A stretch of DNA of 64,000 nucleotides from Gemmatimonadota bacterium (lineage in GTDB: Bacteria; Gemmatimonadota; Gemmatimonadetes; Palauibacterales; Palauibacteraceae): the NCBI GenBank assembly GCA_958295535.1, contig OY282356.1, positions 2,244,611 through 2,308,610 of the forward strand, given 5' to 3'. Shown here piece by piece: positions 1-64,000 of the stretch. The position numbers and the translations under genes were made by a program. Every line of letters starts with the position of its first letter. Position 1 is the first letter of the stretch. The notes beneath the pieces were generated by a model. The model worked only from the letters and a program-made list of their open reading frames with translations. It searched no databases and was not told where the DNA came from.

Positions 1-3000
1 TCGTGATCGACACCGCGCTCACCGCAGGCACGGTCGCCCGCCCGTCCACTTTGTGAGCCGGCGCGTTGGAGATGGCGTGGCTGCCCAAGCCCCGCGCCGC
101 ATCGACTCCCGCCGCGCTCTGGAGGGTGCCGCCGGAGAGCGCCAAGCCGGTCGCCGGCACGCTGATCCCGTCGGTGTCGGCGTCCGTCGCCTTGGTCACG
201 TAGGTGAAGACGAGGGTTTGAGTACGACTGCCGCTGGAGTAGAGGGCGGTCGGCGTCTTGGTTCCGATCCCCAGCGCGAGCGTGGGCGTGCCGGTCACCG
301 TCACCGGCAGAGTGAAGTCCACTTGGACAGAGATCGTCTCGCCCGCGCCGTAGGTGTTCCCGCTTGCGGGCGACGTGACGATCGACACTGCGTTAACGAC
401 GGGCGCCGTGGCCGGGCCGTCCACCTTGTGGCCGCTCGCGTCGGCGATGGCGTGACTGCCCAGCCCCAGCGCGGCATGCGCCGACGTCGCGGTCGTGATA
501 GTCCCGTTGTTGAGCGACAACGCCGATGAGACAACGCTGATCCCGTTGTTGTCCTGGTCGGTGGCCGCCACCTCGTAGCTAAACGTCAGCGTGCCGGTTC
601 CGCTCCCGCTGGCGTAAGCGGCCTGCCGCGTCGCGCTCCCGATGCCCAGCGCCAGCTGCGGCGTGCCCGTCACGGTCACGGAGGCGCTGAATCCAACCTG
701 GACGCTGATCGTTTCGCCCGCCCCGTAGGTGTCGCCGCTGGCCGGCGCGCTGGAGATGGAGACCGAGTTCACGGTGGCGGTGGCCACGCTGCCGTCCACC
801 CTGTGGTTCGTCGAGTTCGTGATCGCGTTCGTGCTTAGGCTCGCCGCCACCGTTGCGTCGCGCGCATCGTTGATCGCGCCTCTGTTCAACCCCAGCGCGT
901 TCGCCCCGACGCTGATCCCGTCGCTGTCGCGGTCGGATGCCTGCACCGTGTACCGGAAGGTCAGGCTGTCCGTGCCCGTGCCCGAGGCGTAGTCCGCTTG
1001 GCGCGTCTCCGAGCCGATTCCAAGCGCCAGCTGCGGCGTGCCGCTCACGGTCACCGACCGCGTGAACGTCACCGCCACCTCGATCCGCTCGCCCTGCCCG
1101 TACGTGTTGCCGTTGCCCGGGGCACTCGCTATCGCCGCGCCGCTCGCCACCGCCCCCGTGAACGTCCTGCCCGCCACCTTGTGGCTGAAGCTGTTGTCGA
1201 TCGCGTTCGCGCCCAGCCCCAGCAGAGCATCGGTAGTCGCGCCAGCCGCATCGATCGACCCGCTGTTCAGCGACAGCGCGTTTGCCGCGATGCTGAGCCC
1301 GTCGTTGTCCGCGTCCGCCTGCACCACCGTGTACTCGAACACCAGCGACGCCGTCCCCGTGCCCGAGGCGTAGGACGCCTGCCGCGTCTGCGCGCCGATC
1401 CCCAGCGCCAGCTGCGGCATGCCGTCCACGTCCACCGCCTTGTTGAACGTCACCGTGACCTCGATCCGCTCGCTCCGCTCGAACGTGCTGCCCACCTCGG
1501 GCAGATCGACGGTCACGCCCGTCACGCCCGGCGGCCCCAGGCTGCCCTCCACCCTGTGGCTGGAGTTGCTCGAGATCGCGTTCGTACCCAGCTCCAGGCT
1601 CGCCGCAACCGCCGCGTCGCGAGCGTCGTTGATCTCCCCGCTGTTCAGCCCGAGCGCGGTCGCCCCGACGCTGATCCCGTCCGTGTCGCGGTCGGATACC
1701 TGCACCGTGTACCGGAAGGTCAGGCTGTCCGTGCCCGTGCCGGAGGCGTAGTCCGCTTGGCGGATCGCCGAGCCGATTCCCAGCGCCAGCTGCGGCGTGC
1801 CGCTTACGGTCACGGGCCGCGTGAACGTCACCGCCACCTCGATCCGCTCGCCCAGGCCGTACGTGTTGCCGCTCGCCGGGTTGCTCGCTATCTCGGCGCC
1901 GCTTACCGCCGCCGCCGTGAACGTCCCGCCCGCCACCTTGTGGCTCCCGCTGTTGTCGATAGCGTTCGCGCCCAGCCCCAGCACCGCGTCAGTAGCCCCA
2001 CCAGCCACATCGATCCTACCGCTGTTCAGCGACAGTGCGTTCGCCGCGATGCTGATCCCGTCGTTGTCCGCATCGCCCGATGCGACCGTGTACCGGAACA
2101 CAAGCGACGCCGTGCCCGTGCCCGAGGCGTAGGACGCCTGCCGCGTCTGCGCGCCAATCCCCAGCGCCAGCTGCGGCGTGCCGCCCACGTCCACCGCCTT
2201 GTTGAACGTCACCGTGACCTCGATGGTCTCGCCACGCTCGTAGATGTCGCCCACGGCCGGCGAGCCGATCGCCACGGCCGTCACCCCCGGCGGCCCTTGG
2301 GCGCCGTCCACCATGTGATCCCCGTTGTCGGTGATCGCGTTCGTACCCAGCCCCAGGCTCGCCGTCGTCGTCCCGTCGCGCGCGTCGTTGATCGCACCGC
2401 TGTTCAGCCCCAGGGCGGTCGCTGCGACGCTGATCCCGTCGCTGTCGCTGTCTGCCGCCACAACGGCATAGCGGAACGTCAGGCTGTCCGTACCCGTGCC
2501 CGAGACGTAGTTCGCCTGGCGCGTCTCAGTGCCGATCCCCAACGCCAGCTGCGGCGTGCCGCTCACGGTTACGGACCGCGTGAGGATCACCGCCACCTCG
2601 ATCGCCTCGCCCGTCCCGTACGTGCTGCCGCTGGCGGGGCTACTGGCGATCGACACGCCAGTCACCGACGGGGCCGTGAACGAGGCGCCCGCCACCTTGT
2701 GGTTCCGGCTGTTGTCGATCGCGGCCGCGCCCAGCCCCAGCAGAGCATCGGTCGCCCCGCCCGCCACATCGATCGACCCGCCGTTCAGCGCCAGCGCGTC
2801 CGCCCCGATGCTGAGCCCGTCCGTATCCGCGTCCGCCTGCACCACCGTGTACCGGAACACAAGCGACGCCGTGCCCGTCCCCGAGACGTAGGACGCCTGC
2901 CGCGTCACCGTGCCGATTCCCAGCGCCAGCTGCGGCGTGCCGCCCACGTCCACCGCTTTGTTGAACGTCACCGTGACTTCGATGGTCTCGCCACGCTCGA

Positions 3001-6000
3001 ACGTGTCGCCCACGACCGGCGAGTTCAGCGCCACGACCGTCACGCCCGGCGGCCCCAGGGCTCCGTTCACCTTGTGGCCCGTGGCGACTGCGATGGCGTG
3101 GGCGCCGAGGGCCAAGTTCACGTTGGTGCCCGCACCGGTCCGGATCGTGCCCCCGTTCAGAGACAGCGCACTCGGGCCGATGCCGAGCCCGTCGGTGTCC
3201 ATGTCGACTGGTCCTACCACGTAGCTGAACGTCAGCGTCTTCGTGTCGGAGCCAGCCGAGTAGGCGGCCTGGGCCGCCGCTCCGCCGATCGCCAGAGCCA
3301 GCCGCGGCGTCCCTGTCACCGTCACGGGGACGGCGAAGGTCACCTGCGCCAAGATCGTTTCGCCCGCCTCGTAGGTGCTGCCGCTCCCTGGCGTGCTGGA
3401 GATCGCCAGCCCGGTCGCCCCCGGCATCGTGGTGGGCCCGTCCACCTTGTGGCCGCTCAAGTTGACGATGACGTGACTGCCCAGCCCCAGCGTCGCGTCA
3501 GTTCCCGATCCGCTTCGGATCGTGCCCCCGCTCAGCCCGAGCGCGTTGGCCCCGATGCCGATGCCGTCGGTGTCCCGGTCCGAGGCGAGCACGGCATAAC
3601 TGAAGGTCAAGGTCCGAGTTCCGCTGCCGACGGCGTAGGCGGCGCGCGCGACTTCGGTTCCTATGCCCAGCGCCAGCTCCGGCGTCCCTGTCACGATCAC
3701 CGGAACCTGGAACTGCACCCCGACGGATATTGTCTCGCCCGCCCCGTAGGTGTCGCCGCCGGCAGGCGAGCTCGTCACCGAGACCCCGGCCACCGATGGC
3801 GTCGTGGCCGTGCTGCCATCCACCTTGTGGCCCGTGGCGGCGGCGATGGCGTGGCTGCCCAAGCCGAGGGTCGCGTCCTCGCCGTGCGCGCTCCGGATAC
3901 TGCCGCTGTTCAGCGACAGCGCGTTCGCAGTCACGTCGATCCCGTCGGTGTCGGCGTCCGAGGACTGGACGGAGTAGCCGAACGTCAGAGTATTCGTGCC
4001 GCTCCCGCTCAGATGTCCGGCCTGCCTCGTGAAGCCGCCGATCGCAAGGGCCAGCTGCGGCGCGCCCGTCACGTCCACGGCGATGTCGAACCCGACTTTC
4101 ACCTTGATCCGCTCGCCGGCCCGGTACGTGTCGCCCACGACCGGAGCGCTCGCCACCGAGACTGCGTTCGCCGACGGGGCCGTCGCAGTCGATCCGTCCA
4201 CCCTGTGGCCGCTGGAGTTCGTGATCGCCGAGCTGCCCAGCCCCAGCGCCGCGTTGGTTCCGGCGCCGCTCCGGATTGTGCCGCCGTTCAATCCCAGAGC
4301 GCTCGCGTCGATGCTGATCCCGTCCGTATCGACGTCTGTCGCGGACACCTCGTACTGGAACGTCAAGTTCTCCGTGCCGCTTCCGCTGGAATAGGCCGCT
4401 TGCACGGTCCCGGCGCCCATCCCCAGCTCCAGCTGCGGCGTACCCGTCACCGTTACCGGAATCTGGAAGGAGATCCGCACCGGGATCGTCTCGCCCGCTC
4501 CGAAGGTTTGGCCGCTCGAGGGGTTGCCGATGCTAGCCCCGTTCACGGCAGGCACCGTCGCCGGGCCGTCCACCTTGTGGTTCGACGAGTTGGAGATCGC
4601 GTGGCTGTTCAGATAGAGCGCGAGAGCCGTGCCGCCGGCGTTTTCGATGCTTCCGCCGTTCAGGGTAAGCGCATTCGGCCCGATGCTGATGCCGTCGTTG
4701 TCCACATCCGTGGCCTTCACCGTATAGTCGAACGGCACTGTGTATACGGTAGCAGACTGCGACGCGAAGTTCGCCTGGACGGTAGAGGCGCCGATCGTCA
4801 GTGTCAGCTGCGGCGTCCCGGAAACCGCAAGCGCGGTACCAAACCGAACCACCGCCTGGATCGTCTCCCCGGCCCCGTATGTGGTTCCGCTCGCGGGGCT
4901 GCTCGTGATCGTCACTCCGGTCACGTCCGACAACAGCGTCCCGTTTACCAAGTGGCTGCCGTCGTTGGAGATGGAATGGCTGCCCAGCCCCAGCGCCGCG
5001 TTCGTGCCCGTGCCGCTCCGGATCGTGCCGCCATTGAGCGACAACGCGTTGACGCTGACGCCGTTGCCGTCGCTGTCCACCGCCTGCACCTCGTAGCCGA
5101 ACGTCAGCGTTCGTGTTTCGCTGCCGCTCGCATAGCTCGCCTGAACGTTAGAGGCCCCGATACCCAGCGTTAGCTGCGGCGCCCCTATCACCGTCACGGG
5201 GACCTGGAAGCCGACTTGCACGGAGATCGTCTCGCCGGCCCTGTAGTGCGTTCCGATGGGCGAACTGGTGATCGACACGGCGTCCACGACCGGAACGGTA
5301 GCGGCGCCGCTCACCTTGTGACCGGCATCGTTGGTAATCGCGTGGCTGCCGAGCGACAGCGCCGCCGCCGTCCCCACGCCGGTCTGAATCGCGCCTCCGC
5401 CGAGCGACAGCGCATTCGCCCCGACGCTGACCCCGTTGTCATCGGAGTCCGCGGCCGCAACCGTGTACGCGAACGTCAGGGCGTTCGTCCCGCTGCCGCT
5501 CGCGTAGGCCGCCTGCCGCACCTTGGAGCCGATGCCCAGCGCGAGCCGCGGCGTTCCCGCCACCGTCACGCCGACTTGGTAGCCGATGCGCACGGAGATC
5601 GTCTCGCCCGCCCCGTATGTGTCGCCGCTGGCCGGGCTGCTCGTGATCGTCACCCCTGCAACCGTGGCCGCCGTGGCCGCGCGGCCGTCCACTTTGTGGT
5701 CGGACGCCGTGGCGATGGCGTGGCTGCCCAAGTCCAGCGCCGCGTTCGCGCCGAGGGCGCTCTGGATCGTTCCGCCGGCGAGCGACAAGGCGCTCGCAAC
5801 CATGCCGACTCCGTCCGAGTCCCGGTCCGCAAACTGCACGACGTACGAGAAGGCGAGCGTCTTCGTCCCGCTCCCGCCCGAGTACGCCGCCTGCCGGGTT
5901 CCGCCGCCGAGGGACAGCGCCAGCCGAGGCGCGCCCGTCACGTTCACCGCGATGTTGAACGCGACATCCACGTCGATCCGCTCGCCAGCTCCGTACGTGT

Positions 6001-9000
6001 CGCCGCTGGCCGGCGAACTGGTCAGGCTCGCGCCGGTCACCGACGGGACCGCTATCAGGCTCCCGTTCACTCGGTGGCCGTCAGAGTCGGTGACGGCGTG
6101 GCTGCCCAACGCCAGCGACGCGTTGGTTCCCGTTCCGCTCTGGATCGTGCCGCTGTTCAGCGACAGCGCGTTCGCCCCGACTGTGATCCCGTCCGGGTCC
6201 GAGTCCGCCGCCTGCACCAAGTAGTGGAACGTCAGGGTGTTGGTCCCGCTGCCGCTGGCGTACGCCGCCTGCTTGGTCGAACTTCCGATCCCCAGCGTTA
6301 CGTATGGCGCGCCCGTCACCGTCACGGGAATCTGGAAGCCGACCCGCACTTCGATCGTCTCGCCCGCCCCGTAGCTGTTCCCGCTCCCCGGACCGGCGGC
6401 GAAGTTCAGCGCGTTCACCGTGGGTACCGTCGTCGTGCCGTTCACCTTGTGGTTCACGGAGTTCGTCAGCGCCAAGTCGCCGAGCCCGATGGCGAAGTTG
6501 CTAATGGAGCTGCTGTATATGCGCCCCCCGTTCAGCGTCAGGGCGTTGGGCCCGATGCTGATGCCGTCGGCATCCAGATCGACGGCCTGCACCGTGTACC
6601 TGAAGTACAGGCTAGAGACCGAGACGCGGTCGAAGTCGGCCTGCCTGGCGGCGTTGCCGATTGTCAGCTCAAGTTGCGGCGTCCCGTCCACCGTCGGGAA
6701 ACCGCCGAACATGACCAGCGCTTCGATCACCTCGCCGGCTGCGTAGGTGGTTCCGCTGGCCGGGGCGCTGTTCACGCGGAGGACTCCGGGGCTGCCGACG
6801 GCTCCGGTTCCTAGTACGGATTGGCCGTTTGCGTTGTTGATGGCGTGGCTGCCCAATGTCAGCGCCGCGGTGGTCCCGCTCCGGCTTTGAATCGTTCCGC
6901 TGTTCAGCGACAGGGCGGTAGCGGTGATGCTGATCCCGTCGCCGTCCACGTCTGTCTCTTGCACGGCGTAGTCGAACGTCAGGGTCTTCGTCCCGCTGCC
7001 GCCGGCGTAGGCCGCCTGTCGGACCGTGCTCCCGATCGTCAGCCCTAGCTGCGGCGCGCCCGTCACCGTCACCGCCAAGCTGAAGCCCACCTGCACCGAG
7101 ATGTTTTCTCTCTCCCCGTAGGCGGCATGGACCGGAGAGGTGGTGATCGAAACCGAGTTCACCACCGGAACCGTCGTCGTTCCGTCCACCTTGTGGCTGC
7201 CGGAGTTGGTGATGGCGTGGGTCCCGAGACCCGTGCTCGCGTCCGCGCCCAAGCTGCTCTGAATCGCGCCGCCGTTCAGGGACAGCGCAGCCGCGCCGAT
7301 GCTGATGCCGTCCGTGTCCTCGTCGGTGGCCAGCGGCGCGTAGCTGAACGTCAAGATCCGCGTCCCGCTCCCGTCGGCGTAGGCCGCGTTCGCCGTGCCG
7401 GGACCGATTCCCAGCGCCAACTGCGGCGTTCCGGTCACCGTCACCGGCAAGCTGAAGCCCACCTGCACCGAGATCGTCTCGCCCCCCGCGTACGTGCTCG
7501 CGCTGGCGGGAGAGCTGGATATAGTCACACTGGTCACGGACGGCACGGGCACCACGCTGCCGTCCACCTTGACGACTTGGCTCAGTCGGTTATTAAGGGC
7601 TTGGGCGACGAGAGGCAGCAAGGCATTCGTCCCTCCCGCGGTCCGAATGGTTCCGCCGGCCAGCGTCAGCGCGCCCGAACCCACGCTCACCCCGTCCGCG
7701 TCCCTGTCGCCGGGCCGAACCGCGTACTCGAACCGCAGGGTCCGGGCGCTGACGAGGCGCACGTAATCCGCCTGTTCGGTTGCGCTTCCGATCGTCAGCG
7801 CCAGCTGCGGCGTGCCCGTGACCACCACGGGCAAGCTGAAGAGAACCTGTACGGCGATCGTCTCGCCGGCTCCGTAGGTGTCGCCGCTGGCCGGCGAGCT
7901 GACGACCAAGATCGAAGTGAACGTCGGTGCGGTAGCCACCCCGTTCACCTTGTGCGCCGTGTCGTTCCCGAAGGCGTGGCTGCCCAGCGCCAGCGCCGCG
8001 TTGGTCGCGACGCCGCTGCGGATCGTTCCACCGCCCGCCGTCAGCGCGCCCCCGCCGACGCTGATTCCGTCGTTGTCCAAGTCCGTTGCCCCCACGCGGT
8101 ACTGGAACGTCAGGGTCTTGCTCCCGCTCCCGCCGACATACGCCGCCTGCGCCGTCTCGCCTCCAATTCCAAGCGCCAGTTGGGGCGTTCCCGACACCTG
8201 GACCACCACTGTGAACCCGACCTGCAGCTCGATCACCTCGTTGGCTCCGTAGGCGTCCCTCCTGGCCGGCGAGCTGGAGATGGAGACCGCGCTCACCGCC
8301 GGCACGGTCGCCGTCGAGCCGTCCACGTTGTGGTTCGGCGCGGCGGCGAAGGCGTGGCTGCCCAGATTGCGGTTCGCTATCGCGCTGCTCGCCGTAGAAA
8401 CCAGCACGCCGCCGGTTAACGCGCCCGCGGCCACGCCTATGCCGTTGGCGTCCGTGTCGGCGGCCTGCACCACGTAACCGAATCTGAGCGTCTTGCTTGC
8501 GATCTCGCCGCTCAGGAGGGACGCCTGCCGGGTCGCCGCGCCGATGGTCAACGCCAGCTGCACGTTGCCGCTAACGGACACCTCGATGTTGAGACCGACG
8601 TCGATCTCGATCCGCTCGCCGGCCCCGTAGGTGTTGCCGCTGGCCGGAGAGCTGGTGACCGTCACCGCGTTTACGGTGGGCGGCGTGGCCGTGCTCCCGT
8701 CCACCTTGTGATCACCGTCGTCGGAGATTGCGTGGTGGCCCAAATCCAGGACGGCCGCCCTGCCGGTTGCAGCGCTACGGATGGCGCCGCCGTTGAGAGC
8801 CAGCGCGTCCGCCCCGACTGCAATGCCGTCCGTATCCGCGTCGGCGCCCGCCACCGCGTACTCGAACGTCAGCGACGCGGTCCCGCTCCCGGAGGCGTAG
8901 GACGCTTGGCGCGTCTGCGACCCGATCGTCAGCGCCAGCTGCGGGGCGCCGGTTACACTCACCGACACCGAGAACCCCACCTGCACCGAGATCGTCTCTC

Positions 9001-12000
9001 CGGCGCCGTAGGTGTCGCCGCTGGCCGGCGCGCTGGAGATGGAGGCCGAGTACACGGTGGCGGTGGCCACGCTGCCGTCCACCTTGTGATCCCCGTCGTT
9101 GGCGATCGCGTTCGTGCCCAGCCCCAGGCTCGCCGCCACCGACGCGTCCCGAGCGTCGGCGATGGCGCCGCTGCTCAACCGGAGCGCGGCAGCCCCGACG
9201 CTGATCCCGTCCGTGTCGCTGTCGGCCGCCTGCACCGCGTACCGGAACGTCAGGCTGTCCGTCCCCGAGCCCGAGGCATAGTTCGCTTGGCGCGTCTGCG
9301 CGCCGATTCCCAACTCCAGCAGCGGCGTGACGAGCCCGATCCTCACAGGCCGCGTGAACGTCACCGCCACCTCGATCCGCTCGCTCCTCCCGTACGTGCT
9401 GCCGCTCGCCGGGCTGCTAGCTATCGCCGCGCCGTTCGCCGCCGCCGCCGTGAACGTCCCGCCCGCCACCTTGTGGCTCTCGCTGTTCTGGATCGCGTTC
9501 AGCCCCAGCCCCAGGTTCGCGTCCGTCATGCCGCCGGCGACCTTGATCGTCCCGCTGTTCAGCGACAGCGCGTTCGCCGCGATGCTGATCCCGTCGTTGT
9601 CGGCGTCCGCCTGCACCACCGTGTAACGGAACACCAGCGAAGCGCTGCCTGTGCCGGAGACGTAGGAAGCCTGCCGCGTCGCCGTGCCGATCCCCAGCGC
9701 CAGCTGCGGCGTGCCGCCCACATCCACCGCCTTGTTGAACGTGACCGTCACCTCTATGGTATCGTCCAAGTCGAACGTGTCGCCCACGACCGGCGAGCCG
9801 ATGGCCACGCCCGCCACCCCCGGCGGCCCCTGGCTGCCGTCCACCATGTGATCGCCGTCGTCGGTGATCGCGTAGGAGACCGCGTTCGTCCCCAGCGCAA
9901 GGCTCGCCGCCGTCGTCCCGTCACGAGCGTCGTTGATCGACCCGCCGTTCAGCCCCAGAGCGGTCGCCCCGACGCTGATCCCGTCGTTGTCGCTGTCGGC
10001 CGCCTGCACCGCGTACTCGAACGTCAGGCTGTCCGTCCCCGTGCCCGAGGCATAGTCCGCCTGCCGCGTCTCCGTGCCGATCCCCAGCGCCAGCTGAGGC
10101 GTGCCGCTCACGGTCACCGGCCGCGTGAACGTCACCGCCACCTCGATCCGCTCGCCCAGACCGTACGTGCTGCCGCTCGCCGGACTGCTAGCTATCGCCG
10201 CGCCGCTCACCGCCGGAGCCGTGAGCGTCCCGCCGGCCACCTTGTGGCTCCCGCTGTTCTCGATAGCGTTCGTGCCCAGACCAAGGGTCGCGTCCGTCGT
10301 GCCGCCCGCCACATCGATCGTCCCGCTGTTCAGCGACAGCGCGTTCGCCCCGATGCTGATCCCGTCGTTGTCCACGTCTGCCTGCACCACCGCGTACCCG
10401 AACACCAGCGACGCCGTCCCCGTCCCCGAGGCGTAGTCGGCCTGCCGCGTCTGCAACCCGATTCCAAGCGCCAGCTGCGGTGTGCCGCCCACATCCACCG
10501 CCTTGTTGAACGTCACCGCGACTTCGATGGTCTCGCCCCGCTCGAACGTGCTGCCCACGACCGGCGAGCCGATGGCCACGCCCGTCACCACAGGAGGCCC
10601 CTGGTTGCCATCCACCTTGTGATCCCCGTCGTCGGTGATCGCGTTCGTGCCCAGCCCAAGGCTCGCCGTCACCGCCGCGTCCCGAGCATCGTTGATCGCC
10701 CCGCTGTTCAGCGTCAGCGCGGTCCTTGCAACGCTGATCCCGTCGCTGTCGCTGTCGGATGCCTGCACCGCGTAATGGAACGTCAGGCTGTCCGTACCCG
10801 TGCCCGTGGCGTAGTTCGCCTGCCGGGTCGCCGTGCCGATCCCCAGCGCCAGCTGCGGCGTGCCGCTCACGGTCACCGGCCGCGTGAACGTCACCGCCAC
10901 CTCGATCCGCTCGCTTGGACCGTATGTGTCGTCGCCCGCCGGACTGCTCGCTATCGCCGCGCCGTTTACCGCCGCCGCCGTCAACGTCGCGCCCGCCACC
11001 TTGTGGCTCCCGCTGTTCTCGATCGCGTTCGTCCCTAGATCCAGCAGCGCGTCCGCCGTACCGGGCCAGCGCCTGATCGTCCCGCCGTTCAGCGACAGCG
11101 CGTCCGCCGCGATGCTGATCCCGTCGTTGTCCGCGTCCGCCTGCACCACCGTGTAACGGAACCCGAGCGACGCCGTCCGGTTGCCCGAGAGGTAGGCAGC
11201 CTGCCGCGTCGCCGAGCCGATCCCCAGCGCCAGCCGCGGCGAGCCGCCCACATCCACCGCCTCGTCGAACGTGACCGTGACTTCGATGGTCTCGCCCCGC
11301 TCGTAGATGTCGCCCACGACCGGCGAGTTCAGCGCCACGCCCGTCACCCCCGGCGGCCCCTCGCCGCCGTCCACCCCGTAGCCCGCCAAGTTCGAGAACG
11401 CGTCCGCGCCCAGCCCCAGATTCGCCGAAATCGTCGGGTCTCCAGCGTCGTTGATCTCGCCGCCGTTCAACACGAGCGCATCGGCCGCGATACTGATCCC
11501 GTCGCGGTCGCGGTCGGATGCTACCACCGTGTAACGGAACCCGAGCGACGCCGTCCCCGAACCCGAGACGTAGGACGCCTGCCGCGTCGCCGCCCCGATT
11601 CCCAGCGCCAGCTGCGGCGTGCCGCTCACGGTCACCGGCCGCGTGAACCCCACACTGACCCTGATTCGGTCGTCCAGACCGTACGCGCCGTCGCTAGGTC
11701 TGTCAGCTACATGCACCCCGTACACAGAGGGCGCCGCCACCCTCTCCCGGCTGCCGTCCACCCTGTGGCCCGGCGAACTCCGGATCGCGTTCGTCCCCAG
11801 CCCAAGGCTCACCGCCACCGCCGCGTCTCGAGCATCGTTGATCGACCCGCTGTTCAGCGACAGCGCGTTAGCCCCGACGCCGATCCCGTTGTTGTCGCTG
11901 TCGGCCGACTGCACCGTGTACCGGAACGTCAGGCTGTCCGTCCCCGTCCCCGAGGCGTAGCTCGCTTGGCGAGTCCCCTCGCCGACTCTCAGCTCCAGCT

Positions 12001-15000
12001 GCGGCGTGCCGGTCACGGTCACCGGCCGCGTGAACGTCACCGCCACCTCGATCCGCTCGCCCAGCCAGTACCTGCGGTCGCTCCCCGGGTTGCTCGCTAT
12101 CGCCGCGCCGTTCGCCGCCGCCGCCGTGAACGTCCCGCCCGCCACCTTGTGGCTCTCGCTGTTCTGGATCGCGTTCAGCCCCAGCCCCAGGTTCGCGTCC
12201 GTCATGCCGCCGGCGACCTTGATCGTCCCGCTGTTCAGCGACAGCGCGTTCGCCGCGATGCTGATCCCGTCGTTGTCCACGTCCGCCTGCACCACCGCGT
12301 ACCCGAACACCAGCGACGCCGTCCCCGTCCCCGAGGCGTAGTCGGCCTGCCGCGTCGCCGAGCCGATCCCCAGCCCCAGCTGCGGCGTGCCGCCCACGTC
12401 CACCGCCTTGTCGAACGTCACCGTGACCTCGATGGTCTCGCCACGCTCGAACGTGTCGCCCACCGCCGACGAGCCGATGGACACGCCCGCCACCCCAGGC
12501 GGCCCCTGGCTGCCGTTCACCTTGTGATCGCCGTCGGCGGCGATCGCGTTCGTCCCCAGGCTCGCCGCCGTCGTCCCGTCACGAGCGTCGTTGATCGACC
12601 CGCCGTTCAGCGTCAGAGCGTTCCCCCCGACGCTGATCCCGTCGTTGTCGCTGTCCGCCGCCACCACGGCGTAGCGGAACGTCAAGCTGTCCGTACCCGT
12701 GCCCGAGACATAGTTCGCTTGGCGAATCTCCGTGCCGATCCCCAGCGCCAGCCGAGGCGTGCCGCTCACCGTCACGGGCCGCGTGAACGTCACCGCCACA
12801 TCGACCGGCTCGCTTGGACCGTATGTGTCGCCGCCCGCCGGACTGCTAGCTATCGCCGCGCCGCTCACCGCCGGAGCCGTGAACGTCCCGCCAGCCACCT
12901 TGTGGCTCCCGCTGTTCTCGATAGCGTTCGTGCCCAGACCAAGCAGCGCGTCGGTGGTTCCGCCCGCCACATCGATCGCCCCGCTGTTCAGCGACAGCGC
13001 GTTCGCCCCGATGCTGATCCCGTCGTTGTCCACGTCCGCCTGCACCACCGCGTACCCGAACACCAGCGACGCCGTCCCCGTCCCCGAGGCGTAGTCGGCC
13101 TGCCGCGTCGCCGAGCCGATCCCCAGCTCCAGCTGCGGCGTGCCGCCCACCTCCACCGCCTTGTTGAACGTCACCCTGACTTCGATGGTCTCGTCCCGCT
13201 CGAACGTGTCGCCCGCCGGCGGCGAGCCGATGGACACGCCCGTCACCCCAGGAGGCCCCTGGCTGCCGTCCACCTTGTGATCGCCGTCGTCGGTGATCGC
13301 GTTCGTCCCCAATCCCAGGCTCGCCGCGCCCGCCCGCGCGTCGTCGATCGCCCCGCTGTTCAACCCCAGCGCGCTCGCCCCGACGCTGATCCCGTCGCTG
13401 TCGCTGTCGGATGCCTGCACCGTGTAACGGAACGTCAGGCTGTCCGTACCCGTGCCCGAGGCGTAGTTCGCCTGCCGGGTCGCCGTGCCGATCCCCAGTG
13501 CCAGCTGCGGCGTGCCGCTCACGGTCACGGGCCGCGTGAACGTCACCGCCACCTCGATCCGCTCGCCCAGCCCGTACGTGCTGCCGCTCGCCGGACTGCT
13601 CGCTATCGCCACGCCGCTCGCCGCCGCCAACGTGAACGTCCCGCCAGCCACCTTGTGGCTCCCGCTGTTCCCGATCGCGTTCGTCCCTAGACCCAGCAGC
13701 GCGTCCGCCGTACCGGGCCAGCGCCTGATCGTCCCGCTGTTCAGCGACAGCGCGTTCGCCGCGATGCTGATCCCGTCGTTGTCCTCGTCCGCCTGCACCA
13801 CCGTGTAACGGAACCCGAGCGACGCCGTCCGGTTGCCCGAGAGGTAGGCAGCCTGCCGCGTCGCCGAGCCGATCCCCAGCGCCAGCCGCGGCGAGCCGCC
13901 CACATCCACCGCCTCGTCGAACGTCACCGTGACCTCGATGGTCTCGCCCAGCTCGTAGATGTCGCCCACCGCCGGCGAGCCGATGGACACGCCCGTCACC
14001 CCCGGCGGCCCCTCGCCGCCGTCCACCCCGTAGCCCGCCAAGTTCGAGAACGCGTCCGCGCCCAGCCCCAGATTCGCCGAAATCGTCGGGTCTCCAGCGT
14101 CGTTGATCTCGCCGCCGTTCAACACGAGCGCATCGGCCGCGATACTGATCCCGTCGCTGTCGCGGTCGGATGCTACCACCGTGTAACGGAACCCGAGCGA
14201 CGCCGTCCCCGAACCCGAGACGTAGGACGCCTGCCGCGTCGCCGTGCCGATCCCCAGCGCCAGCTGCGGCGTGCCGCTCACGGTCACCGGCCGCGTGAAC
14301 CCCACACTGACCCTGATTCGGTCGTCCAGACCGTACGTGCCGTCGCTAGGTCTGTCAGCTACATGCACCCCGTACACAGAGGGCGCCGCCGCCCTCTCCC
14401 GGCTGCCGTCCACCCTGTGGCCCGGCGAACTCCGGATCGCGTTCGTCCCCAGCCCAAGGCTCACAGCCACCGCCGCGTCTCGAGCATCGTTGATCTGCCC
14501 GCTGTTCAGCGACAGCGCGTTAGCCCCGACGCCGATCCCGTTGTTGTCGCTGTCGGCCGACTGCACCGTGTACCGGAACGTCAGGCTGTCCGTCCCCGTC
14601 CCCGAGGCGTAGCTCGCTTGGCGAGTCCCCTCGCCGACTCTCAGCTCCAGCAGCGGCGTGCCGGTCACGGTCACCGGCCGCGTGAACGTCACCGCCACCT
14701 CGATCCGCTCGCCCAGCCAGTACCTGCGGTCGCTCCCCGGGTTGCTCGCTATCGCCGCGCCGCTCACCGCCGCCGCCGTGAACGTCCCCCCCGCCACCTT
14801 GTGGCCCGTGCTGTTGCTGATCACGTGGGTCCCCAGCCCCAGGTTCGCGTCCGTCGTGCCGCCAGCCACATCGATCGTCCCGCTGTTCAGCCCCAGCGCG
14901 CCGGCCGCGATGCTGATCCCGTCGTTGTCCACGTCCGCCTGCACCACCGCGTACCCGAACACCAGCGACGCCGTCCCCGTCCCCGAGGCGTAGCTCGCTT

Positions 15001-18000
15001 GGCGAGTCTCCTCGCCGACTCTCAGCTCCAGCAGCGGCGTGCCGCCCACGTCCACCGCCTTGTCGAACGTCACCGTGACCTCGATGGTCTCGCCACGCTC
15101 GAACGTGTCGCCCACCGCCGGCGAGCCGATGGACACGCCCGCCACCCCAGGCGGCCCCTGGCTGCCGTTCACCTTGTGATCGCCGTCGTCGGCGATCGCG
15201 TTCGTCCCCAACCCCAGGATCGCCGCCGTCGTCCCGTCACGAGCGTCGTTGATCGACCCGCCGTTCAGCGTCAGAGCGTTCCCCCCGACGCTGATCCCGT
15301 CGTTGTCGCTGTCCGCCGCCACCACGGCGTAGCGGAACGTCAAGCTGTCCGTACCCGTGCCCGAGACATAGTTCGCTTGGCGAATCTCCGTGCCGATTCC
15401 CAGCGCCAGCCGAGGCGTGCCGCTCACCGTCACGGGCCGCGTGAACGTCACCGCCACATCGACCGGCTCGCTTGGACCGTATGTGTCGCCGCCCGCCGGA
15501 CTGCTAGCTATCGCCGCGCCGCTCACCGCCGGAGCCGTGAACGTCCCGCCCGCCACCTTGTGGCTTCCGCTGTTCTCGATAGCGTTCGTGCCCAGACCAA
15601 GCAGCGCGTCGGTGGTTCCGCCCGCCACATCGATCGCCCCGCTGTTCAGCGACAGCGCGTTCGCCCCGATGCTGATCCCGTCGTTGTCCACGTCCGCCTG
15701 CACCACCGCGTACCCGAACACCAGCGACGCCGTCCCCGTCCCCGAGGCGTAGTCGGCCTGCCGCGTCGCCGAGCCGATCCCCAGCTCCAGCTGCGGCGTG
15801 CCGCTCACGGCCACCGCCTTGTTGAACGTCACCCTGACTTCGATGGTCTCGTCCCGCTCGAACGTGTCGCCCGCCGGCGGCGAGCCGATGGACACGCCCG
15901 TCACCCCAGGAGGCCCCTGGCCGCCGTGCACCATATGGCTAGAGCTGTTCTCGATCGCGTTCGCGCCCAGACCCAGGCTCGCCGCCATCGTCCCGTCCCG
16001 CGCATCGTTGATCGCGCCTCTGTTCAACCCCAGCGCGTTCGCCCCGACGCTGATCCCGTCGCTGTCGCTGTCGGATGCCTGCACCGTGTAACGGAACGTC
16101 AGGCTGTCCGTACCCGTGCCCGCGGCGTAGTCCGCCTGCCGCGTCGCCGAGCCGATCCCCAGCCCCAGCTGAGGCGTGCCGCTCACGGTCACCGTCCGCG
16201 TGAACGTCACCGCCACCTCGATCCGCTCGCCCTCCCCGTACGTGCCGACGTTCGCCGGACTGCTAGCTATCGCCACGCCGCTCGCCGCCGCCGCCGTGAA
16301 CGTCCCGCCCGCCACCTTGTGGCTCCCGCTGTTCTCGATCGCGTTCGCGCCCAGACCCAGCAGCGCGTCCAACGCCCCGCCCGCCACATCGATTGACCCG
16401 CTGTTCAGCGACAGCGCGTTCGCCGCGATGCTGATCCCGTCGTTGTCCTCGTCCGCCTGCACCACCGTGTACCGGAACACCAGCGACGCCGTCCGGTTGC
16501 CCGAGAGGTAGGCAGCCTGCCGCGTCGCCGAGCCGATCCCCAGCGCCAGCCGCGGCGAGCCGTCCACGTCCACCGCCTTGTTGAACGTCACCGTCGCCTC
16601 GATGGTCTCGCCCCGCTCGTAGATGTCGCCCACGACCGGCGAGTTCAGCGCCACGCCCGTCACCCCCGGCGGCCCCTGGGCGCCGTCCACCCTGTGATCC
16701 CCGTCGTTGGTGATCGCGTTCGTGCTCAGCCCCAAGCTCGCCGCCGTCGTCCCGTCACGCGCATCGTTGATCGCGCCGGTGTTCAACCCGAGCGCCGTCG
16801 CCGCGACGCTGATCCCATCCGTGTCGCTATCAGCCGCCACCACGGCGTACCGGAACGTCAGGCTGTCCGTACCCGAACCCGAGACGTAGGACGCCTGCCG
16901 CGTCTCCATGCCGATTCCCAGCGCCAGCTGAGGCGTGCCGCTCACGGTCACCGGCCGCGTGAACGTCACCGCCACCTCGATCTGCTCGCCCAGCACGTAC
17001 GTGTTGCCGCTCGCCGGGGCGCTCGCTATCGCCGCGCCGCTCACCGCCGCCGCCGTGAACGTCCCCCCCGCCACCTTGTGGCCCGTGCTGTTGCTGATCG
17101 CGTTCCCGCCCAGCCCCAGCAGCGCGTCGGTGGTCCCGCCGGCCACATCGATCGACCCGCTGTTCAGCGACAGCGCGTTCGCCGCGATGCTGAGCCCGTC
17201 CGTGTCCGCGTCGCCCGACACCACCGCGTACTCGAAGACCAGCGACGCCGTCCCCGTGCCCGAGGCGTACTCCGCCTGCCGCATCAGCGAGCCGATCCCC
17301 AGCGCCAGCTGCGGCGTGCCGTCCACGTCCACCGCCTTGTTGAACGTGACCGTGACTTCGATCGTATCGCCCCGCTCGAACGTGTCGCCCACGACCGGCG
17401 AGCCGATCGCCACGCCCGTCACCCCCGGCGGCCCCTGGCTGCCGTCCACCATGTGGCTGGAGCTGTTCGTGATCGCGTTCGCGCCCAGACTCAGGATCGC
17501 CGGCACCGTCCCGTCCCGAGCGTCGTTGATCATCCCGCTATTCAGCCCCAGCGCGGTCGCCCCGACGCTGATCCCGTCGCTGTCGCTGTCCGCTGCCACC
17601 ACGGCGTAGCGGAACGTCAGGCTGTCCGTGCCCGTGCCCGAGACATAGTTCGCCTGCCGCGTCTGCAGCCCGATCCGCAGCGCCAGTTGCGGCGTGCTGC
17701 TCACAGTCACGGGCCGCGCGAACGTCACCGACACTTCGATTCGCTCGCCCAGACCGTATGTGGCGCCGCTTGCCGGGGCGCTCGCTATCGCCACGCCGCT
17801 AGCCGCCGCAGCCGTGAACGTCCCGCCCGCCACCTTGTGGCTCCCGCTGTTCGTGATCGCGTTCGTGCCCAGGCCGAGCAGCGCGTCGGTGGTCCCGCCG
17901 GCCACCTCGATCGACCCGCTATTCAGCGCTAGAGCGGTCGGCCCGATGCTGATCCCGTCGGTGTCCGCGTCCGCCTGCACCACCGTGTACCGGAAGGTCA

Positions 18001-19522
18001 AGCTGTCAGTCCCCGAGCCCGACGCGTAATCGGCCAGCCGCGTCCGCAGTCCGATCCCCAGCCCCAGCTGCGGCGTGCCGCCCACGTCCACCGCCTTGTC
18101 GAACGTCACGGCGACCTCGATCCGATCGCCCCGTTCGAACTCGTCGCCTACCGCCGGCGAGCCGATCGCCACGCCAGTCACCTCCGGCGGCCCGCCCTCC
18201 ACCTTGTGGCTCGCGCTGTTCTCGATCGCGTTCGTCCCCAGCCCTAGGCTTGCCGCCACCGTTCCGTCGCGCGCGTCGTTGATCGACCCGCCGTTCAGCG
18301 TCAGCGCGGTCGCCCCGACGCTGATCCCGTCCGTGTCCGCGTCCGCCTTCACGACCGTGTACTGGAAGGTCAAGCTGTCCGTCCCCGAGCCCGACGCGTA
18401 GGAAGCCTGGCGGGTCTGCAGCCCGATCCCCAGCGCCAGCTGCGGCATGCCGCTCACGGTCACCGGCCGCGTGAACGTCACCGCCACCTCGATCTGTTCG
18501 CCCAGACCGTACGTGCTGCCGCTTGCTGGACTGCTAGCTATCGCCGCGCCGCTCACCCCCGCCGCCGTCAACGTCCCGCCCGCCACCTTGTGGCCCGTGC
18601 TGCTGCTGATCGCGTGAGTTCCCAGCCGCAGCACCGCGTCCGTGGTTCCGCCGGCTACATCGATCCTCCCGCCGTTCAGCCCCAGTGCGCCCGCCCCTAT
18701 GCTGATCCCGTCGGTGTCCGCGTCCGTTGCCACCACCGTATACTGGAACGCCAACGATGTCGTGCCGGTGCCCGAGGCGTAGGACGCTTGCCGCGTCGCC
18801 GACCCGATCCCCAGCGCCAACTGCGGCGTGCCGCCCACGTCCACCGCCTTGTTGAACGTGACCGTCGCCTCGATCGTCTCGCCCCGCTCGAACGTGTCGC
18901 CCACCGTCGGCGAGTTCAGCGCTATGTCCGTTATCCCCGGCGGCCCCAAGCTGCCGTCCACCTTGTAACCCGAGTTGGTGATCGCGTGGGTACCCAGACT
19001 CAGCGCCGCATCCGTCGAGCCAACCCTGATCGTTCCCCCATTCAGCGTCAGCGCGTCCGCCGCGATGCTGATCCCGTCCGTGTCGCTGTCGGAAGCCACA
19101 ACACGGTAGCTAAACCTCAGATTCCCGAAGCTTTCGTCGGTAAAGCCCGCCTGTCGCGTCGTCGATCCAATCTTCAGCGCCAGTTGCGGAGACCCGGTTA
19201 CGGTCACGTCTTGGCTGAAGCTCACCCGGACTATAATCTCCTCGTCCAGCTGGTAGCTGTGGCCGTTGGCCCAAGCATGACTGACGATGTCAACGCCGTT
19301 CACGGTCGCCTGGGCGGCCGCCAGGGAGGGGGAGAGGAGAGGGAGAGAGAGAAGGACAAGCGCCATCGCCCCGCGAGGCCAACGCACCGGCCTTCCCGCC
19401 GCGGTGCGCACACTCCCGCGCTCGCGAAACCCGCCGAGCCCGATGGCGCTAAGCACCCGAGCTAACGGCCGGTGAGAGATTGGAATAGGGACACTATGGG
19501 ATCTCTCGGTCTGACGTGACAT
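1..19522 (-). CDS. Giant secreted/surface repeat protein (adhesin-like), >=6,500 aa, 3' end outside the window
   Basis: Manual translation from ATG 19522 gives MSRQTERS...RWPRGAMALVLLSLPLLSPSLAAA/QATVNGVDIV (signal peptide), then repeats. The same frame still reads AHKVDGRATVPAVSAVSIT at bases 58-2. The ORF track lists no terminated ORF in this frame. All long + strand shadow ORFs (998, 5216, 7127, 8708, 11711, 14363, 16694, 18590) start at positions = 2 mod 3, consistent with no frameshift. The start is uncertain (alternatives 19411, 19387, 19366). Confidence 0.93.
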   Translation of the reverse strand, partial: MSRQTERSHSVPIPISHRPLARVLSAIGLGGFRERGSVRTAAGRPVRWPRGAMALVLLSLPLLSPSLAAAQATVNGVDIVSHAWANGHSYQLDEEIIVRVSFSQDVTVTGSPQLALKIGSTTRQAGFTDESFGNLRFSYRVVASDSDTDGISIAADALTLNGGTIRVGSTDAALSLGTHAITNSGYKVDGSLGPPGITDIALNSPTVGDTFERGETIEATVTFNKAVDVGGTPQLALGIGSATRQASYASGTGTTSLAFQYTVVATDADTDGISIGAGALGLNGGRIDVAGGTTDAVLRLGTHAISSSTGHKVAGGTLTAAGVSGAAIASSPASGSTYGLGEQIEVAVTFTRPVTVSGMPQLALGIGLQTRQASYASGSGTDSLTFQYTVVKADADTDGISVGATALTLNGGSINDARDGTVAASLGLGTNAIENSASHKVEGGPPEVTGVAIGSPAVGDEFERGDRIEVAVTFDKAVDVGGTPQLGLGIGLRTRLADYASGSGTDSLTFRYTVVQADADTDGISIGPTALALNSGSIEVAGGTTDALLGLGTNAITNSGSHKVAGGTFTAAAASGVAIASAPASGATYGLGERIEVSVTFARPVTVSSTPQLALRIGLQTRQANYVSGTGTDSLTFRYAVVAADSDSDGISVGATALGLNSGMINDARDGTVPAILSLGANAITNSSSHMVDGSQGPPGVTGVAIGSPVVGDTFERGDTIEVTVTFNKAVDVDGTPQLALGIGSLMRQAEYASGTGTASLVFEYAVVSGDADTDGLSIAANALSLNSGSIDVAGGTTDALLGLGGNAISNSTGHKVAGGTFTAAAVSGAAIASAPASGNTYVLGEQIEVAVTFTRPVTVSGTPQLALGIGMETRQASYVSGSGTDSLTFRYAVVAADSDTDGISVAATALGLNTGAINDARDGTTAASLGLSTNAITNDGDHRVDGAQGPPGVTGVALNSPVVGDIYERGETIEATVTFNKAVDVDGSPRLALGIGSATRQAAYLSGNRTASLVFRYTVVQADEDNDGISIAANALSLNSGSIDVAGGALDALLGLGANAIENSGSHKVAGGTFTAAAASGVAIASSPANVGTYGEGERIEVAVTFTRTVTVSGTPQLGLGIGSATRQADYAAGTGTDSLTFRYTVQASDSDSDGISVGANALGLNRGAINDARDGTMAASLGLGANAIENSSSHMVHGGQGPPGVTGVSIGSPPAGDTFERDETIEVRVTFNKAVAVSGTPQLELGIGSATRQADYASGTGTASLVFGYAVVQADVDNDGISIGANALSLNSGAIDVAGGTTDALLGLGTNAIENSGSHKVAGGTFTAPAVSGAAIASSPAGGDTYGPSEPVDVAVTFTRPVTVSGTPRLALGIGTEIRQANYVSGTGTDSLTFRYAVVAADSDNDGISVGGNALTLNGGSINDARDGTTAAILGLGTNAIADDGDHKVNGSQGPPGVAGVSIGSPAVGDTFERGETIEVTVTFDKAVDVGGTPLLELRVGEETRQASYASGTGTASLVFGYAVVQADVDNDGISIAAGALGLNSGTIDVAGGTTDANLGLGTHVISNSTGHKVAGGTFTAAAVSGAAIASNPGSDRRYWLGERIEVAVTFTRPVTVTGTPLLELRVGEGTRQASYASGTGTDSLTFRYTVQSADSDNNGIGVGANALSLNSGQINDARDAAVAVSLGLGTNAIRSSPGHRVDGSRERAAAPSVYGVHVADRPSDGTYGLDDRIRVSVGFTRPVTVSGTPQLALGIGTATRQASYVSGSGTASLGFRYTVVASDRDSDGISIAADALVLNGGEINDAGDPTISANLGLGADAFSNLAGYGVDGGEGPPGVTGVSIGSPAVGDIYELGETIEVTVTFDEAVDVGGSPRLALGIGSATRQAAYLSGNRTASLGFRYTVVQADEDNDGISIAANALSLNSGTIRRWPGTADALLGLGTNAIGNSGSHKVAGGTFTLAAASGVAIASSPASGSTYGLGERIEVAVTFTRPVTVSGTPQLALGIGTATRQANYASGTGTDSLTFRYTVQASDSDSDGISVGASALGLNSGAIDDARAGAASLGLGTNAITDDGDHKVDGSQGPPGVTGVSIGSPPAGDTFERDETIEVRVTFNKAVEVGGTPQLELGIGSATRQADYASGTGTASLVFGYAVVQADVDNDGISIGANALSLNSGAIDVAGGTTDALLGLGTNAIENSGSHKVAGGTFTAPAVSGAAIASSPAGGDTYGPSEPVDVAVTFTRPVTVSGTPRLALGIGTEIRQANYVSGTGTDSLTFRYAVVAADSDNDGISVGGNALTLNGGSINDARDGTTAASLGTNAIAADGDHKVNGSQGPPGVAGVSIGSSAVGDTFERGETIEVTVTFDKAVDVGGTPQLGLGIGSATRQADYASGTGTASLVFGYAVVQADVDNDGISIAANALSLNSGTIKVAGGMTDANLGLGLNAIQNSESHKVAGGTFTAAAANGAAIASNPGSDRRYWLGERIEVAVTFTRPVTVTGTPQLELRVGEGTRQASYASGTGTDSLTFRYTVQSADSDNNGIGVGANALSLNSGSINDARDAAVAVSLGLGTNAIRSSPGHRVDGSRERVAAPSVYGVHVADRPSDGAYGLDDRIRVSVGFTRPVTVSGTPQLALGIGAATRQASYVSGSGTASLGFRYTVVASDRDRDGISIAADALVLNGGEINDAGDPTISANLGLGADAFSNLAGYGVDGGEGPPGVTGVALNSPVVGDIYERGETIEVTVTFDEAVDVGGSPRLALGIGSATRQAAYLSGNRTASLGFRYTVVQADADNDGISIAADALSLNGGTIRRWPGTADALLDLGTNAIENSGSHKVAGATLTAAAVNGAAIASSPAGDDTYGPSERIEVAVTFTRPVTVSGTPQLALGIGTATRQANYATGTGTDSLTFHYAVQASDSDSDGISVARTALTLNSGAINDARDAAVTASLGLGTNAITDDGDHKVDGNQGPPVVTGVAIGSPVVGSTFERGETIEVAVTFNKAVDVGGTPQLALGIGLQTRQADYASGTGTASLVFGYAVVQADVDNDGISIGANALSLNSGTIDVAGGTTDATLGLGTNAIENSGSHKVAGGTLTAPAVSGAAIASSPASGSTYGLGERIEVAVTFTRPVTVSGTPQLALGIGTETRQADYASGTGTDSLTFEYAVQAADSDNDGISVGATALGLNGGSINDARDGTTAASLALGTNAVSYAITDDGDHMVDGSQGPPGVAGVAIGSPVVGDTFDLDDTIEVTVTFNKAVDVGGTPQLALGIGTATRQASYVSGTGSASLVFRYTVVQADADNDGISIAANALSLNSGTIKVAGGMTDANLGLGLNAIQNSESHKVAGGTFTAAAANGAAIASSPASGSTYGRSERIEVAVTFTRPVRIGLVTPLLELGIGAQTRQANYASGSGTDSLTFRYAVQAADSDTDGISVGAAALRLSSGAIADARDASVAASLGLGTNAIANDGDHKVDGSVATATVYSASISSAPASGDTYGAGETISVQVGFSVSVSVTGAPQLALTIGSQTRQASYASGSGTASLTFEYAVAGADADTDGIAVGADALALNGGAIRSAATGRAAVLDLGHHAISDDGDHKVDGSTATPPTVNAVTVTSSPASGNTYGAGERIEIDVGLNIEVSVSGNVQLALTIGAATRQASLLSGEIASKTLRFGYVVQAADTDANGIGVAAGALTGGVLVSTASSAIANRNLGSHAFAAAPNHNVDGSTATVPAVSAVSISSSPARRDAYGANEVIELQVGFTVVVQVSGTPQLALGIGGETAQAAYVGGSGSKTLTFQYRVGATDLDNDGISVGGGALTAGGGTIRSGVATNAALALGSHAFGNDTAHKVNGVATAPTFTSILVVSSPASGDTYGAGETIAVQVLFSLPVVVTGTPQLALTIGSATEQADYVRLVSARTLRFEYAVRPGDRDADGVSVGSGALTLAGGTIRTAGGTNALLPLVAQALNNRLSQVVKVDGSVVPVPSVTSVTISSSPASASTYAGGETISVQVGFSLPVTVTGTPQLALGIGPGTANAAYADGSGTRILTFSYAPLATDEDTDGISIGAAALSLNGGAIQSSLGADASTGLGTHAITNSGSHKVDGTTTVPVVNSVSITTSPVHAAYGERENISVQVGFSLAVTVTGAPQLGLTIGSTVRQAAYAGGSGTKTLTFDYAVQETDVDGDGISITATALSLNSGTIQSRSGTTAALTLGSHAINNANGQSVLGTGAVGSPGVLRVNSAPASGTTYAAGEVIEALVMFGGFPTVDGTPQLELTIGNAARQADFDRVSVSSLYFRYTVQAVDLDADGISIGPNALTLNGGRIYSSSISNFAIGLGDLALTNSVNHKVNGTTTVPTVNALNFAAGPGSGNSYGAGETIEVRVGFQIPVTVTGAPYVTLGIGSSTKQAAYASGSGTNTLTFHYLVQAADSDPDGITVGANALSLNSGTIQSGTGTNASLALGSHAVTDSDGHRVNGSLIAVPSVTGASLTSSPASGDTYGAGERIDVDVAFNIAVNVTGAPRLALSLGGGTRQAAYSGGSGTKTLAFSYVVQFADRDSDGVGMVASALSLAGGTIQSALGANAALDLGSHAIATASDHKVDGRAATAATVAGVTITSSPASGDTYGAGETISVRIGYQVGVTVAGTPRLALGIGSKVRQAAYASGSGTNALTFAYTVAAADSDDNGVSVGANALSLGGGAIQTGVGTAAALSLGSHAITNDAGHKVSGAATVPVVDAVSITSSPIGTHYRAGETISVQVGFQVPVTVIGAPQLTLGIGASNVQASYASGSETRTLTFGYEVQAVDSDGNGVSVNALSLNGGTIRSGTGTNAALGLGSHSISNDGSHLVNGTLLSDVTGVTITSSPASGTTYGAGETIQAVVRFGTALAVSGTPQLTLTIGASTVQANFASQSATVYTVPFDYTVKATDVDNDGISIGPNALTLNGGSIENAGGTALALYLNSHAISNSSNHKVDGPATVPAVNGASIGNPSSGQTFGAGETIPVRISFQIPVTVTGTPQLELGMGAGTVQAAYSSGSGTENLTFQYEVSATDVDTDGISIDASALGLNGGTIRSGAGTNAALGLGSSAITNSSGHRVDGSTATAPSANAVSVASAPVVGDTYRAGERIKVKVGFDIAVDVTGAPQLALAIGGFTRQAGHLSGSGTNTLTFGYSVQSSDADTDGIDVTANALSLNSGSIRSAHGEDATLGLGSHAIAAATGHKVDGSTATTPSVAGVSVTSSPAGGDTYGAGETISVGVQFQVPVIVTGTPELALGIGTEVARAAYAVGSGTRTLTFSYAVLASDRDTDGIGIGANALGLSGGTIRSGSGTDATLGLGSHVIVNLSGHKVDGPTTMPGATGLAISSTPGSGSTYEAGETILAQVTFAVPVTVTGTPRLALAIGGAAAQAAYSAGSDTKTLTFSYVVGPVDMDTDGLGIGPSALSLNGGTIRTGAGTNVNLALGAHAIAVATGHKVNGALGPPGVTVVALNSPVVGDTFERGETIEVTVTFNKAVDVGGTPQLALGIGTVTRQASYVSGTGTASLVFRYTVVQADADTDGLSIGADALALNGGSIDVAGGATDALLGLGAAAIDNSRNHKVAGASFTAPSVTGVSIASSPASGSTYGTGEAIEVAVILTRSVTVSGTPQLALGIGTETRQANYVSGTGTDSLTFRYAVVAADSDSDGISVAATALGLNSGAINDARDGTTTASLGLGTNAITDNGDHMVDGAQGPPGVTAVAIGSPAVGDIYERGETIEVTVTFNKAVDVGGTPQLALGIGAQTRQASYASGTGTASLVFRYTVASGDADNDGISIAANALSLNSGRIDVAGGATDAVLGLGANAIDNSGSHKVAGGTFTAAAVSGAEIASNPASGNTYGLGERIEVAVTFTRPVTVSGTPQLALGIGSAIRQADYASGTGTDSLTFRYTVQVSDRDTDGISVGATALGLNSGEINDARDAAVAASLELGTNAISSNSSHRVEGSLGPPGVTGVTVDLPEVGSTFERSERIEVTVTFNKAVDVDGMPQLALGIGAQTRQASYASGTGTASLVFEYTVVQADADNDGLSIAANALSLNSGSIDAAGATTDALLGLGANAIDNSFSHKVAGRTFTGAVASGAAIASAPGNGNTYGQGERIEVAVTFTRSVTVSGTPQLALGIGSETRQADYASGTGTDSLTFRYTVQASDRDSDGISVGANALGLNRGAINDARDATVAASLSTNAITNSTNHRVDGSVATATVNSVSISSAPASGDTYGAGETISVQVGFSASVTVTGTPQLALGIGSATRQAAYASGSGTGTLTFSYEVAATDQDNNGISVVSSALSLNNGTITTATSAHAALGLGSHAIADASGHKVDGPATAPVVNAVSIVTSPASGNTYGAGETISVQVDFTLPVTVTGTPTLALGIGTKTPTALYSSGSRTQTLVFTYVTKATDADTDGISVPATGLALSGGTLQSAAGVDAARGLGSHAISNAPAHKVDGRATVPAVSAVSIT
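47..19310 (-). repeat. Array of 51 tandem ~378-bp (~126-aa) coding repeats
   Basis: The unit-end motif (HKVxG-like, ccaccttgtgg on +) was counted 51 times from ~47 to ~18958. Consensus: Y..GE.IEV.VTF...V.V.GTPQLALGIG..TRQA.YASG.GT..L.F.YTV...D.D.DGIS....L.LN.G.I. Confidence 0.9.
10830..16130 (-). repeat. Higher-order tandem duplication of a 7-unit block (~2,652 bp)
   Basis: Near-identical text recurs at offset 2652-2658: shadow ORFs 10833/13485, 11711/14363, 12006/14658 and 12732/15390, and the distinctive unit ending at 11371/14023. Boundaries are approximate. Confidence 0.88.
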
Positions 19523-19606
19523 TCAGCCAGGGGGCGGCGGCAGGGACTCGCCGTTCTCGGCAATCAGGCACTATCAATGAAAATAGCCAAGCTAGTGCGC
19601 TTCCGT

Positions 19607-19660
19607 CCACACTCCAAGCTAACCCTCCTGGCCCACACTCCAAGCTAACCCTCCTGGCCC
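19607..19660. repeat. 2 x 26-bp perfect tandem repeat upstream of the giant gene
   Basis: ccacactccaagctaaccctcctggc at 19607-19632 and 19633-19658. Confidence 0.9.
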
Positions 19661-20005
19661 TCCTCCGCGCGGAGGCGAACTGGCTGGCACTCGGATCTGA
19701 CGGACGTCAGGAACCCTTCGCCCGCGAGAAGATCATTGCCTCGGTTGGACGCATATGCAGAAGGGAATCCACGTGCCCGTCTCCAGCGGATCAGAGTCCC
19801 ATTCCACGATCTGGGGCAAGACCGTGCGTCGACTCGGAAGGGAACAGTGCAGACATTTCAGGTTCGCGTTCAGGCCGACGCCGACAAGGAGCGGATAGCC
19901 TCCGCAATCGCCAACAATCTCGCGGCTCGCGGTCTTTGGGGCGGGGCCACGCCGCCTTCAAGCGACAGCCAAGGTGACAACACACCGGAGGCGGTTCCGA
20001 TCTGA
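19649..20005 (+). pseudogene. Possible 3' remnant of an unidentified gene
   Basis: The frame is open from 19649 to 20005 with only a weak TTG start. The C-terminus looks protein-like (TVQTFQVRVQADADKERIASAIANNLAARGLW). No family recognised. Confidence 0.25.
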
Positions 20006-20187
20006 TCGGGACAGCGCTCGGGATCCGGGATCGTGCGAAAGAGGCAGCGGCGGTTCGATTCGACGCGCGGGGCCGATCCCGGAGCGGCTATCTGAACAAG
20101 CCGTAGCGACGGGCCCGGCGGCCTGCGCTTCCGCGTGAACGGCCGATTCCGGAGCTCTGCCCGAACGAAGCCGTAGGAGCGGCGGCG

Positions 20188-23100
20188 CTACTTCAGCCTG
20201 ATCCTGCCGAGGAGTCCTATGCTTCGTTCAGTGGACTGGACGCCGACGACGACCTGCTCGCCGAAGAGTTCCACGCTCACGCGCAGGCGCCGGGTCTGTC
20301 CTTCGCCGGGCTCGCCCAGCACGGTCCAGCGCGTCCCCGCGTTCAGGCGGTAGCCCGAGGCGCCCTGGCGACTCCAGCGGCCGAACGGGGTCACTTCGCC
20401 GCCTCCGGGTAGGCGGACGCCCCAGCCCACCTCCATCGCCACCCGGTCCGGCGTCCAACCGGGGGCGCCGCCTGCCGCCGAACCCCGCCCCATGGACTGC
20501 TGGCCGAGCCCGCCCTGCGCCTGCCACATGGTCTCGGCGCCACTGGCCGCATTGCCCCACGACGGCTCCACCGACAACGACGGGCCGCCCCGTTCGCGCC
20601 CGGGCTGCAGCCGCAGGGCGAGGCTCGCGCCCCAGTCGCGGAAGCCCTTCGCCTGGTGGGCCAGCAGCGTCCGGCCGCGGGCGTCCAAGCTGAGTCCGGT
20701 GGCTCGGTGCGTGAACCCGAGCTCGCCGCCGGCTTCCGCGCCGATGCCCGTCTCCGCGTCGCCGCCGTCGAACCGCCCGCCAAGCTCGAGACGCGTGCGC
20801 AGCAAAGCGCCTCCAACAGTCCACTGGCCGCCCACCTCCGACGCCAGCCGCACGCGCCGGGCGTTGGCCGTGACGCCGGGCAGCTCCGCCACATCCGCGG
20901 AGTTGATGCGCACCGAGAACGCATCGGCCTTCAGCGCCAAGGGGCCGACGAGCTCCTGGCGCACTCCCAACGCCCCCATGAGCATCCCCAGACCGGCGCT
21001 GAACCGCCCGCCGGCCACCTCTTCCAGATCGGCGCTGCCCCGGCCCGCGCCCACCAAGCCCCACAGCCCCAGGCCGGCCCGGGGCGACCAGTGCAGATAC
21101 GGATAGAGGCTGGTCAGGCGGGCGTCCACCGAGCCCGCCCCGTTGATCTCGCTCTCGAAGTCGGATTCCATCCCGCTGCGCGATCCGGCCAACCCGACCA
21201 GCAGGCCCGAGCCGAACCGGTAGTCCAGCCCCGCGTAGGCCGAGCGCGTCCGGCCCTCGATGCTGAACCCGTCGTCGGGGCCGCCCTTGAACTCGCCCGC
21301 GTTGGCCTGTCCCCACAGCGTCCATCCGGCGCGGGACCCGGCCTGCGGGGCGACGGCGCTAGAATCGCCGCCGTGCAAGCCGCCACCGCCGAACGACAGC
21401 TGGAAGGAGCTCTGCGACAGCAAGTTCCGGACGGACACCGGGTTGAGCTCGATCCCGCCCGGCTCGTCCTCCCTCTCCCCCTCTTCCCCGCCTTCCCGCT
21501 GGCCGCCGAACGCTACGCCGCCGCCGAACCCGCCACCGCCGAACCCGGCCATGCCGTCCGGATCGTTCAAGCCGTTGCCGAACAACAGCATCCCCGCGTC
21601 AATCGCCCTGCCAGCCCCGCCGCCCGAGCCGAGGAGAGGATTGGCGGGAATCGATAGCTGCACTCCCAGCAGGCCGGACGCGCCGCGCGCCAGCGCCGCC
21701 ACCCCGCACCCCTCGCCGCCGAACGCGCCGCAGCCCACGGAACGCCCGCCCACCTGCATGTGCGACCGGCCCAGCGCGCCGGACGACTCGATGCCCAGCC
21801 GCCCGCCGATAGCCTCGACCGTCTCCGTGCCCAGCGACCGGCCGAACGCAGCCAGCGACCGCTGCAGCGCCCGCGACCGCTCCGACCTCGACGCCTCGAC
21901 CGTCACCCGGACCCGTTGCACGGCCGTCAGCCCGGCCGGGTCCCGCGCCGTCACCGTCACCACCGCAGCCCCGATCTCCTTGGGCGCGATCGACAGCCGG
22001 CCCGTCTCCGACACCGACGACTCCGCCACGCCCGACACCGACGACTCCGCCACGTAGCTCAACGCGTCGCCATCCGGATCGCGGAAGTACGGCCCCAGAC
22101 CCTCTTCCGCCGCCGCGCCATACGCCTCCAACGCCTTCGGCGCGATCGCGCCCACCGGCTCCGGGCCCTCGTTCACGTTCAGAACCGTCACCGTAACGGT
22201 CGCCTCGTCGGTCAACCCGCCCGCATCCGCGACCCGCACCGTCAGCGCGTACTCAGGCGGCCCGTCCTCGTAGTTCTCTCCACTGCCCACGTAACGCACA
22301 TCGCCGCTCGCGGCGTCCACCTCGAAACGCCCGCCGCCGCCCGCCGCCAAGCTGTACGCCAGCGCGTCGCCCTCGTCCACATCCGTCGCCTTCACTTGCC
22401 CCAGGCCGCGCGGCCCCGGCGCATTCTCGGGCAACTCGAAAGCGTACGCAGAGTCGGCGAACACCGGCGCCTCGTTCACGTTCACCACCGCCACCGTCGC
22501 AGGCACGCGATCCGACAGCCCGGCCCGGTCGGCGACCACCACCTCGAACTCCCAGCCCGATGGACCCGCCTCCGCGTCCTCGCCACCGCCCACGTACCGC
22601 ACCGCGCCGCTCGCGGCGTCCACCTCGAAGCGCGACGCATCCTGGCCCGCCAAGCTGTACGCCAGCGTGTCCGACCGGTCAGAATCCGTCGCCTGCGCCA
22701 CGCCCAGGTCCACCGGGCCGGGCGCATTCTCCTCGATCTCGAACTCGTAGCTCCGCTCCGCGAACCGCGGCGCCTCGTTACGGTCCAGCAGCGCCACCGC
22801 CACCATTACCTCGGCCGCGATGCCGCCTAGGTCCGTCGCGCTCACCATAAGCTCCAGCTTTGCCGCGCCCGCCTCCGCGTCCTCGCCGCCGCCCACGTAC
22901 CGCACCTGCCCGCTCGCGGCATCCACCTCGAACCGCTCGCCGTCGCCCGCCGACAGCGCGTACGCCAACCGGTCGCCAGCGTCCGGATCCGCCGCCGACA
23001 CTTGCCCCAGGACCAGAGGTCCGGCCACGTTCTCCGCCAGCTCGAAAGCGTACGCAGAGTCGGCGAACGCCGGAGCCTCGTTCTCGTTCAACAGCGTCAC

Positions 23101-25329
23101 CGTCACCAGAACTCGCGAACTCAAGCCGGTCAGATCAGTCGCGCTCGCCTCCAACTCCCAGCTCCCAGCGCCGTCCGCCTCGAAGTCCTCGCCCACTCCT
23201 ACGTACCGCACCTCGCCCGTCGCCGACTCCACACTGAACAGCTCGGTGTCGCCAGACTCCATCCGGTACGTCACGGTGTCGCCCTCATCCGCGTCCGTAG
23301 CCTCCACAAAGCCCAGAGCCACAGGCCCTGCCAAGTTCTCCGGCAACCCGAACTCGTACGCCGGAGCGCCGAACTTCGGCTCCGCCCCGCCCAGCACCTT
23401 GTGGCTAGAGCTGTTATCGATAGCGCTCGCGCCCAACCCCAGCAGAGCATCGGCACTCCCGCCAGCCACATCGATCGTCCCGCCGTTCAGCGACAGAGCG
23501 GCCGCCCCGATGCCTAGCCCGTCCGTGTCAACGTCGCCCGTCACCACCGTGTACCGGAACACCAGCGACGCCGTGCCCGAACCCGAGGCGTAGGACGCCC
23601 GCCGGGTCTGCGAGCCGATCGTCAACCCCAGCTGCGGCGTCCCCGTCACGTCCACAGCCTTGTTGAACGTCACCGTGACTTCGATCGTCTCGCCACGAAC
23701 GAACGTGCCGCCCGCCGGTGGCGAACCGATGGCCACGCCCGCCACCCCAGGCGGACCCAGGCTGCTGTCCACGTAAACCGCGACTCCACCGCCAGGTATA
23801 GGCAGCACTAGGCTTGCCGCAAACGTCCCGTCGCGAGCGTCGTTGATCGACCCGCCGTTCAGCGTCAGCGCATTCCTCGCAACGGTGATACCGTGGACGG
23901 CGTTGTCGCCCACCTGCACCGTGTAGCGGAACAGTAGGGTAGTCGTCCCAGAGCCCGAGACGTAGTTCGCTTGGCGCGTCACCGAGCCGATCCCCAGTGC
24001 CACCTGAGGCGTCCCCGTCACCGTCACCGTGCGGGTGAATATCGCCGTAAACTCGATCTGCTGGCCCAGCTCATGCGTGCGGCTAAGAGAGACGCCTCGC
24101 GTAGGATAGAAGTTCATAACCGACGCCGCCGTGAACGTCCCGCCCGCCACCTTGTGGCCGGAGCTGTTCTCGATCGCGTTCGCGCCCAGACCCAGCAGTG
24201 CGTCCAACGCCCCGCCAGCCACCTTGATCGTCCCGCTGTTCAGCGTCAGCGCGGTAGCCCCGATGCTGATTCCGTCGTTGTCCGCATCCGCCTGCACCAC
24301 CGTGTACCGGAACGCCAGCGACGCCGTGCCCGTCCCCGAGGCGTAGGACGCCTGCCGCGTCGCCGAGCCGATCCCCAGCCCCAGCCGCGGCGTCCCCATC
24401 ACGTCCACAGCCTTGTTGAACGTCACCGTGACCTCTATCCGCTCGCCACGCTCGAACGTGTCGCCCACCACCGGCGAGTTCAGCGTTACGCCCGTCACCC
24501 CCGGCGGCCCCTGGCTGCCGTCCACCAAGTGGCTGGAGCTGTTCGTGATCGCGCTAGTACCCAGACCCAGGCTCGCCGCCGTCGTCCCGTCGCGAGCGTC
24601 GTTGATCGACCCGCTGTTCAGCCCCAGCGCACTCGCCGCGACGCTGATCCCGTCCGTGTCGGCGTCCGTCGCCACCACCGTGTACCCGAACGTCAGGCTG
24701 GCCGTCCCCGTGCCCGAGGCGTAGTTCGCTTGGCGCGTCGCCGTGCCGATCGTCAGTGCCAGCTGCGGCGTGCCGGTCACGGCCACGGGCCTGCTGAACG
24801 TCACCGTCACGCTAATCTGCTCGCCCAGCCCGTAGGTGTCGCCGCTCGCCGGGCTGCTCGCTATCGCCGTGCCGCTCACCACCGGCGCAGTCAACGCCGT
24901 GCCGTCCACCTTGTGGCCAGAGGCGTTGGTTATCACATTACCCTGTAGATTCAGACTGACCGTGCTTCCGAACGAGTTATAGACGTGCCCGGTCAACGCC
25001 CCTGTCGCGATGCTGATTCCGTCGGTGTCCACGTCTGCTGTCACCACCGTGTACCGGAACACCAGCGAGCTCGTCGCGGTATTCGCGGGCGTAATAGTGT
25101 TCGCTTGGCGCGTCGCCGAGCCGATCGTCAGCGCCAGACTCGGCGCGAAGTTGGAGCGCCGGTGCACGGTGCCGCCGAAACGCACCGTGACCTCGATGGT
25201 CTCGCCACGCTCGTACGTGGTGCCCACCCACGGCGTGCTGCTGATGGCCACGTTGTTGACAATCTGTGCCTTCGCGTCGCCCGCAACCGTCATGGCGAGC
25301 GCCAAGGCAACAGCTAAGCATCTACGCAT
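20188..25329 (-). CDS. Autotransporter-type adhesin: 5 Ig-like repeats + 4 cadherin-like domains + Ig-like domain + C-terminal beta-barrel
   Basis: ORF 20188..25419. A better start is ATG 25329, after GGAGGAG, giving the signal MRRCLAVALALAMTVAGDAKA/Q. Cadherin motifs (P/A/E)EN, DxD and N/DxNExP occur four times. A helical linker is followed by WTLWGQA...YAGLDYRF...LYPYLHW barrel strands. Confidence 0.88.
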   Translation of the reverse strand: MRRCLAVALALAMTVAGDAKAQIVNNVAISSTPWVGTTYERGETIEVTVRFGGTVHRRSNFAPSLALTIGSATRQANTITPANTATSSLVFRYTVVTADVDTDGISIATGALTGHVYNSFGSTVSLNLQGNVITNASGHKVDGTALTAPVVSGTAIASSPASGDTYGLGEQISVTVTFSRPVAVTGTPQLALTIGTATRQANYASGTGTASLTFGYTVVATDADTDGISVAASALGLNSGSINDARDGTTAASLGLGTSAITNSSSHLVDGSQGPPGVTGVTLNSPVVGDTFERGERIEVTVTFNKAVDVMGTPRLGLGIGSATRQASYASGTGTASLAFRYTVVQADADNDGISIGATALTLNSGTIKVAGGALDALLGLGANAIENSSGHKVAGGTFTAASVMNFYPTRGVSLSRTHELGQQIEFTAIFTRTVTVTGTPQVALGIGSVTRQANYVSGSGTTTLLFRYTVQVGDNAVHGITVARNALTLNGGSINDARDGTFAASLVLPIPGGGVAVYVDSSLGPPGVAGVAIGSPPAGGTFVRGETIEVTVTFNKAVDVTGTPQLGLTIGSQTRRASYASGSGTASLVFRYTVVTGDVDTDGLGIGAAALSLNGGTIDVAGGSADALLGLGASAIDNSSSHKVLGGAEPKFGAPAYEFGLPENLAGPVALGFVEATDADEGDTVTYRMESGDTELFSVESATGEVRYVGVGEDFEADGAGSWELEASATDLTGLSSRVLVTVTLLNENEAPAFADSAYAFELAENVAGPLVLGQVSAADPDAGDRLAYALSAGDGERFEVDAASGQVRYVGGGEDAEAGAAKLELMVSATDLGGIAAEVMVAVALLDRNEAPRFAERSYEFEIEENAPGPVDLGVAQATDSDRSDTLAYSLAGQDASRFEVDAASGAVRYVGGGEDAEAGPSGWEFEVVVADRAGLSDRVPATVAVVNVNEAPVFADSAYAFELPENAPGPRGLGQVKATDVDEGDALAYSLAAGGGGRFEVDAASGDVRYVGSGENYEDGPPEYALTVRVADAGGLTDEATVTVTVLNVNEGPEPVGAIAPKALEAYGAAAEEGLGPYFRDPDGDALSYVAESSVSGVAESSVSETGRLSIAPKEIGAAVVTVTARDPAGLTAVQRVRVTVEASRSERSRALQRSLAAFGRSLGTETVEAIGGRLGIESSGALGRSHMQVGGRSVGCGAFGGEGCGVAALARGASGLLGVQLSIPANPLLGSGGGAGRAIDAGMLLFGNGLNDPDGMAGFGGGGFGGGVAFGGQREGGEEGEREDEPGGIELNPVSVRNLLSQSSFQLSFGGGGLHGGDSSAVAPQAGSRAGWTLWGQANAGEFKGGPDDGFSIEGRTRSAYAGLDYRFGSGLLVGLAGSRSGMESDFESEINGAGSVDARLTSLYPYLHWSPRAGLGLWGLVGAGRGSADLEEVAGGRFSAGLGMLMGALGVRQELVGPLALKADAFSVRINSADVAELPGVTANARRVRLASEVGGQWTVGGALLRTRLELGGRFDGGDAETGIGAEAGGELGFTHRATGLSLDARGRTLLAHQAKGFRDWGASLALRLQPGRERGGPSLSVEPSWGNAASGAETMWQAQGGLGQQSMGRGSAAGGAPGWTPDRVAMEVGWGVRLPGGGEVTPFGRWSRQGASGYRLNAGTRWTVLGEPGEGQTRRLRVSVELFGEQVVVGVQSTERSIGLLGRIRLK

Positions 25330-25484
25330 CTCTTGTCTCCTCCGACCGTGAACACCAGCTTTGTTCTCGCCAGGATGTCCTCCAGCGGCAATGCGCGCAA
25401 CAGCAGCGGCGCCTCCCAAAATGCCTCATCCTGCACGCACAAGGCTACTCCAAGCGGTCGGGGTCAGCCAGAGGGATTGCCGGC

Positions 25485-25700
25485 TCATGGCTCCCGCGTG
25501 AAGAACAGCCCGTCGGGCAAGAAGGCGCTCCGCACGGCCTCGCGGTCTGCGGCCCCGACGCCTGCGCGGCACATCGCCCCCAGCCAGCGCGCCCGGACCG
25601 TCCGAACCACTTCGGCGAAGACCGCTTCCGCCTCCTCGCGGCTCATCATGAACCGTCCTGCGCCAGCCACCAAGTGGTTCTTCCTGGCTCGTACGGGTAG
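25485..25700 (-). pseudogene. C-terminal fragment of a HipA-family toxin
   Basis: NHLVAGAGRFMMSREEAEAVFAEVVRTVRARWLGAMCRAGVGAADREAVRSAFLPDGLFF resembles, from memory, the terminal helices of HipA-like kinases. No kinase core is present upstream. Confidence 0.55.
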
Positions 25701-25848
25701 ACGTGGACCGGGACTTCGCCTGCCGCGTCTCCGCCACTCTACAGGCCAAGGCGGGAGCGATCGCCGCTGCCACTCGCAATTGCCATCATCCGCTCTAGCG
25801 GGTACGGTTCGCAGCATTCGCTTTTCCCTGCCGGAAGATTAGGAAGAT

Positions 25849-27030
25849 GTGCCCGAGATAATGTGCTCGCGTTCGACCGCAGCCGGTGCCGAAGACCGTC
25901 CGACTGGTTCGGCGAAGTTGATCCCAACGCTCTCCGGGGCGTCTCTGCTGGCATTTTGCCTTGCCGCGTCGCCCCTTCATGCCCAGATCCCCGGCGATTT
26001 GGCGGCCGCTCCCGGCGATGTCCTCTACCAAGCATCGTGCGCCAACTGCCACGGGGCCGACGGACGCGGGGCCGACCCTGCTCTTCTCGCCTTCGAGGAA
26101 GATATCCCCGACTTCACCGACTGCGACTTCGCCGCGCGGGAGCCCGACGCAGACTGGATCGCCGTGGCCCACGAGGGAGGGCCAGTTCGGGGATTCAGCG
26201 AGATGATGCCCGCCTTCCGGGACGCGCTGACGCCGGAGCAGCTCCAGCTGGTCATGGACTACATACGGACGTTGTGCACCGATTCCGACTGGCCCCGAGG
26301 CGAACTCAACCTGCCCCGTCCGCTGGTCACGGGGAAGGCATACCCCGAGGACGAATGGGTCGTGGCGGCCGACCTCCCCGTCGAGGGAACGGGAGGGGAG
26401 ACGACGGCCGAGTTCATCTACGAGAAACGGTTCGGTCCGCGGAGCCAGTGGAGGATCGCGATTCCGTACCAGTGGGAGCGCGGAGAGGGCGGCGGCGACC
26501 GGTGGGGACGGCTGGGCGAGGTGGAGATCGGGGTCAAGCACGCCGTCTTCCACAGCTTCGAGTCCGGCTCTATCGTGTCGTTGTCGGGCGATCTGCACTT
26601 GCCGACGGGCTCCGGCCCGGCGGCGGAACCCGGCGGCGCTTCGATCGGGGGTTCCCTGCGCGTCGGTCAGCTGCTCGGGGAGGATTCGTTCCTGCAGGGA
26701 CAGACCGGTGCGCGACTGCCGCTGTACGAGGGAGGGCGCGCGCGAGTGTTCGGACGGATCGTCTGGGGGCGCAGCTTCGCCAGCGGGAAGTGGGGGCGCT
26801 CATGGACCCCGATGGTGGAAGTGATCGCGAACCGCGACTTGGGCTCGGACGGGGCCGAGACGAGCGCCGACGTGGTGCCCCAGATTCAGATCGCGTTGAA
26901 CACCCGCCAGCATGTGCTGGCCAACATCGGCTTGCTGGTCCCGGTAACGGCCCGGGAGGGACGCCAGGTCCGCCTGATCGCCTACGTGTTGCTGGACTGG
27001 TTCGACGGCGGCTTCTGGGAGGGATGGTAG
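25849..27030 (+). CDS. Monoheme c-type cytochrome fused to a putative outer-membrane beta-barrel
   Basis: Signal peptide (...LAASPLHA/Q), CANCH heme motif and distal MMPAF Met. The C-terminal ~250 aa are amphipathic strands (LGEVEIGVKH, VSLSGDLHLPTG, RLIAYVLLDWF) with an aromatic terminus. Confidence 0.8.
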   Translation: MPEIMCSRSTAAGAEDRPTGSAKLIPTLSGASLLAFCLAASPLHAQIPGDLAAAPGDVLYQASCANCHGADGRGADPALLAFEEDIPDFTDCDFAAREPDADWIAVAHEGGPVRGFSEMMPAFRDALTPEQLQLVMDYIRTLCTDSDWPRGELNLPRPLVTGKAYPEDEWVVAADLPVEGTGGETTAEFIYEKRFGPRSQWRIAIPYQWERGEGGGDRWGRLGEVEIGVKHAVFHSFESGSIVSLSGDLHLPTGSGPAAEPGGASIGGSLRVGQLLGEDSFLQGQTGARLPLYEGGRARVFGRIVWGRSFASGKWGRSWTPMVEVIANRDLGSDGAETSADVVPQIQIALNTRQHVLANIGLLVPVTAREGRQVRLIAYVLLDWFDGGFWEGW

Positions 27031-27037
27031 GCCGGCC

Positions 27038-28750
27038 GTGATGGCTCTTCGCCCGGACATCCGGTTCGGCGGCTCCGGCGTCGGCAGGCTCGGTACGCCG
27101 ACCCGCATTAGGGCGGACGCCCGTGTCCGCTTCTTCGGATTCGCGCTCCTCTGCGGCTGCGTCGCGGTTGCCGCGTCAGGCCGCTCCAATCCCGTTTCCG
27201 CCCAGGATGGGGAACCGTTCGCGACGGCCGACCGCTGCATCGCTTGTCATCAGGGCGTGACCGCCAGGGACGGGACGGGCGTGTCGATCGGCCACGACTG
27301 GCGCGCGTCCATGATGGCCAACAGCGCCCGCGACCCGTATTGGCAAGCCGCAGTTCGGCGCGAAGTCATGGACCACCCGGAAGCGGCGCGGGAGATCGAG
27401 GCCCAATGCTCGCGTTGCCACATGCCGATGGCCAACGCCGTCGCGGAGCACCAAGGCGGCATGGGCCAAGTCTTCGCCAACCTGCCCGCCGGAAGCGACG
27501 ACAGGATGGCCGCGCTGGCAGCCGACGGAGTGTCCTGCACCGTCTGCCATCGCGTGGCCGCCGCCAACTTGGGGACGGAAGACAGCTTCTCCGGCGGCTT
27601 CGACATCGATCTCGCGACGGCGTCCGATGGCAGTCCCGTCTTCGGTCCCTTCGAGCCCGACAGCGGCGGGGCCGGGATCATGCGCTCGGCCACGGGCTTT
27701 CGTCCCCAGGAAGGTGCGCACGTTCAGTCGGCCGGGTTGTGCGCGACGTGCCACACCCTCTTCTCCCACTCCGTCCGCGGCGGCGGCGAAGCGGGCCCCG
27801 AATTCCCCGAACAGGTCCCCTACGTGGAGTGGATGGCGAGCGATTTCGCCGGACAACGGAGCTGCCAGGACTGCCACATGCCCGAAGTGGAAGAGGAAGT
27901 GCCCGTGACCATGGTGCTGGGGCGGCCCCGGCCGGAGGTGTCGAGGCACGTCTTCCGGGGCGGCAACTTCTTCATGCTTCGGATGCTGGACCGCTACCGA
28001 GACGAGCTGGGGACGGCCGCGCTTCCCGCCGAGATGGAGCTGTCCGCTCTTCGCACCGAGGACCATCTGCGGAGCGCGACCGCAAGCGTGGCCGTGACCG
28101 GCGCCGAAGTACAGGCCGGCCCCCGCGGCAGGCGGCTGGCCTTCGAGTTGGAGGTGCGCAACCGCGCGGGGCACAAGTTCCCCACGGGCTACCCGTCGCG
28201 GAGGGCGTGGCTTCACGTTGTCGTGACCCGCGGCGGCGGACAGGTCGTCTTCGAGTCGGGCGCCTTGGCTGATGACGGCAGCATCGCCGGAGACGACCAC
28301 GACGAGAATGGCTCCGCCTACGAGCCCCACCACACCGAGATCCGGTCGGCGGCCCAAGTGCAGGTCTACCAGTCCGTGATGACCGACGGCGCGGGACAGG
28401 TCACGACCGGCTTGGCGTCGGCGGAGGCGTGGGCGAAGGACAACAGGCTGCTTCCGGAGGGCTTTGACGCGCGGGCGGCGGGCGAACGGGCCGCTGTCCG
28501 GGGCGCGGCAGACTCCGACGGCGACTTCGGCCCCGGCGGCGACAGGGTCCGCTATTCGATCGAGGTCGGGCGCCACGACGGGCCGTTCACCGTCACGGCG
28601 CGGCTCCGCTTCCAGCCGATCGGCTACCGCTGGGCCGAGAACCTGGCCGCCTACGACGCCTTCGAGACCCGCCGCTTCGTCCGCTATTACCGGGAGATGG
28701 CCGCCAGCTCGGCGCTCACGATCGCGGAGGCCGTCGCCGTCGCGAACTGA
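27038..28750 (+). CDS. Exported pentaheme cytochrome c
   Basis: Five CxxCH motifs: CIACH, CSRCH, CTVCH, CATCH, CQDCH. It has an N-terminal hydrophobic signal and the GHKFPTG..SRR.WL motif common in c554-like multiheme proteins. Confidence 0.88.
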   Translation: MMALRPDIRFGGSGVGRLGTPTRIRADARVRFFGFALLCGCVAVAASGRSNPVSAQDGEPFATADRCIACHQGVTARDGTGVSIGHDWRASMMANSARDPYWQAAVRREVMDHPEAAREIEAQCSRCHMPMANAVAEHQGGMGQVFANLPAGSDDRMAALAADGVSCTVCHRVAAANLGTEDSFSGGFDIDLATASDGSPVFGPFEPDSGGAGIMRSATGFRPQEGAHVQSAGLCATCHTLFSHSVRGGGEAGPEFPEQVPYVEWMASDFAGQRSCQDCHMPEVEEEVPVTMVLGRPRPEVSRHVFRGGNFFMLRMLDRYRDELGTAALPAEMELSALRTEDHLRSATASVAVTGAEVQAGPRGRRLAFELEVRNRAGHKFPTGYPSRRAWLHVVVTRGGGQVVFESGALADDGSIAGDDHDENGSAYEPHHTEIRSAAQVQVYQSVMTDGAGQVTTGLASAEAWAKDNRLLPEGFDARAAGERAAVRGAADSDGDFGPGGDRVRYSIEVGRHDGPFTVTARLRFQPIGYRWAENLAAYDAFETRRFVRYYREMAASSALTIAEAVAVAN

Positions 28751-28954
28751 CGCGCGGCGACTCGCCGCAAGGCGCGCCGTCAAAGCGGGTCAAGCCATGA
28801 TCCCAGGATATCGGTCGCGAGGCCACTCGGCCCTTTCGCCGTCGTACCGGGCGAGTTCGGACGGCAGAGACGAGGGCCTCATCTTCGCTTTGGAAGTCAG
28901 CAGCGGCATTCCCCGCAGCGCGCCGGCATCCCGGCTCCTGTCTCCTAACGCCCG

Positions 28955-30064
28955 TTAGCCGGGATAGCCCAACCTCTCCAGCCCCGGCCGACAGGCTTCC
29001 GCCAGCGCCTCCCGGTCGGCGGCATCCAGTCGTTCGAAGTTCGTCGGCGACCGCGGCGGGCGCGGCAGCCGGGACGCCCCGCGCACCCAACCATCGTCTT
29101 CGAGTTCCGGCGAGACGAACCGAATCAGCCGCCGCAGCTGCGGTTCCGGCGTCGCTTGCAAGTCCTCGAAAGCCACGTTCAGCAGCCTGTCCGGCGGAAG
29201 ATCGGCGAACAGCTCGTGCGCGTGCCCGATCATGCCGGCCCAGAAGGCGCCGAAGTCCGCAAGAGTCAACTTGTCGTAGGGCAGCTTGGCTGGATCCAAA
29301 AAGCGGGTGGCCAGAGGCTCCGACCAGAGAGTGATCCACTCGCCGAAACGGCCCCGCGACAACGAAGACATGATGTCGAATCCCCTCGAGCGGAGCGCGT
29401 GTATCGTGGCCAAGATCATGCGGAAGAGGTAGTGGCGGCTCATGGATATGGCCGTTTCCCGGCCGTCCCGGTACACATGCACGACTCGGGCATCGGGGAA
29501 CGCGCGGAGCAGCCGGGCGCCGAAGAGCATCGAACCACCGGATCTCTCGACCCATACGTCCGCTCCCAGCCGTCGGCAGAGCCACTCGAACAAGTCGCGG
29601 AAGTGGGCCGCGGGAGCTTGGCGGGGACGCCCGTGCACGACCGGCCCCAGCTCGTCGAAGAGCGCGTCGTGGGCGCGCGTCAGGTGAGGGAGAGCGCTGC
29701 ACAGGATCGGTGGCACATCGTCGCGGCGGTAGCGGGCGCCGGGGGCGCCGAAGGGATAGGCGAGTTCGCTGAAATCCTCTCGCAGCATGAGCTTGGTGCG
29801 CTTCCGCTGGTAGGCGTACCAGCCCCACATCTGCTCGCCCGTAGCTCTGCGCCGGCGCATCGCCCCCGTCCCCACGAAGGCGAAGAACTCGGACAGGCTC
29901 AGGACCCGGGGGTGCAGATTCAGCATGTTCGACACCATCGTCGAACCGCATCGCCCGGTGCTGAGCACGAACACCGGAGGAAGCCTCGGACTAGGCGAAG
30001 ATGTCTTGCGGTTTGGAAGAGCCCCCGGATGATCCGGTTGCGCCCGGAGGGCCGAAGCAGGCAC
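28955..30064 (-). CDS. PAPS-dependent sulfotransferase
   Basis: 5'-PSB loop VFVLSTGRCGSTMV and 3'-PB motif VHVYRDGRETAIS; also VAFEDL...P...LRRL..F. Start uncertain. Confidence 0.88.
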   Translation of the reverse strand: MPASALRAQPDHPGALPNRKTSSPSPRLPPVFVLSTGRCGSTMVSNMLNLHPRVLSLSEFFAFVGTGAMRRRRATGEQMWGWYAYQRKRTKLMLREDFSELAYPFGAPGARYRRDDVPPILCSALPHLTRAHDALFDELGPVVHGRPRQAPAAHFRDLFEWLCRRLGADVWVERSGGSMLFGARLLRAFPDARVVHVYRDGRETAISMSRHYLFRMILATIHALRSRGFDIMSSLSRGRFGEWITLWSEPLATRFLDPAKLPYDKLTLADFGAFWAGMIGHAHELFADLPPDRLLNVAFEDLQATPEPQLRRLIRFVSPELEDDGWVRGASRLPRPPRSPTNFERLDAADREALAEACRPGLERLGYPG

Positions 30065-30107
30065 CTAGCGCGCCGGTCGCGTCCGAAGGGCCGAAGCAGG
30101 CACCTAG
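30048..30107. repeat. 39-bp-period direct repeat over the sulfotransferase start
   Basis: agggccgaagcaggcacctag at 30048-30068 and 30087-30107. Confidence 0.85.
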
Positions 30108-30120
30108 TGCGCGGCCGGCG

Positions 30121-31302
30121 TCACCAGGGCGATGCCGCCTCCGCTTTCAGCTTGTCGGGCAGCCGGTAGCTGAGGTCGTCGATCATCGCGGCATCCATGA
30201 GGAACATGAACTGGTCGCCCCACCACCGGCTCGCCACCTTGGGTGCCGCCCGGTGCAGCGTGTCGTGCACCCGCCGCTTGATCCGCATCCAGCGGAGCAG
30301 GCCCGCCGTCGCCATCTTGGGGAAGCCTAGCTGGTCGGAAAGCTCGTTGCCCAAGAGCGCTCTGGACACGCGGAAGGCATGGTTCTGAAACTCCCGCTGC
30401 TTGGACGGCTCGTCCAGGCCGGCGACCAGCGGCAGCGCCATGACCAAGCGTTGAGCGATCACCGACGCCTCCTCGCCGGGAGGGGGCTCGCAAGCTACCG
30501 CAACATCGCGAAACGCGAGCGTGGCTGCCTCGTCGCCCTCGAACAGGAGGGCGTTCGGCGTGCCCACCAGCCACGACGCGTAACGCCATATCTGCATGAA
30601 TGCGGTGCGGGTCTCCGTATCCAGGTCGGCGCCCAGCCGGTGCGCCTCCTGCAGCAAAGAGGCCGAGAAGTTGGCCGACGAGAGCCCCATGTGCGCAGCG
30701 CTGATCGGAGCGCCAAAGACCGACGGGTCCCATTCGCCGGAGTCGCGGATCAAGCGGCGAACCTGCGCATGCACCAAGCGGATGCGGACGGAGAGCTTCC
30801 ATCCGTCGCCTTCGCGCTCCAGTGCCCCGGGCAGCATGATCTCGATGAAGTGGCGGGTGTTCTGGCGAATGCGCCTCAGGCCGTGCACAGTCCTGACACG
30901 TCCCGTGGCGTAGAACGCCTTGCTGATGAGCGTGGCCGCATTGCGCAGCGTGACGACGAAGAAAGCAGGAATGAACAGGTCCGAGTTGGCGTAGAAGGCG
31001 CGGCATCCGGCGTGCACCGCGTTGGCGTCCCACCAGGCGGGCGTCTTCTCCGCCCGCTCGAACAGCTCGCGCAAGGCGGCCGGTGCGGCAGCGAACTCCT
31101 TCGCATCTCCGTCCATTCCGGCTCGTATGAAACGGTGGCCGCGGGAAGGCTCGAAGCCGGCTAGCGCGTCGGCGGCCGCGTCCGCGGCCGGATCGCCCAT
31201 GGACACATGGCGCATGTACTCGTCCGCCAAGTCGGGGACTAGCTGCTTGGCCCTGGCATAGCCCTTCTCGTAAGCTGGCGGGATGTTCATTGGGGTCGGC
31301 AT
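30121..31302 (-). CDS. MpaB/Lcp-like (DUF2236) heme oxygenase family protein
   Basis: RIRLVHAQVRRLI matches the Lcp-type R-x2-H-x3-R heme-ligand helix. W....G.PIS and WRY...L.G motifs are present. No Tat signal. Confidence 0.85.
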   Translation of the reverse strand: MPTPMNIPPAYEKGYARAKQLVPDLADEYMRHVSMGDPAADAAADALAGFEPSRGHRFIRAGMDGDAKEFAAAPAALRELFERAEKTPAWWDANAVHAGCRAFYANSDLFIPAFFVVTLRNAATLISKAFYATGRVRTVHGLRRIRQNTRHFIEIMLPGALEREGDGWKLSVRIRLVHAQVRRLIRDSGEWDPSVFGAPISAAHMGLSSANFSASLLQEAHRLGADLDTETRTAFMQIWRYASWLVGTPNALLFEGDEAATLAFRDVAVACEPPPGEEASVIAQRLVMALPLVAGLDEPSKQREFQNHAFRVSRALLGNELSDQLGFPKMATAGLLRWMRIKRRVHDTLHRAAPKVASRWWGDQFMFLMDAAMIDDLSYRLPDKLKAEAASPW

Positions 31303-31905
31303 CCTCCTCCTCCCCGAGACGCGATCTCAAGCCACGCGAGGCGTGGGCAAGGCCCGCCGGCAAGGGCCCTCGGCGACCTCGTCGCCTGTTCGCTCACCTG
31401 GGTTGGCAAAGCGTACGCCGACGAGGCAGGGGCCTGTCGGCCGAGATCATGGCCGCAACAAATCAGGCGTTCGAGCACGCGTTAATTTGTGTCGTTGGCT
31501 TGGATGCGGGATTACGGTCTACCCGACTGCTGCGTCAATATCCGTCACCTCCCGTTCGGCGTGTACGTGTGACCGATTCAGGGTTGCCGAACTGAAACAA
31601 CATAATCGCCCGTCGCCGCTCGCGGCCAGTCTCGCCGCCGCCAAGCCCACGAGGCGGGGTCGGTCGTTTGCGGACCCGACCGCCGGATGGAGACGACATT
31701 TCCGAGCTTTTGCCGCATTATGGTGTTTAGACGCCATAGAAACGCTTTACGATTCTCTATTTGTGGAGTCGCTCCATTTTCGTGGAAGGAGGGAGCCACG
31801 ATGCCTTGGCCCGCCCGCCTGCCCCGTGGTATCTTTTCTGGGCGGCCGAAGAGCGATATCCGCCTGACGAGATACAGGTCTTCTAGCAACAGGAGCCAAA
31901 GAGAG

Positions 31906-32898
31906 ATGGCCCGAGCAGACCTGATCCTGCGCCTCGTGAAGGCCAGCCGGACGGGCGACGATGCCCAGATTCGGCGGTCTGTGGAGGCTCTCGCCGCCGA
32001 CGAGCGCGCCAAGAACCACACCGTCTTCGCGGACCGCCTGCTGGCTCTCCTCAATATGGATGACGGCCGCAGGCGCCAACCAGCGCCGATTCCCATCCGC
32101 TCGTCGGCCGGGCCTCTCGTTACGGAACAGACGCCCGCGCGACGTCTTGACGACATGATCCTGTCCGGCGACGCGGAAGAATCCATCCGGGAGCTCGTGT
32201 CCGAGCAACATCGCGCGGACTTGCTCCGATCCTACAACCTCGAGCCGCGAAATCGCGTTCTCCTCGCCGGTCCTCCCGGCAACGGCAAGACCACTCTTGC
32301 CGAAGCGGTCGCCGACGCCTTGAGCGTCTCGTTCGTGGTTGTTCGGTACGAAGCGGTGATCGGCAGCTACCTCGGCGAGACCGCGCAACGAATCAACCAA
32401 GTGTTCGAGTACGCCAGGTCGCGCCAATGCGTATTGTTCCTTGACGAATTCGACGCAATCGGCAAGGAACGCGGCGATGTGCACGAGACTGGGGAAATCA
32501 AGCGGGTAGTCAGTTCGCTACTGCTACAGATCGACGCTCTCCCGAGCTACGTTGTGGTCGTGACGGCCAGCAACCACCCCGAACTCCTCGATCGCGCCGT
32601 TTGGCGCCGGTTTCAGATACGGCTGGAGTTGGCGCCCCCCACGCAAGGGCAGATCGAGGAATGGTTCCGAAGGTTCGAGAGCAGAACCGGTCAATCGCTC
32701 GGCTTTTCGTCTCGGAGCTTGGCCCAGCGGCTGCGTGGGGCCAGCTTCGCGGAAGTGGAAGACTTCGGCACCGACGTGCTGCGCAGAGTCGCGCTGGATC
32801 AGCCGAACGGAAGCGCCAAGCCGCTTGTCGAAAGGAAGCTTCGGCACTGGAAGAAGCGGTACTCTCCGACTCCCTCCCCGATGGATAACTCCTTCTAG
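31906..32898 (+). CDS. AAA+ ATPase, IetA-like
   Basis: Walker A GPPGNGKT, Walker B LFLDEFD and SRH ASNHPELLDRAVWRRF. IGSYLGET and GEIKRVVSSLL are typical of S8-associated ATPases. ATG 31906 follows AGGAG. Confidence 0.92.
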   Translation: MARADLILRLVKASRTGDDAQIRRSVEALAADERAKNHTVFADRLLALLNMDDGRRRQPAPIPIRSSAGPLVTEQTPARRLDDMILSGDAEESIRELVSEQHRADLLRSYNLEPRNRVLLAGPPGNGKTTLAEAVADALSVSFVVVRYEAVIGSYLGETAQRINQVFEYARSRQCVLFLDEFDAIGKERGDVHETGEIKRVVSSLLLQIDALPSYVVVVTASNHPELLDRAVWRRFQIRLELAPPTQGQIEEWFRRFESRTGQSLGFSSRSLAQRLRGASFAEVEDFGTDVLRRVALDQPNGSAKPLVERKLRHWKKRYSPTPSPMDNSF

Positions 32899-32901
32899 GC
32901 C

Positions 32902-35544
32902 GTGGCCGACGCGAGTCATCCTCTCCTGATATTTCCAGAACCCGCGCGGGCCAAGCCTGCCAGGGATCGGCCTATTCGTCCTCCCCGTATCAGGCGTCCG
33001 TCTCATTCGCAGCAGGCGGATCGGATAATGCCTCAGTTTCAGCGGTTGCAAGATGCTCTCGAAGGCAGGCGATTGGCACTGCACGGCAACACCCTCGGCA
33101 TTCAGCCCGAGCAGGTGTTGGTCTTGGAAACGATAGGCTCCATACAGAACTTCATCAACGCAGTTCGAAGGACCGACGGATTGGAATGGCTAGCCGAGCA
33201 TGATATCCGCGACATTGAGCCCGAGCACGGCTTCTCGCTTGAAGATAAGCCAGGGAAGAGTCTGAACGGACAGATGTTTATGGTAATGACCGATCAGAAA
33301 GCCTTGAGCGATCTACGAAGCATGTTTGAGAAATGGAAGAGGGACCCGACCAAGAAGTTTTCCTCTGGCCTTAGGCCGTTCAGGCAGGTGTTCGAATACC
33401 TGAAAAAGATTCGGCCTTGGGGTGTCCGCGACCGAATTCGGGAGACCGGTGTCGTCGAGGATTGGAGGAACCGGCTCAGGGACGAGCAGGAAGCCATTCC
33501 CTTCGAGGTCGAGCTCTGGCATAGGGAACCCGGAGACCAACGCGTGACGGCCGGTGGCCGCCTTCGATTCGAAATTGGCGCAATGGGCGGGTCCGTTCTT
33601 CAGCAGAGCGTGATTCCGGAGATTGCTTACCACGGCGTCTTGGCCCGACTTCCAGCCAGCAAGATCCAGAGAATTATCGATCGCTTGGACGCCGACGATA
33701 GCCTGGACGAATACCCGCCAGACATCCGGCTATTGGCTGCCGACAACATCATGTACGTCCGGCCCGTGGGGCAATGTGCCATCCGGATAGCTGACTCTGA
33801 GGAGCCTGCACAAACCGTAGAGTTCGCGACGACCCGGGTGCCGCAAGGAGACCCTGTAGCTGCGCTGCTCGACGGAATGCCGCTGACGGGCCATCAAGCG
33901 TTCACAGACTTGGCCGGCGACCCGCACCCCGAGAAGCTAGACGGCGTCGAGTCGCGTGTGATCGTGGATGACCCCGATGGCTACGCGGACACCTACCAAG
34001 CCGCGGACCGCTCTCATGGAACCGCAATGGCCTCCCTCATATGTCATGGAGACCTGCATCGGCCGGCTGCCCCGCTTTCCACGCCTCTATACTTCAGACC
34101 GATAATGAAACCCGTGAAGGGATTCGACGGGACCGTTGAACGAATTCCTGAAGACGTGTTGCCGGTCGATCTGATTCATAGGGCCGTTCGACGAATGTAC
34201 GAGCCCGAAGGCGACGAGCCTGCCATTGCGCCCACAGTCCAGGTCATCAATCTGTCCATAGGTGACCCGATCAGACCGTTCTTCCGGGAAATGAGCGCAT
34301 GGGCGCGTCTGCTGGATTGGCTGTCGTGGAAGTATCAAGTCCTATTTGTTGTCAGCGCCGGAAACGCGGGTCAGGACATAGAGCTTGATGTCCCGACGGA
34401 GTCGTTGTCCGAGCTTCGGCCGACCGAGGTAGCGCGAGAGGTCGTTTCGGCTGTCACGAAGGACACGCGCAACCGTCGCATTCTGTCGCCGGCGGAGACC
34501 CTCAACGGACTTTCGATCGGAGCCGCTCACGACGACTGGTCCGGCATGATACCGAACCGGCGCGTCGATCCCTTTCCATCTTTTTCCGACGGACCAAACG
34601 TTGTCAGTCGTCACGGACCCGGCTATCGGCGGGCGCTCAAGCCAGAGGTATTGGTGCCGGGCGGCAGACAGACAGTGGCCCACAAGATCCCCACACCTAG
34701 CAATCGCGCGTTGACGGTTCGGCAGTCAAGGAGTCGACCCGGTCAGGCCGTTGCCGCTCCGGGCCGACATGGTTTGCTGAATGAGAAGGCGTACACGACG
34801 GGAACGAGCAATGCCGCCGCGTTAACGACGAGGACAGCGGTAGAGCTGCACGAAATGCTGAATGGCCTTCGGAGCGTCACCGGAGGTCCCCCTGCCGAGT
34901 ACGAAGCTGTCTTGATCAAGACGCTGTTGGTGCACGGCGCATCGTGGCGTGATATTGCAGATGTCTACAGAGCGGTGATGAAGGGCCGGCATGGCGCGCG
35001 CGCGGCGAGAGAACAGGTGGGGCGTTGCCTGGGTTACGGAGCAGTTGACTTCGAGAGGGTAAAGTCGTGTACGGAGCAACGGGTGACCGTACTGGGATTC
35101 GGAGAGTTGGACGATAAGGAGGCACATCGGTTTGATCTGCCGATACCCCCTGGCTTGAGCGGACGCGCCCAGCGAAGAAGATTGACAGTCACGTTGGCTT
35201 GGCTGACTCCAATCGCAAGTACAAGACAGCAGTACCGGATAGCACGACTTTGGTTCAGTCCCAAGAACGAACTGGCAGGTGATCGAGTGTTCTTCGCTGA
35301 TCACAATGCCGTTCGGAGGGGGACTGTTCAACACGAGATACTCGAAGGAAAGAAGGCTACGTCCTTTGTGGACGGGAAAGTCGTCAAGATCGCAGTCAAC
35401 TGTCGAGCGGACGCTGTCGACCTGCCTAGGTCAGTGCGATACGGACTGGCAGTGACGCTCGAAGTGTCGGAGGGAGTGGACATTCCGATCTACCAAGAAG
35501 TGCGTGATCGACTGCGCGTTCCGGTACGGCCGCCCAACCGCTGA
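32902..35544 (+). CDS. S8 (subtilisin-like) serine protease, IetS-like
   Basis: Catalytic triad ALLDG, SHGTAMAS and GTSNAA; oxyanion motif VSAGN; VINLSIG. No signal peptide. Starts 3 bp after the ATPase stop. Confidence 0.92.
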   Translation: MADASHPLLIFPEPARAKPARDRPIRPPRIRRPSHSQQADRIMPQFQRLQDALEGRRLALHGNTLGIQPEQVLVLETIGSIQNFINAVRRTDGLEWLAEHDIRDIEPEHGFSLEDKPGKSLNGQMFMVMTDQKALSDLRSMFEKWKRDPTKKFSSGLRPFRQVFEYLKKIRPWGVRDRIRETGVVEDWRNRLRDEQEAIPFEVELWHREPGDQRVTAGGRLRFEIGAMGGSVLQQSVIPEIAYHGVLARLPASKIQRIIDRLDADDSLDEYPPDIRLLAADNIMYVRPVGQCAIRIADSEEPAQTVEFATTRVPQGDPVAALLDGMPLTGHQAFTDLAGDPHPEKLDGVESRVIVDDPDGYADTYQAADRSHGTAMASLICHGDLHRPAAPLSTPLYFRPIMKPVKGFDGTVERIPEDVLPVDLIHRAVRRMYEPEGDEPAIAPTVQVINLSIGDPIRPFFREMSAWARLLDWLSWKYQVLFVVSAGNAGQDIELDVPTESLSELRPTEVAREVVSAVTKDTRNRRILSPAETLNGLSIGAAHDDWSGMIPNRRVDPFPSFSDGPNVVSRHGPGYRRALKPEVLVPGGRQTVAHKIPTPSNRALTVRQSRSRPGQAVAAPGRHGLLNEKAYTTGTSNAAALTTRTAVELHEMLNGLRSVTGGPPAEYEAVLIKTLLVHGASWRDIADVYRAVMKGRHGARAAREQVGRCLGYGAVDFERVKSCTEQRVTVLGFGELDDKEAHRFDLPIPPGLSGRAQRRRLTVTLAWLTPIASTRQQYRIARLWFSPKNELAGDRVFFADHNAVRRGTVQHEILEGKKATSFVDGKVVKIAVNCRADAVDLPRSVRYGLAVTLEVSEGVDIPIYQEVRDRLRVPVRPPNR

Positions 35545-37108
35545 TGCCAACCATGAGCAGAATCGAGAAATCTCGAAGGGAGTTCATCAGGGCCGGGGCC
35601 GCCGGCTTGGCAGGGGCCGTCTTGTCGCCGGGACGGCTGGTCGCGGACCCTTACGCGCCGCTAAGCGATGCGCTTGTCCGGCCTGCCGCCAGTTCGGTTC
35701 GCGCCGCCGACCTGGGCGCTTCCGCGGCCGCCCGGCCCGTCCGGGTCCGGGGCGCGGTGCGAGCTTCGGGACGCGGGCTGTCCCGGGTCGCCGTCTCGGA
35801 CGGCCTCCAAGTGGTGGAAACGGGGCCCGACGGAGCCTTCGAGCTCGTCACGACCACCGAGCAGGACTTCGTATGGTTCTCCGTTCCGTCCGGATACGGG
35901 TTCCCCATGAACCCGTCGGGCACGGCGCGCTTCTACCGGCCATTGACGACCGCGGCGGAGCAGGCAGCCGAGTTCGACTTGGAGCCGGACCCGGCGTCCC
36001 ACGAGAACCACACGCTGTTGCTGCTGGGCGACATCCAGACCCAGAACCAGCAGGAGATGGAGTGGTTTCTGGAGCAGGCCGTCCCCGACTGCGGCAGACC
36101 GTGAGCGAACTGGGCGACGAGCACATGTTCGGCATCGCGTGTGGCGACATCATGTTCGACGATCTGACTCTTTTCCCCGCCTACGAGAGCGGCGTGCAAC
36201 GGATCGGCGTGCCCTTCTTCCAAGTCGTCGGCAATCACGACCTGGACATGAGCAGTCCCACCGACGAAGGCTCGATCGAAACCTTCAGCCGCCACTTCGG
36301 TCCCCGGAACTACTCGTTCGACCGGGGCGCCGTGCACTACGTGACGCTGGACGACGTGTTCTGGTACGGAAGCCACTACATCGGCTATCTGGATGCGGGC
36401 ACGCTGGCTTGGCTGGAGCGCGACTTGGCGCGAGTGGAGCCGGGCGCGGTCGTGGTGGTGACCACCCACATCCCCGTGCTGGGAAGCTACCACACTCGAC
36501 TGGGCCTGGGCTCGCCCGAGAGCAGCGAAGCAATAACGAACCGGGATGTCCTATACCGCCTGCTGGAGCCCTTTCGATCCCATGTCCTCGTTGGCCACAT
36601 GCATGAATCGGAACACCTCTTCGGCGGGGGGATCCACGAGCATGTCGCCGGAGCGATCTGCGGCGCGTGGTGGAGCGGCCCGATCTGCTGGGATGGCACC
36701 CCGAACGGCTATTGCCTCTACAGGATCCGAGACGAGGAGGTCACGTGGCGCTACAAGACCACGGGTCGGCCCGTTAGCCACCAAATGCGCCTCTACCCGC
36801 CCGGTTCCGACCCCGAGACGCCCTACGACCTGTTGGTCAATGTGTGGGACTGGGATCCCGCATGGACGGTGCGGTGGTTCGCCGACGGCGAGCCCCGGGG
36901 CGCGATGGAGCGACGACGCGGCCCCGACCCGCTGAGCGTCGAGCTGCATGCGGGCCCCGGTATGCCGAGGCGCCGTCCGTGGGTGGACCCGATGCCTGCC
37001 GACCACATCTTCCGGGCGACGCTCGCCGGCGGCGAACAGGTCGTGACGGTGGAGGCGACGGACCGGTTCGGCCGGAGCTACGCGGAGGAATGGCGAAGGG
37101 ACGGATGA
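35544..37108 (+). pseudogene. Tat-exported calcineurin-like metallophosphoesterase, split by a 1-bp frameshift near 36090
   Basis: The N-terminal half (35544..36104) has the SRREF Tat motif and GDIQ. The C-terminal half, in another frame (to 37108), has GDIMFD, GNHD and GHMH. The junction gtc ccc gac tg cgg cag acc lacks one base of the expected VPDLRQT. Confidence 0.85.
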
Positions 37109-37265
37109 ACGGTCTGTCGGTCCGTGCCTGCGGCCCGGACGCTATCGCCGTTTTCCGACCGCCATACCGGCGCGTCAACCATCCGCGCCGTGCCAAGTGA
37201 CTGCGGCCCGGGCGCCACTGCCCTGGTCCGCCGTTGGCCGGCGCCTTACGCGGGGGGCCGGCAGC

Positions 37266-37820
37266 CTACGCCGGGGGGCCGTCCGGGTGCAACTCGCACT
37301 CCGGCGGCTGAAGCCGGGTCCACGACAGCGAGACGATCTGCCACGCCTCCGTCTCGGGATTCCTGGCAAGCAGGAGCGCGTCGGCGCCGCAGTGGCTGAG
37401 CTGGTCGTCCATATAGAAGTCGTAGGGCGTCCAGACCATGGCCAGATCGCCGCTGATCCGCACCTCCGGATCGAACATGCGCTCCGTGAAGACCACATCG
37501 CTGCCATCCACGCGGGCGACCAGCTCCTCCAGAGTCATGGTCAAGATGTCGAGGGCGCCGTCCGGCGACCGATCCACCGCGCGCATCAGGATCTGCGGGT
37601 GCATGACATCGCGAAGCGCCGCGCCGTCGCCCACGGCAATGGCGTCGAAAATCGCCTGGACGGTCGCCAGAACCGCCTCCCGCTCCGCCTCCGTGGGCAT
37701 GTGGCGGGCGACGGACGGCGCAGACGACGACGATGCGTCCGACGCATGGTCGGACGAAGGCGCGCAGCTCGGAACAGCCAGAACGGCGGTGGCGGCGAGC
37801 ACGAGAACCGAACGCTTCAT
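37266..37820 (-). CDS. NTF2/SnoaL-like fold protein, probable lipoprotein
   Basis: Signal ending AVPSC. ERMFDPEVRISGDLAMVWTPYDFYMD..SHCG.D...L......WQIV is typical of lumazine-binding/DUF4440-like NTF2 proteins. Confidence 0.78.
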   Translation of the reverse strand: MKRSVLVLAATAVLAVPSCAPSSDHASDASSSSAPSVARHMPTEAEREAVLATVQAIFDAIAVGDGAALRDVMHPQILMRAVDRSPDGALDILTMTLEELVARVDGSDVVFTERMFDPEVRISGDLAMVWTPYDFYMDDQLSHCGADALLLARNPETEAWQIVSLSWTRLQPPECELHPDGPPA

Positions 37821-37848
37821 GAGTTCCTCCTGGTCTGAACGCTCCCGG

Positions 37849-40800
37849 TCAATCCGCAGCGCGATCCCGCTCCGGTCTCATCGGAACAAGTATGTTCGGC
37901 ACCGTGAAGTGCAGGCCCACGGCGGACTTCCCGGCCAACCGCGCTGCCGCCCGGTACACCGCGGCCTGGATGTCGTACTCCCGCGCCACCATCATGGCTT
38001 GGTCGGCCGTGATTCGGTGAGTCTTGAAGTCTATCACCAGCGTCCGGACTCTCTCGCCCCGCTCCGCCGACTCCCCGGATGCCCCGGACAAAGGGTGCGC
38101 GCCCCATTGAAGCAGATTCGGCGTATCGCAGTCTTCGGCGCCTGATGCGCGGGCGCCGGACGAAGGTTGCACGACCCGTCGAAATAGATCCATCGCGCCT
38201 ATCCGCCAATCCCTGGGGCCCACGATGTGCACGAACCGGAGCTCCTTCCAGTAGTCGCGGCCAACTTCGCCTTCCGTGTACCACCGCCACTCCTCGCTTG
38301 TGACGACCCGCCGAATCTCGTGTTCCATCCGCTCTCGATACTTGCTTCCCGAGCGCAGTACGTAGTCGAGTTCCGGCTCGTCCAGCGACCCTATCGTCTC
38401 GTCGAGGATCCGCGAGAGCTCTTCCTCCTCCTCGAGCCGCTCCAGCACGCCGTGGATGACCTTGCCCCGCAGGAGAGGGGAAAGAGACGGCGCCGTCGCC
38501 TCGCCGTGAACGGCGGGAGCGAACATCTCGGAATCCAGCACGCCGTGCCGGTAGCGCCGCTCCCACGCTTCCGGATCCGTGGAACGCAGCATGAGCTCCG
38601 TCGCCGAGTGCGCCCACGACGGACTCGGTTCGGGCCGCGGAGCGATCAATGCCGGCGGTTCCACCGCAGTGTACCGGTCGAGCCAGTCCAGCCCCGGTGG
38701 CCGCGCCGTCCCGAAGCTCTCCATCTTCGAGGATGGGGCAAGCCGAGACGCGCCCCCGTGCACGAGCCAATGGTTGTAGCCGCGCCTCTTCTCATCCGAG
38801 CCGACGATGACCAAGTGATCCCGGGCCCGGCTGACTGCGACATAGAGGAGCCGCGCCTCTTCCGCCTCCGCCTCGAGCTGCTCCCGCCAGACGATGAAGT
38901 TGCCGCGGCCACCCCTGTCTTTCTTCTTCAGGGCGTAGAGCGGACCAAGCTCCGGATCGAAGAAATATTCGTTCGCCGGAGCGCGCCACAGCGGCTGGTT
39001 GATGCTGGCCAGGAAGACGAGCGGCCATTCGAGTCCCTTGGCTTGGTGGATCGTCGTGAGGATGACTAGATCGTCTTCCGCAGAATCGAGGGCAGCTTGG
39101 GGGACGCCAACATCACGGGTCGTGGACCTGTCCCATATCTCCAGGAAGGCGGACAAGTCATCGCCCCGGTGGTCCTCCGCGAAGTGGATGAGGCTCTGCA
39201 GGTTGGCCATGACCGCATCGGCCCGGTCCATCATGAGGATGTGCAGGCGGTACCCCGTGCGGTCGAGCAACTCCTCGATGAGTTCGTCCACCGAGATCCG
39301 GGGAGCCAGCCGACGCAGATCGTCCAGCGTCTCGAGTCCGACCGCCAACGCTTCTCGCTCGATCCGCGCCAGCTCGGGGTGATCGGGGGCCTCCGGCCAC
39401 TCCCCCTCCGCCTGCCAGATCCTGGCCTGCGCGAGCAGGGGCGCCGACTCCTGCAACAACCGCATGCGGGCGATCGTTTCATCTCGAAGCCCCACGAATG
39501 GAGACCTCAGATATCCGAACGCCCTGAGATCATCCCACTCCGCATCGAGGAGACGAAGAACGTTCAGCACGTCCATGATCTCTTGCCGGCTGGCGAGGTG
39601 AGTCAGGCCCGCCACATAGTGAGGGATGCCGTAGCTGGTCAAGGCCGCCTTGAACTGCTCCAGTCCGGTGCGGGCGCGGTAAAGCAGGGCGATGTCGCGG
39701 TACGCCACAGAGCGCAGTTCGCCGGTAGCGGGGTCGCGGATGGCAAGATTGCCCACAACCTCTTCTATCCGCGCGGCTATCTGGGCGGCTTCGGCTTCGC
39801 GTTGGGGGCCGGCCCTCCCCTCGTTCACGACTATCCACTCGACGGAACTGAGCCAGTCGTCCGCGGCGTCGGCCTCGAGTGCCGCATAGTCCACCCGGCT
39901 GCGGGGCCGCTCGGCCGCCAGCTTGTCTCCCGTTTCCCCCAGAGCGACATTTCCCACGCTGTTCACGAAGTCGATGATGCGGGGCAGGCTACGAAAGTTG
40001 CGGGACAGATCTAGAACTTCGCCACGGTCTCCCAACCCCTGCACAACTTGGTTCCACACGGATATGTCGGCCCCGCGAAAGCGGTAGATGCTCTGTTTCG
40101 GGTCCCCCACGAGGAAGAGCTGGGGCCGGGCGGCATCGTCGATATCGAGGCTGGCGATCGCCAGCGCGATGTCGCGCTGCGCGAAGTCGGTGTCTTGAAA
40201 TTCGTCGATGACGAGTATCCGGTAACGTCTCTGGATGGCGGCTAGAGCGGCCTTCCCTCGAGGTCCCGCCAGAAGATTCCGGGCTTCGAGGATGAGGCTG
40301 TCAAAGTCGCGCCGGTTGTCTTCCAGCAACGATGCTTCCCACCGCCGCTGGGCTTCGCTAGCCAAGTCGATCAGCGCATCGCAGATGGCAAGCGCCTCGT
40401 CGTCTCCCGGAGTCCACTCCCGGAAGCCATTCTTGTCTTCGAGAGATTCCTCGTCGACGAAACACTCGTTTCTGGCTGCTACGACCTTGTCCCAGGCCGT
40501 TTCGATCGCCGGCAGGTCGAGGGACACGCCCGCCGAGCCGTCGGCGGCGAGCCACCGCGCGTACGAGCGCCCCCGCCAGCGCAGGTCGCGCAGCACTGTC
40601 CTCACATGATCTACCGCGCCCCTGGCATGCCCGCGCCCAGAAAGTCTCATCCGCTGGAGCAGCGTGCGGGCCGAGGGATCGTTCGCTTCCATCCTCTCGA
40701 GAATCAACTCTTTGATGAGCAGGTCCTGCTCTGCCCATGCCTCGTCCTCGTCCATCACCTCGAAAGTGGGGTCGATCCCCAGGCGCAGCGCATGTTCGCG

Positions 40801-41154
40801 CAGCAGTTCGCCGCAAAAGGAGTGGATAGTGCCGACCGAGAGGCTGTCTATCTCCCACCTGAGCTCTTCGCCGCGCGGCGAGGCTTCTATGCGAGCCGCG
40901 AGCTGGCGCTTGAGATTGCACGCCGCCTTCTCGGTGAAGGTGATGGCGGCGATCTGATCCAGCCGGCACGGATTCTTGGGTGGGACAAGCGGCTCTCCGG
41001 TGTCGCCTCCAACCCCGAATGGGATGCCCAACTGCCAGAGGATCTTCCCCGCAACGGTCGTGGTCTTGCCGGTTCCGGCGCTCGCGGCGAGCAATGTGTC
41101 CCCGGTGGCGTAGATGGCGCGGAGCTGTTCGGCAGTCCACCGTATCTCGCTCAC
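37849..41154 (-). CDS. addA: UvrD-type helicase-nuclease, AddA-like
   Basis: Helicase motifs ASAGTGKT, AITFTEKAA, TIHSFC, IDEFQDT, VGDPKQSIYRFRGA, TIHQAKGLEW and RLLYVAVSR. C-terminal RecB-type nuclease (GAMDL...IDFKT...Q...Y). Confidence 0.88.
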   Translation of the reverse strand: MSEIRWTAEQLRAIYATGDTLLAASAGTGKTTTVAGKILWQLGIPFGVGGDTGEPLVPPKNPCRLDQIAAITFTEKAACNLKRQLAARIEASPRGEELRWEIDSLSVGTIHSFCGELLREHALRLGIDPTFEVMDEDEAWAEQDLLIKELILERMEANDPSARTLLQRMRLSGRGHARGAVDHVRTVLRDLRWRGRSYARWLAADGSAGVSLDLPAIETAWDKVVAARNECFVDEESLEDKNGFREWTPGDDEALAICDALIDLASEAQRRWEASLLEDNRRDFDSLILEARNLLAGPRGKAALAAIQRRYRILVIDEFQDTDFAQRDIALAIASLDIDDAARPQLFLVGDPKQSIYRFRGADISVWNQVVQGLGDRGEVLDLSRNFRSLPRIIDFVNSVGNVALGETGDKLAAERPRSRVDYAALEADAADDWLSSVEWIVVNEGRAGPQREAEAAQIAARIEEVVGNLAIRDPATGELRSVAYRDIALLYRARTGLEQFKAALTSYGIPHYVAGLTHLASRQEIMDVLNVLRLLDAEWDDLRAFGYLRSPFVGLRDETIARMRLLQESAPLLAQARIWQAEGEWPEAPDHPELARIEREALAVGLETLDDLRRLAPRISVDELIEELLDRTGYRLHILMMDRADAVMANLQSLIHFAEDHRGDDLSAFLEIWDRSTTRDVGVPQAALDSAEDDLVILTTIHQAKGLEWPLVFLASINQPLWRAPANEYFFDPELGPLYALKKKDRGGRGNFIVWREQLEAEAEEARLLYVAVSRARDHLVIVGSDEKRRGYNHWLVHGGASRLAPSSKMESFGTARPPGLDWLDRYTAVEPPALIAPRPEPSPSWAHSATELMLRSTDPEAWERRYRHGVLDSEMFAPAVHGEATAPSLSPLLRGKVIHGVLERLEEEEELSRILDETIGSLDEPELDYVLRSGSKYRERMEHEIRRVVTSEEWRWYTEGEVGRDYWKELRFVHIVGPRDWRIGAMDLFRRVVQPSSGARASGAEDCDTPNLLQWGAHPLSGASGESAERGERVRTLVIDFKTHRITADQAMMVAREYDIQAAVYRAAARLAGKSAVGLHFTVPNILVPMRPERDRAAD

Positions 41155-41330
41155 TGTCCGGGCGCCCCTTCGTCCTGGCGCCGTGCCCGGCTATCCCGCG
41201 CAGCGTGCCCAGCTGTATCTCGCTCGCTGTCCGGACGCCCCTCCCCCCCGGCGCCGCGCCCGGCTATCCCGCGCAGCGTGCCCAGCCGTATCTCACTCAT
41301 GGTCCGGGCGCCCCTCCCCCCTGGGCCGCG
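41142..41330. repeat. 73-bp-period tandem repeat (~2.5 copies) at the addB-addA junction
   Basis: Units start gtatctc(g/a)ctc at 41142, 41215 and 41288. Confidence 0.9.
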
Positions 41331-44300
41331 CGGATCCGCCCTGGCCAAGCGTCCCGGCAGCTTCGCCGCCGCCCTCGGTCGACTTGCCGTCAGCCTCGGT
41401 CGCTTGGCCGTCGGCGTCGGCCGCCCTGCTCGCCGCACCGTGCAGCACGCGCAGGGGCAGATGCACGAAGCGGTGCCCCGACTCGATGCCGGAGTCGTTG
41501 CGGCGAATCTCGATACCGGGATCCCATGGCTGCCACCTTCCCAACCGAGAGACGACCGGCTCGAAGTAACCCGCGCAGATCCGCGCTGGAATGGACACCG
41601 CCAGCCGGAGGGCTTCATGGTGTTCGTCGGAGTCGAACTTGATCATGCCGCCGTTTATCGGCCGACGGGGACTCTTTATCGCTCGGTAGCGGCAGGAGCC
41701 CATCTTGAAGCCCTGGTTCGCGAGCGCTTGGGAATACACGATCCCCTGGAGGGCCGTCCCATCCGAAAAGCTGCTCTTGCCCGGCGTTATGCTGCTCTTG
41801 TAATCCAGCACGTGGTGGCATCCATCCCTGTCCCGGTCGATCCTGTCGACCCGGCCTCGAACGCGCATGCGCGACCGGCGATTCCAGACGTCGCTCGCCT
41901 CCAGAAACTCTTCTTCGTACTGGAATCCGAACATGTGCTCGACGGCGACCGGCTCCTCGGACACGCTTGTCAGATGGCCGAGCTCCCACTCCAGATAGCC
42001 GGCCACCGAGTTCGTCACGTCCTCCAGACTCACGGAGCGAAGGACATCGCTCCCCAGCCACTCTTCTTCCTGGCGCGCGTTGCAGACCTGCTCCGCGATC
42101 TCTCGAACCAGATTCTCGGCTTCCTCATCGAGCCGGGGAGGGAGCGTGCCGCCGACATAGCCACCGTAGAAGCGGGCAAGGATTTCGTGCGCGATATTGC
42201 CGAACGCGAGGGGCGAGAAGTCCTCCGCCGCTTCCTCGATGCCGCCCAGATGAAGGACATGTTTCACAAGAAAGACGAAGGGCGCCCTGGCATAGCTCTC
42301 CAGAGCGGTCGCGAGCCAGACGTGATCCGCGAAGGTCTCGTGCAGACAGGCGAGCACATCGGGATCGCGCAATTCTCCGTTCCACGGATTGGGGAGGCGC
42401 GGCGCATCGGCGAAGCGGGGGTAGCGCTCCAGACCGGGGCCGCGGCACGCCTCGCCGACCGCCGCCACTATGGCGCGCCGGATATGCGCCGGGCGGGCGG
42501 GGGCTATCTGGAAGACACCCTCGGAGGGGAGGGTGAGTCTCGCCCCGAGCCCCTCGTGCAAGAGGACGGCGGCCTGCTGGTCAGCCTCTTCCTCCGTCAC
42601 CGGCGGGCGACTCGCTTGCGGACGGCTGGCGCGGGGCAATTCGGAAGACGGGTCGTGCTTCGGTACCATGAGCGATGGGAGGAGCGGGGTTCCGCCCGGT
42701 CTGGTGGTTCGGTAGCTGATCCGGACCACGCCCTCCTGTTGCGTGACCGAGCGCCATAGAGCTCGTTCTTGCCGGAGTTCGCTCGCTCGGTGTGATAGCG
42801 GCAGCCCCAGCTTGGCCAGTCGCACCTTCTCTTGGGCGGAGAAGACGCCGCTAGCGGGTGCGCGCCGGGGGAATTCTCCGTCGTTGGCATGTACGACGAA
42901 GACATGCGAGAACGGCGTGAGCGAGGCGTCGCGCGCCTCGAGCAGCTGGACACCCTTCCCGCTGGGAGTCGAAAGCACCAGCTCGTTCGCGGCGAGGATC
43001 TTCTTGAGGAGCGCGTGCCACTCCTCGGGGCCGACCATGCCCGGGGCGTGATCGAGCCCGTGCCACTCCCGGAGCAACTTCTCCACGACGATAATTCCGC
43101 GTTGGTCCGACCGCACCACATCCCACCGTCCCCCGACGGGGTTGCAGACCCTGTGGCGCATTTCGAATGCGCCCCGCCCCGCCAGGAGCCCCAGAGTGGC
43201 TTCGATCCAGGCGGCTTCCGGACGCGGCTCTCGCAGCGGTTCGAGTAGTGCGCGCACTTTGTCGAAGGCGGAGATGTCCGTCTGGGCAGAACGCTGATAC
43301 CGCCGTTCCTGCGCGAGGCTCTCCAGCTGCTTCCTCCATTCGCCCAGTCCGGCCACCCGCCGCTGGGCCGCGATGATATCCAGGATCCGCAGGTCCACGG
43401 CCGTGTCGAAGTACGGGTGCGCAAGCACGCTTCGGAGGGAGCGGTAGTCCCAGTTGCGCGCCGATCCCCTGAGAATCGAGAGGAGAGCCTTGAGGGCCGG
43501 CGCTTCCGCGAGGGGAGTCCGGATGCGAGCGCTGGCAGGCACTCCGGCACGGGCCAGCGCGTCGTAGGCGCGACGGGTGTTGTCGCGGCCGCTCCGCGCC
43601 ACGACGGCGATCTCGTGCGGTTCGGTATCGCCCCCGGCCATGATCTTCTTGATCTCTCGGGCTACCCATGTCATCTCGCGGGTCGCGTCCGGAACCGGCT
43701 GCACGCGGATGTCCGTGGCCGGGGGCGCGCGGCCCGGCGTCGGCGCCGAAGAATCATCGGCGCCGACGCCCGGAACCGGCCCTGCTTCCATGCCGGAAGT
43801 CGCGGAGCCGGAAGTTGCGGGGTCGGCGGTCGCGGCCCCGCGGGCGGTCGCGAACTCCGCGCCGGCAGCCGGGAGACCAGGGGCGTCGGCCGGGAGTCCG
43901 GCGCCAGCGCCGGACGCGCGACCCGACATGTCTAGCGACAGCTGTTCCGGCGAACTCGCGGCCGCCGCACCGTCATCTTCAGGGCCCTGCTCCCGCGCGG
44001 CGCTATCGGACGCCGAGAGACCGCGCCCCCCGGTGCCGGCCGCCGCATCGTCGCCCCGAGCCGCTATGCGATCTTTCCGGGAGCGGGGGCGGCCCGGCGG
44101 CGGCAGCGCGGCGGCCGCTTGGCCGGCCAACCGGGCTTCAGTTCCCGGGCCGCCGCCAGAAGCGCCGTCCGCCTCGATGTCCTCGTCCGCACCTGTAAGC
44201 GGCGGCGCGCCCGTGTGCCGTGCCGCGCCCGTCGCGACGCTCCGCCCACACGCTTGCACCGTGCGGGCGGCCAAGCCGTCGAAGAACGCATCCGGCTCCG

Positions 44301-45123
44301 GCTCGGCGGGCAGGTAGATATGCACCTCGACCGCCTGTTGTCCGGCCAGCGCCCTGAACATCCGGCGCCGCGCGTTAGGAGTCGCGATGCCGTATATGTG
44401 GAGCTTCCTGGCGCCCCCTATGGCCGCCCGCAGGTTGCCCGCTTCGATCTGGGCGGCGATGATCGCGTTCGCCGAGCGCATGTCGAACAGTCCGGCTTCG
44501 CCGAGGGCGTCGAGGTAGGCCCGGTATACTTCCACGACCCACCGGTTGCGCCGACGGGCGAAGTCGTCCCGCTCCAACCGGCGCAATGTGGCCGCCACCT
44601 CCTCTGGCGCGACGCCCTCGGGCAGCAGTTCGCTCAGCACGGAGTCGAGCATGTGGCCCCGGATGACCCCGCCCGCGCCGCTGGGTTCGCGTCCAAGTAT
44701 CTCGCGGCCTAGACGGGCCGCATGCCGGCCCAGATAGCGGCGGCGCGTGAGCAGGCCTACGGGCTTCCCCTGGACGCCGAAGCGCTCCGGCAACTCGCTC
44801 GCGAGGCTGATCGGGGGACCCAGCCAGCCAACTTGGCCGCGAGCCGAGGCGGCTTCGAGCAGAAGATCGCGCAGGTGGCGGGTCGAGAGCCATATCCAGG
44901 CGCCGCTGGAGGCGCCGGGTCCCGCGCTGGCCGAACCGCCGACACCACCCAGTCCCGCGCCGGCCGAACCGCCGGAAGCGCTTGGCCGCCCGCCTGCCCG
45001 ACCGCTGGCGCTGGCCGAACCGCCGACGCCGCCCGCCCCTGGCCCAGCGCCGTCCAGGAAGGCGTCTACGCAGCTCCGCCACAAGGCGGACGCGGACGAC
45101 CCTCTAACTACCGTGACCGGCAT
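41293..45123 (-). CDS. addB: AddB-like inactive helicase with PD-(D/E)XK nuclease
   Basis: Directly upstream of addA. Degenerate helicase motifs (EIAVVAR, VFVVHANDGEFP) and nuclease RGRVDRID...VLDYKS...LQ..VY. Contains a long low-complexity insertion. Confidence 0.8.
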   Translation of the reverse strand: MPVTVVRGSSASALWRSCVDAFLDGAGPGAGGVGGSASASGRAGGRPSASGGSAGAGLGGVGGSASAGPGASSGAWIWLSTRHLRDLLLEAASARGQVGWLGPPISLASELPERFGVQGKPVGLLTRRRYLGRHAARLGREILGREPSGAGGVIRGHMLDSVLSELLPEGVAPEEVAATLRRLERDDFARRRNRWVVEVYRAYLDALGEAGLFDMRSANAIIAAQIEAGNLRAAIGGARKLHIYGIATPNARRRMFRALAGQQAVEVHIYLPAEPEPDAFFDGLAARTVQACGRSVATGAARHTGAPPLTGADEDIEADGASGGGPGTEARLAGQAAAALPPPGRPRSRKDRIAARGDDAAAGTGGRGLSASDSAAREQGPEDDGAAAASSPEQLSLDMSGRASGAGAGLPADAPGLPAAGAEFATARGAATADPATSGSATSGMEAGPVPGVGADDSSAPTPGRAPPATDIRVQPVPDATREMTWVAREIKKIMAGGDTEPHEIAVVARSGRDNTRRAYDALARAGVPASARIRTPLAEAPALKALLSILRGSARNWDYRSLRSVLAHPYFDTAVDLRILDIIAAQRRVAGLGEWRKQLESLAQERRYQRSAQTDISAFDKVRALLEPLREPRPEAAWIEATLGLLAGRGAFEMRHRVCNPVGGRWDVVRSDQRGIIVVEKLLREWHGLDHAPGMVGPEEWHALLKKILAANELVLSTPSGKGVQLLEARDASLTPFSHVFVVHANDGEFPRRAPASGVFSAQEKVRLAKLGLPLSHRASELRQERALWRSVTQQEGVVRISYRTTRPGGTPLLPSLMVPKHDPSSELPRASRPQASRPPVTEEEADQQAAVLLHEGLGARLTLPSEGVFQIAPARPAHIRRAIVAAVGEACRGPGLERYPRFADAPRLPNPWNGELRDPDVLACLHETFADHVWLATALESYARAPFVFLVKHVLHLGGIEEAAEDFSPLAFGNIAHEILARFYGGYVGGTLPPRLDEEAENLVREIAEQVCNARQEEEWLGSDVLRSVSLEDVTNSVAGYLEWELGHLTSVSEEPVAVEHMFGFQYEEEFLEASDVWNRRSRMRVRGRVDRIDRDRDGCHHVLDYKSSITPGKSSFSDGTALQGIVYSQALANQGFKMGSCRYRAIKSPRRPINGGMIKFDSDEHHEALRLAVSIPARICAGYFEPVVSRLGRWQPWDPGIEIRRNDSGIESGHRFVHLPLRVLHGAASRAADADGQATEADGKSTEGGGEAAGTLGQGGSARPRGEGRPDHE

Positions 45124-45506
45124 GTTTCATGGCTCCAATATGGTCCGTCGGGCATCTCTTCGTCCGGCTCGCCGCCGACCGGGCCACTCTGCACGGGGGG
45201 CAGGGGCGGGCGGTTGTGAAGCGCCGGGGCGCAACTCATGTTGAAGTTCATGTCACGAGGCCCGGGCCAGGGATGCCATGACCGCGCTGCCTTCCGAACG
45301 AAGGGCGGTCATCATTTCTTCATCCTGCTCTTGCACTCCGTCCTCCTACAACCTGCTCTCGCACAGAGGTGGCACGTATGACCACGATCCGTCTCCGCTC
45401 CCGTTCTCGGTCGCTCCCCGCACCCCTCGAAGGGGCGGCATCCTCGTTCTCCCGTCTCCTGCACCGAGTCGCGCCGCTGCGGAAGAGTCCCGTTTCGGAC
45501 GGCACG

Positions 45507-47630
45507 ATGGCTCCGCTCCGACTCGCTTACCTGCCCGGACTGGCCAGCGCGACCGCCCTCGCGGTCCTTGGGTGCGCGACCGGCGACCAGGCCGCCGGAG
45601 ACCCGTGCTCGAATCCGCCCAACGAGATCGTGGCGGAAAACTGCCTTGACGGCCACCCTTCCACGGAGTGGGACATCAACGGGTACGGCGACCCTAGCAT
45701 CCAGGGCTTCGGCACCGAAATTTCGATCTCCCCGGGAGAGACAGTCGGCTTCAAGATCGACACCGAGTCGGCCGATTACCGCATAGACATATATCGGATG
45801 GGATACTACGGGGGGATGGGGGCGCGCCGCGTCGATTCGATCGAGCCCTCCGCGCCGCTCCCGCAGTTCCAACCGGAGTGCATCAGGGGAGCCATTCCCG
45901 TGCTGGCCGCGGACGGCGGCGCCAGCGTCTGGCCCGCCCCGCTGGTCGACTGCGGCAACTGGGCGATGTCCGCGGAGTGGCAAGCTCCGCCCGGCGCCAC
46001 ATCCGGCATCTACTTCGCCCGGCTGGTTCGCGAGGACCCGGTGGAGGGGTGGTTCAAGAACGACGCCTTCGCCCCGACCCCGCTTCCTCCCACTGGCCGG
46101 GACTCTCTGTGGGAAGCCGAGGGATTTCGGGCGGTGATGCGCAATGGCCTTCGCGAGCCCAGGGCCAGCCATATCTACTTCGTCGTGAGAGACGACGACG
46201 GCGGGTCCGAGATGCTCTTTCAGACCTCGGACCTGACTTGGCAGGCGTACAACCGGTACGGCGGGCACAGCGTCTACGGGCGGCTCAACCCGGCGCGGCT
46301 CCGGCTGCACGGCGGCCCGCCTCGAGCGCCCAAGGTCAGCTACAACCGGCCGTTCGAGACTCGGCACTACCGGGCAGTCAACATGGTCTTCAACTCCGAA
46401 TACCCCATGGTCCGCTGGCTCGAGCGAAACGGCTTCAACGTCAGCTACACCTCCGGGATCGATACCGACCGGCGCGGAGAAGAGCTGCTGGAGCATAAGG
46501 TTTTCCTATCGGTCGGACACGACGAGTACTGGACTGGACGGCAACGCCGGAATGTGGAAGCGGCGCGCGCGGCCGGCGTTCACCTCGCCTTCTTCAGTTC
46601 GAACGAGATCTACTGGAAGGTGCGCTGGGAGGAGAGCATCGACGGCAGCGGCCAACCGTATCGCACGCTCGTCACTTACAAAGATTCGCAAGACCATCGG
46701 AGGCTCGACCCGGAGGAGTGGACCGGACTGTTCAAAGAGCACCGGTCGATCAACGAGGAGGGACCTTGGCCGGAGAATGCGCTCACCGGGACGCTGTTCA
46801 CGGTGAACGCCTGGCGAAACGACCCGCTGATAGTGAGCGCCGGCTTCGCCGACTTGAGATTCTGGCGCAACACGGAGGTCGCGCGGCTCCGGACGGGGGA
46901 GCGCTACGTCTCGATCAAGGGGATCCTCGGCCACGAATGGGATTCGGACATCGACAACGGATTCCGGCCCGCAGGTCTCTTCCGCCTGGCCGCGACCACC
47001 ATAGACAACACCCTGTACTGCGTACATCCGGGTCGCAGCTGCGAGACTGGCACGGCGACGCACCACGCCGTGATGTACCGGCACAAGAGCGGCGCCCTGG
47101 TGTTTGGTTCGGGGACGCTGCAGTGGTCGTGGGGACTCGACTCGCACCATGACACGGAGACGGGGGTGCCGCCGGAGCGCCAGAATGGCGCGTCCACGCG
47201 CGTAGGCGTCGATCCCAACGGCCCCGACCGGGTCATTCAGCAGGCTACGCTGAATCTGTTCGCGGATATGGGGGTTCAGCCCGAGACGATGCAGCCGGAC
47301 CTGATCCGCGCGGCGGCTTCCATGGACAATGTCCCGCCCGTCTCGACATTCGAGCTGCCGGAAGCCGAGGCATCGGGTGTCGGCGGAATGGTTACCATCG
47401 CCGGAACGGCCGCGGACGGCGGCGGCGGAGTTGTCGCGGCCGTGGAGGTCTCTCTGGACGGCGGAGCGACCTGGCATCCGGCCGATGGCAGGGCCGAGTG
47501 GAGCTTCAGCTTCGACCTGGGAGCTCGCGGCGGCCAAGTTTCGGTGCTGAGCCGCGCCGTGGATGACAGCGGGAACATCGAGGCGGCAACCGGCGAAGGA
47601 GTCTCGCTTGCCGCCGCCGTCCGCCAGTAG
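45507..47630 (+). CDS. N,N-dimethylformamidase beta-subunit-like (DUF6605-type) lipoprotein with C-terminal Ig-like domain
   Basis: Motifs TWQAYNRYGG, VSYNRP, SVGHDEYW, NEIYWKVR and QQATLNLFADMG. Lipobox VLGC if started at ATG 45507 (ORF open from 45369). C-terminal VEVSLDGGATW...SRAVDDSGN. Confidence 0.8.
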   Translation: MAPLRLAYLPGLASATALAVLGCATGDQAAGDPCSNPPNEIVAENCLDGHPSTEWDINGYGDPSIQGFGTEISISPGETVGFKIDTESADYRIDIYRMGYYGGMGARRVDSIEPSAPLPQFQPECIRGAIPVLAADGGASVWPAPLVDCGNWAMSAEWQAPPGATSGIYFARLVREDPVEGWFKNDAFAPTPLPPTGRDSLWEAEGFRAVMRNGLREPRASHIYFVVRDDDGGSEMLFQTSDLTWQAYNRYGGHSVYGRLNPARLRLHGGPPRAPKVSYNRPFETRHYRAVNMVFNSEYPMVRWLERNGFNVSYTSGIDTDRRGEELLEHKVFLSVGHDEYWTGRQRRNVEAARAAGVHLAFFSSNEIYWKVRWEESIDGSGQPYRTLVTYKDSQDHRRLDPEEWTGLFKEHRSINEEGPWPENALTGTLFTVNAWRNDPLIVSAGFADLRFWRNTEVARLRTGERYVSIKGILGHEWDSDIDNGFRPAGLFRLAATTIDNTLYCVHPGRSCETGTATHHAVMYRHKSGALVFGSGTLQWSWGLDSHHDTETGVPPERQNGASTRVGVDPNGPDRVIQQATLNLFADMGVQPETMQPDLIRAAASMDNVPPVSTFELPEAEASGVGGMVTIAGTAADGGGGVVAAVEVSLDGGATWHPADGRAEWSFSFDLGARGGQVSVLSRAVDDSGNIEAATGEGVSLAAAVRQ

Positions 47631-47632
47631 GC

Positions 47633-47770
47633 GGCCGACCCGGCGGCGGCTGGCGGCGGCCGACCCGGCGGCGGTGACGGGGTTGGCCGACCCGGCGGCG
47701 GCGGGGCTGGTGACGGGGTTGGCCGACCGGCAGCGAGTTTAGTCGGCGGCGGGGTTGGCGCCGGCGGGCC
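47633..47770. repeat. Degenerate GC-rich tandem repeats between convergent genes
   Basis: ggccgacccggcggcgg x3 and ggtgacggggttggccgacc x2, directly after the TAG at 47630. Confidence 0.75.
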
Positions 47771-47857
47771 GAAGCGGCGAGACACCTTGCGCAGCCGCTC
47801 TACCACGACGCGGCGCGGGCGCCGCCCGACCCGCCCGCGGGCTGGCCGTTTAGCGGG

Positions 47858-49408
47858 CTAGCCGTCGTTTGCCGGGAAGACCAAGTCGACCCGGCTGCCC
47901 TCCGAAGCCGGCCACCGGGCCGTCATCACCTTCGGTTTCGTGTAGAAGTGGATGCCTTCCGGCCCGTAGATGGCGTGCGCTCCGAATAGCGAATCCTTCC
48001 AACCTCCAAAGGAGTGGTATCCGACCGGCACAGGGATGGGGACGTTTATTCCGACCATTCCCGCGTCGGCCTCTTCCTGGAAACGACGCGCCGTCCGGCC
48101 GTCGCCCGTGAAGATGGCCGCGCCATTCCCCCAGCGGTTGTCTCTGATGAGTTCGACGGCCTCTTCGTAGCTCCGCACGCGGACGACGCAGAGAACGGGA
48201 CCGAATATCTCGTCCTGGTACACGGACATGGCGGGGGTAACCCGGTCCAGCAGCGTCACGCCCAGGAAGAAGCCGGCATCCGTGAAGCGCGGCTGCCGAC
48301 CATCGACGATCACATGGGCGCCCGCATCCTCGCCACGCTGCACGTACTCCGCGACTCTGTCCCTGTGTTCCTCTGTGATTAGCGGACCCATCTCCGAGGC
48401 CGGATCGTCGCCGGGCCCGATTCGCAGCTGGCACATGCGCTCGCGCACAGCCTCCACGAAGGCGTCGGCGACATCGCCCACCGTTACGGCAACGGAGATC
48501 GCCATGCAGCGCTCGCCCGCGGAGCCGCACGAGGCGGAGACCGCGGCGTCGGCGGCCACCCCGATGTCCGCATCCGGCAGAACGACCATATGGTTCTTGG
48601 CGCCGCCCAGCGCCTGAACGCGCTTGCCGCGCGAAGTGGCCCGCTCGTAAACGAGCTTGGCGACGGGCGTCGATCCGACGAAGCTCACCGCCTGCACATC
48701 CGGATGTTCCAACAGACGGTTCACCGCCACATGGTCGCCCTGCACCACGTTGACGACTCCGGGGGGAAAGCCGGCTTCGACGAGGAGCTCGGCGAGGAAG
48801 GCCGGCGCGCTCGGGTCGCGGGGAGATGGCTTCAGCACGAAGGTGTTGCCGCACGCTATGGCGTTGGGGAACATCCACAGGGCGACCATGGCCGGGAAGT
48901 TGAACGGCGTGATCCCCGCCACCACTCCTAGAGGGCGGCGCACCGAGTAGACGTCTATCCCGCCCGACGCCTGTTCGTTGTACGTCCCTTTCAGATGCTC
49001 CGCGAGACCGCACGCGTACTCGATGTTCTCCAGGCCGCGCGCGACTTCGCCCATGGCGTCGGACGCCACCTTGCCGTGTTCGGCCGTGATGAGCTGCGCC
49101 AACTCGGCAGCGCGGTCCGCGACCAAGCCCCTGTAGGCGAACATCAGCTTCGTGCGCTGCGCGACGCTGGTGCGGCGCCACTCCTCGAACGCTCCGCGGG
49201 CGGATGCCACGGCGGCATCCACATCCGCGGCGCCGGCCAAGGGCGCTTCGCCGGTCTGGCGGCCGGTCGCCGGATCGAAGACTGGCGCGGTCCGGTCAGC
49301 CGTGCCCGGCCAGCGCTCTCCGTCCACTATGTGCGGAATGCGTTCCATGACGTCCGTCACGCGCGGCTCCGAAGTTGCGTATGCAGCGCTCGCTTCAACC
49401 AAGTCCAT
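47858..49408 (-). CDS. mmsA: CoA-acylating (methyl)malonate-semialdehyde dehydrogenase
   Basis: Motifs GITPFNFPAMV, SFVGSTPVA, RVQALGGAKNH, GSAGERCMAIS, EIFGPV and GINVPIPVP. The true start may be ~20 codons downstream. Confidence 0.92.
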   Translation of the reverse strand: MDLVEASAAYATSEPRVTDVMERIPHIVDGERWPGTADRTAPVFDPATGRQTGEAPLAGAADVDAAVASARGAFEEWRRTSVAQRTKLMFAYRGLVADRAAELAQLITAEHGKVASDAMGEVARGLENIEYACGLAEHLKGTYNEQASGGIDVYSVRRPLGVVAGITPFNFPAMVALWMFPNAIACGNTFVLKPSPRDPSAPAFLAELLVEAGFPPGVVNVVQGDHVAVNRLLEHPDVQAVSFVGSTPVAKLVYERATSRGKRVQALGGAKNHMVVLPDADIGVAADAAVSASCGSAGERCMAISVAVTVGDVADAFVEAVRERMCQLRIGPGDDPASEMGPLITEEHRDRVAEYVQRGEDAGAHVIVDGRQPRFTDAGFFLGVTLLDRVTPAMSVYQDEIFGPVLCVVRVRSYEEAVELIRDNRWGNGAAIFTGDGRTARRFQEEADAGMVGINVPIPVPVGYHSFGGWKDSLFGAHAIYGPEGIHFYTKPKVMTARWPASEGSRVDLVFPANDG

Positions 49409-49443
49409 ATCCTCTCGCCATGTCCGAGCCTTCAGGCCCTGGG

Positions 49444-49604
49444 CAGCTATCCTGCCGCCCCTTCAGTTTCTGCCGCCACTGTCAGCGCTCCTGCCGCGGC
49501 CCCGCCAGCTCTCCTGTCGCCGCCTCTCCAGCTCCTGCCGCCTCTTCAGCTATCCTGCCGCCCCGCCAGCTCCTGCCGCCCCGTCAATTCCTGCCGCCCC
49601 GTCA
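49444..49604. repeat. ~8 degenerate 18-23-bp tandem units between the two dehydrogenase genes
   Basis: Consensus cagctcctgccgccccg on +. On - it reads TGAcggggcggcAGGA, starting at the upstream gene's stop codon. Confidence 0.8.
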
Positions 49605-51038
49605 GCCACCACGCGGATGGTAGCCGAGTATCGCCTTCACTTCCAGGAACTCCTCGAGTCCGTGCCGACCCGCTTCGCGTCCGTTGCCGGACTGCTTGTA
49701 GCCGCCGAACGGGAGCCGGAAGTCCGGGCGAGCCCCGTTCAGATTAACTTGGCCGGACCTGATCCGGCGCGCGACGGCCCGGCCCCGTTCCGCGTCGCCC
49801 GCCGACACGAACCCGGCCAGGCCGTAGGGAGATTCGTTCGCGATCCGCACCGCGTCGTCATCGTCCTCGTACCCGATCAGCACCAGTACGGGACCGAATA
49901 TCTCCTCGCGCGCCACGGTCATCTGGTTGTTCACATGACCGAAGATCGTGGGACGCGCATAGTACCCCCGCTCCAGGCCCTCGGGACGCCCGGCGCCGCC
50001 CGCTACCAGCTCCGCGCCCTCGTCGATCCCGGCCTGGATCATCCGCTGCACCTTGTCGAACTGCGCGGCCGACGCCAGCGGTCCGACCCTCGTCGCCGGC
50101 TCCGCGGGGTCCCCGACCGCGACTCTCGCCGCCGCCGCCGCCGCGACCTCGGCAGCCTCTTCCATCCGCGCATGGGGCACCAGCATCCGCGTCGGAGCGT
50201 TGCACGACTGTCCTGTGTTGGTGCAAACGGCAAATACGCCGGCCGTCACAGCTCTTGCAAAGTCGGCGTCGTCCAGGATGATGTTGGCCGACTTGCCGCC
50301 GAGCTCCTGCGCCACCCGCTTTACGGTCGCGGCGGCGTTCCGGGCGACCTCCACGCCGGCGCGGGTCGACCCGGTGAAGGAGACCATGGCTACATCGGGA
50401 TGCGCCGCCAGCGCCGCTCCCACCACTGGACCCGATCCGTTCACGAGGTTGAATACGCCGTCCGGCACGCCGGCCTCGTCCAGTATCTCCGCCAGGAGGA
50501 TCGCGTTCAGGGGAGCGATCTCGGACGGCTTGAGCACCATCGTGCAGCCGGCCGCCAGCGCCGGCGCCACCTTGCACGCTATCTGGTTGAGCGGCCAGTT
50601 CCACGGCGTGATGAGGGCGCACACGCCGACGGGCTCCTTTACCACCCGCGAAGTTCCGACATCCGACTCGAAGTCGAAGCGGGCGAGAACCTTCTTCATC
50701 GTCGAGAAATGGGCCAAGCCGGAGGGCACCTGCGCCTTCTCCGCCAGGGTCGTCGGCGCACCCATCTCGGCGCTTACCGTCCGCGCGAGATCTCCCGCCC
50801 GAGCCGCATAGCCTTCGCAAATGCGCTCGAGGAGAGCCAGCCGCTCGTCCCGGCTAGTCCGCGAGAAGGTAATGAAGGCGGTTTGCGCCGCCGCCACCGC
50901 CGCGTCGACATCCTGCCGCCCGCCCATCGCGATGGCCCCGATGACCTCCTCCGTGGCCGGGTTTACGACATCCAGCGTCTCCTCGGAGGAGGGCTCCACC
51001 CACGCGCCATCGATGTAGAAGTTGAGCTGGTTGTCCAC
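49602..51038 (-). CDS. NAD(P)-dependent aldehyde dehydrogenase
   Basis: Motifs LITPWNWP, LKPSE, SFTGST, QELGGKS, NTGQSCNAPTR and EEIFGPV. Confidence 0.95.
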   Translation of the reverse strand: MDNQLNFYIDGAWVEPSSEETLDVVNPATEEVIGAIAMGGRQDVDAAVAAAQTAFITFSRTSRDERLALLERICEGYAARAGDLARTVSAEMGAPTTLAEKAQVPSGLAHFSTMKKVLARFDFESDVGTSRVVKEPVGVCALITPWNWPLNQIACKVAPALAAGCTMVLKPSEIAPLNAILLAEILDEAGVPDGVFNLVNGSGPVVGAALAAHPDVAMVSFTGSTRAGVEVARNAAATVKRVAQELGGKSANIILDDADFARAVTAGVFAVCTNTGQSCNAPTRMLVPHARMEEAAEVAAAAAARVAVGDPAEPATRVGPLASAAQFDKVQRMIQAGIDEGAELVAGGAGRPEGLERGYYARPTIFGHVNNQMTVAREEIFGPVLVLIGYEDDDDAVRIANESPYGLAGFVSAGDAERGRAVARRIRSGQVNLNGARPDFRLPFGGYKQSGNGREAGRHGLEEFLEVKAILGYHPRGG

Positions 51039-51216
51039 TGGTTCAGCCTTTGTATGGGGATTCGGCGCTTATCCGCCGATGCCGCGTTTTGTCCAACTGG
51101 TTCGGCTGGCTGTCCGCGGGCCACCTTCGGGCCACATTGGCATTCGGCCAGCCCTCGCGCGCGGGCCAAGCCCATCCGTGTATAGCTCGCACGCGGCGCT
51201 TGCGAGCCAGACACGG

Positions 51217-51256
51217 AAAAGGCCCCGGCGGACCGCATCTCCGGTCCACCGGGGCC
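51217..51256 (-). terminator. Intrinsic terminator of the TonB-receptor gene
   Basis: On -: ggccccggtggaccg-gagatg-cggtccgccggggcc (15-bp stem, one G-U pair), then TTTT, ~40 bp after the stop. Confidence 0.75.
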
Positions 51257-51298
51257 CCCTGCCGACATGTCAAGCCGCCAGCAGTCGCTCCGCCGCCA

Positions 51299-54058
51299 CT
51301 AGGGGGACAGCCACGACCAGCTGTAGTTCACCCGCACGTAGTAGTAGCCGCCGTTGAACCCGAACGGCGTGCTCTCCGGATAACGCTGTCCAACGCTGAA
51401 GCGATTCGGGTTCTCTCCCGGATACGCGCTCAGCAGGTTCTGCGCCCCGATAGCCACTACGGCGTTATCGCTGATCTCCATGTTGACTTCGGCGTCGACG
51501 ATGAAGCTGCCGCCGTACGTGTGCTCATCGAAGACATCGTACCATCCGTCGTAGTAAGTGCCCCGCAAGAGAGCATGCGCCGGGCCGAACCCGTGCGTAG
51601 CCGTCAGCGCGGCGCGGAAGGAAGGAAGCGCCTGCTCCAGCTGGCCGACGCGATCGTCGTCCACAACTTCCGGATTCCGCTTCGTGACCGTGGTGCCGGT
51701 GTAGTTGAAGAGCATGTTGAAGCTCGTGTTCCCTCCCATCGACTCCGGCGAGTAGTTCGCCACCAAGTCGACGCCCTGGGTGCGCGTCGAGAAGTCGTTG
51801 GTGAAGAAGCGGAACTCGGCCAGATTCCCGGCGCTCGTGATGCCCTCCGACACCAGCCGGCTAACCTCGCTCGGATCGAGCTTGAATGTCTTGGTCTGAG
51901 CGAATCGATCCGAGATCGCGATACGGAAGTAGTCGAGGGTGAGCTTGAAAGCGCCCGCATCGAAGACCGTTCCCGCGGCCATGCTGAACGAACTCTCCGG
52001 CTCGAGCTGCCTGCCGCCTCGCAGAGCGGCTACCGCGGATGTCGACGGGATCGTTCCACGATTGACCAGATCTCCAATCTCCGTGTCGAAGACCGTGGAC
52101 ACGTTGAACGCATTCTGCTGCCCCGGGGTCGGCGCCCGGAAGCCGGTGCCGCTGCTCGCGCGCACCGCAATCTGGTCGCTCAACTCGTATCGTCCCGACG
52201 CCTTCCACGTCAGCTTCGCGCCGAAGTCCGAGAAGTTCTCGTAGCGCGCCGCGGCGCCGAAGGTCCAGGGAGTCTGTCCGCTGCCCAGATTCAAGTCGCC
52301 GTAAAGGGCGATGTTCCTGCGGGTCCAGTCGCCCGCCGCAATTGGGCTGAAGCCGGGGAATCCGTTCGATGAAGAGCTGAACCCCTGGGACGCGTACGGT
52401 CCGATGGTCCAAGACTCTTCCTGGCCCTGGCCAATGCGGAACCGCTCTTCGCGACGCTCGAAACCGCCGGCCAAGAAAGCCATCTCGCTAAGCGAGTAGG
52501 AGACGTCGAAGTTCAGGTTGATCTCCACTTGGTCGTACAGCCCGGGATCGAAGTGGGTCGGCGTATTCGGCCCGAGGGCGGCGTTGACAGTGTTATAGAT
52601 GAAGAAGTCGGCGAGATGCCTGCCCCAGCTCGCGCTCGCGTCCCAGCTGAAACCATCGGTCGTGCCGCCTTTGACGCCACCGACGATCGAAGCGTCCATG
52701 ACGTCGCCACCGAACTGCGGCGTGAACCCGCCCGGGAACATCTCCTGGAACGAGAAGCAGTTGGGATCGTCGAACACCTGCTGCAAGGCTACGGGATCCG
52801 GAACGTTGTTCGTGATTCTGACTACCGGACAGTTCGACGACCCGTCATCAACGCCGTCCGCGGCGTCGCGCACATCGCCTATCAGCAGCGTCTCGCCGCC
52901 GTCCCCGCTGAAAACTCCGCCGCGCGTGTTCGGATTACGGAAGAAGAAGCCGCCGTCGACGCGCTTCGTCGAGTGGTTGCCGAAGACGTATATCTGCTCG
53001 TCGTCGTTGAAGTTGTACCCCATGTTCGCCCACAGCTTGAGATCGTCGGTGACTTCCGGCGAACCCCATATCTGCGCGGTGGGCGTACGAACTGCGCTGT
53101 TGCCTGCTTGAATCAGATTGGTCGCGTCGGATCGCTGCACGGCCCGGTCCGTCGGATCCTGGTTGCCGTACTCGACGCTGATGTTGGCGAAACCGCTGGG
53201 ACCGAGCGGTATGCCGACGTTGCCGGCCACCGTGGTCATGTCGCCGTCGCCCTCGTAGTAGCTGCCCCTCTTGACTTCAACGCTGCCGCCCGAGCGGCTA
53301 TCCTTGAGGACGAAGTTCATCACGCCGGCGATGGCGTCCGACCCGTACTGCGCCGATGCGCCGTCCCGCAACACCTCGACCTGCCGCAGCGCGATACCCG
53401 GGATCGACCCGATGTCGGGTCCCTGGGCCCCGTCCGAACGCCCGTTGCCGAGCCATGTGATAACGGATCCGCGGTGGCGGCGTTTGCCGTTCAGCAGCAC
53501 GAGCGTGTGGTCCGGCGCCAAGCCCCTAAGGTTGGCGGGGCGGGTGATCGTCGCGGCGTCGCTGATCGGTTCGATGTTGACATTGTAGGACGGAACCACG
53601 CTGCGAAGCAGGAAGTCCAGGTTGGACTCGCCCTGCCGGGCGACTTCGGCAACCGGGATCACATCCACCGGAACCATCGATTCCGTGACCGTTCGCGGAG
53701 GGGTGCGGCTGCCGACCACGACCAACTCGGAGAGGTTGACCGCCGACGGCTCGAGCATGACGTCCACGTTCGCGCCCTGGCCGCTCACGGAGACTGTCTC
53801 CGTCCACACGGCGTAGCCTATTAGGCGAACTTCCAGAACATGGTCTCCCGCTGGCACATCGGGAATGGAGAAGGCCCCGTTTGGCCCCGAAGGGACGGAG
53901 ACATTGAGCGATGGGATCGCGACGCGGGCGTTTTCCAGGCCCCTCAGGGAACTCGCGTCCCGGACCGTGCCCTCGACGCTGCCCTGTGCCAATGCCGCCG
54001 AGGGCATCGCCACGAGGGCCGTAAAGAAGGCGGCTGTCACAAATAGTCGTTTGAACAT
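51299..54058 (-). CDS. TonB-dependent receptor with N-terminal carboxypeptidase-regulatory-like domain
   Basis: ATG 54058 after AAGGAG; signal ...AALA/Q; ELVVVG TonB-box-like segment; plug motifs LRGL...TLVLLNGKR and VEVLRDGASAQYGSDAIAGVMN; terminal strand YYVRVNYSW. Confidence 0.95.
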   Translation of the reverse strand: MFKRLFVTAAFFTALVAMPSAALAQGSVEGTVRDASSLRGLENARVAIPSLNVSVPSGPNGAFSIPDVPAGDHVLEVRLIGYAVWTETVSVSGQGANVDVMLEPSAVNLSELVVVGSRTPPRTVTESMVPVDVIPVAEVARQGESNLDFLLRSVVPSYNVNIEPISDAATITRPANLRGLAPDHTLVLLNGKRRHRGSVITWLGNGRSDGAQGPDIGSIPGIALRQVEVLRDGASAQYGSDAIAGVMNFVLKDSRSGGSVEVKRGSYYEGDGDMTTVAGNVGIPLGPSGFANISVEYGNQDPTDRAVQRSDATNLIQAGNSAVRTPTAQIWGSPEVTDDLKLWANMGYNFNDDEQIYVFGNHSTKRVDGGFFFRNPNTRGGVFSGDGGETLLIGDVRDAADGVDDGSSNCPVVRITNNVPDPVALQQVFDDPNCFSFQEMFPGGFTPQFGGDVMDASIVGGVKGGTTDGFSWDASASWGRHLADFFIYNTVNAALGPNTPTHFDPGLYDQVEINLNFDVSYSLSEMAFLAGGFERREERFRIGQGQEESWTIGPYASQGFSSSSNGFPGFSPIAAGDWTRRNIALYGDLNLGSGQTPWTFGAAARYENFSDFGAKLTWKASGRYELSDQIAVRASSGTGFRAPTPGQQNAFNVSTVFDTEIGDLVNRGTIPSTSAVAALRGGRQLEPESSFSMAAGTVFDAGAFKLTLDYFRIAISDRFAQTKTFKLDPSEVSRLVSEGITSAGNLAEFRFFTNDFSTRTQGVDLVANYSPESMGGNTSFNMLFNYTGTTVTKRNPEVVDDDRVGQLEQALPSFRAALTATHGFGPAHALLRGTYYDGWYDVFDEHTYGGSFIVDAEVNMEISDNAVVAIGAQNLLSAYPGENPNRFSVGQRYPESTPFGFNGGYYYVRVNYSWSWLSP

Positions 54059-54092
54059 TTCTATACTACTCTCCTTTTTTGAATCTAGTGGG

Positions 54093-54184
54093 TCTGGATT
54101 CACTGCCTGGGACGATCTGGATTCACTGCCTGGGACGATCTGGATTCACTGCCTGGGACGATCTGGATTCGCTGCCCGGGACGA
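54093..54184. repeat. 4 x 23-bp contiguous tandem repeat in the TonB-receptor leader
   Basis: tctggattcactgcctgggacga x3 exact, plus one copy with 2 substitutions; no spacers. Confidence 0.93.
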
Positions 54185-54269
54185 TACGATAGCGGCCCGG
54201 GCCCGGACCTCGCGTCAGCATTGCAAGTCTCGCAGCCCGAACCGACAAGCCCGAAGCCCGATCAACAAG

Positions 54270-54479
54270 TCAGCTTGGCTGCTTGACCACGTTCTCCGCC
54301 TTGGGTCCCTTGGGTCCTTCGACCACATCGAGCTCGACCCTCTCGCCCTCCGCCAAACTCCGGAAGCCTTCCGCCTGGATCGCCGTGTGGTGGACGAAGA
54401 CCTCGGGTCCATCATCCAGCGCTATGAAGCCGAATCCCTTCTGGTCATCGAACCACTTGACTGTTCCGCTCCTGCCCAT
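54270..54479 (-). CDS. Cold-shock domain protein (69 aa)
   Basis: [15 protein letters not shown] (RNP1) and VFVH (RNP2); ATG 54479 after AGGAG. Confidence 0.97.
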
Positions 54480-54601
54480 ACCTGCTCCTGAACACTTCAT
54501 GTTGTAACCAAGCGCGCATGCTTGCGCGGGTGACGCATGCGCACACCGTTCCGCACCCCCGCAGCCTTGCGCGTGCTCAACAGCCGCAACCCAGCGAACA
54601 T

Positions 54602-54630
54602 ACAATACAAGCCATGCGCGCCATTGTCCA
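54602..54630 (-). promoter_or_regulatory. Putative sigma70-type promoter for the cold-shock gene
   Basis: TGGACA-N17-TATTGT on -. This implies a ~115-nt leader, and long leaders are typical of csp mRNAs. Confidence 0.55.
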
Positions 54631-54680
54631 CTGTCAGTGACGGCGAGGGGGCTACTGTCAGTGACGGCGAGGGGGCTACT
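54630..54680. repeat. 2 x 24-bp perfect tandem repeat
   Basis: actgtcagtgacggcgagggggct at 54630-54653 and 54654-54677. Confidence 0.9.
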
Positions 54681-54694
54681 TCTTCGCGGTCAGG

Positions 54695-55483
54695 CTACTT
54701 CTTGGCGGTTAGAAAGTTGCGAAGACGAAGTTTCGTCTGGTGATCCTTCATCTTCACGCCTTGCATGCTCTGGCCTCGGATGTAGGTGCGCTGCCAACCC
54801 TGCTCCACCGCATCGTCCTCGTGCGCGTGAAGGTCCTCTATGAACTGCTCTCTCGATTCCCGCCAAGTCCGGAACTGGTTGGACAGGCGGCGGTCGTCAT
54901 CGAGTTTGCGCATCCTGGGGCGCACGCTCTCGAGGTAATCGCGCGGGATCGGCATGATCCGGCAGATGGGCTCGCCCTCCTCGAAGCCGATCCAGTGCTT
55001 CGGCCTCGTGATCTTCCAGTTCATCGTGAAAGAGAAGGGCGCCCAGTCGGTTTCGATGATTCCGTCGAGCGGGACAATGCCGTCTTTCGGAGAGTTGGGG
55101 CAGCCCCGCGCCCACAAGTTGTGGTCTTTCGAGGTCCGGAAGAGGTACCCCGGCGTGAACGTCAGCACGCCGCTTCCAAAGTGGCTGGCTACCGCGGCGT
55201 TCGGCTCGCCATCCCATCGAAACTTGATGGAGCCGATATCGTTCTTCCCGTCCCATCGAACCCAGAACTTGGCCGGACAGAGGAGATCCCACCCGGCTTG
55301 GTTCGCTATCAGCAGCGGAAGGCAGCGGTAGGCGAAGCGATCCGGAGTTGCGTCCATCCAGTCGCGGCGCGGGGAGCCCGCGACAATTTCCAGCGGGTCA
55401 TCGACTAGCCGGTAGGCGACCAAATCCAGCCCCCGGCTGGTGGCGCGGACCACCCTCGAGCGCGACTTGCTCTTCTTAGCCAC
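54695..55483 (-). CDS. DUF6065-family protein
   Basis: R.WMD.TP.RFAYRCLPL.IAN..GW, SHFG.GVLTF, G.PN.PKDGI.PL.G.IETDW.PF.FTMNW. Confidence 0.8.
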   Translation of the reverse strand: MAKKSKSRSRVVRATSRGLDLVAYRLVDDPLEIVAGSPRRDWMDATPDRFAYRCLPLLIANQAGWDLLCPAKFWVRWDGKNDIGSIKFRWDGEPNAAVASHFGSGVLTFTPGYLFRTSKDHNLWARGCPNSPKDGIVPLDGIIETDWAPFSFTMNWKITRPKHWIGFEEGEPICRIMPIPRDYLESVRPRMRKLDDDRRLSNQFRTWRESREQFIEDLHAHEDDAVEQGWQRTYIRGQSMQGVKMKDHQTKLRLRNFLTAKK

Positions 55484-55641
55484 CGCTAGCCCTTCCGGGC
55501 CACCGCCGGCGCGGACGCGCTCCGGCTACCGGCCAAGCTCCGATTGGACCCACTCCGGCTGTCGGCCACGCCGCGGTTGGCGGTGCGGACATCCGTAACG
55601 CCGTTTTCCTGGACGGACGCCCCTCGGATCCAGCTATCCCC

Positions 55642-56196
55642 TCACGACCGGGGCACGCGGTTCTGCGGACCGAAGCCCCCGCCTCCGCCGCCGTTAGAAA
55701 CTTCGAAGAGCAGTTTGGCAAGGTCGAAGTTGAACATCGTTCCGTTGATCTCGGCAGAGCCTTGCAACCGAACCCAGTCGCGGAGGATGGTCAGCTGAAC
55801 GACGATCTCGCTAGGCGCACCGGGCAAGGACGATTCGACCGACATCGTGATCCGCCTAGTAGTCACGTCGTACTTCCATGTTCCGTAGAAGGAAAAATTC
55901 AAATTGCGATCGTCGAAGCCCATGCTAGGCAACATTACGCGGCCGCTGAGAGTCTGCGCAGACCCGAAGACGAGACGGACATCGGACCCCTCCGGGAGCG
56001 GAGCATAGCTCGGAGCGGCAGGTATCAAGTCCTCCAAGTCCTGGATAGGCCGGTACGCGCCCACGATGGTATGATGCACCGTTCGGTACGCGACCCCATA
56101 GGGATTGTTGTCGGACTCGCACGCCGTTGCGAGGGAGAGGACGAGCAGAGCCAAAGCGGCAGGCACGAATCTGCGGAGTGATGCGATGCTTCTCAT
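55642..56196 (-). CDS. Hypothetical lipoprotein (beta-rich)
   Basis: ATG after AGGAGG; lipobox LATAC; no family recognised. Confidence 0.7.
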   Translation of the reverse strand: MRSIASLRRFVPAALALLVLSLATACESDNNPYGVAYRTVHHTIVGAYRPIQDLEDLIPAAPSYAPLPEGSDVRLVFGSAQTLSGRVMLPSMGFDDRNLNFSFYGTWKYDVTTRRITMSVESSLPGAPSEIVVQLTILRDWVRLQGSAEINGTMFNFDLAKLLFEVSNGGGGGGFGPQNRVPRS

Positions 56197-56677
56197 GACG
56201 GCACCTCCTGGACTTGCTGCACGGGCTGTTCCTGGACGGATCCCGCGAGCGCATTGTAACAGGCGGGTGGTTGGTCAACGACCAAACGATCCGGGTAGAT
56301 ACGAGTGACCGCTACAACTACCCATGCCTAAGTAATGCTGCCTACCCTGCCCGCGCAAGCGTGTTCCGATGTCCGGCAATCCGCAATAACGGCGTATTGC
56401 GCAGGCCCAGGGGCATCCTCGGCTGGCGGCGCATCATGCGGCGCATGCCCGGCCAAGGGTCCGGCGCCGCTTGGAACAAGTCGCTGCAAGGCGCCGTGGC
56501 CAAACCCCGAAGTTGCGGCCGGAACATCCTGGCGTGCAGCATACGGGCGAGCGGCGCATGGGCGGGCGACTGCAAGCTGCCTCGGTTCTTGCGTAAGTCG
56601 CCTCGGCTCCTGCGTACATTTTTTTGAACCGCCGCATGGCGGGCACGCCTGGAACATTCGCCAAAGAAATCAAGACG

Positions 56678-57955
56678 ATGATCAAGATTCGCCCTGTCCC
56701 GCGCGCGCTCGTTCCGGCAAGCAACGATGCCGCGAGCCGAATCTCCGCACCCAACTACGACGAGTTTCAGAGCGACATGGAAATCTGGGAGGCGATCCGG
56801 AGCGCGCCCGATTCAGTGCTCGGCGTTACCATGGCGCACTGCGCCACACCCGCTCCGTCCCAGATCATGAAGGGGGACTCCTACGAAGCGCTGCATCACG
56901 CGCGGATCAACTTTGCGCGGCTGCGCGAATCGCCTCTGACCCGCGAGGCCGAGAGCGTTCTCTACATCTACGAGATCACGGACCCTCGACGTCCCGGCGT
57001 TCGGCAGACAGGTCTCGGCGGGCTGGCTCCCACAGCCGACATCCGGACGGAGAAGACGCCGGGCGGAACTATCATCCGCAACGAGGGCGTTCGCGAGCCG
57101 AAGGCGAGGGGACGCGCCCGCCTGACCGAGGCGACCGGAGCATTCATAGGAACCGTGAACAACGCGGTGCCGGATGCCGACGGCAAGTTCGCGGCCGCGC
57201 TGGAGCGTTACGCCGATGACGCCGCCCCCCACTTCGAAGTCCGGGGCGCCGGGAACACGACCCACCGAATCTGGCTGGTCCAGGAGGAGCGGGACGCATC
57301 CCGGTTCCAGCGGCTGCTCGCCAAGCAGCCCGAAGCGTACGTTGCGGACGGCAACCACCGGAGCGCCGCCGCCGCGATGCTGGGACACGAATTCTTCCTG
57401 GCGGTTTTCTTTCCGGCGGAGCGGATGACGATCTACCCGTACAACCGGCTGGTCCGCCTGGAGGGCGAACGGGAGGATGCGGAGTCGCGGATAGACGAAG
57501 CGCTGAAGGGGTCGTTCAGGTGGGAGGCGACGACCGGGTGGGAGGCGACGACCGGACGCGCCGAGCCAATTCAGCCGGACACGACCCATGAAATCGGCAT
57601 CTACACGAGCCGGGGAGGGTGGCGGCGGGCGGTCGCCCGCCAGGGAAGCTACGATCCGGAAGACGCGGCCGGCTCGATAGACCACGACATCGTCCAGCGG
57701 ACGCTCTTTGCCGGTCTTGGAATCGCGGATCCCGCAGATGAACGGCTGGCTTTCGTCGGCGCCAACAAGGACGCCGGCTGGCTGGCTGCCGAGGTGGACG
57801 AGGAACGCGCCACCCTCGCCGTAACGCTGCCCGCGGTGACGATGAGCCAGTTCGTCGCAGTGTGCCGGCAGCGCCAAATGATGCCTCCGAAGTCGACTTG
57901 GTTCGAGCCGAAGATCCGGAGCGGACTGGTCATGGCGCTTCTGGACGCCTCCTGA
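56678..57955 (+). CDS. DUF1015-family protein
   Basis: Motifs APNYDE, LYIYE, YVADGNHRSAAA, IYPYNRLV and MMPPKSTWFEPKIRSGL. Probable ATG 56678. The 3' end overlaps the convergent ligase gene by 26 bp. Confidence 0.88.
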   Translation: MIKIRPVPRALVPASNDAASRISAPNYDEFQSDMEIWEAIRSAPDSVLGVTMAHCATPAPSQIMKGDSYEALHHARINFARLRESPLTREAESVLYIYEITDPRRPGVRQTGLGGLAPTADIRTEKTPGGTIIRNEGVREPKARGRARLTEATGAFIGTVNNAVPDADGKFAAALERYADDAAPHFEVRGAGNTTHRIWLVQEERDASRFQRLLAKQPEAYVADGNHRSAAAAMLGHEFFLAVFFPAERMTIYPYNRLVRLEGEREDAESRIDEALKGSFRWEATTGWEATTGRAEPIQPDTTHEIGIYTSRGGWRRAVARQGSYDPEDAAGSIDHDIVQRTLFAGLGIADPADERLAFVGANKDAGWLAAEVDEERATLAVTLPAVTMSQFVAVCRQRQMMPPKSTWFEPKIRSGLVMALLDAS

Positions 57956-59765
57956 CCGCCGCCTCTCGGAGCGCCGCGCGGTCGATCTTTCCCAGATGCG
58001 TCCGCGGCAGCGCGTCCGCCAGGTGGATCGTGGCCGGCGCCTTGTACGACGCCAGCCGAGATGCCACGAAGTCTCGCAACGCCAGCTTCAGATCGGACGG
58101 AGGATCTTCGGATTTGTCCGCCGGGGTCGCGACGGCGCCGCGCTTTGGCTCCGCGCCGATCGAGGGGACGACCCAGGCTACCGTCTCTGCCAGACCATGA
58201 CGATTCCGCACGCCGACAACCGCCACATCGGCCACGGCGGAGTGCTGCAACATGCAGCTCTCGATCTCCGCCGGCGCCAGCCACTTCCCCTTGACCTTGA
58301 GCATGTCGTCGCCGCGGCCGCGGTAGACGAACCAACCCTCCTCGTCGCAGGCGACCATGTCTCCCGAGACGTGCCACTCGCCCCGGAAAGCTCGAGCTGT
58401 CGCTTCGGCCTGCTGCCAGTACCCTGACGCGCGGGACTTCCCCCGCACCCACAGCCAGCCGGCTTCCCCGCAGGGGACGTCGCGCCCCTCGTCGTCGCGC
58501 ACGCGCACTTCGAAGCCGGGGACCACCGTTCCCAGCTTTCCGGGGCGCGCGCGGCCAAGCCGGTTGCTAACGAAAATGTGCCACATCTCGGCGGTCCCGA
58601 GACCGTCCAGCAGTTCCGAGCCGAATGTCTCCCGCCACTGGCGGCAGAGTCCCTCCGACAACGCCTCGCCGGCGGAGGTCGCAAACCGGAGAGAAGAGAG
58701 GTCGCGGCTCTCCGCGCCGGGATGCCGCAGCATCTCCCGAACCATCGAGGGCACATTGACCAGCACCGTCGGCCTGAACTTCTCGATCTTCTCGAATACG
58801 ACTTCCGGGGTGCACCTGTCGGGAAAGAGCGTCGCCGTGGCGCCCACCGAAAAGGGGAAGAAGAGGTTGGACCCCGTCGCGTATCCGAAGAAGAGCTTCG
58901 GAACCGAGAGCGTGACGTCGCGTTCGGAGAGCTGCAGAACTCGCTTGCCGTAGCGCTCGGTCGTGTTGGCGAAGGATGCGTGCGTCTGCACGACCCCCTT
59001 GGGGCGTCCGGTGGTCCCGCCGCTGAAGAGCCATATGGCGGCATCGTCCCGGTGCGCCGGGAACGGCTGCAGCTCCGCTGGCGAACGCCGCAACCGCTCC
59101 TCGAACTCCGTTGTGTCGACGACGAGGATATCGCGTGGCGCGCGTATGCCAGCGCCCCAGTCGGTCCTTCGGCAATCCCCCGAGGCCGGGCGAGCGCCGC
59201 CGGCCTCCCGCCGGCTACCGCCCTTGCCCCTGTCCCGAGCTTGCCGAACCACTTCCGAATCCCGGCCCGTCCCGTCCTCTTCCCCGCGAATCACACCGGC
59301 GTTACAGTGCATTTTGCCTTCGCCATGGGCGCCGGCGGCCGAAACGCCCTCGTCGGAACGCGAGGCGGCTTCCCTGAAGCGCGGAGCGCGTTTGGAGTCT
59401 GTAAGCAGAACGGCGCCGCGGGTGTAGCGGAACAGACCGACGATCTCTTCACAGCGGAGGAACGGATTCAACATCACGCCGACCGCGCCTATTCTCAGCG
59501 CGCCAAACAGCGCCGCAACGAAGCTCGGCCCGTCCGGGAGGGCGATCAGAATTCGTTCTTCGGGCCGGACCCCGGCCTCCCGGAGGAGATTCCCGTAGCG
59601 GTTGGCCAGATCATCGAGCTCGGCGTAGGTGACTTGGCCCTCGGCGGCGAGGAGGGCGCAACGGCTACCTCGTCCCTCGCGGATACGATCGCCGAGGAAG
59701 TATTCGGATATGTTGAACCGTTCGGGCGGATCGAACGGCGGCGGCCTGTCGGCTGGTTCTCTCAT
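57930..59765 (-). CDS. Benzoate/aminobenzoate-CoA ligase family protein
   Basis: Motifs WLFSGGTTGRPKGV, PKLFFGYATG, SAGEAL, LDGLGTAEMWHIF, GRGDDMLKV and LPRTHLGK. Probable ATG 59765. Confidence 0.92.
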   Translation of the reverse strand: MREPADRPPPFDPPERFNISEYFLGDRIREGRGSRCALLAAEGQVTYAELDDLANRYGNLLREAGVRPEERILIALPDGPSFVAALFGALRIGAVGVMLNPFLRCEEIVGLFRYTRGAVLLTDSKRAPRFREAASRSDEGVSAAGAHGEGKMHCNAGVIRGEEDGTGRDSEVVRQARDRGKGGSRREAGGARPASGDCRRTDWGAGIRAPRDILVVDTTEFEERLRRSPAELQPFPAHRDDAAIWLFSGGTTGRPKGVVQTHASFANTTERYGKRVLQLSERDVTLSVPKLFFGYATGSNLFFPFSVGATATLFPDRCTPEVVFEKIEKFRPTVLVNVPSMVREMLRHPGAESRDLSSLRFATSAGEALSEGLCRQWRETFGSELLDGLGTAEMWHIFVSNRLGRARPGKLGTVVPGFEVRVRDDEGRDVPCGEAGWLWVRGKSRASGYWQQAEATARAFRGEWHVSGDMVACDEEGWFVYRGRGDDMLKVKGKWLAPAEIESCMLQHSAVADVAVVGVRNRHGLAETVAWVVPSIGAEPKRGAVATPADKSEDPPSDLKLALRDFVASRLASYKAPATIHLADALPRTHLGKIDRAALREAAVRRRPEAP

Positions 59766-59860
59766 CTGGCGAATTCGGCGGACCAGGGATAGCGGATGAC
59801 GGAAGCGAACCCTCTCCGAAGGCACTCTATGCCCGCCTGTTCGCGGCATCAACCAGACTC

Positions 59861-60678
<818 letters not shown>

Positions 60679-60682
<4 letters not shown>

Positions 60683-61452
60683 GCATCGCCGCGCGGGGAG
60701 CGATCGTGACCGGAGCCGGACGGGGGATCGGCGCCGCTGCGGCCCTGGCTCTCGCCCGCCAGGGCGTTCGAGTGGTAGTCGGCGCCCGCACCGGCGATGA
60801 GATAGAGGGGGTGGCGGAAGGTCTGCGCGCCGATGGCGCGGAGGCTTGGGCGGTTCGCTGCGATGTCTCCGACCCGGCCAGCGTCCAGGCAATGCACGAG
60901 AAGGCCGTCGAGCATCTGGGCGCGGTCGACATCCTCGTCAACAACGCGGGCGCCGCCAGCAGCGCGCCAGTCGCAGAAGTCGATCTGGCGGAGTGGAACC
61001 GGCTCTTGAGCGTCAACGCCACCGGCGCCCTGCTCGCTATGCAGCGCGTGCTACCCGGCATGATCGAGCGGGGATGGGGACGAGTAGTCAACGTCGCCTC
61101 GACCGCGGCTCTCCAGGGCGCGCGGTATATCGCCGCCTACTCGGCCTCGAAGCACGCGCTGCTCGGGCTGACCCGTTCGGCGGCAGCCGAGGTGGCGGCC
61201 ACCGGGGTGACGGTCAACGCGGTCTGCCCCGGCTACACGGATACGCTAATGACGCGCGGGGCGGTCGACCTCGTCGCCAAGTTGACGGACAAGTCGCATG
61301 CGGATGCGCTCGCGGGGATTCTGGCGGCGGCGAACCAGCACAGACTGATCGCGCCGGAGGAGGTCGCCGCTTCCGTGACCTTTCTCTGTGGAAGGGATGC
61401 GGGTGGCGTCAACGGCCAAGCGATCGTCGTGGACGGTGGAGCCTCCGCGTAA
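60679..61452 (+). CDS. Short-chain dehydrogenase/reductase
   Basis: Motifs TGAGRGIG, NNAG, YSASK and NAVCPG; ATGA overlap with the upstream gene. Confidence 0.95.
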
Positions 61453-61619
61453 CCAAGCTCTTCCTCCGCGGCAGCGAGGCGGACGGCATCGCGGCGGGCG
61501 ACATAAGCGGCTGGCGGCAGTGAAGCGGGCGGCGCCAACAGGCTTGGCCAGCGCGCCGGATGGTGGCGCCATCCGCGTCACCCAGCCAGCTGGAGGCAGA
61601 CAAGAGATCGAGGAACGGA

Positions 61620-62138
61620 ATGGAGAACTACTTCGAAATCCGCAACCCTCCCGCCCTCGGCCAACCGAGGGGCTGGAACCACGGGATGCTGGCCCCGGCA
61701 GAGGGAAGGATTCTCTTTGTCGCGGGACAGACCGGGACTGAACCTGACAAGCGCAATCCAGCCGACAGTGAAGAACAAGCCGACACGGAGGAGTCGGCCG
61801 TCGGGAAGAAACCAGCCGCCAAGCGCCAGACAGCAACTAGCGAGTTCGTCGAACAGTTCGCTGTCGCGCTCGACCGGGTGTTGGCGGTGGTCCGGGATGC
61901 GGGCGGCGAGGCCGGCCACATCGGACGGATGACGATCTTCGTGACCAACATCGATGCCTACCTGGAGTCGCGCACCGACGTTGGCAAGGCTTACCGCGCT
62001 AGAATGGGGCGTCACTACCCCGCGATGGCGCTGGTCGAGGTCGGCAGGCTCGTCGATGCAGGCGCAGTCGTCGAAATCGAAGCTACCGCAGTCCTTCCAA
62101 AGCGCCAGGCCACCGAAAGAGGAGCCGATCCGTGTTGA
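61620..62138 (+). CDS. RidA/YjgF-family protein
   Basis: P.LG.PRGWNHG, LFVAGQ, MGRHYPAMALVEV..L......VEIEA; ATG 61620 after GAGGA. Confidence 0.9.
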   Translation: MENYFEIRNPPALGQPRGWNHGMLAPAEGRILFVAGQTGTEPDKRNPADSEEQADTEESAVGKKPAAKRQTATSEFVEQFAVALDRVLAVVRDAGGEAGHIGRMTIFVTNIDAYLESRTDVGKAYRARMGRHYPAMALVEVGRLVDAGAVVEIEATAVLPKRQATERGADPC

Positions 62139-62929
62139 CGCCCGATTCCTTTCTCTATCGCCTCGACCCGGCCACAGCGGTCGCCACGATCACGTTGAAC
62201 CGCCCGGAGCGCGGCAACGCGCTCACATTCGAAGTCTACAGAGAGCTGAGAGACGCCTTTCTGACGCTCGATACGGAGCCTGGGGTCCGCGCGATCGTGA
62301 TAACCGGCGCCGGCCGCGCTTTCTGCACCGGCGGCGACGTTCGCGACATCATCGGACCGCTGCTGGAGATGGACGCGGACGAACTGCTGGACTTCACGCG
62401 CCTGACTTGCGACCTCATCGCGGCCATGCGCGGGTGCCGGCGACCAGTGGTCGGCGCCTTGAACGGCACCGTAGCCGGCGCCGGGTCCGTAATTGCCACC
62501 GCCTGCGACGTTCGGATCGCGGCCGAATCGTCGAAGATCGCCTTCCTCTTTACCAAGGTCGGGCTCTCGGGCGCCGACATGGGGGTGGCGTGGCTTCTGC
62601 CGCGCATCGTCGGCCTGGGCCGCGCGGCGGAGCTGTTGATGACCGGCGACTTCATCGATGCCGCCGAAGCGCTTCGGATCGGCCTCTACAACCGGGTCGT
62701 GCCGGTGGACGAGGTCCTAGCGAGCGCGACCAGCCTGGCGGCGCGTCTGGCGGCCGGGCCATCGCCTGGGCTGGCGGCAACGAAGCGGGCGTTGGAGCGG
62801 GAAGCGCACATGACGTTGCAAGAGGCGCTGGACGAGGAAGCGCGAGTCCAGGCGCTCTGCATGGAGCACCCGAACTTCCGCGAGGGCTTCCAGGCATTCG
62901 TCGAAAAAAGGGACGCCGCGTTCACATGA
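62132..62929 (+). CDS. Enoyl-CoA hydratase/isomerase family protein
   Basis: Motifs TITLNRPE..NAL, AFCTGGD, NGTVAGAG and F.KVGLSGADMG. Confidence 0.93.
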   Translation: MLTPDSFLYRLDPATAVATITLNRPERGNALTFEVYRELRDAFLTLDTEPGVRAIVITGAGRAFCTGGDVRDIIGPLLEMDADELLDFTRLTCDLIAAMRGCRRPVVGALNGTVAGAGSVIATACDVRIAAESSKIAFLFTKVGLSGADMGVAWLLPRIVGLGRAAELLMTGDFIDAAEALRIGLYNRVVPVDEVLASATSLAARLAAGPSPGLAATKRALEREAHMTLQEALDEEARVQALCMEHPNFREGFQAFVEKRDAAFT

Positions 62930-64000
62930 TCGACTTCCGGGCGGTCCGCGCCTTTCTCGAAAGCAGGCATGCGAAGCTCGGGGACAGCGTGGCCCGCTTC
63001 GCGGCCGTCGAGTTGGCCGAGGAAACCGGGCCGAAAGGCCAACAGCTGTCGCGGGACAGACCGGGTAGCGCCGATGCCGCCGGTGCCGCCGTTGCCGGGG
63101 GAGCGCCTCCGGCGGCGGACGACGACTTGGCCCGGCGGCGCGCTCGTTCGATCTGCGTTTCGCTGGGGCGCCGCGGATGGCTGCGGGCGATCGGCGACCA
63201 AGATTTTCGGGCATGCTGCGTGGTGCGCGAGTCGCTGGCGTATCGTTCGGCGCTGGCGGATTCCGTGTTTGCGCTTCAGGCGCTGGGCACGACCCCGATC
63301 ATTCTCGCGGGGACGGCGCCGCCGCACCGGCAGTGGCTCGATCGCGCGCTCTCCGGGAGCGCCATCGCCGCCTTCGCCCTTACCGAATCCGAAGCCGGGT
63401 CGGACTTGGCCGGCGTGCAGACGACCGCCGTCCGCCACGGCGACAGCTATGTGCTGAACGGCTCGAAGACATTTATCTCCAACGCCGGGATCGCCGACTT
63501 CTACATCGTCCTCGCGGCTACCGATCCCGGCGCCGGTGCGGCGGCGCTCTCCGCCTTTCTCGTCCCGGCGGACACGGAGGGACTCCGCTTCGTCCGGCCG
63601 CAGCTCCTCGCGGACCCGCTCCCGTTGGGCGAGATATCATTCGAGGAGTGCACGGTGCCGCTGTCGGCCCGGCTGGCCGGCGAGGGCGAAGGGTACAAGC
63701 TCGGGCTGGCGACACTCGACCGGCTGCGGCCCACGGTCGGCGCCGCCGCATGCGGGATGGCGGGCAGAGCATTGCAAGAGGCGGTGAGCCACGCCCGCTC
63801 CCGCCGACAGTTCGGGCGGGCACTGTCCAGCTTCCAGATCACCCAGGCGAAGATCGCGCGGATGCTTACCGGCCTCACCGCCGCGCGGCTCCTCGTATAC
63901 CGTGCGGCATGGGAACGCGACGGCGGCGCCGAACGGACCGACGCCGAGGCCGCGATGGCCAAGTCGTTCGCGACGGAGACGGCCCAGCGGATAGTCGACG
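62926..64000 (+). CDS. Acyl-CoA dehydrogenase (3' end outside the window)
   Basis: Not in the ORF track. Manual translation from ATG 62926 (ATGA overlap): MIDFRAV...AFALTESEAGSD...YVLNGSKTFISNAG...GEGEG...RRQFGR...FQITQ...EAAMAK. Confidence 0.93.
   Translation, partial: MIDFRAVRAFLESRHAKLGDSVARFAAVELAEETGPKGQQLSRDRPGSADAAGAAVAGGAPPAADDDLARRRARSICVSLGRRGWLRAIGDQDFRACCVVRESLAYRSALADSVFALQALGTTPIILAGTAPPHRQWLDRALSGSAIAAFALTESEAGSDLAGVQTTAVRHGDSYVLNGSKTFISNAGIADFYIVLAATDPGAGAAALSAFLVPADTEGLRFVRPQLLADPLPLGEISFEECTVPLSARLAGEGEGYKLGLATLDRLRPTVGAAACGMAGRALQEAVSHARSRRQFGRALSSFQITQAKIARMLTGLTAARLLVYRAAWERDGGAERTDAEAAMAKSFATETAQRIVD

Follow-up and report, generated by a model that had tools for sequence, protein, structure and literature searches.

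A cytochrome c-barrel fusion gene and its linked pentaheme cytochrome gene: a candidate two-protein redox system at the outer membrane

What could a cell do with a cytochrome c that is fused to a small outer-membrane barrel and encoded beside a pentaheme cytochrome? Such a pair occupies positions 25849-28750 of a 64,000-nucleotide stretch of Gemmatimonadota DNA, the whole of which is here called the window; all features described below lie on its + strand. Both open reading frames of the two-gene unit reported in the first-pass annotation were confirmed, together with the 7-bp gap between them (27031-27037). Gene 1 (25849-27030) encodes an outer-membrane fusion of a cytochrome c with a 12-strand barrel, 393 aa long when read from GTG 25849. 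An AGGAAG stretch at 25841-25846 is spaced 2 nt from this GTG and 14 nt from the in-frame ATG 25861, and a database protein 98% identical to the gene 1 product is 389 aa long; because of this spacing and this length, the true start is probably ATG 25861, giving 389 aa. Gene 2 (27038-28750) encodes an exported pentaheme cytochrome of the PHC family with 570 aa. A Shine-Dalgarno-like stretch, GGGAGGGA, lies within the 3' end of gene 1 (27017-27024), 13 nt ahead of GTG 27038 and 16 nt ahead of ATG 27041, and is, judged from sequence, a candidate ribosome-binding site of gene 2.

The N-terminal part of gene 1 had been read as a signal peptide followed by a His/Met monoheme domain, and the motifs and Pfam matches bear this out. 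The putative signal peptide region spans 25849..25983 (residues 1-45, ...LLAFCLAASPLHA) and precedes Q46, the first invariant alignment column among gene 1 homologues, before which cleavage may occur. The class I monoheme cytochrome c domain, delimited by Pfam and invariant columns, lies at 26008..26274 (residues 54-142); it matches Cytochrom_C PF00034 with an E-value of 1.4e-9 and PF13442 with 2.7e-9, and its PDB sequence matches are small c552 cytochromes. The heme motif CANCH (C64-A-N-C-H68) is at 26038-26052, and M120 within M119-M-P-A-F123 is the presumed heme Met ligand. Two extra cysteines that had also been pointed out, in FTDCDF and RTLCTD, correspond to C92 and C143 and are invariant in 31 homologues. 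In the AF2 single-chain model, the cytochrome domain had low confidence, with pLDDT <50 for residues 75-125.

The ~250 aa of amphipathic strands described earlier for the C-terminal part were modeled by AF2 as a barrel, in which the last ~225 residues form 12 strands with pLDDT values of 77-95 (26353..27000, residues 169-384). The best fold matches of this barrel were all 12-stranded (FapF, COG4313, KdgM and NanC), with FapF 5o65 at the top (Z 20.6, rmsd 3.1, 220 residues aligned) and the COG4313 channel 4rl8 at Z 19.8, rmsd 3.4 and 217 residues aligned. PF13557 (Phenol_MetA_deg) was detected at E<=0.01 in 15 of the 31 aligned gene 1 homologues (best 1.1e-6), and the nearest ESM Atlas clusters of the barrel part carry the name MetA-pathway proteins. 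The window's own gene 1 protein gave no match to PF13557 at E<=1, and a fusion of the sister subfamily (locus L083) reached E 0.0095 and 16.4 bits, with the cut-off at 22. The earlier suggestion of a small barrel of the COG4313/MetA type is supported by these fold matches and by PF13557 in the homologues. The C-terminal tail FDGGFWEGW, which together with the stop codon spans 27001..27030, ends in Trp within a run of invariant columns (D383-W393); outer-membrane barrels usually end in a terminal aromatic residue. Directly after strand 5 (residues 241-251) follows P252-T253-G254, with the consensus LPTGD and with G254 conserved in at least 90% of 31 sequences, and a PTG at the base of the loop after strand 5 is a feature of FapF according to the part of PMC5557850 cited here.

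The cytochrome and barrel domains are joined by a linker (26275..26352, residues 143-168, ...WPRGELNLPRPLVTGKAYPEDEW) that is nearly invariant in 31 sequences and is a candidate lumen plug. At a linker pLDDT of only 46-69, residues 153-168 of the model align to the FapF plug region (residue 92 onward) and residues 160-168 to the inserted N-terminus of COG4313 Pput2725 (residue 2 onward); the plug features of both barrels are taken from parts of PMC4493636 and PMC5557850. The linker would probably occupy the barrel lumen as a plug. That the FapF and COG4313 barrels are plugged is in itself an observation against solute entry of the Cyc2 kind. Presuming simple residue alternation on the AF2 strands, the lumen face would be polar and net acidic, with ~9 conserved acidic and 4 conserved basic positions, and the invariant charged residues E169, E192, R194, K230, R303, E324, D341 and D383 would point into it. 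The loop between strands 3 and 4, extracellular by standard topology, carries His/Asp-rich inserts in 17 of 109 homologues; together, acidic lumen and outer loops give hints of a cation path. Conservation in gene 1 was highest in the cytochrome domain, the linker, the periplasmic turn NTRQH and the C-terminal tail, and the outer loops were variable.

Gene 2, previously described as an exported five-heme protein, does begin with a hydrophobic signal-like segment, followed by a heme-binding cap (27200..28072, residues 55-345) with five CxxCH motifs at residues 67, 124, 167, 235 and 276 (27236-27250, 27407-27421, 27536-27550, 27740-27754 and 27863-27877). All ten Cys and five His of these motifs were invariant in 25 sequences, which also share exactly four invariant non-motif His (H228, H304, H379 and H431) and six invariant Met, with no invariant Cys outside the motifs and a mean column identity of 62% across four phyla. 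The AF2 model consists of a helical region (60-345) and a beta region (349-570), the latter being an Ig-like beta-sandwich (28082..28750, including the stop codon) with Ig-like structural matches at Z 8-10. This domain contains the invariant loop N375-x-A-G-H379-K-F-P-T-G-Y385-P-S-R-R389 (28160-28204). The sole significant Foldseek match of the model was 5ze8 (E 1.3e-8), which superposed on residues 59-569 with Z 18.6, rmsd 3.9 and 335 residues aligned. A profile of the 25 sequences matched 5ze8 with E 8.8e-6 and MccSep 9wt8 with E 0.072, both via the Ig-domain loop, and the HMMER alignment of this loop to 9wt8 put the invariant Y385 opposite Sec325. A match to MtrC domain II/IV in Pfam stayed below threshold (29.3 bits, cut-off 30). 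Gene 2 is a member of the PHC pentaheme family, which is named in PMC11976967 (T. tepidum c552, ExtKL, Gsu2801) and includes one characterised enzyme, MccSep.

The complex prediction for gene 1 and gene 2 scored 0.74, compared with 0.00 for the best of three controls. This score was attained by 58 of 80 solved complexes and by 2 of 110 mismatched pairs, counts that are only rough because own alignments were used. Runs shared at least 88% of contacts, with a partner pLDDT of at least 91. The predicted interface comprises residues 51, 62-67, 78-83, 110 and 118-126 of gene 1, which include the heme motif and the Met-ligand loop, and residues 64-73, 85-89, 208-218, 291-295, 327 and 329 of gene 2, around heme motif 1; it contains no barrel residue. 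Interface residues of gene 1 exceeded the remainder of the protein in conservation (0.92 vs 0.77; 9 of 10000 random sets as high), and those of gene 2 were not above background (0.76 vs 0.71; 1311 of 10000 random sets as high). In this prediction, heme 1 of the pentaheme is the docking site for the heme edge of the fused cytochrome, in agreement with the first-pass proposal of a barrel protein wired to a periplasmic multiheme partner. The heme-plugged barrel proposed along with it is unlikely, since the cytochrome heme edge faces gene 2, no barrel residue takes part in the interface, a cytochrome of ~95 residues does not fit into a barrel of 12 strands, and the linker, not the heme domain, aligns with the FapF/COG4313 plug segment.

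The two genes are tightly linked. Neighbourhood conservation had been proposed as a check on the pair, and gene 2 lay directly downstream on the same strand in 80 of the 80 related loci kept, which come from Gemmatimonadota, Acidobacteriota, Bacteroidota/Rhodothermaceae and Myxococcota. Among 301 sampled Gemmatimonadota genomes, 34 had both genes, adjacent and co-directional in 33 and adjacent on opposite strands in 1. No other neighbour was common to more than 21 of the 80 loci, and no outer-surface cytochrome gene was found among their neighbours. Gene 2 also occurs alone (genome G003). At E<=0.001, gene 1 was matched by 1997 of 8000 scored candidate clusters (90%-identity clusters), and at E<=1e-30 by 198 representatives of 50%-identity clusters; two search patterns recovered the module in 149 species-representative genomes. 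We found no published description of a cytochrome-barrel fusion paired with a pentaheme cytochrome.

Related fusions have other partners. A 47%-identical fusion was found without gene 2 in 9 of 22 genomes of the window's family (f1, G000 left out), and the downstream gene at 5 of 5 such loci examined was an ORF of 255-286 aa (~255-260 aa from the aligned start) with an invariant H...C-x2-H-x2-M motif and a CarboxypepD_reg domain. Its matches to cupredoxins were weak (PF00127, E 0.1; amicyanin, E 0.52), and PF00127 was present in 11% of the members of one Atlas cluster that matches it; from the motif and these weak matches only, we regard the protein as putatively cupredoxin-like. In a subfamily of 31-34%-identical fusions, neither partner was present within 13-14 kb at 4 of 4 loci examined. 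Since its relatives are found either beside a cupredoxin-like protein or without a partner, the fusion seems to be the part of the system that stays constant, and in the sister subfamilies the cupredoxin-like protein appears to take the relay role of the pentaheme.

Our tentative reading, to which we give somewhat less than even credence, is that the module performs redox chemistry on a solute at the outer membrane by a logic like that of Cyc2, with the pentaheme as relay. Built on the computed domain architecture, barrel type, gene linkage and predicted docking geometry, the mechanism would begin with co-translation of gene 1 and gene 2 from one operon. The gene 1 product would hold a His/Met monoheme cytochrome c in the periplasm, connected through the conserved linker, as plug, to a 12-stranded outer-membrane barrel of the FapF/COG4313 type, and the gene 2 product would be a soluble periplasmic pentaheme with a heme cap and an Ig-like stem. 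Heme 1 of gene 2, next to the heme edge that the fused cytochrome exposes, would complete a six-heme chain beneath a narrow outer-membrane channel, and no heme would cross the membrane. A small solute entering the barrel would trade electrons with the fused heme where the channel opens to the periplasm, and the pentaheme would relay electrons to or from a periplasmic pool. The solute might, as a first guess, be a metal cation such as Fe(II) and, as a second, a small redox-active organic; to our knowledge, the host lineages are not known iron oxidisers. Topology and the plug role of the linker are inferred here, as are the substrate and the direction of electron flow.

Several features of gene 2 would also suit a division of labor like that of ExtI and ExtKL, which we consider rather unlikely. 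Gene 2 would then be an enzyme, the barrel would pass its substrate or product, and the fused cytochrome would be a dedicated electron donor or acceptor at the channel mouth; chemistry would take place at the heme 2 pocket of gene 2, lined by Y385, K380, R388 and R389 of the Ig-like domain, and the enzyme would probably act on small sulfur, nitrogen or other oxyanion species. In MccSep, catalysis takes place at heme 2, hemes 1, 3, 4 and 5 have bis-His ligation, and electrons are proposed to enter at the solvent-exposed heme 1, as stated in the part of bioRxiv 10.1101/2025.11.18.688581 used here. Gene 2 shares the fold of 5ze8, keeps the Ig loop conserved with MccSep and has Tyr385 exactly opposite the catalytic Sec325; its high conservation, its exactly four invariant non-motif His and the cytochrome predicted at heme 1 point in the same direction. 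With an invariant loop at the position of the MccSep catalytic loop and four non-motif His for five hemes, gene 2 fits an enzyme better than a mere relay. Other PHC members likewise adjoin outer-membrane barrels (ExtI/ExtKL; PtdA/PtdB), and the MccSep authors leave open the outer-membrane route of its substrate (bioRxiv 10.1101/2025.11.18.688581). However, this fusion is also found beside a gene for a non-heme cupredoxin-like protein (5/5 loci examined) or with no adjacent partner (4/4 examined), which would make the fused cytochrome, and not gene 2, the steady companion of the barrel. Furthermore, gene 2 is without both defining catalytic residues of MccSep, its six invariant Met could make heme 2 an ordinary His/Met heme, it also occurs alone, and papers that cite T. 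tepidum c552, its closest solved relative, assign no activity to that protein.

It is less likely still that the barrel serves only as an anchor or assembly platform, with the fusion acting as an outer-membrane-tethered electron store or hub for periplasmic or surface proteins and with no solute flow. The plugged state of the nearest barrels in crystal structures (parts of PMC4493636 and PMC5557850), the confinement of the predicted interface to the cytochrome domain and the concentration of conservation in that domain, the linker, the NTRQH turn and the tail, with variable outer loops, would all agree with such a role. A lipid anchor would, however, be a cheaper tether; the many invariant charged residues that would face the lumen are unexpected in a passive anchor, although they might only hold the plug, and the His/Asp-rich outer loops suggest contact with something extracellular. 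We give almost no credence to a conduit of the MtrAB/PioAB type, in which a multiheme would thread the barrel and so bring electrons through the outer membrane to minerals or electrodes. All that speaks for it is that genes for a barrel and for a multiheme cytochrome stand together and that gene 2 has weak, sub-threshold similarity to MtrC, but Mtr-type barrels (MtrAB/MtoAB/PioAB) have 26 strands that sheathe a decaheme cytochrome, according to a part of PMC8406198, compared with 12 strands in gene 1. Moreover, gene 2 is a globular cap with an Ig-like domain and five hemes only, the complex prediction places it on the periplasmic cytochrome domain instead of on the barrel, and no outer-surface cytochrome gene is linked. 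Of the outer-membrane electron conduit suggested in the first-pass annotation, a membrane-spanning form of the MtrAB kind is excluded because of barrel size.

Cyc2 is the main marker gene of neutrophilic iron oxidation, and porin-cytochrome clusters mark extracellular electron transfer. Searches for neither would recognise this common module, whose hosts are abundant heterotrophic phyla that are not usually credited with outer-membrane redox chemistry. Conceivably, but with considerable doubt, the fusions form a second, convergent family of outer-membrane cytochrome-barrel oxidoreductases, unrelated to Cyc2, that are built on a 12-strand FapF/COG4313 barrel and act on an external solute through interchangeable relays, namely a PHC pentaheme at this locus, a cupredoxin-like protein in the sister lineages and, elsewhere, no relay gene in the vicinity. 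If true, common soil, sediment and sponge bacteria of the Gemmatimonadota, Acidobacteriota, Bacteroidota and Myxococcota would gain an unrecognised cell-surface oxidation or reduction of an external solute, with Fe(II), Mn(II) or a redox shuttle as candidates. If the fusion does handle such a solute, views of who cycles iron, manganese, sulfur species and humic shuttles in soils and sediments would have to be revised. With its two proteins and six hemes, the pair is also a compact system in which to study electron passage between an outer-membrane channel and the periplasm, and the PHC family, of which MccSep is the only member with known activity, gains a defined predicted partner.

Among known systems, Cyc2 of Acidithiobacillus, Zetaproteobacteria and Gallionellaceae resembles gene 1 in being one polypeptide with an N-terminal single-CxxCH cytochrome and a C-terminal outer-membrane barrel. 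In both, the cytochrome part is the most conserved region and should face the periplasm and a soluble acceptor there; both cytochromes are monoheme, and the substrate must therefore reach the heme via the pore. Cyc2 is proposed to oxidise Fe2+ entering its pore, and the part of PMC8406198 that says so defines Cyc2 by a signal peptide, one CXXCH near the N-terminus and a length of at least 365 aa; gene 1 agrees in size and heme number, with one CxxCH at residues 64-68 behind a signal-like segment and 393 aa. The same source places AXPXFAR[Q/K][T/Y] 5 residues ahead of CXXCH and PXL 4 residues behind it. Ahead of its heme site, gene 1 has PGDVLYQAS and no PxFAR, its first P-x-L (P77-A-L79) begins 9 residues past H68, and its AF2 barrel has 12 strands instead of the 16 of the OprO/OprP-like Cyc2 porin. 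The absent PxFAR and the strand number rule out gene 1 as a Cyc2, and the earlier view that the fusion arose independently of Cyc2 is supported; its barrel is FapF/COG4313-like and not Cyc2-like. Gene 1 further differs in having no sequence relationship to Cyc2, a complete class I His/Met domain of ~95 residues where Cyc2 has a short cytochrome segment, and a strictly linked pentaheme partner gene.

With the COG4313 channels (Pput2725, SphA, TcpY) and FapF, gene 1 shares the 12-strand barrel, and with FapF also the PTG after strand 5 and an N-terminal periplasmic domain on a linker; the segment before strand 1 is a candidate for occupying the lumen, as its counterpart does in those barrels. 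This domain is a cytochrome c in gene 1, whereas FapF and COG4313 have a coiled coil or nothing, and sequence similarity to both is marginal. Hydrophobic molecules, and not ions, are the presumed cargo of COG4313 channels (from a part of PMC4493636); unlike the detergent-binding lumen of the COG4313/FapF barrels, that of gene 1 would be polar and acidic.

PtdA-PtdB of marine Alphaproteobacteria and others, a putative porin-cytochrome complex, can be likened to the gene pair by description only: PtdB is encoded beside PtdA in the ptdABCDEFG cluster, whose seven genes include some for tetra- and decaheme proteins (bioRxiv 10.1101/2023.11.21.568154). Unlike gene 1, the porin is not described as cytochrome-fused in the part of that preprint used here. 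The low-potential c552 of Thermochromatium tepidum (5ze8) has five hemes, a C-terminal Ig-like domain and the Ig loop motif, as gene 2 does, but ~385 residues in the crystal against ~515 mature residues, 15-19% identity, and Ala at the position of Tyr385 in gene 2 and Sec325 in MccSep. We know of no fused-barrel partner for this soluble cytochrome.

ExtKL, which is MccSep, a pentaheme selenoprotein and polysulfide reductase, is more distantly related to gene 2 than 5ze8 is. Gene 2 is ruled out as an MccSep itself, with Tyr385 replacing the Sec and no heme-ligating Cys: MccSep has Sec325 and the heme-ligating Cys239, and gene 2 has Tyr385 and no invariant extra Cys. The part of bioRxiv 10.1101/2025.11.18.688581 used here takes as criteria a conserved Sec/Cys at 325 and the strictly conserved C239 as distal ligand of heme 2. 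The NCBIfam ExtKL model NF040886 gave gene 2 28 bits (cut-off 250), and no rhodanese (ExtH) or ExtJ gene is present at this locus. ExtI has 21 transmembrane strands and no cytochrome domain, in contrast to the 12 strands and fused cytochrome of gene 1. Even so, in ExtHIJKL of Geobacter sulfurreducens the gene of a PHC pentaheme that carries an Ig-like domain has an outer-membrane barrel gene next to it, as here, the porin-like ExtI adjoining ExtKL (part of PMC6148476). Gene 2 and MccSep have the loop N-x-A-G-H-x-x-P-x-G-X-P in common, and heme 1 is the likely redox-partner contact in both.

The cytochrome-barrel fusion (gene 1; 25849-27030, + strand; an ORF of 393 aa) and the exported pentaheme cytochrome (gene 2; 27038-28750, + strand; 570 aa) were found to be co-directional with 7 bp between them, in agreement with the two-gene unit described in the first-pass annotation. 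A GGGAGGGA stretch (27017-27024) closely precedes the start of gene 2. Based on its sequence, gene 1 probably starts at the in-frame ATG at 25861, since AGGAAG (25841-25846) lies 14 nt ahead of this codon and a database protein 98% identical to gene 1 has 389 residues. The genes flanking the pair are on the opposite strand or unrelated, so the unit is taken to comprise two genes. No promoter or terminator was found by a consensus scan of 25300-29100, for which the consensus may not suit this phylum. The four sequencing runs listed for this DNA include none of RNA; all four derive from a single sample in a single study and may be what the assembly was built from. The gene directly upstream, 20188-25419 (−), codes for a secreted protein of 1743 aa that has repeated cadherin/Big_9 domains and a Gly-rich region and shows amphipathic strands in its C-terminal part; it may be an autotransporter-like adhesin of the cell surface. 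Downstream, 28955-31302 (−) encodes a sulfotransferase (PF13469, E 1.7e-21) and an MpaB/Lcp-family oxygenase-like protein (PF09995, E 5.2e-16), neither of which is conserved beside the pair in other loci. Beyond the MpaB/Lcp gene, an AAA ATPase and an S8 peptidase (31687-35544, +) match the models for IetA and IetS (E 5.9e-143 and 0), the two components of the IetAS anti-phage defence system; the local G+C of 0.605-0.618, compared with about 0.69, suggests that this stretch is an acquired island.

In gene 1, a signal-like segment (residues 1-45) precedes residues 54-142, which Pfam assigns to cytochrome c (PF00034, E 1.4e-9; PF13442, E 2.7e-9). Among proteins of solved structure, those closest in sequence are small c552 cytochromes of class I (best E 5.9e-5). 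Across 31 homologues with 54-82% identity, the residues C64, C67 and H68, the M119-M120-P-A-F loop, the extra cysteines C92 and C143, the linker WPRGELNLPRPL-T-KAYPEDEW and the C-terminal tail LLDWFDGGF-EGW, with Trp as last residue, were invariant or nearly so. The Pfam match and these conserved motifs bear out the exported His/Met monoheme domain with two extra cysteines that had been proposed earlier. The roughly 250 residues of amphipathic strands said to follow it were recovered in an AlphaFold2 model, where residues 169-384 form 12 strands (pLDDT 77-95) and confidence is low across the apo cytochrome domain.

A Foldseek search with this model placed FapF at the top (E 1.6e-7) and the COG4313 channel Pput2725 (4rl8) at rank 26. 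Structural re-alignment gave Z 20.6 and an rmsd of 3.1 Å over 220 residues for FapF, Z 19.8 and 3.4 Å over 217 residues for 4rl8, and Z about 18 and 2.4-2.7 Å over 170-187 residues for KdgM and NanC. PF13557 (Phenol_MetA_deg) matches 15 of the 31 homologues at E<=0.01 and does not match the window's own protein, and the ESM Atlas clusters nearest to the barrel part (score 0.94) carry the name of MetA-pathway proteins. These matches are consistent with the earlier reading of a small COG4313/MetA-like barrel. As judged against the accessible part of the FapF description, a PTG motif after strand 5 is a further FapF-like feature. The FapF and Pput2725 alignments reach into residues 153-168, a low-confidence part of the model; the corresponding region, before strand 1, forms a lumen plug in the crystal structures of both proteins.

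The strand faces of the barrel divide into one hydrophobic and one polar, the polar face of the model presumably being the lumen. Its invariant charged residues are E169, E192, R194, K230, R303, E324, D341 and D383, and roughly nine acidic and four basic positions are conserved on it. In the usual barrel topology both termini are periplasmic; given this arrangement, the short strand connections of gene 1 are presumed to be periplasmic and the loop between strands 3 and 4 external. This loop was surveyed in 120 homologues among the matches listed, and 109 were left after 11 that did not have both anchor motifs were dropped. A His/Asp-rich insert with 4-10 His, for example in runs of HDHDHDH, was present in 17 of the 109 (P0037, P0073, P0090, P0106 and 13 others) and absent from the window's own protein.

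Across 25 sequences drawn from four phyla, all five CxxCH motifs of gene 2 are invariant, together with four His outside the motifs (H228, H304, H379 and H431) and six Met; no invariant Cys outside the CxxCH motifs was found in this set. Pfam and NCBIfam searches returned only sub-threshold multiheme matches, and the model for ExtKL (MccSep of Geobacter) scored 28 bits against a cut-off of 250. The AlphaFold2 model (pTM 0.73) combines a helical heme region with a confident C-terminal beta-sandwich. Its strongest structural match, and the only significant one in the PDB by Foldseek (E 1.3e-8), was Thermochromatium tepidum c552 (5ze8), a pentaheme protein like gene 2. A search independent of Foldseek aligned 335 residues of 5ze8 with model residues 59-569 (Z 18.6, rmsd 3.9), followed by generic Ig-like domains with Z below 10. 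The gene 2 family profile matches 5ze8 at E 8.8e-6 and the MccSep structure 9wt8 at E 0.072, in both cases through one Ig-like-domain loop. Here N375-R-A-G-H-K-F-P-T-G-Y385-P-S-R-R389 of gene 2 aligns with N-H-A-G-H-S-I-P-D-G-U325-P-T of MccSep, so that the invariant Tyr385 occupies the position of the catalytic Sec. In the accessible text of its description, MccSep is defined by Sec/Cys325 and Cys239 (bioRxiv 10.1101/2025.11.18.688581). Gene 2 has neither residue and was rejected as an MccSep; it ranks as a relative rather than a member. The wider family of gene 2 is called PHC in the available part of a cable-bacteria paper (PMC11976967).

The first-pass annotation had envisaged the barrel protein as wired to this multiheme partner, and the two are predicted to dock. 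With the mature parts of both proteins and custom alignments, the median complex score of three runs was 0.74, compared with 0.00 for the best of three controls; in calibration, this mark was attained by 58 of 80 complexes with a solved structure and by 2 of the 110 mismatched pairs, counts that are only rough here. The runs share at least 88% of contacts, with a partner pLDDT of at least 91. On gene 1 the interface comprises residues 51, 62-67, 78-83, 110 and 118-126, which include the heme motif and the Met-ligand loop, and no barrel residues take part. On gene 2 it comprises residues 64-73, 85-89, 208-218, 291-295, 327 and 329, around heme motif 1; in MccSep, the accessible text proposes electron entry at heme 1 and describes hemes 1, 3, 4 and 5 as bis-His and heme 2 as His/Cys239 (bioRxiv 10.1101/2025.11.18.688581). 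Conservation at the gene 1 interface exceeds that of the remaining residues (0.92 vs 0.77; reached by 9 of 10000 random sets), and conservation of the gene 2 interface was not above background (0.76 vs 0.71; 1311 of 10000). The prediction supports binding between gene 1 and gene 2.

Conservation of the neighbourhood, which had been named as a check on the pairing, was evident across phyla. A pattern-based scan, with each species represented by one genome, yielded 190 candidate stretches, 149 of which encode a gene 1 relative. The best 80 of these 149 loci came mostly from Longimicrobiales and other Gemmatimonadota, and also from Aminicenantes, Thermoanaerobaculia, other Acidobacteriota, Rhodothermaceae/Bacteroidota and one Myxococcota MAG. 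In all 80 kept loci, including four truncated at a contig end, the gene 1 relative is followed by a co-directional gene 2 homologue. No third conserved gene was found in these loci. Disregarding antisense ORFs of gene 1 that arose from greedy ORF calling, the commonest other neighbours, an unnamed family (21/80), a MacB/FtsX permease (19/80) and an AMP-binding enzyme (17/80), are housekeeping types, and at these frequencies the idea of a larger conserved operon was rejected.

Among 301 evenly sampled Gemmatimonadota genomes, a gene 1-like protein (E<=1e-20) was present in 60 genomes, patchily distributed over 28 of 127 genera, and gene 2 (E<=1e-10) in 36. When the two tables are read together, 34 genomes hold both, adjacent and co-directional in 33; the exception (G049:C107:730-3764) has them side by side in opposite orientation. 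The window's closed 3.07-Mb genome carries a single copy of the module. One gene 1 homologue (G018:C62:9707-10811, −) is split into two adjacent matches, one to profile positions 23-122 and one to 123-387, pointing to a frameshift or assembly error.

The remaining 26 of the 60 genomes have no gene 2 and fall into groups of 9 and 17. The nine belong to the window's own family. In all five loci fetched from them (L083:5936-6712, −; L084:6240-7022, −; L085:5343-6203, −; L086:5942-6709, −; L087:7529-8305, +; coordinates of the partner), the fusion has 47-48% identity to gene 1 and the gene after it is an ORF of 255-286 aa (about 255-260 aa from the aligned start) with a signal-like N-terminus, a C-terminal CarboxypepD_reg domain and an invariant H150...C188-x2-H191-x2-M194, the signature of type 1 copper sites. 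Database matches were weak, at E 0.1 to PF00127, at E 0.52 to amicyanin and to an Atlas cluster in which 11% of members have PF00127, and no copper-protein match was significant in Pfam, NCBIfam or PDB profile searches; the invariant pattern and these hints give this partner a tentative label of cupredoxin-like. The group of 17 consists of 16 genomes of family f3 and one fragment, with a shorter fusion (31-34% identical to gene 1, 324-342 aa, same tail ...LLWD-x-DG-L-RGW). Neither gene 2 nor the cupredoxin-like partner occurs within 13-14 kb in the four loci fetched for this type (L088:6353-7345, +; L089:6477-7466, +; L090:6588-7616, −; L091:6156-7130, −). In two of these, L088 and L090, the ORFs within a few kb include a putative Tat-signal protein and a putative membrane protein resembling cytochrome b, as judged by N-termini only. 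The pentaheme can also stand alone, as one genome (G003; L092:4843-6630, −) encodes a 595-aa gene 2 homologue with no cytochrome-barrel gene alongside. Because its partner is a pentaheme, a cupredoxin-like protein or none nearby, the cytochrome-barrel fusion is the constant element and the neighbour the variable one.

The hemes cannot span the outer membrane, so an external substrate must come to them. For the fusion with its pentaheme we tentatively favour a Cyc2-like logic, at somewhat less than an even chance, because three observations tie the barrel to its fused heme and not to gene 2: the fusion is kept where the partner differs or is absent, the presumed lumen is lined by invariant polar residues, and some members have outer loops that look metal-binding. 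A small solute would pass the gene 1 barrel and, at its periplasmic mouth, swap electrons with the His/Met heme of the fusion, from where the docked pentaheme may relay electrons in the direction of the periplasm via hemes 1, 3 and 4. The chief alternative, which we regard as possible but rather doubtful, is an ExtI/ExtKL-like logic in which gene 2 would be the enzyme, with its active site at the invariant Tyr/Lys/Arg loop beside heme 2, the barrel its substrate channel and the fused cytochrome its redox partner. MccSep (ExtKL) is described as a periplasmic polysulfide reductase (bioRxiv 10.1101/2025.11.18.688581).

A pure anchor role of the gene 1 barrel is improbable and ranks behind both leading readings, and some other explanation holds a still smaller share. 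An Mtr-like wire also ranks behind the two and is very improbable: Mtr-type conduits have a 26-strand barrel around a decaheme, as given in the available text of PMC8406198, whereas the module combines 12 strands with a pentaheme. An Mtr-type conduit was rejected on these grounds, and the candidate outer-membrane electron conduit of the first-pass annotation is not upheld in this form. Secretion of the gene 2 product through the barrel, in the manner of FapF, was also rejected by inference, since heme attachment and folding of c-type cytochromes take place in the periplasm.

Cyc2 proteins carry AXPXFAR[Q/K][T/Y] before the heme site, PXL after it and a 16-strand porin, according to the accessible part of PMC8406198. 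All three features are missing from gene 1, which was rejected as a Cyc2; the absence of the PxFAR motif had been recognised earlier. The literature matches listed were metagenome surveys and papers on Cyc2, Mtr and Ext, and among them we found no published description of the fusion or of the pair. Pairings of a porin with a pentaheme cytochrome do appear in the accessible parts of two reports, as ExtI/ExtKL (PMC6148476) and as the uncharacterised PtdA/PtdB (bioRxiv 10.1101/2023.11.21.568154). We rate the module as belonging among the cytochrome-porin fusions and porin-cytochrome modules.
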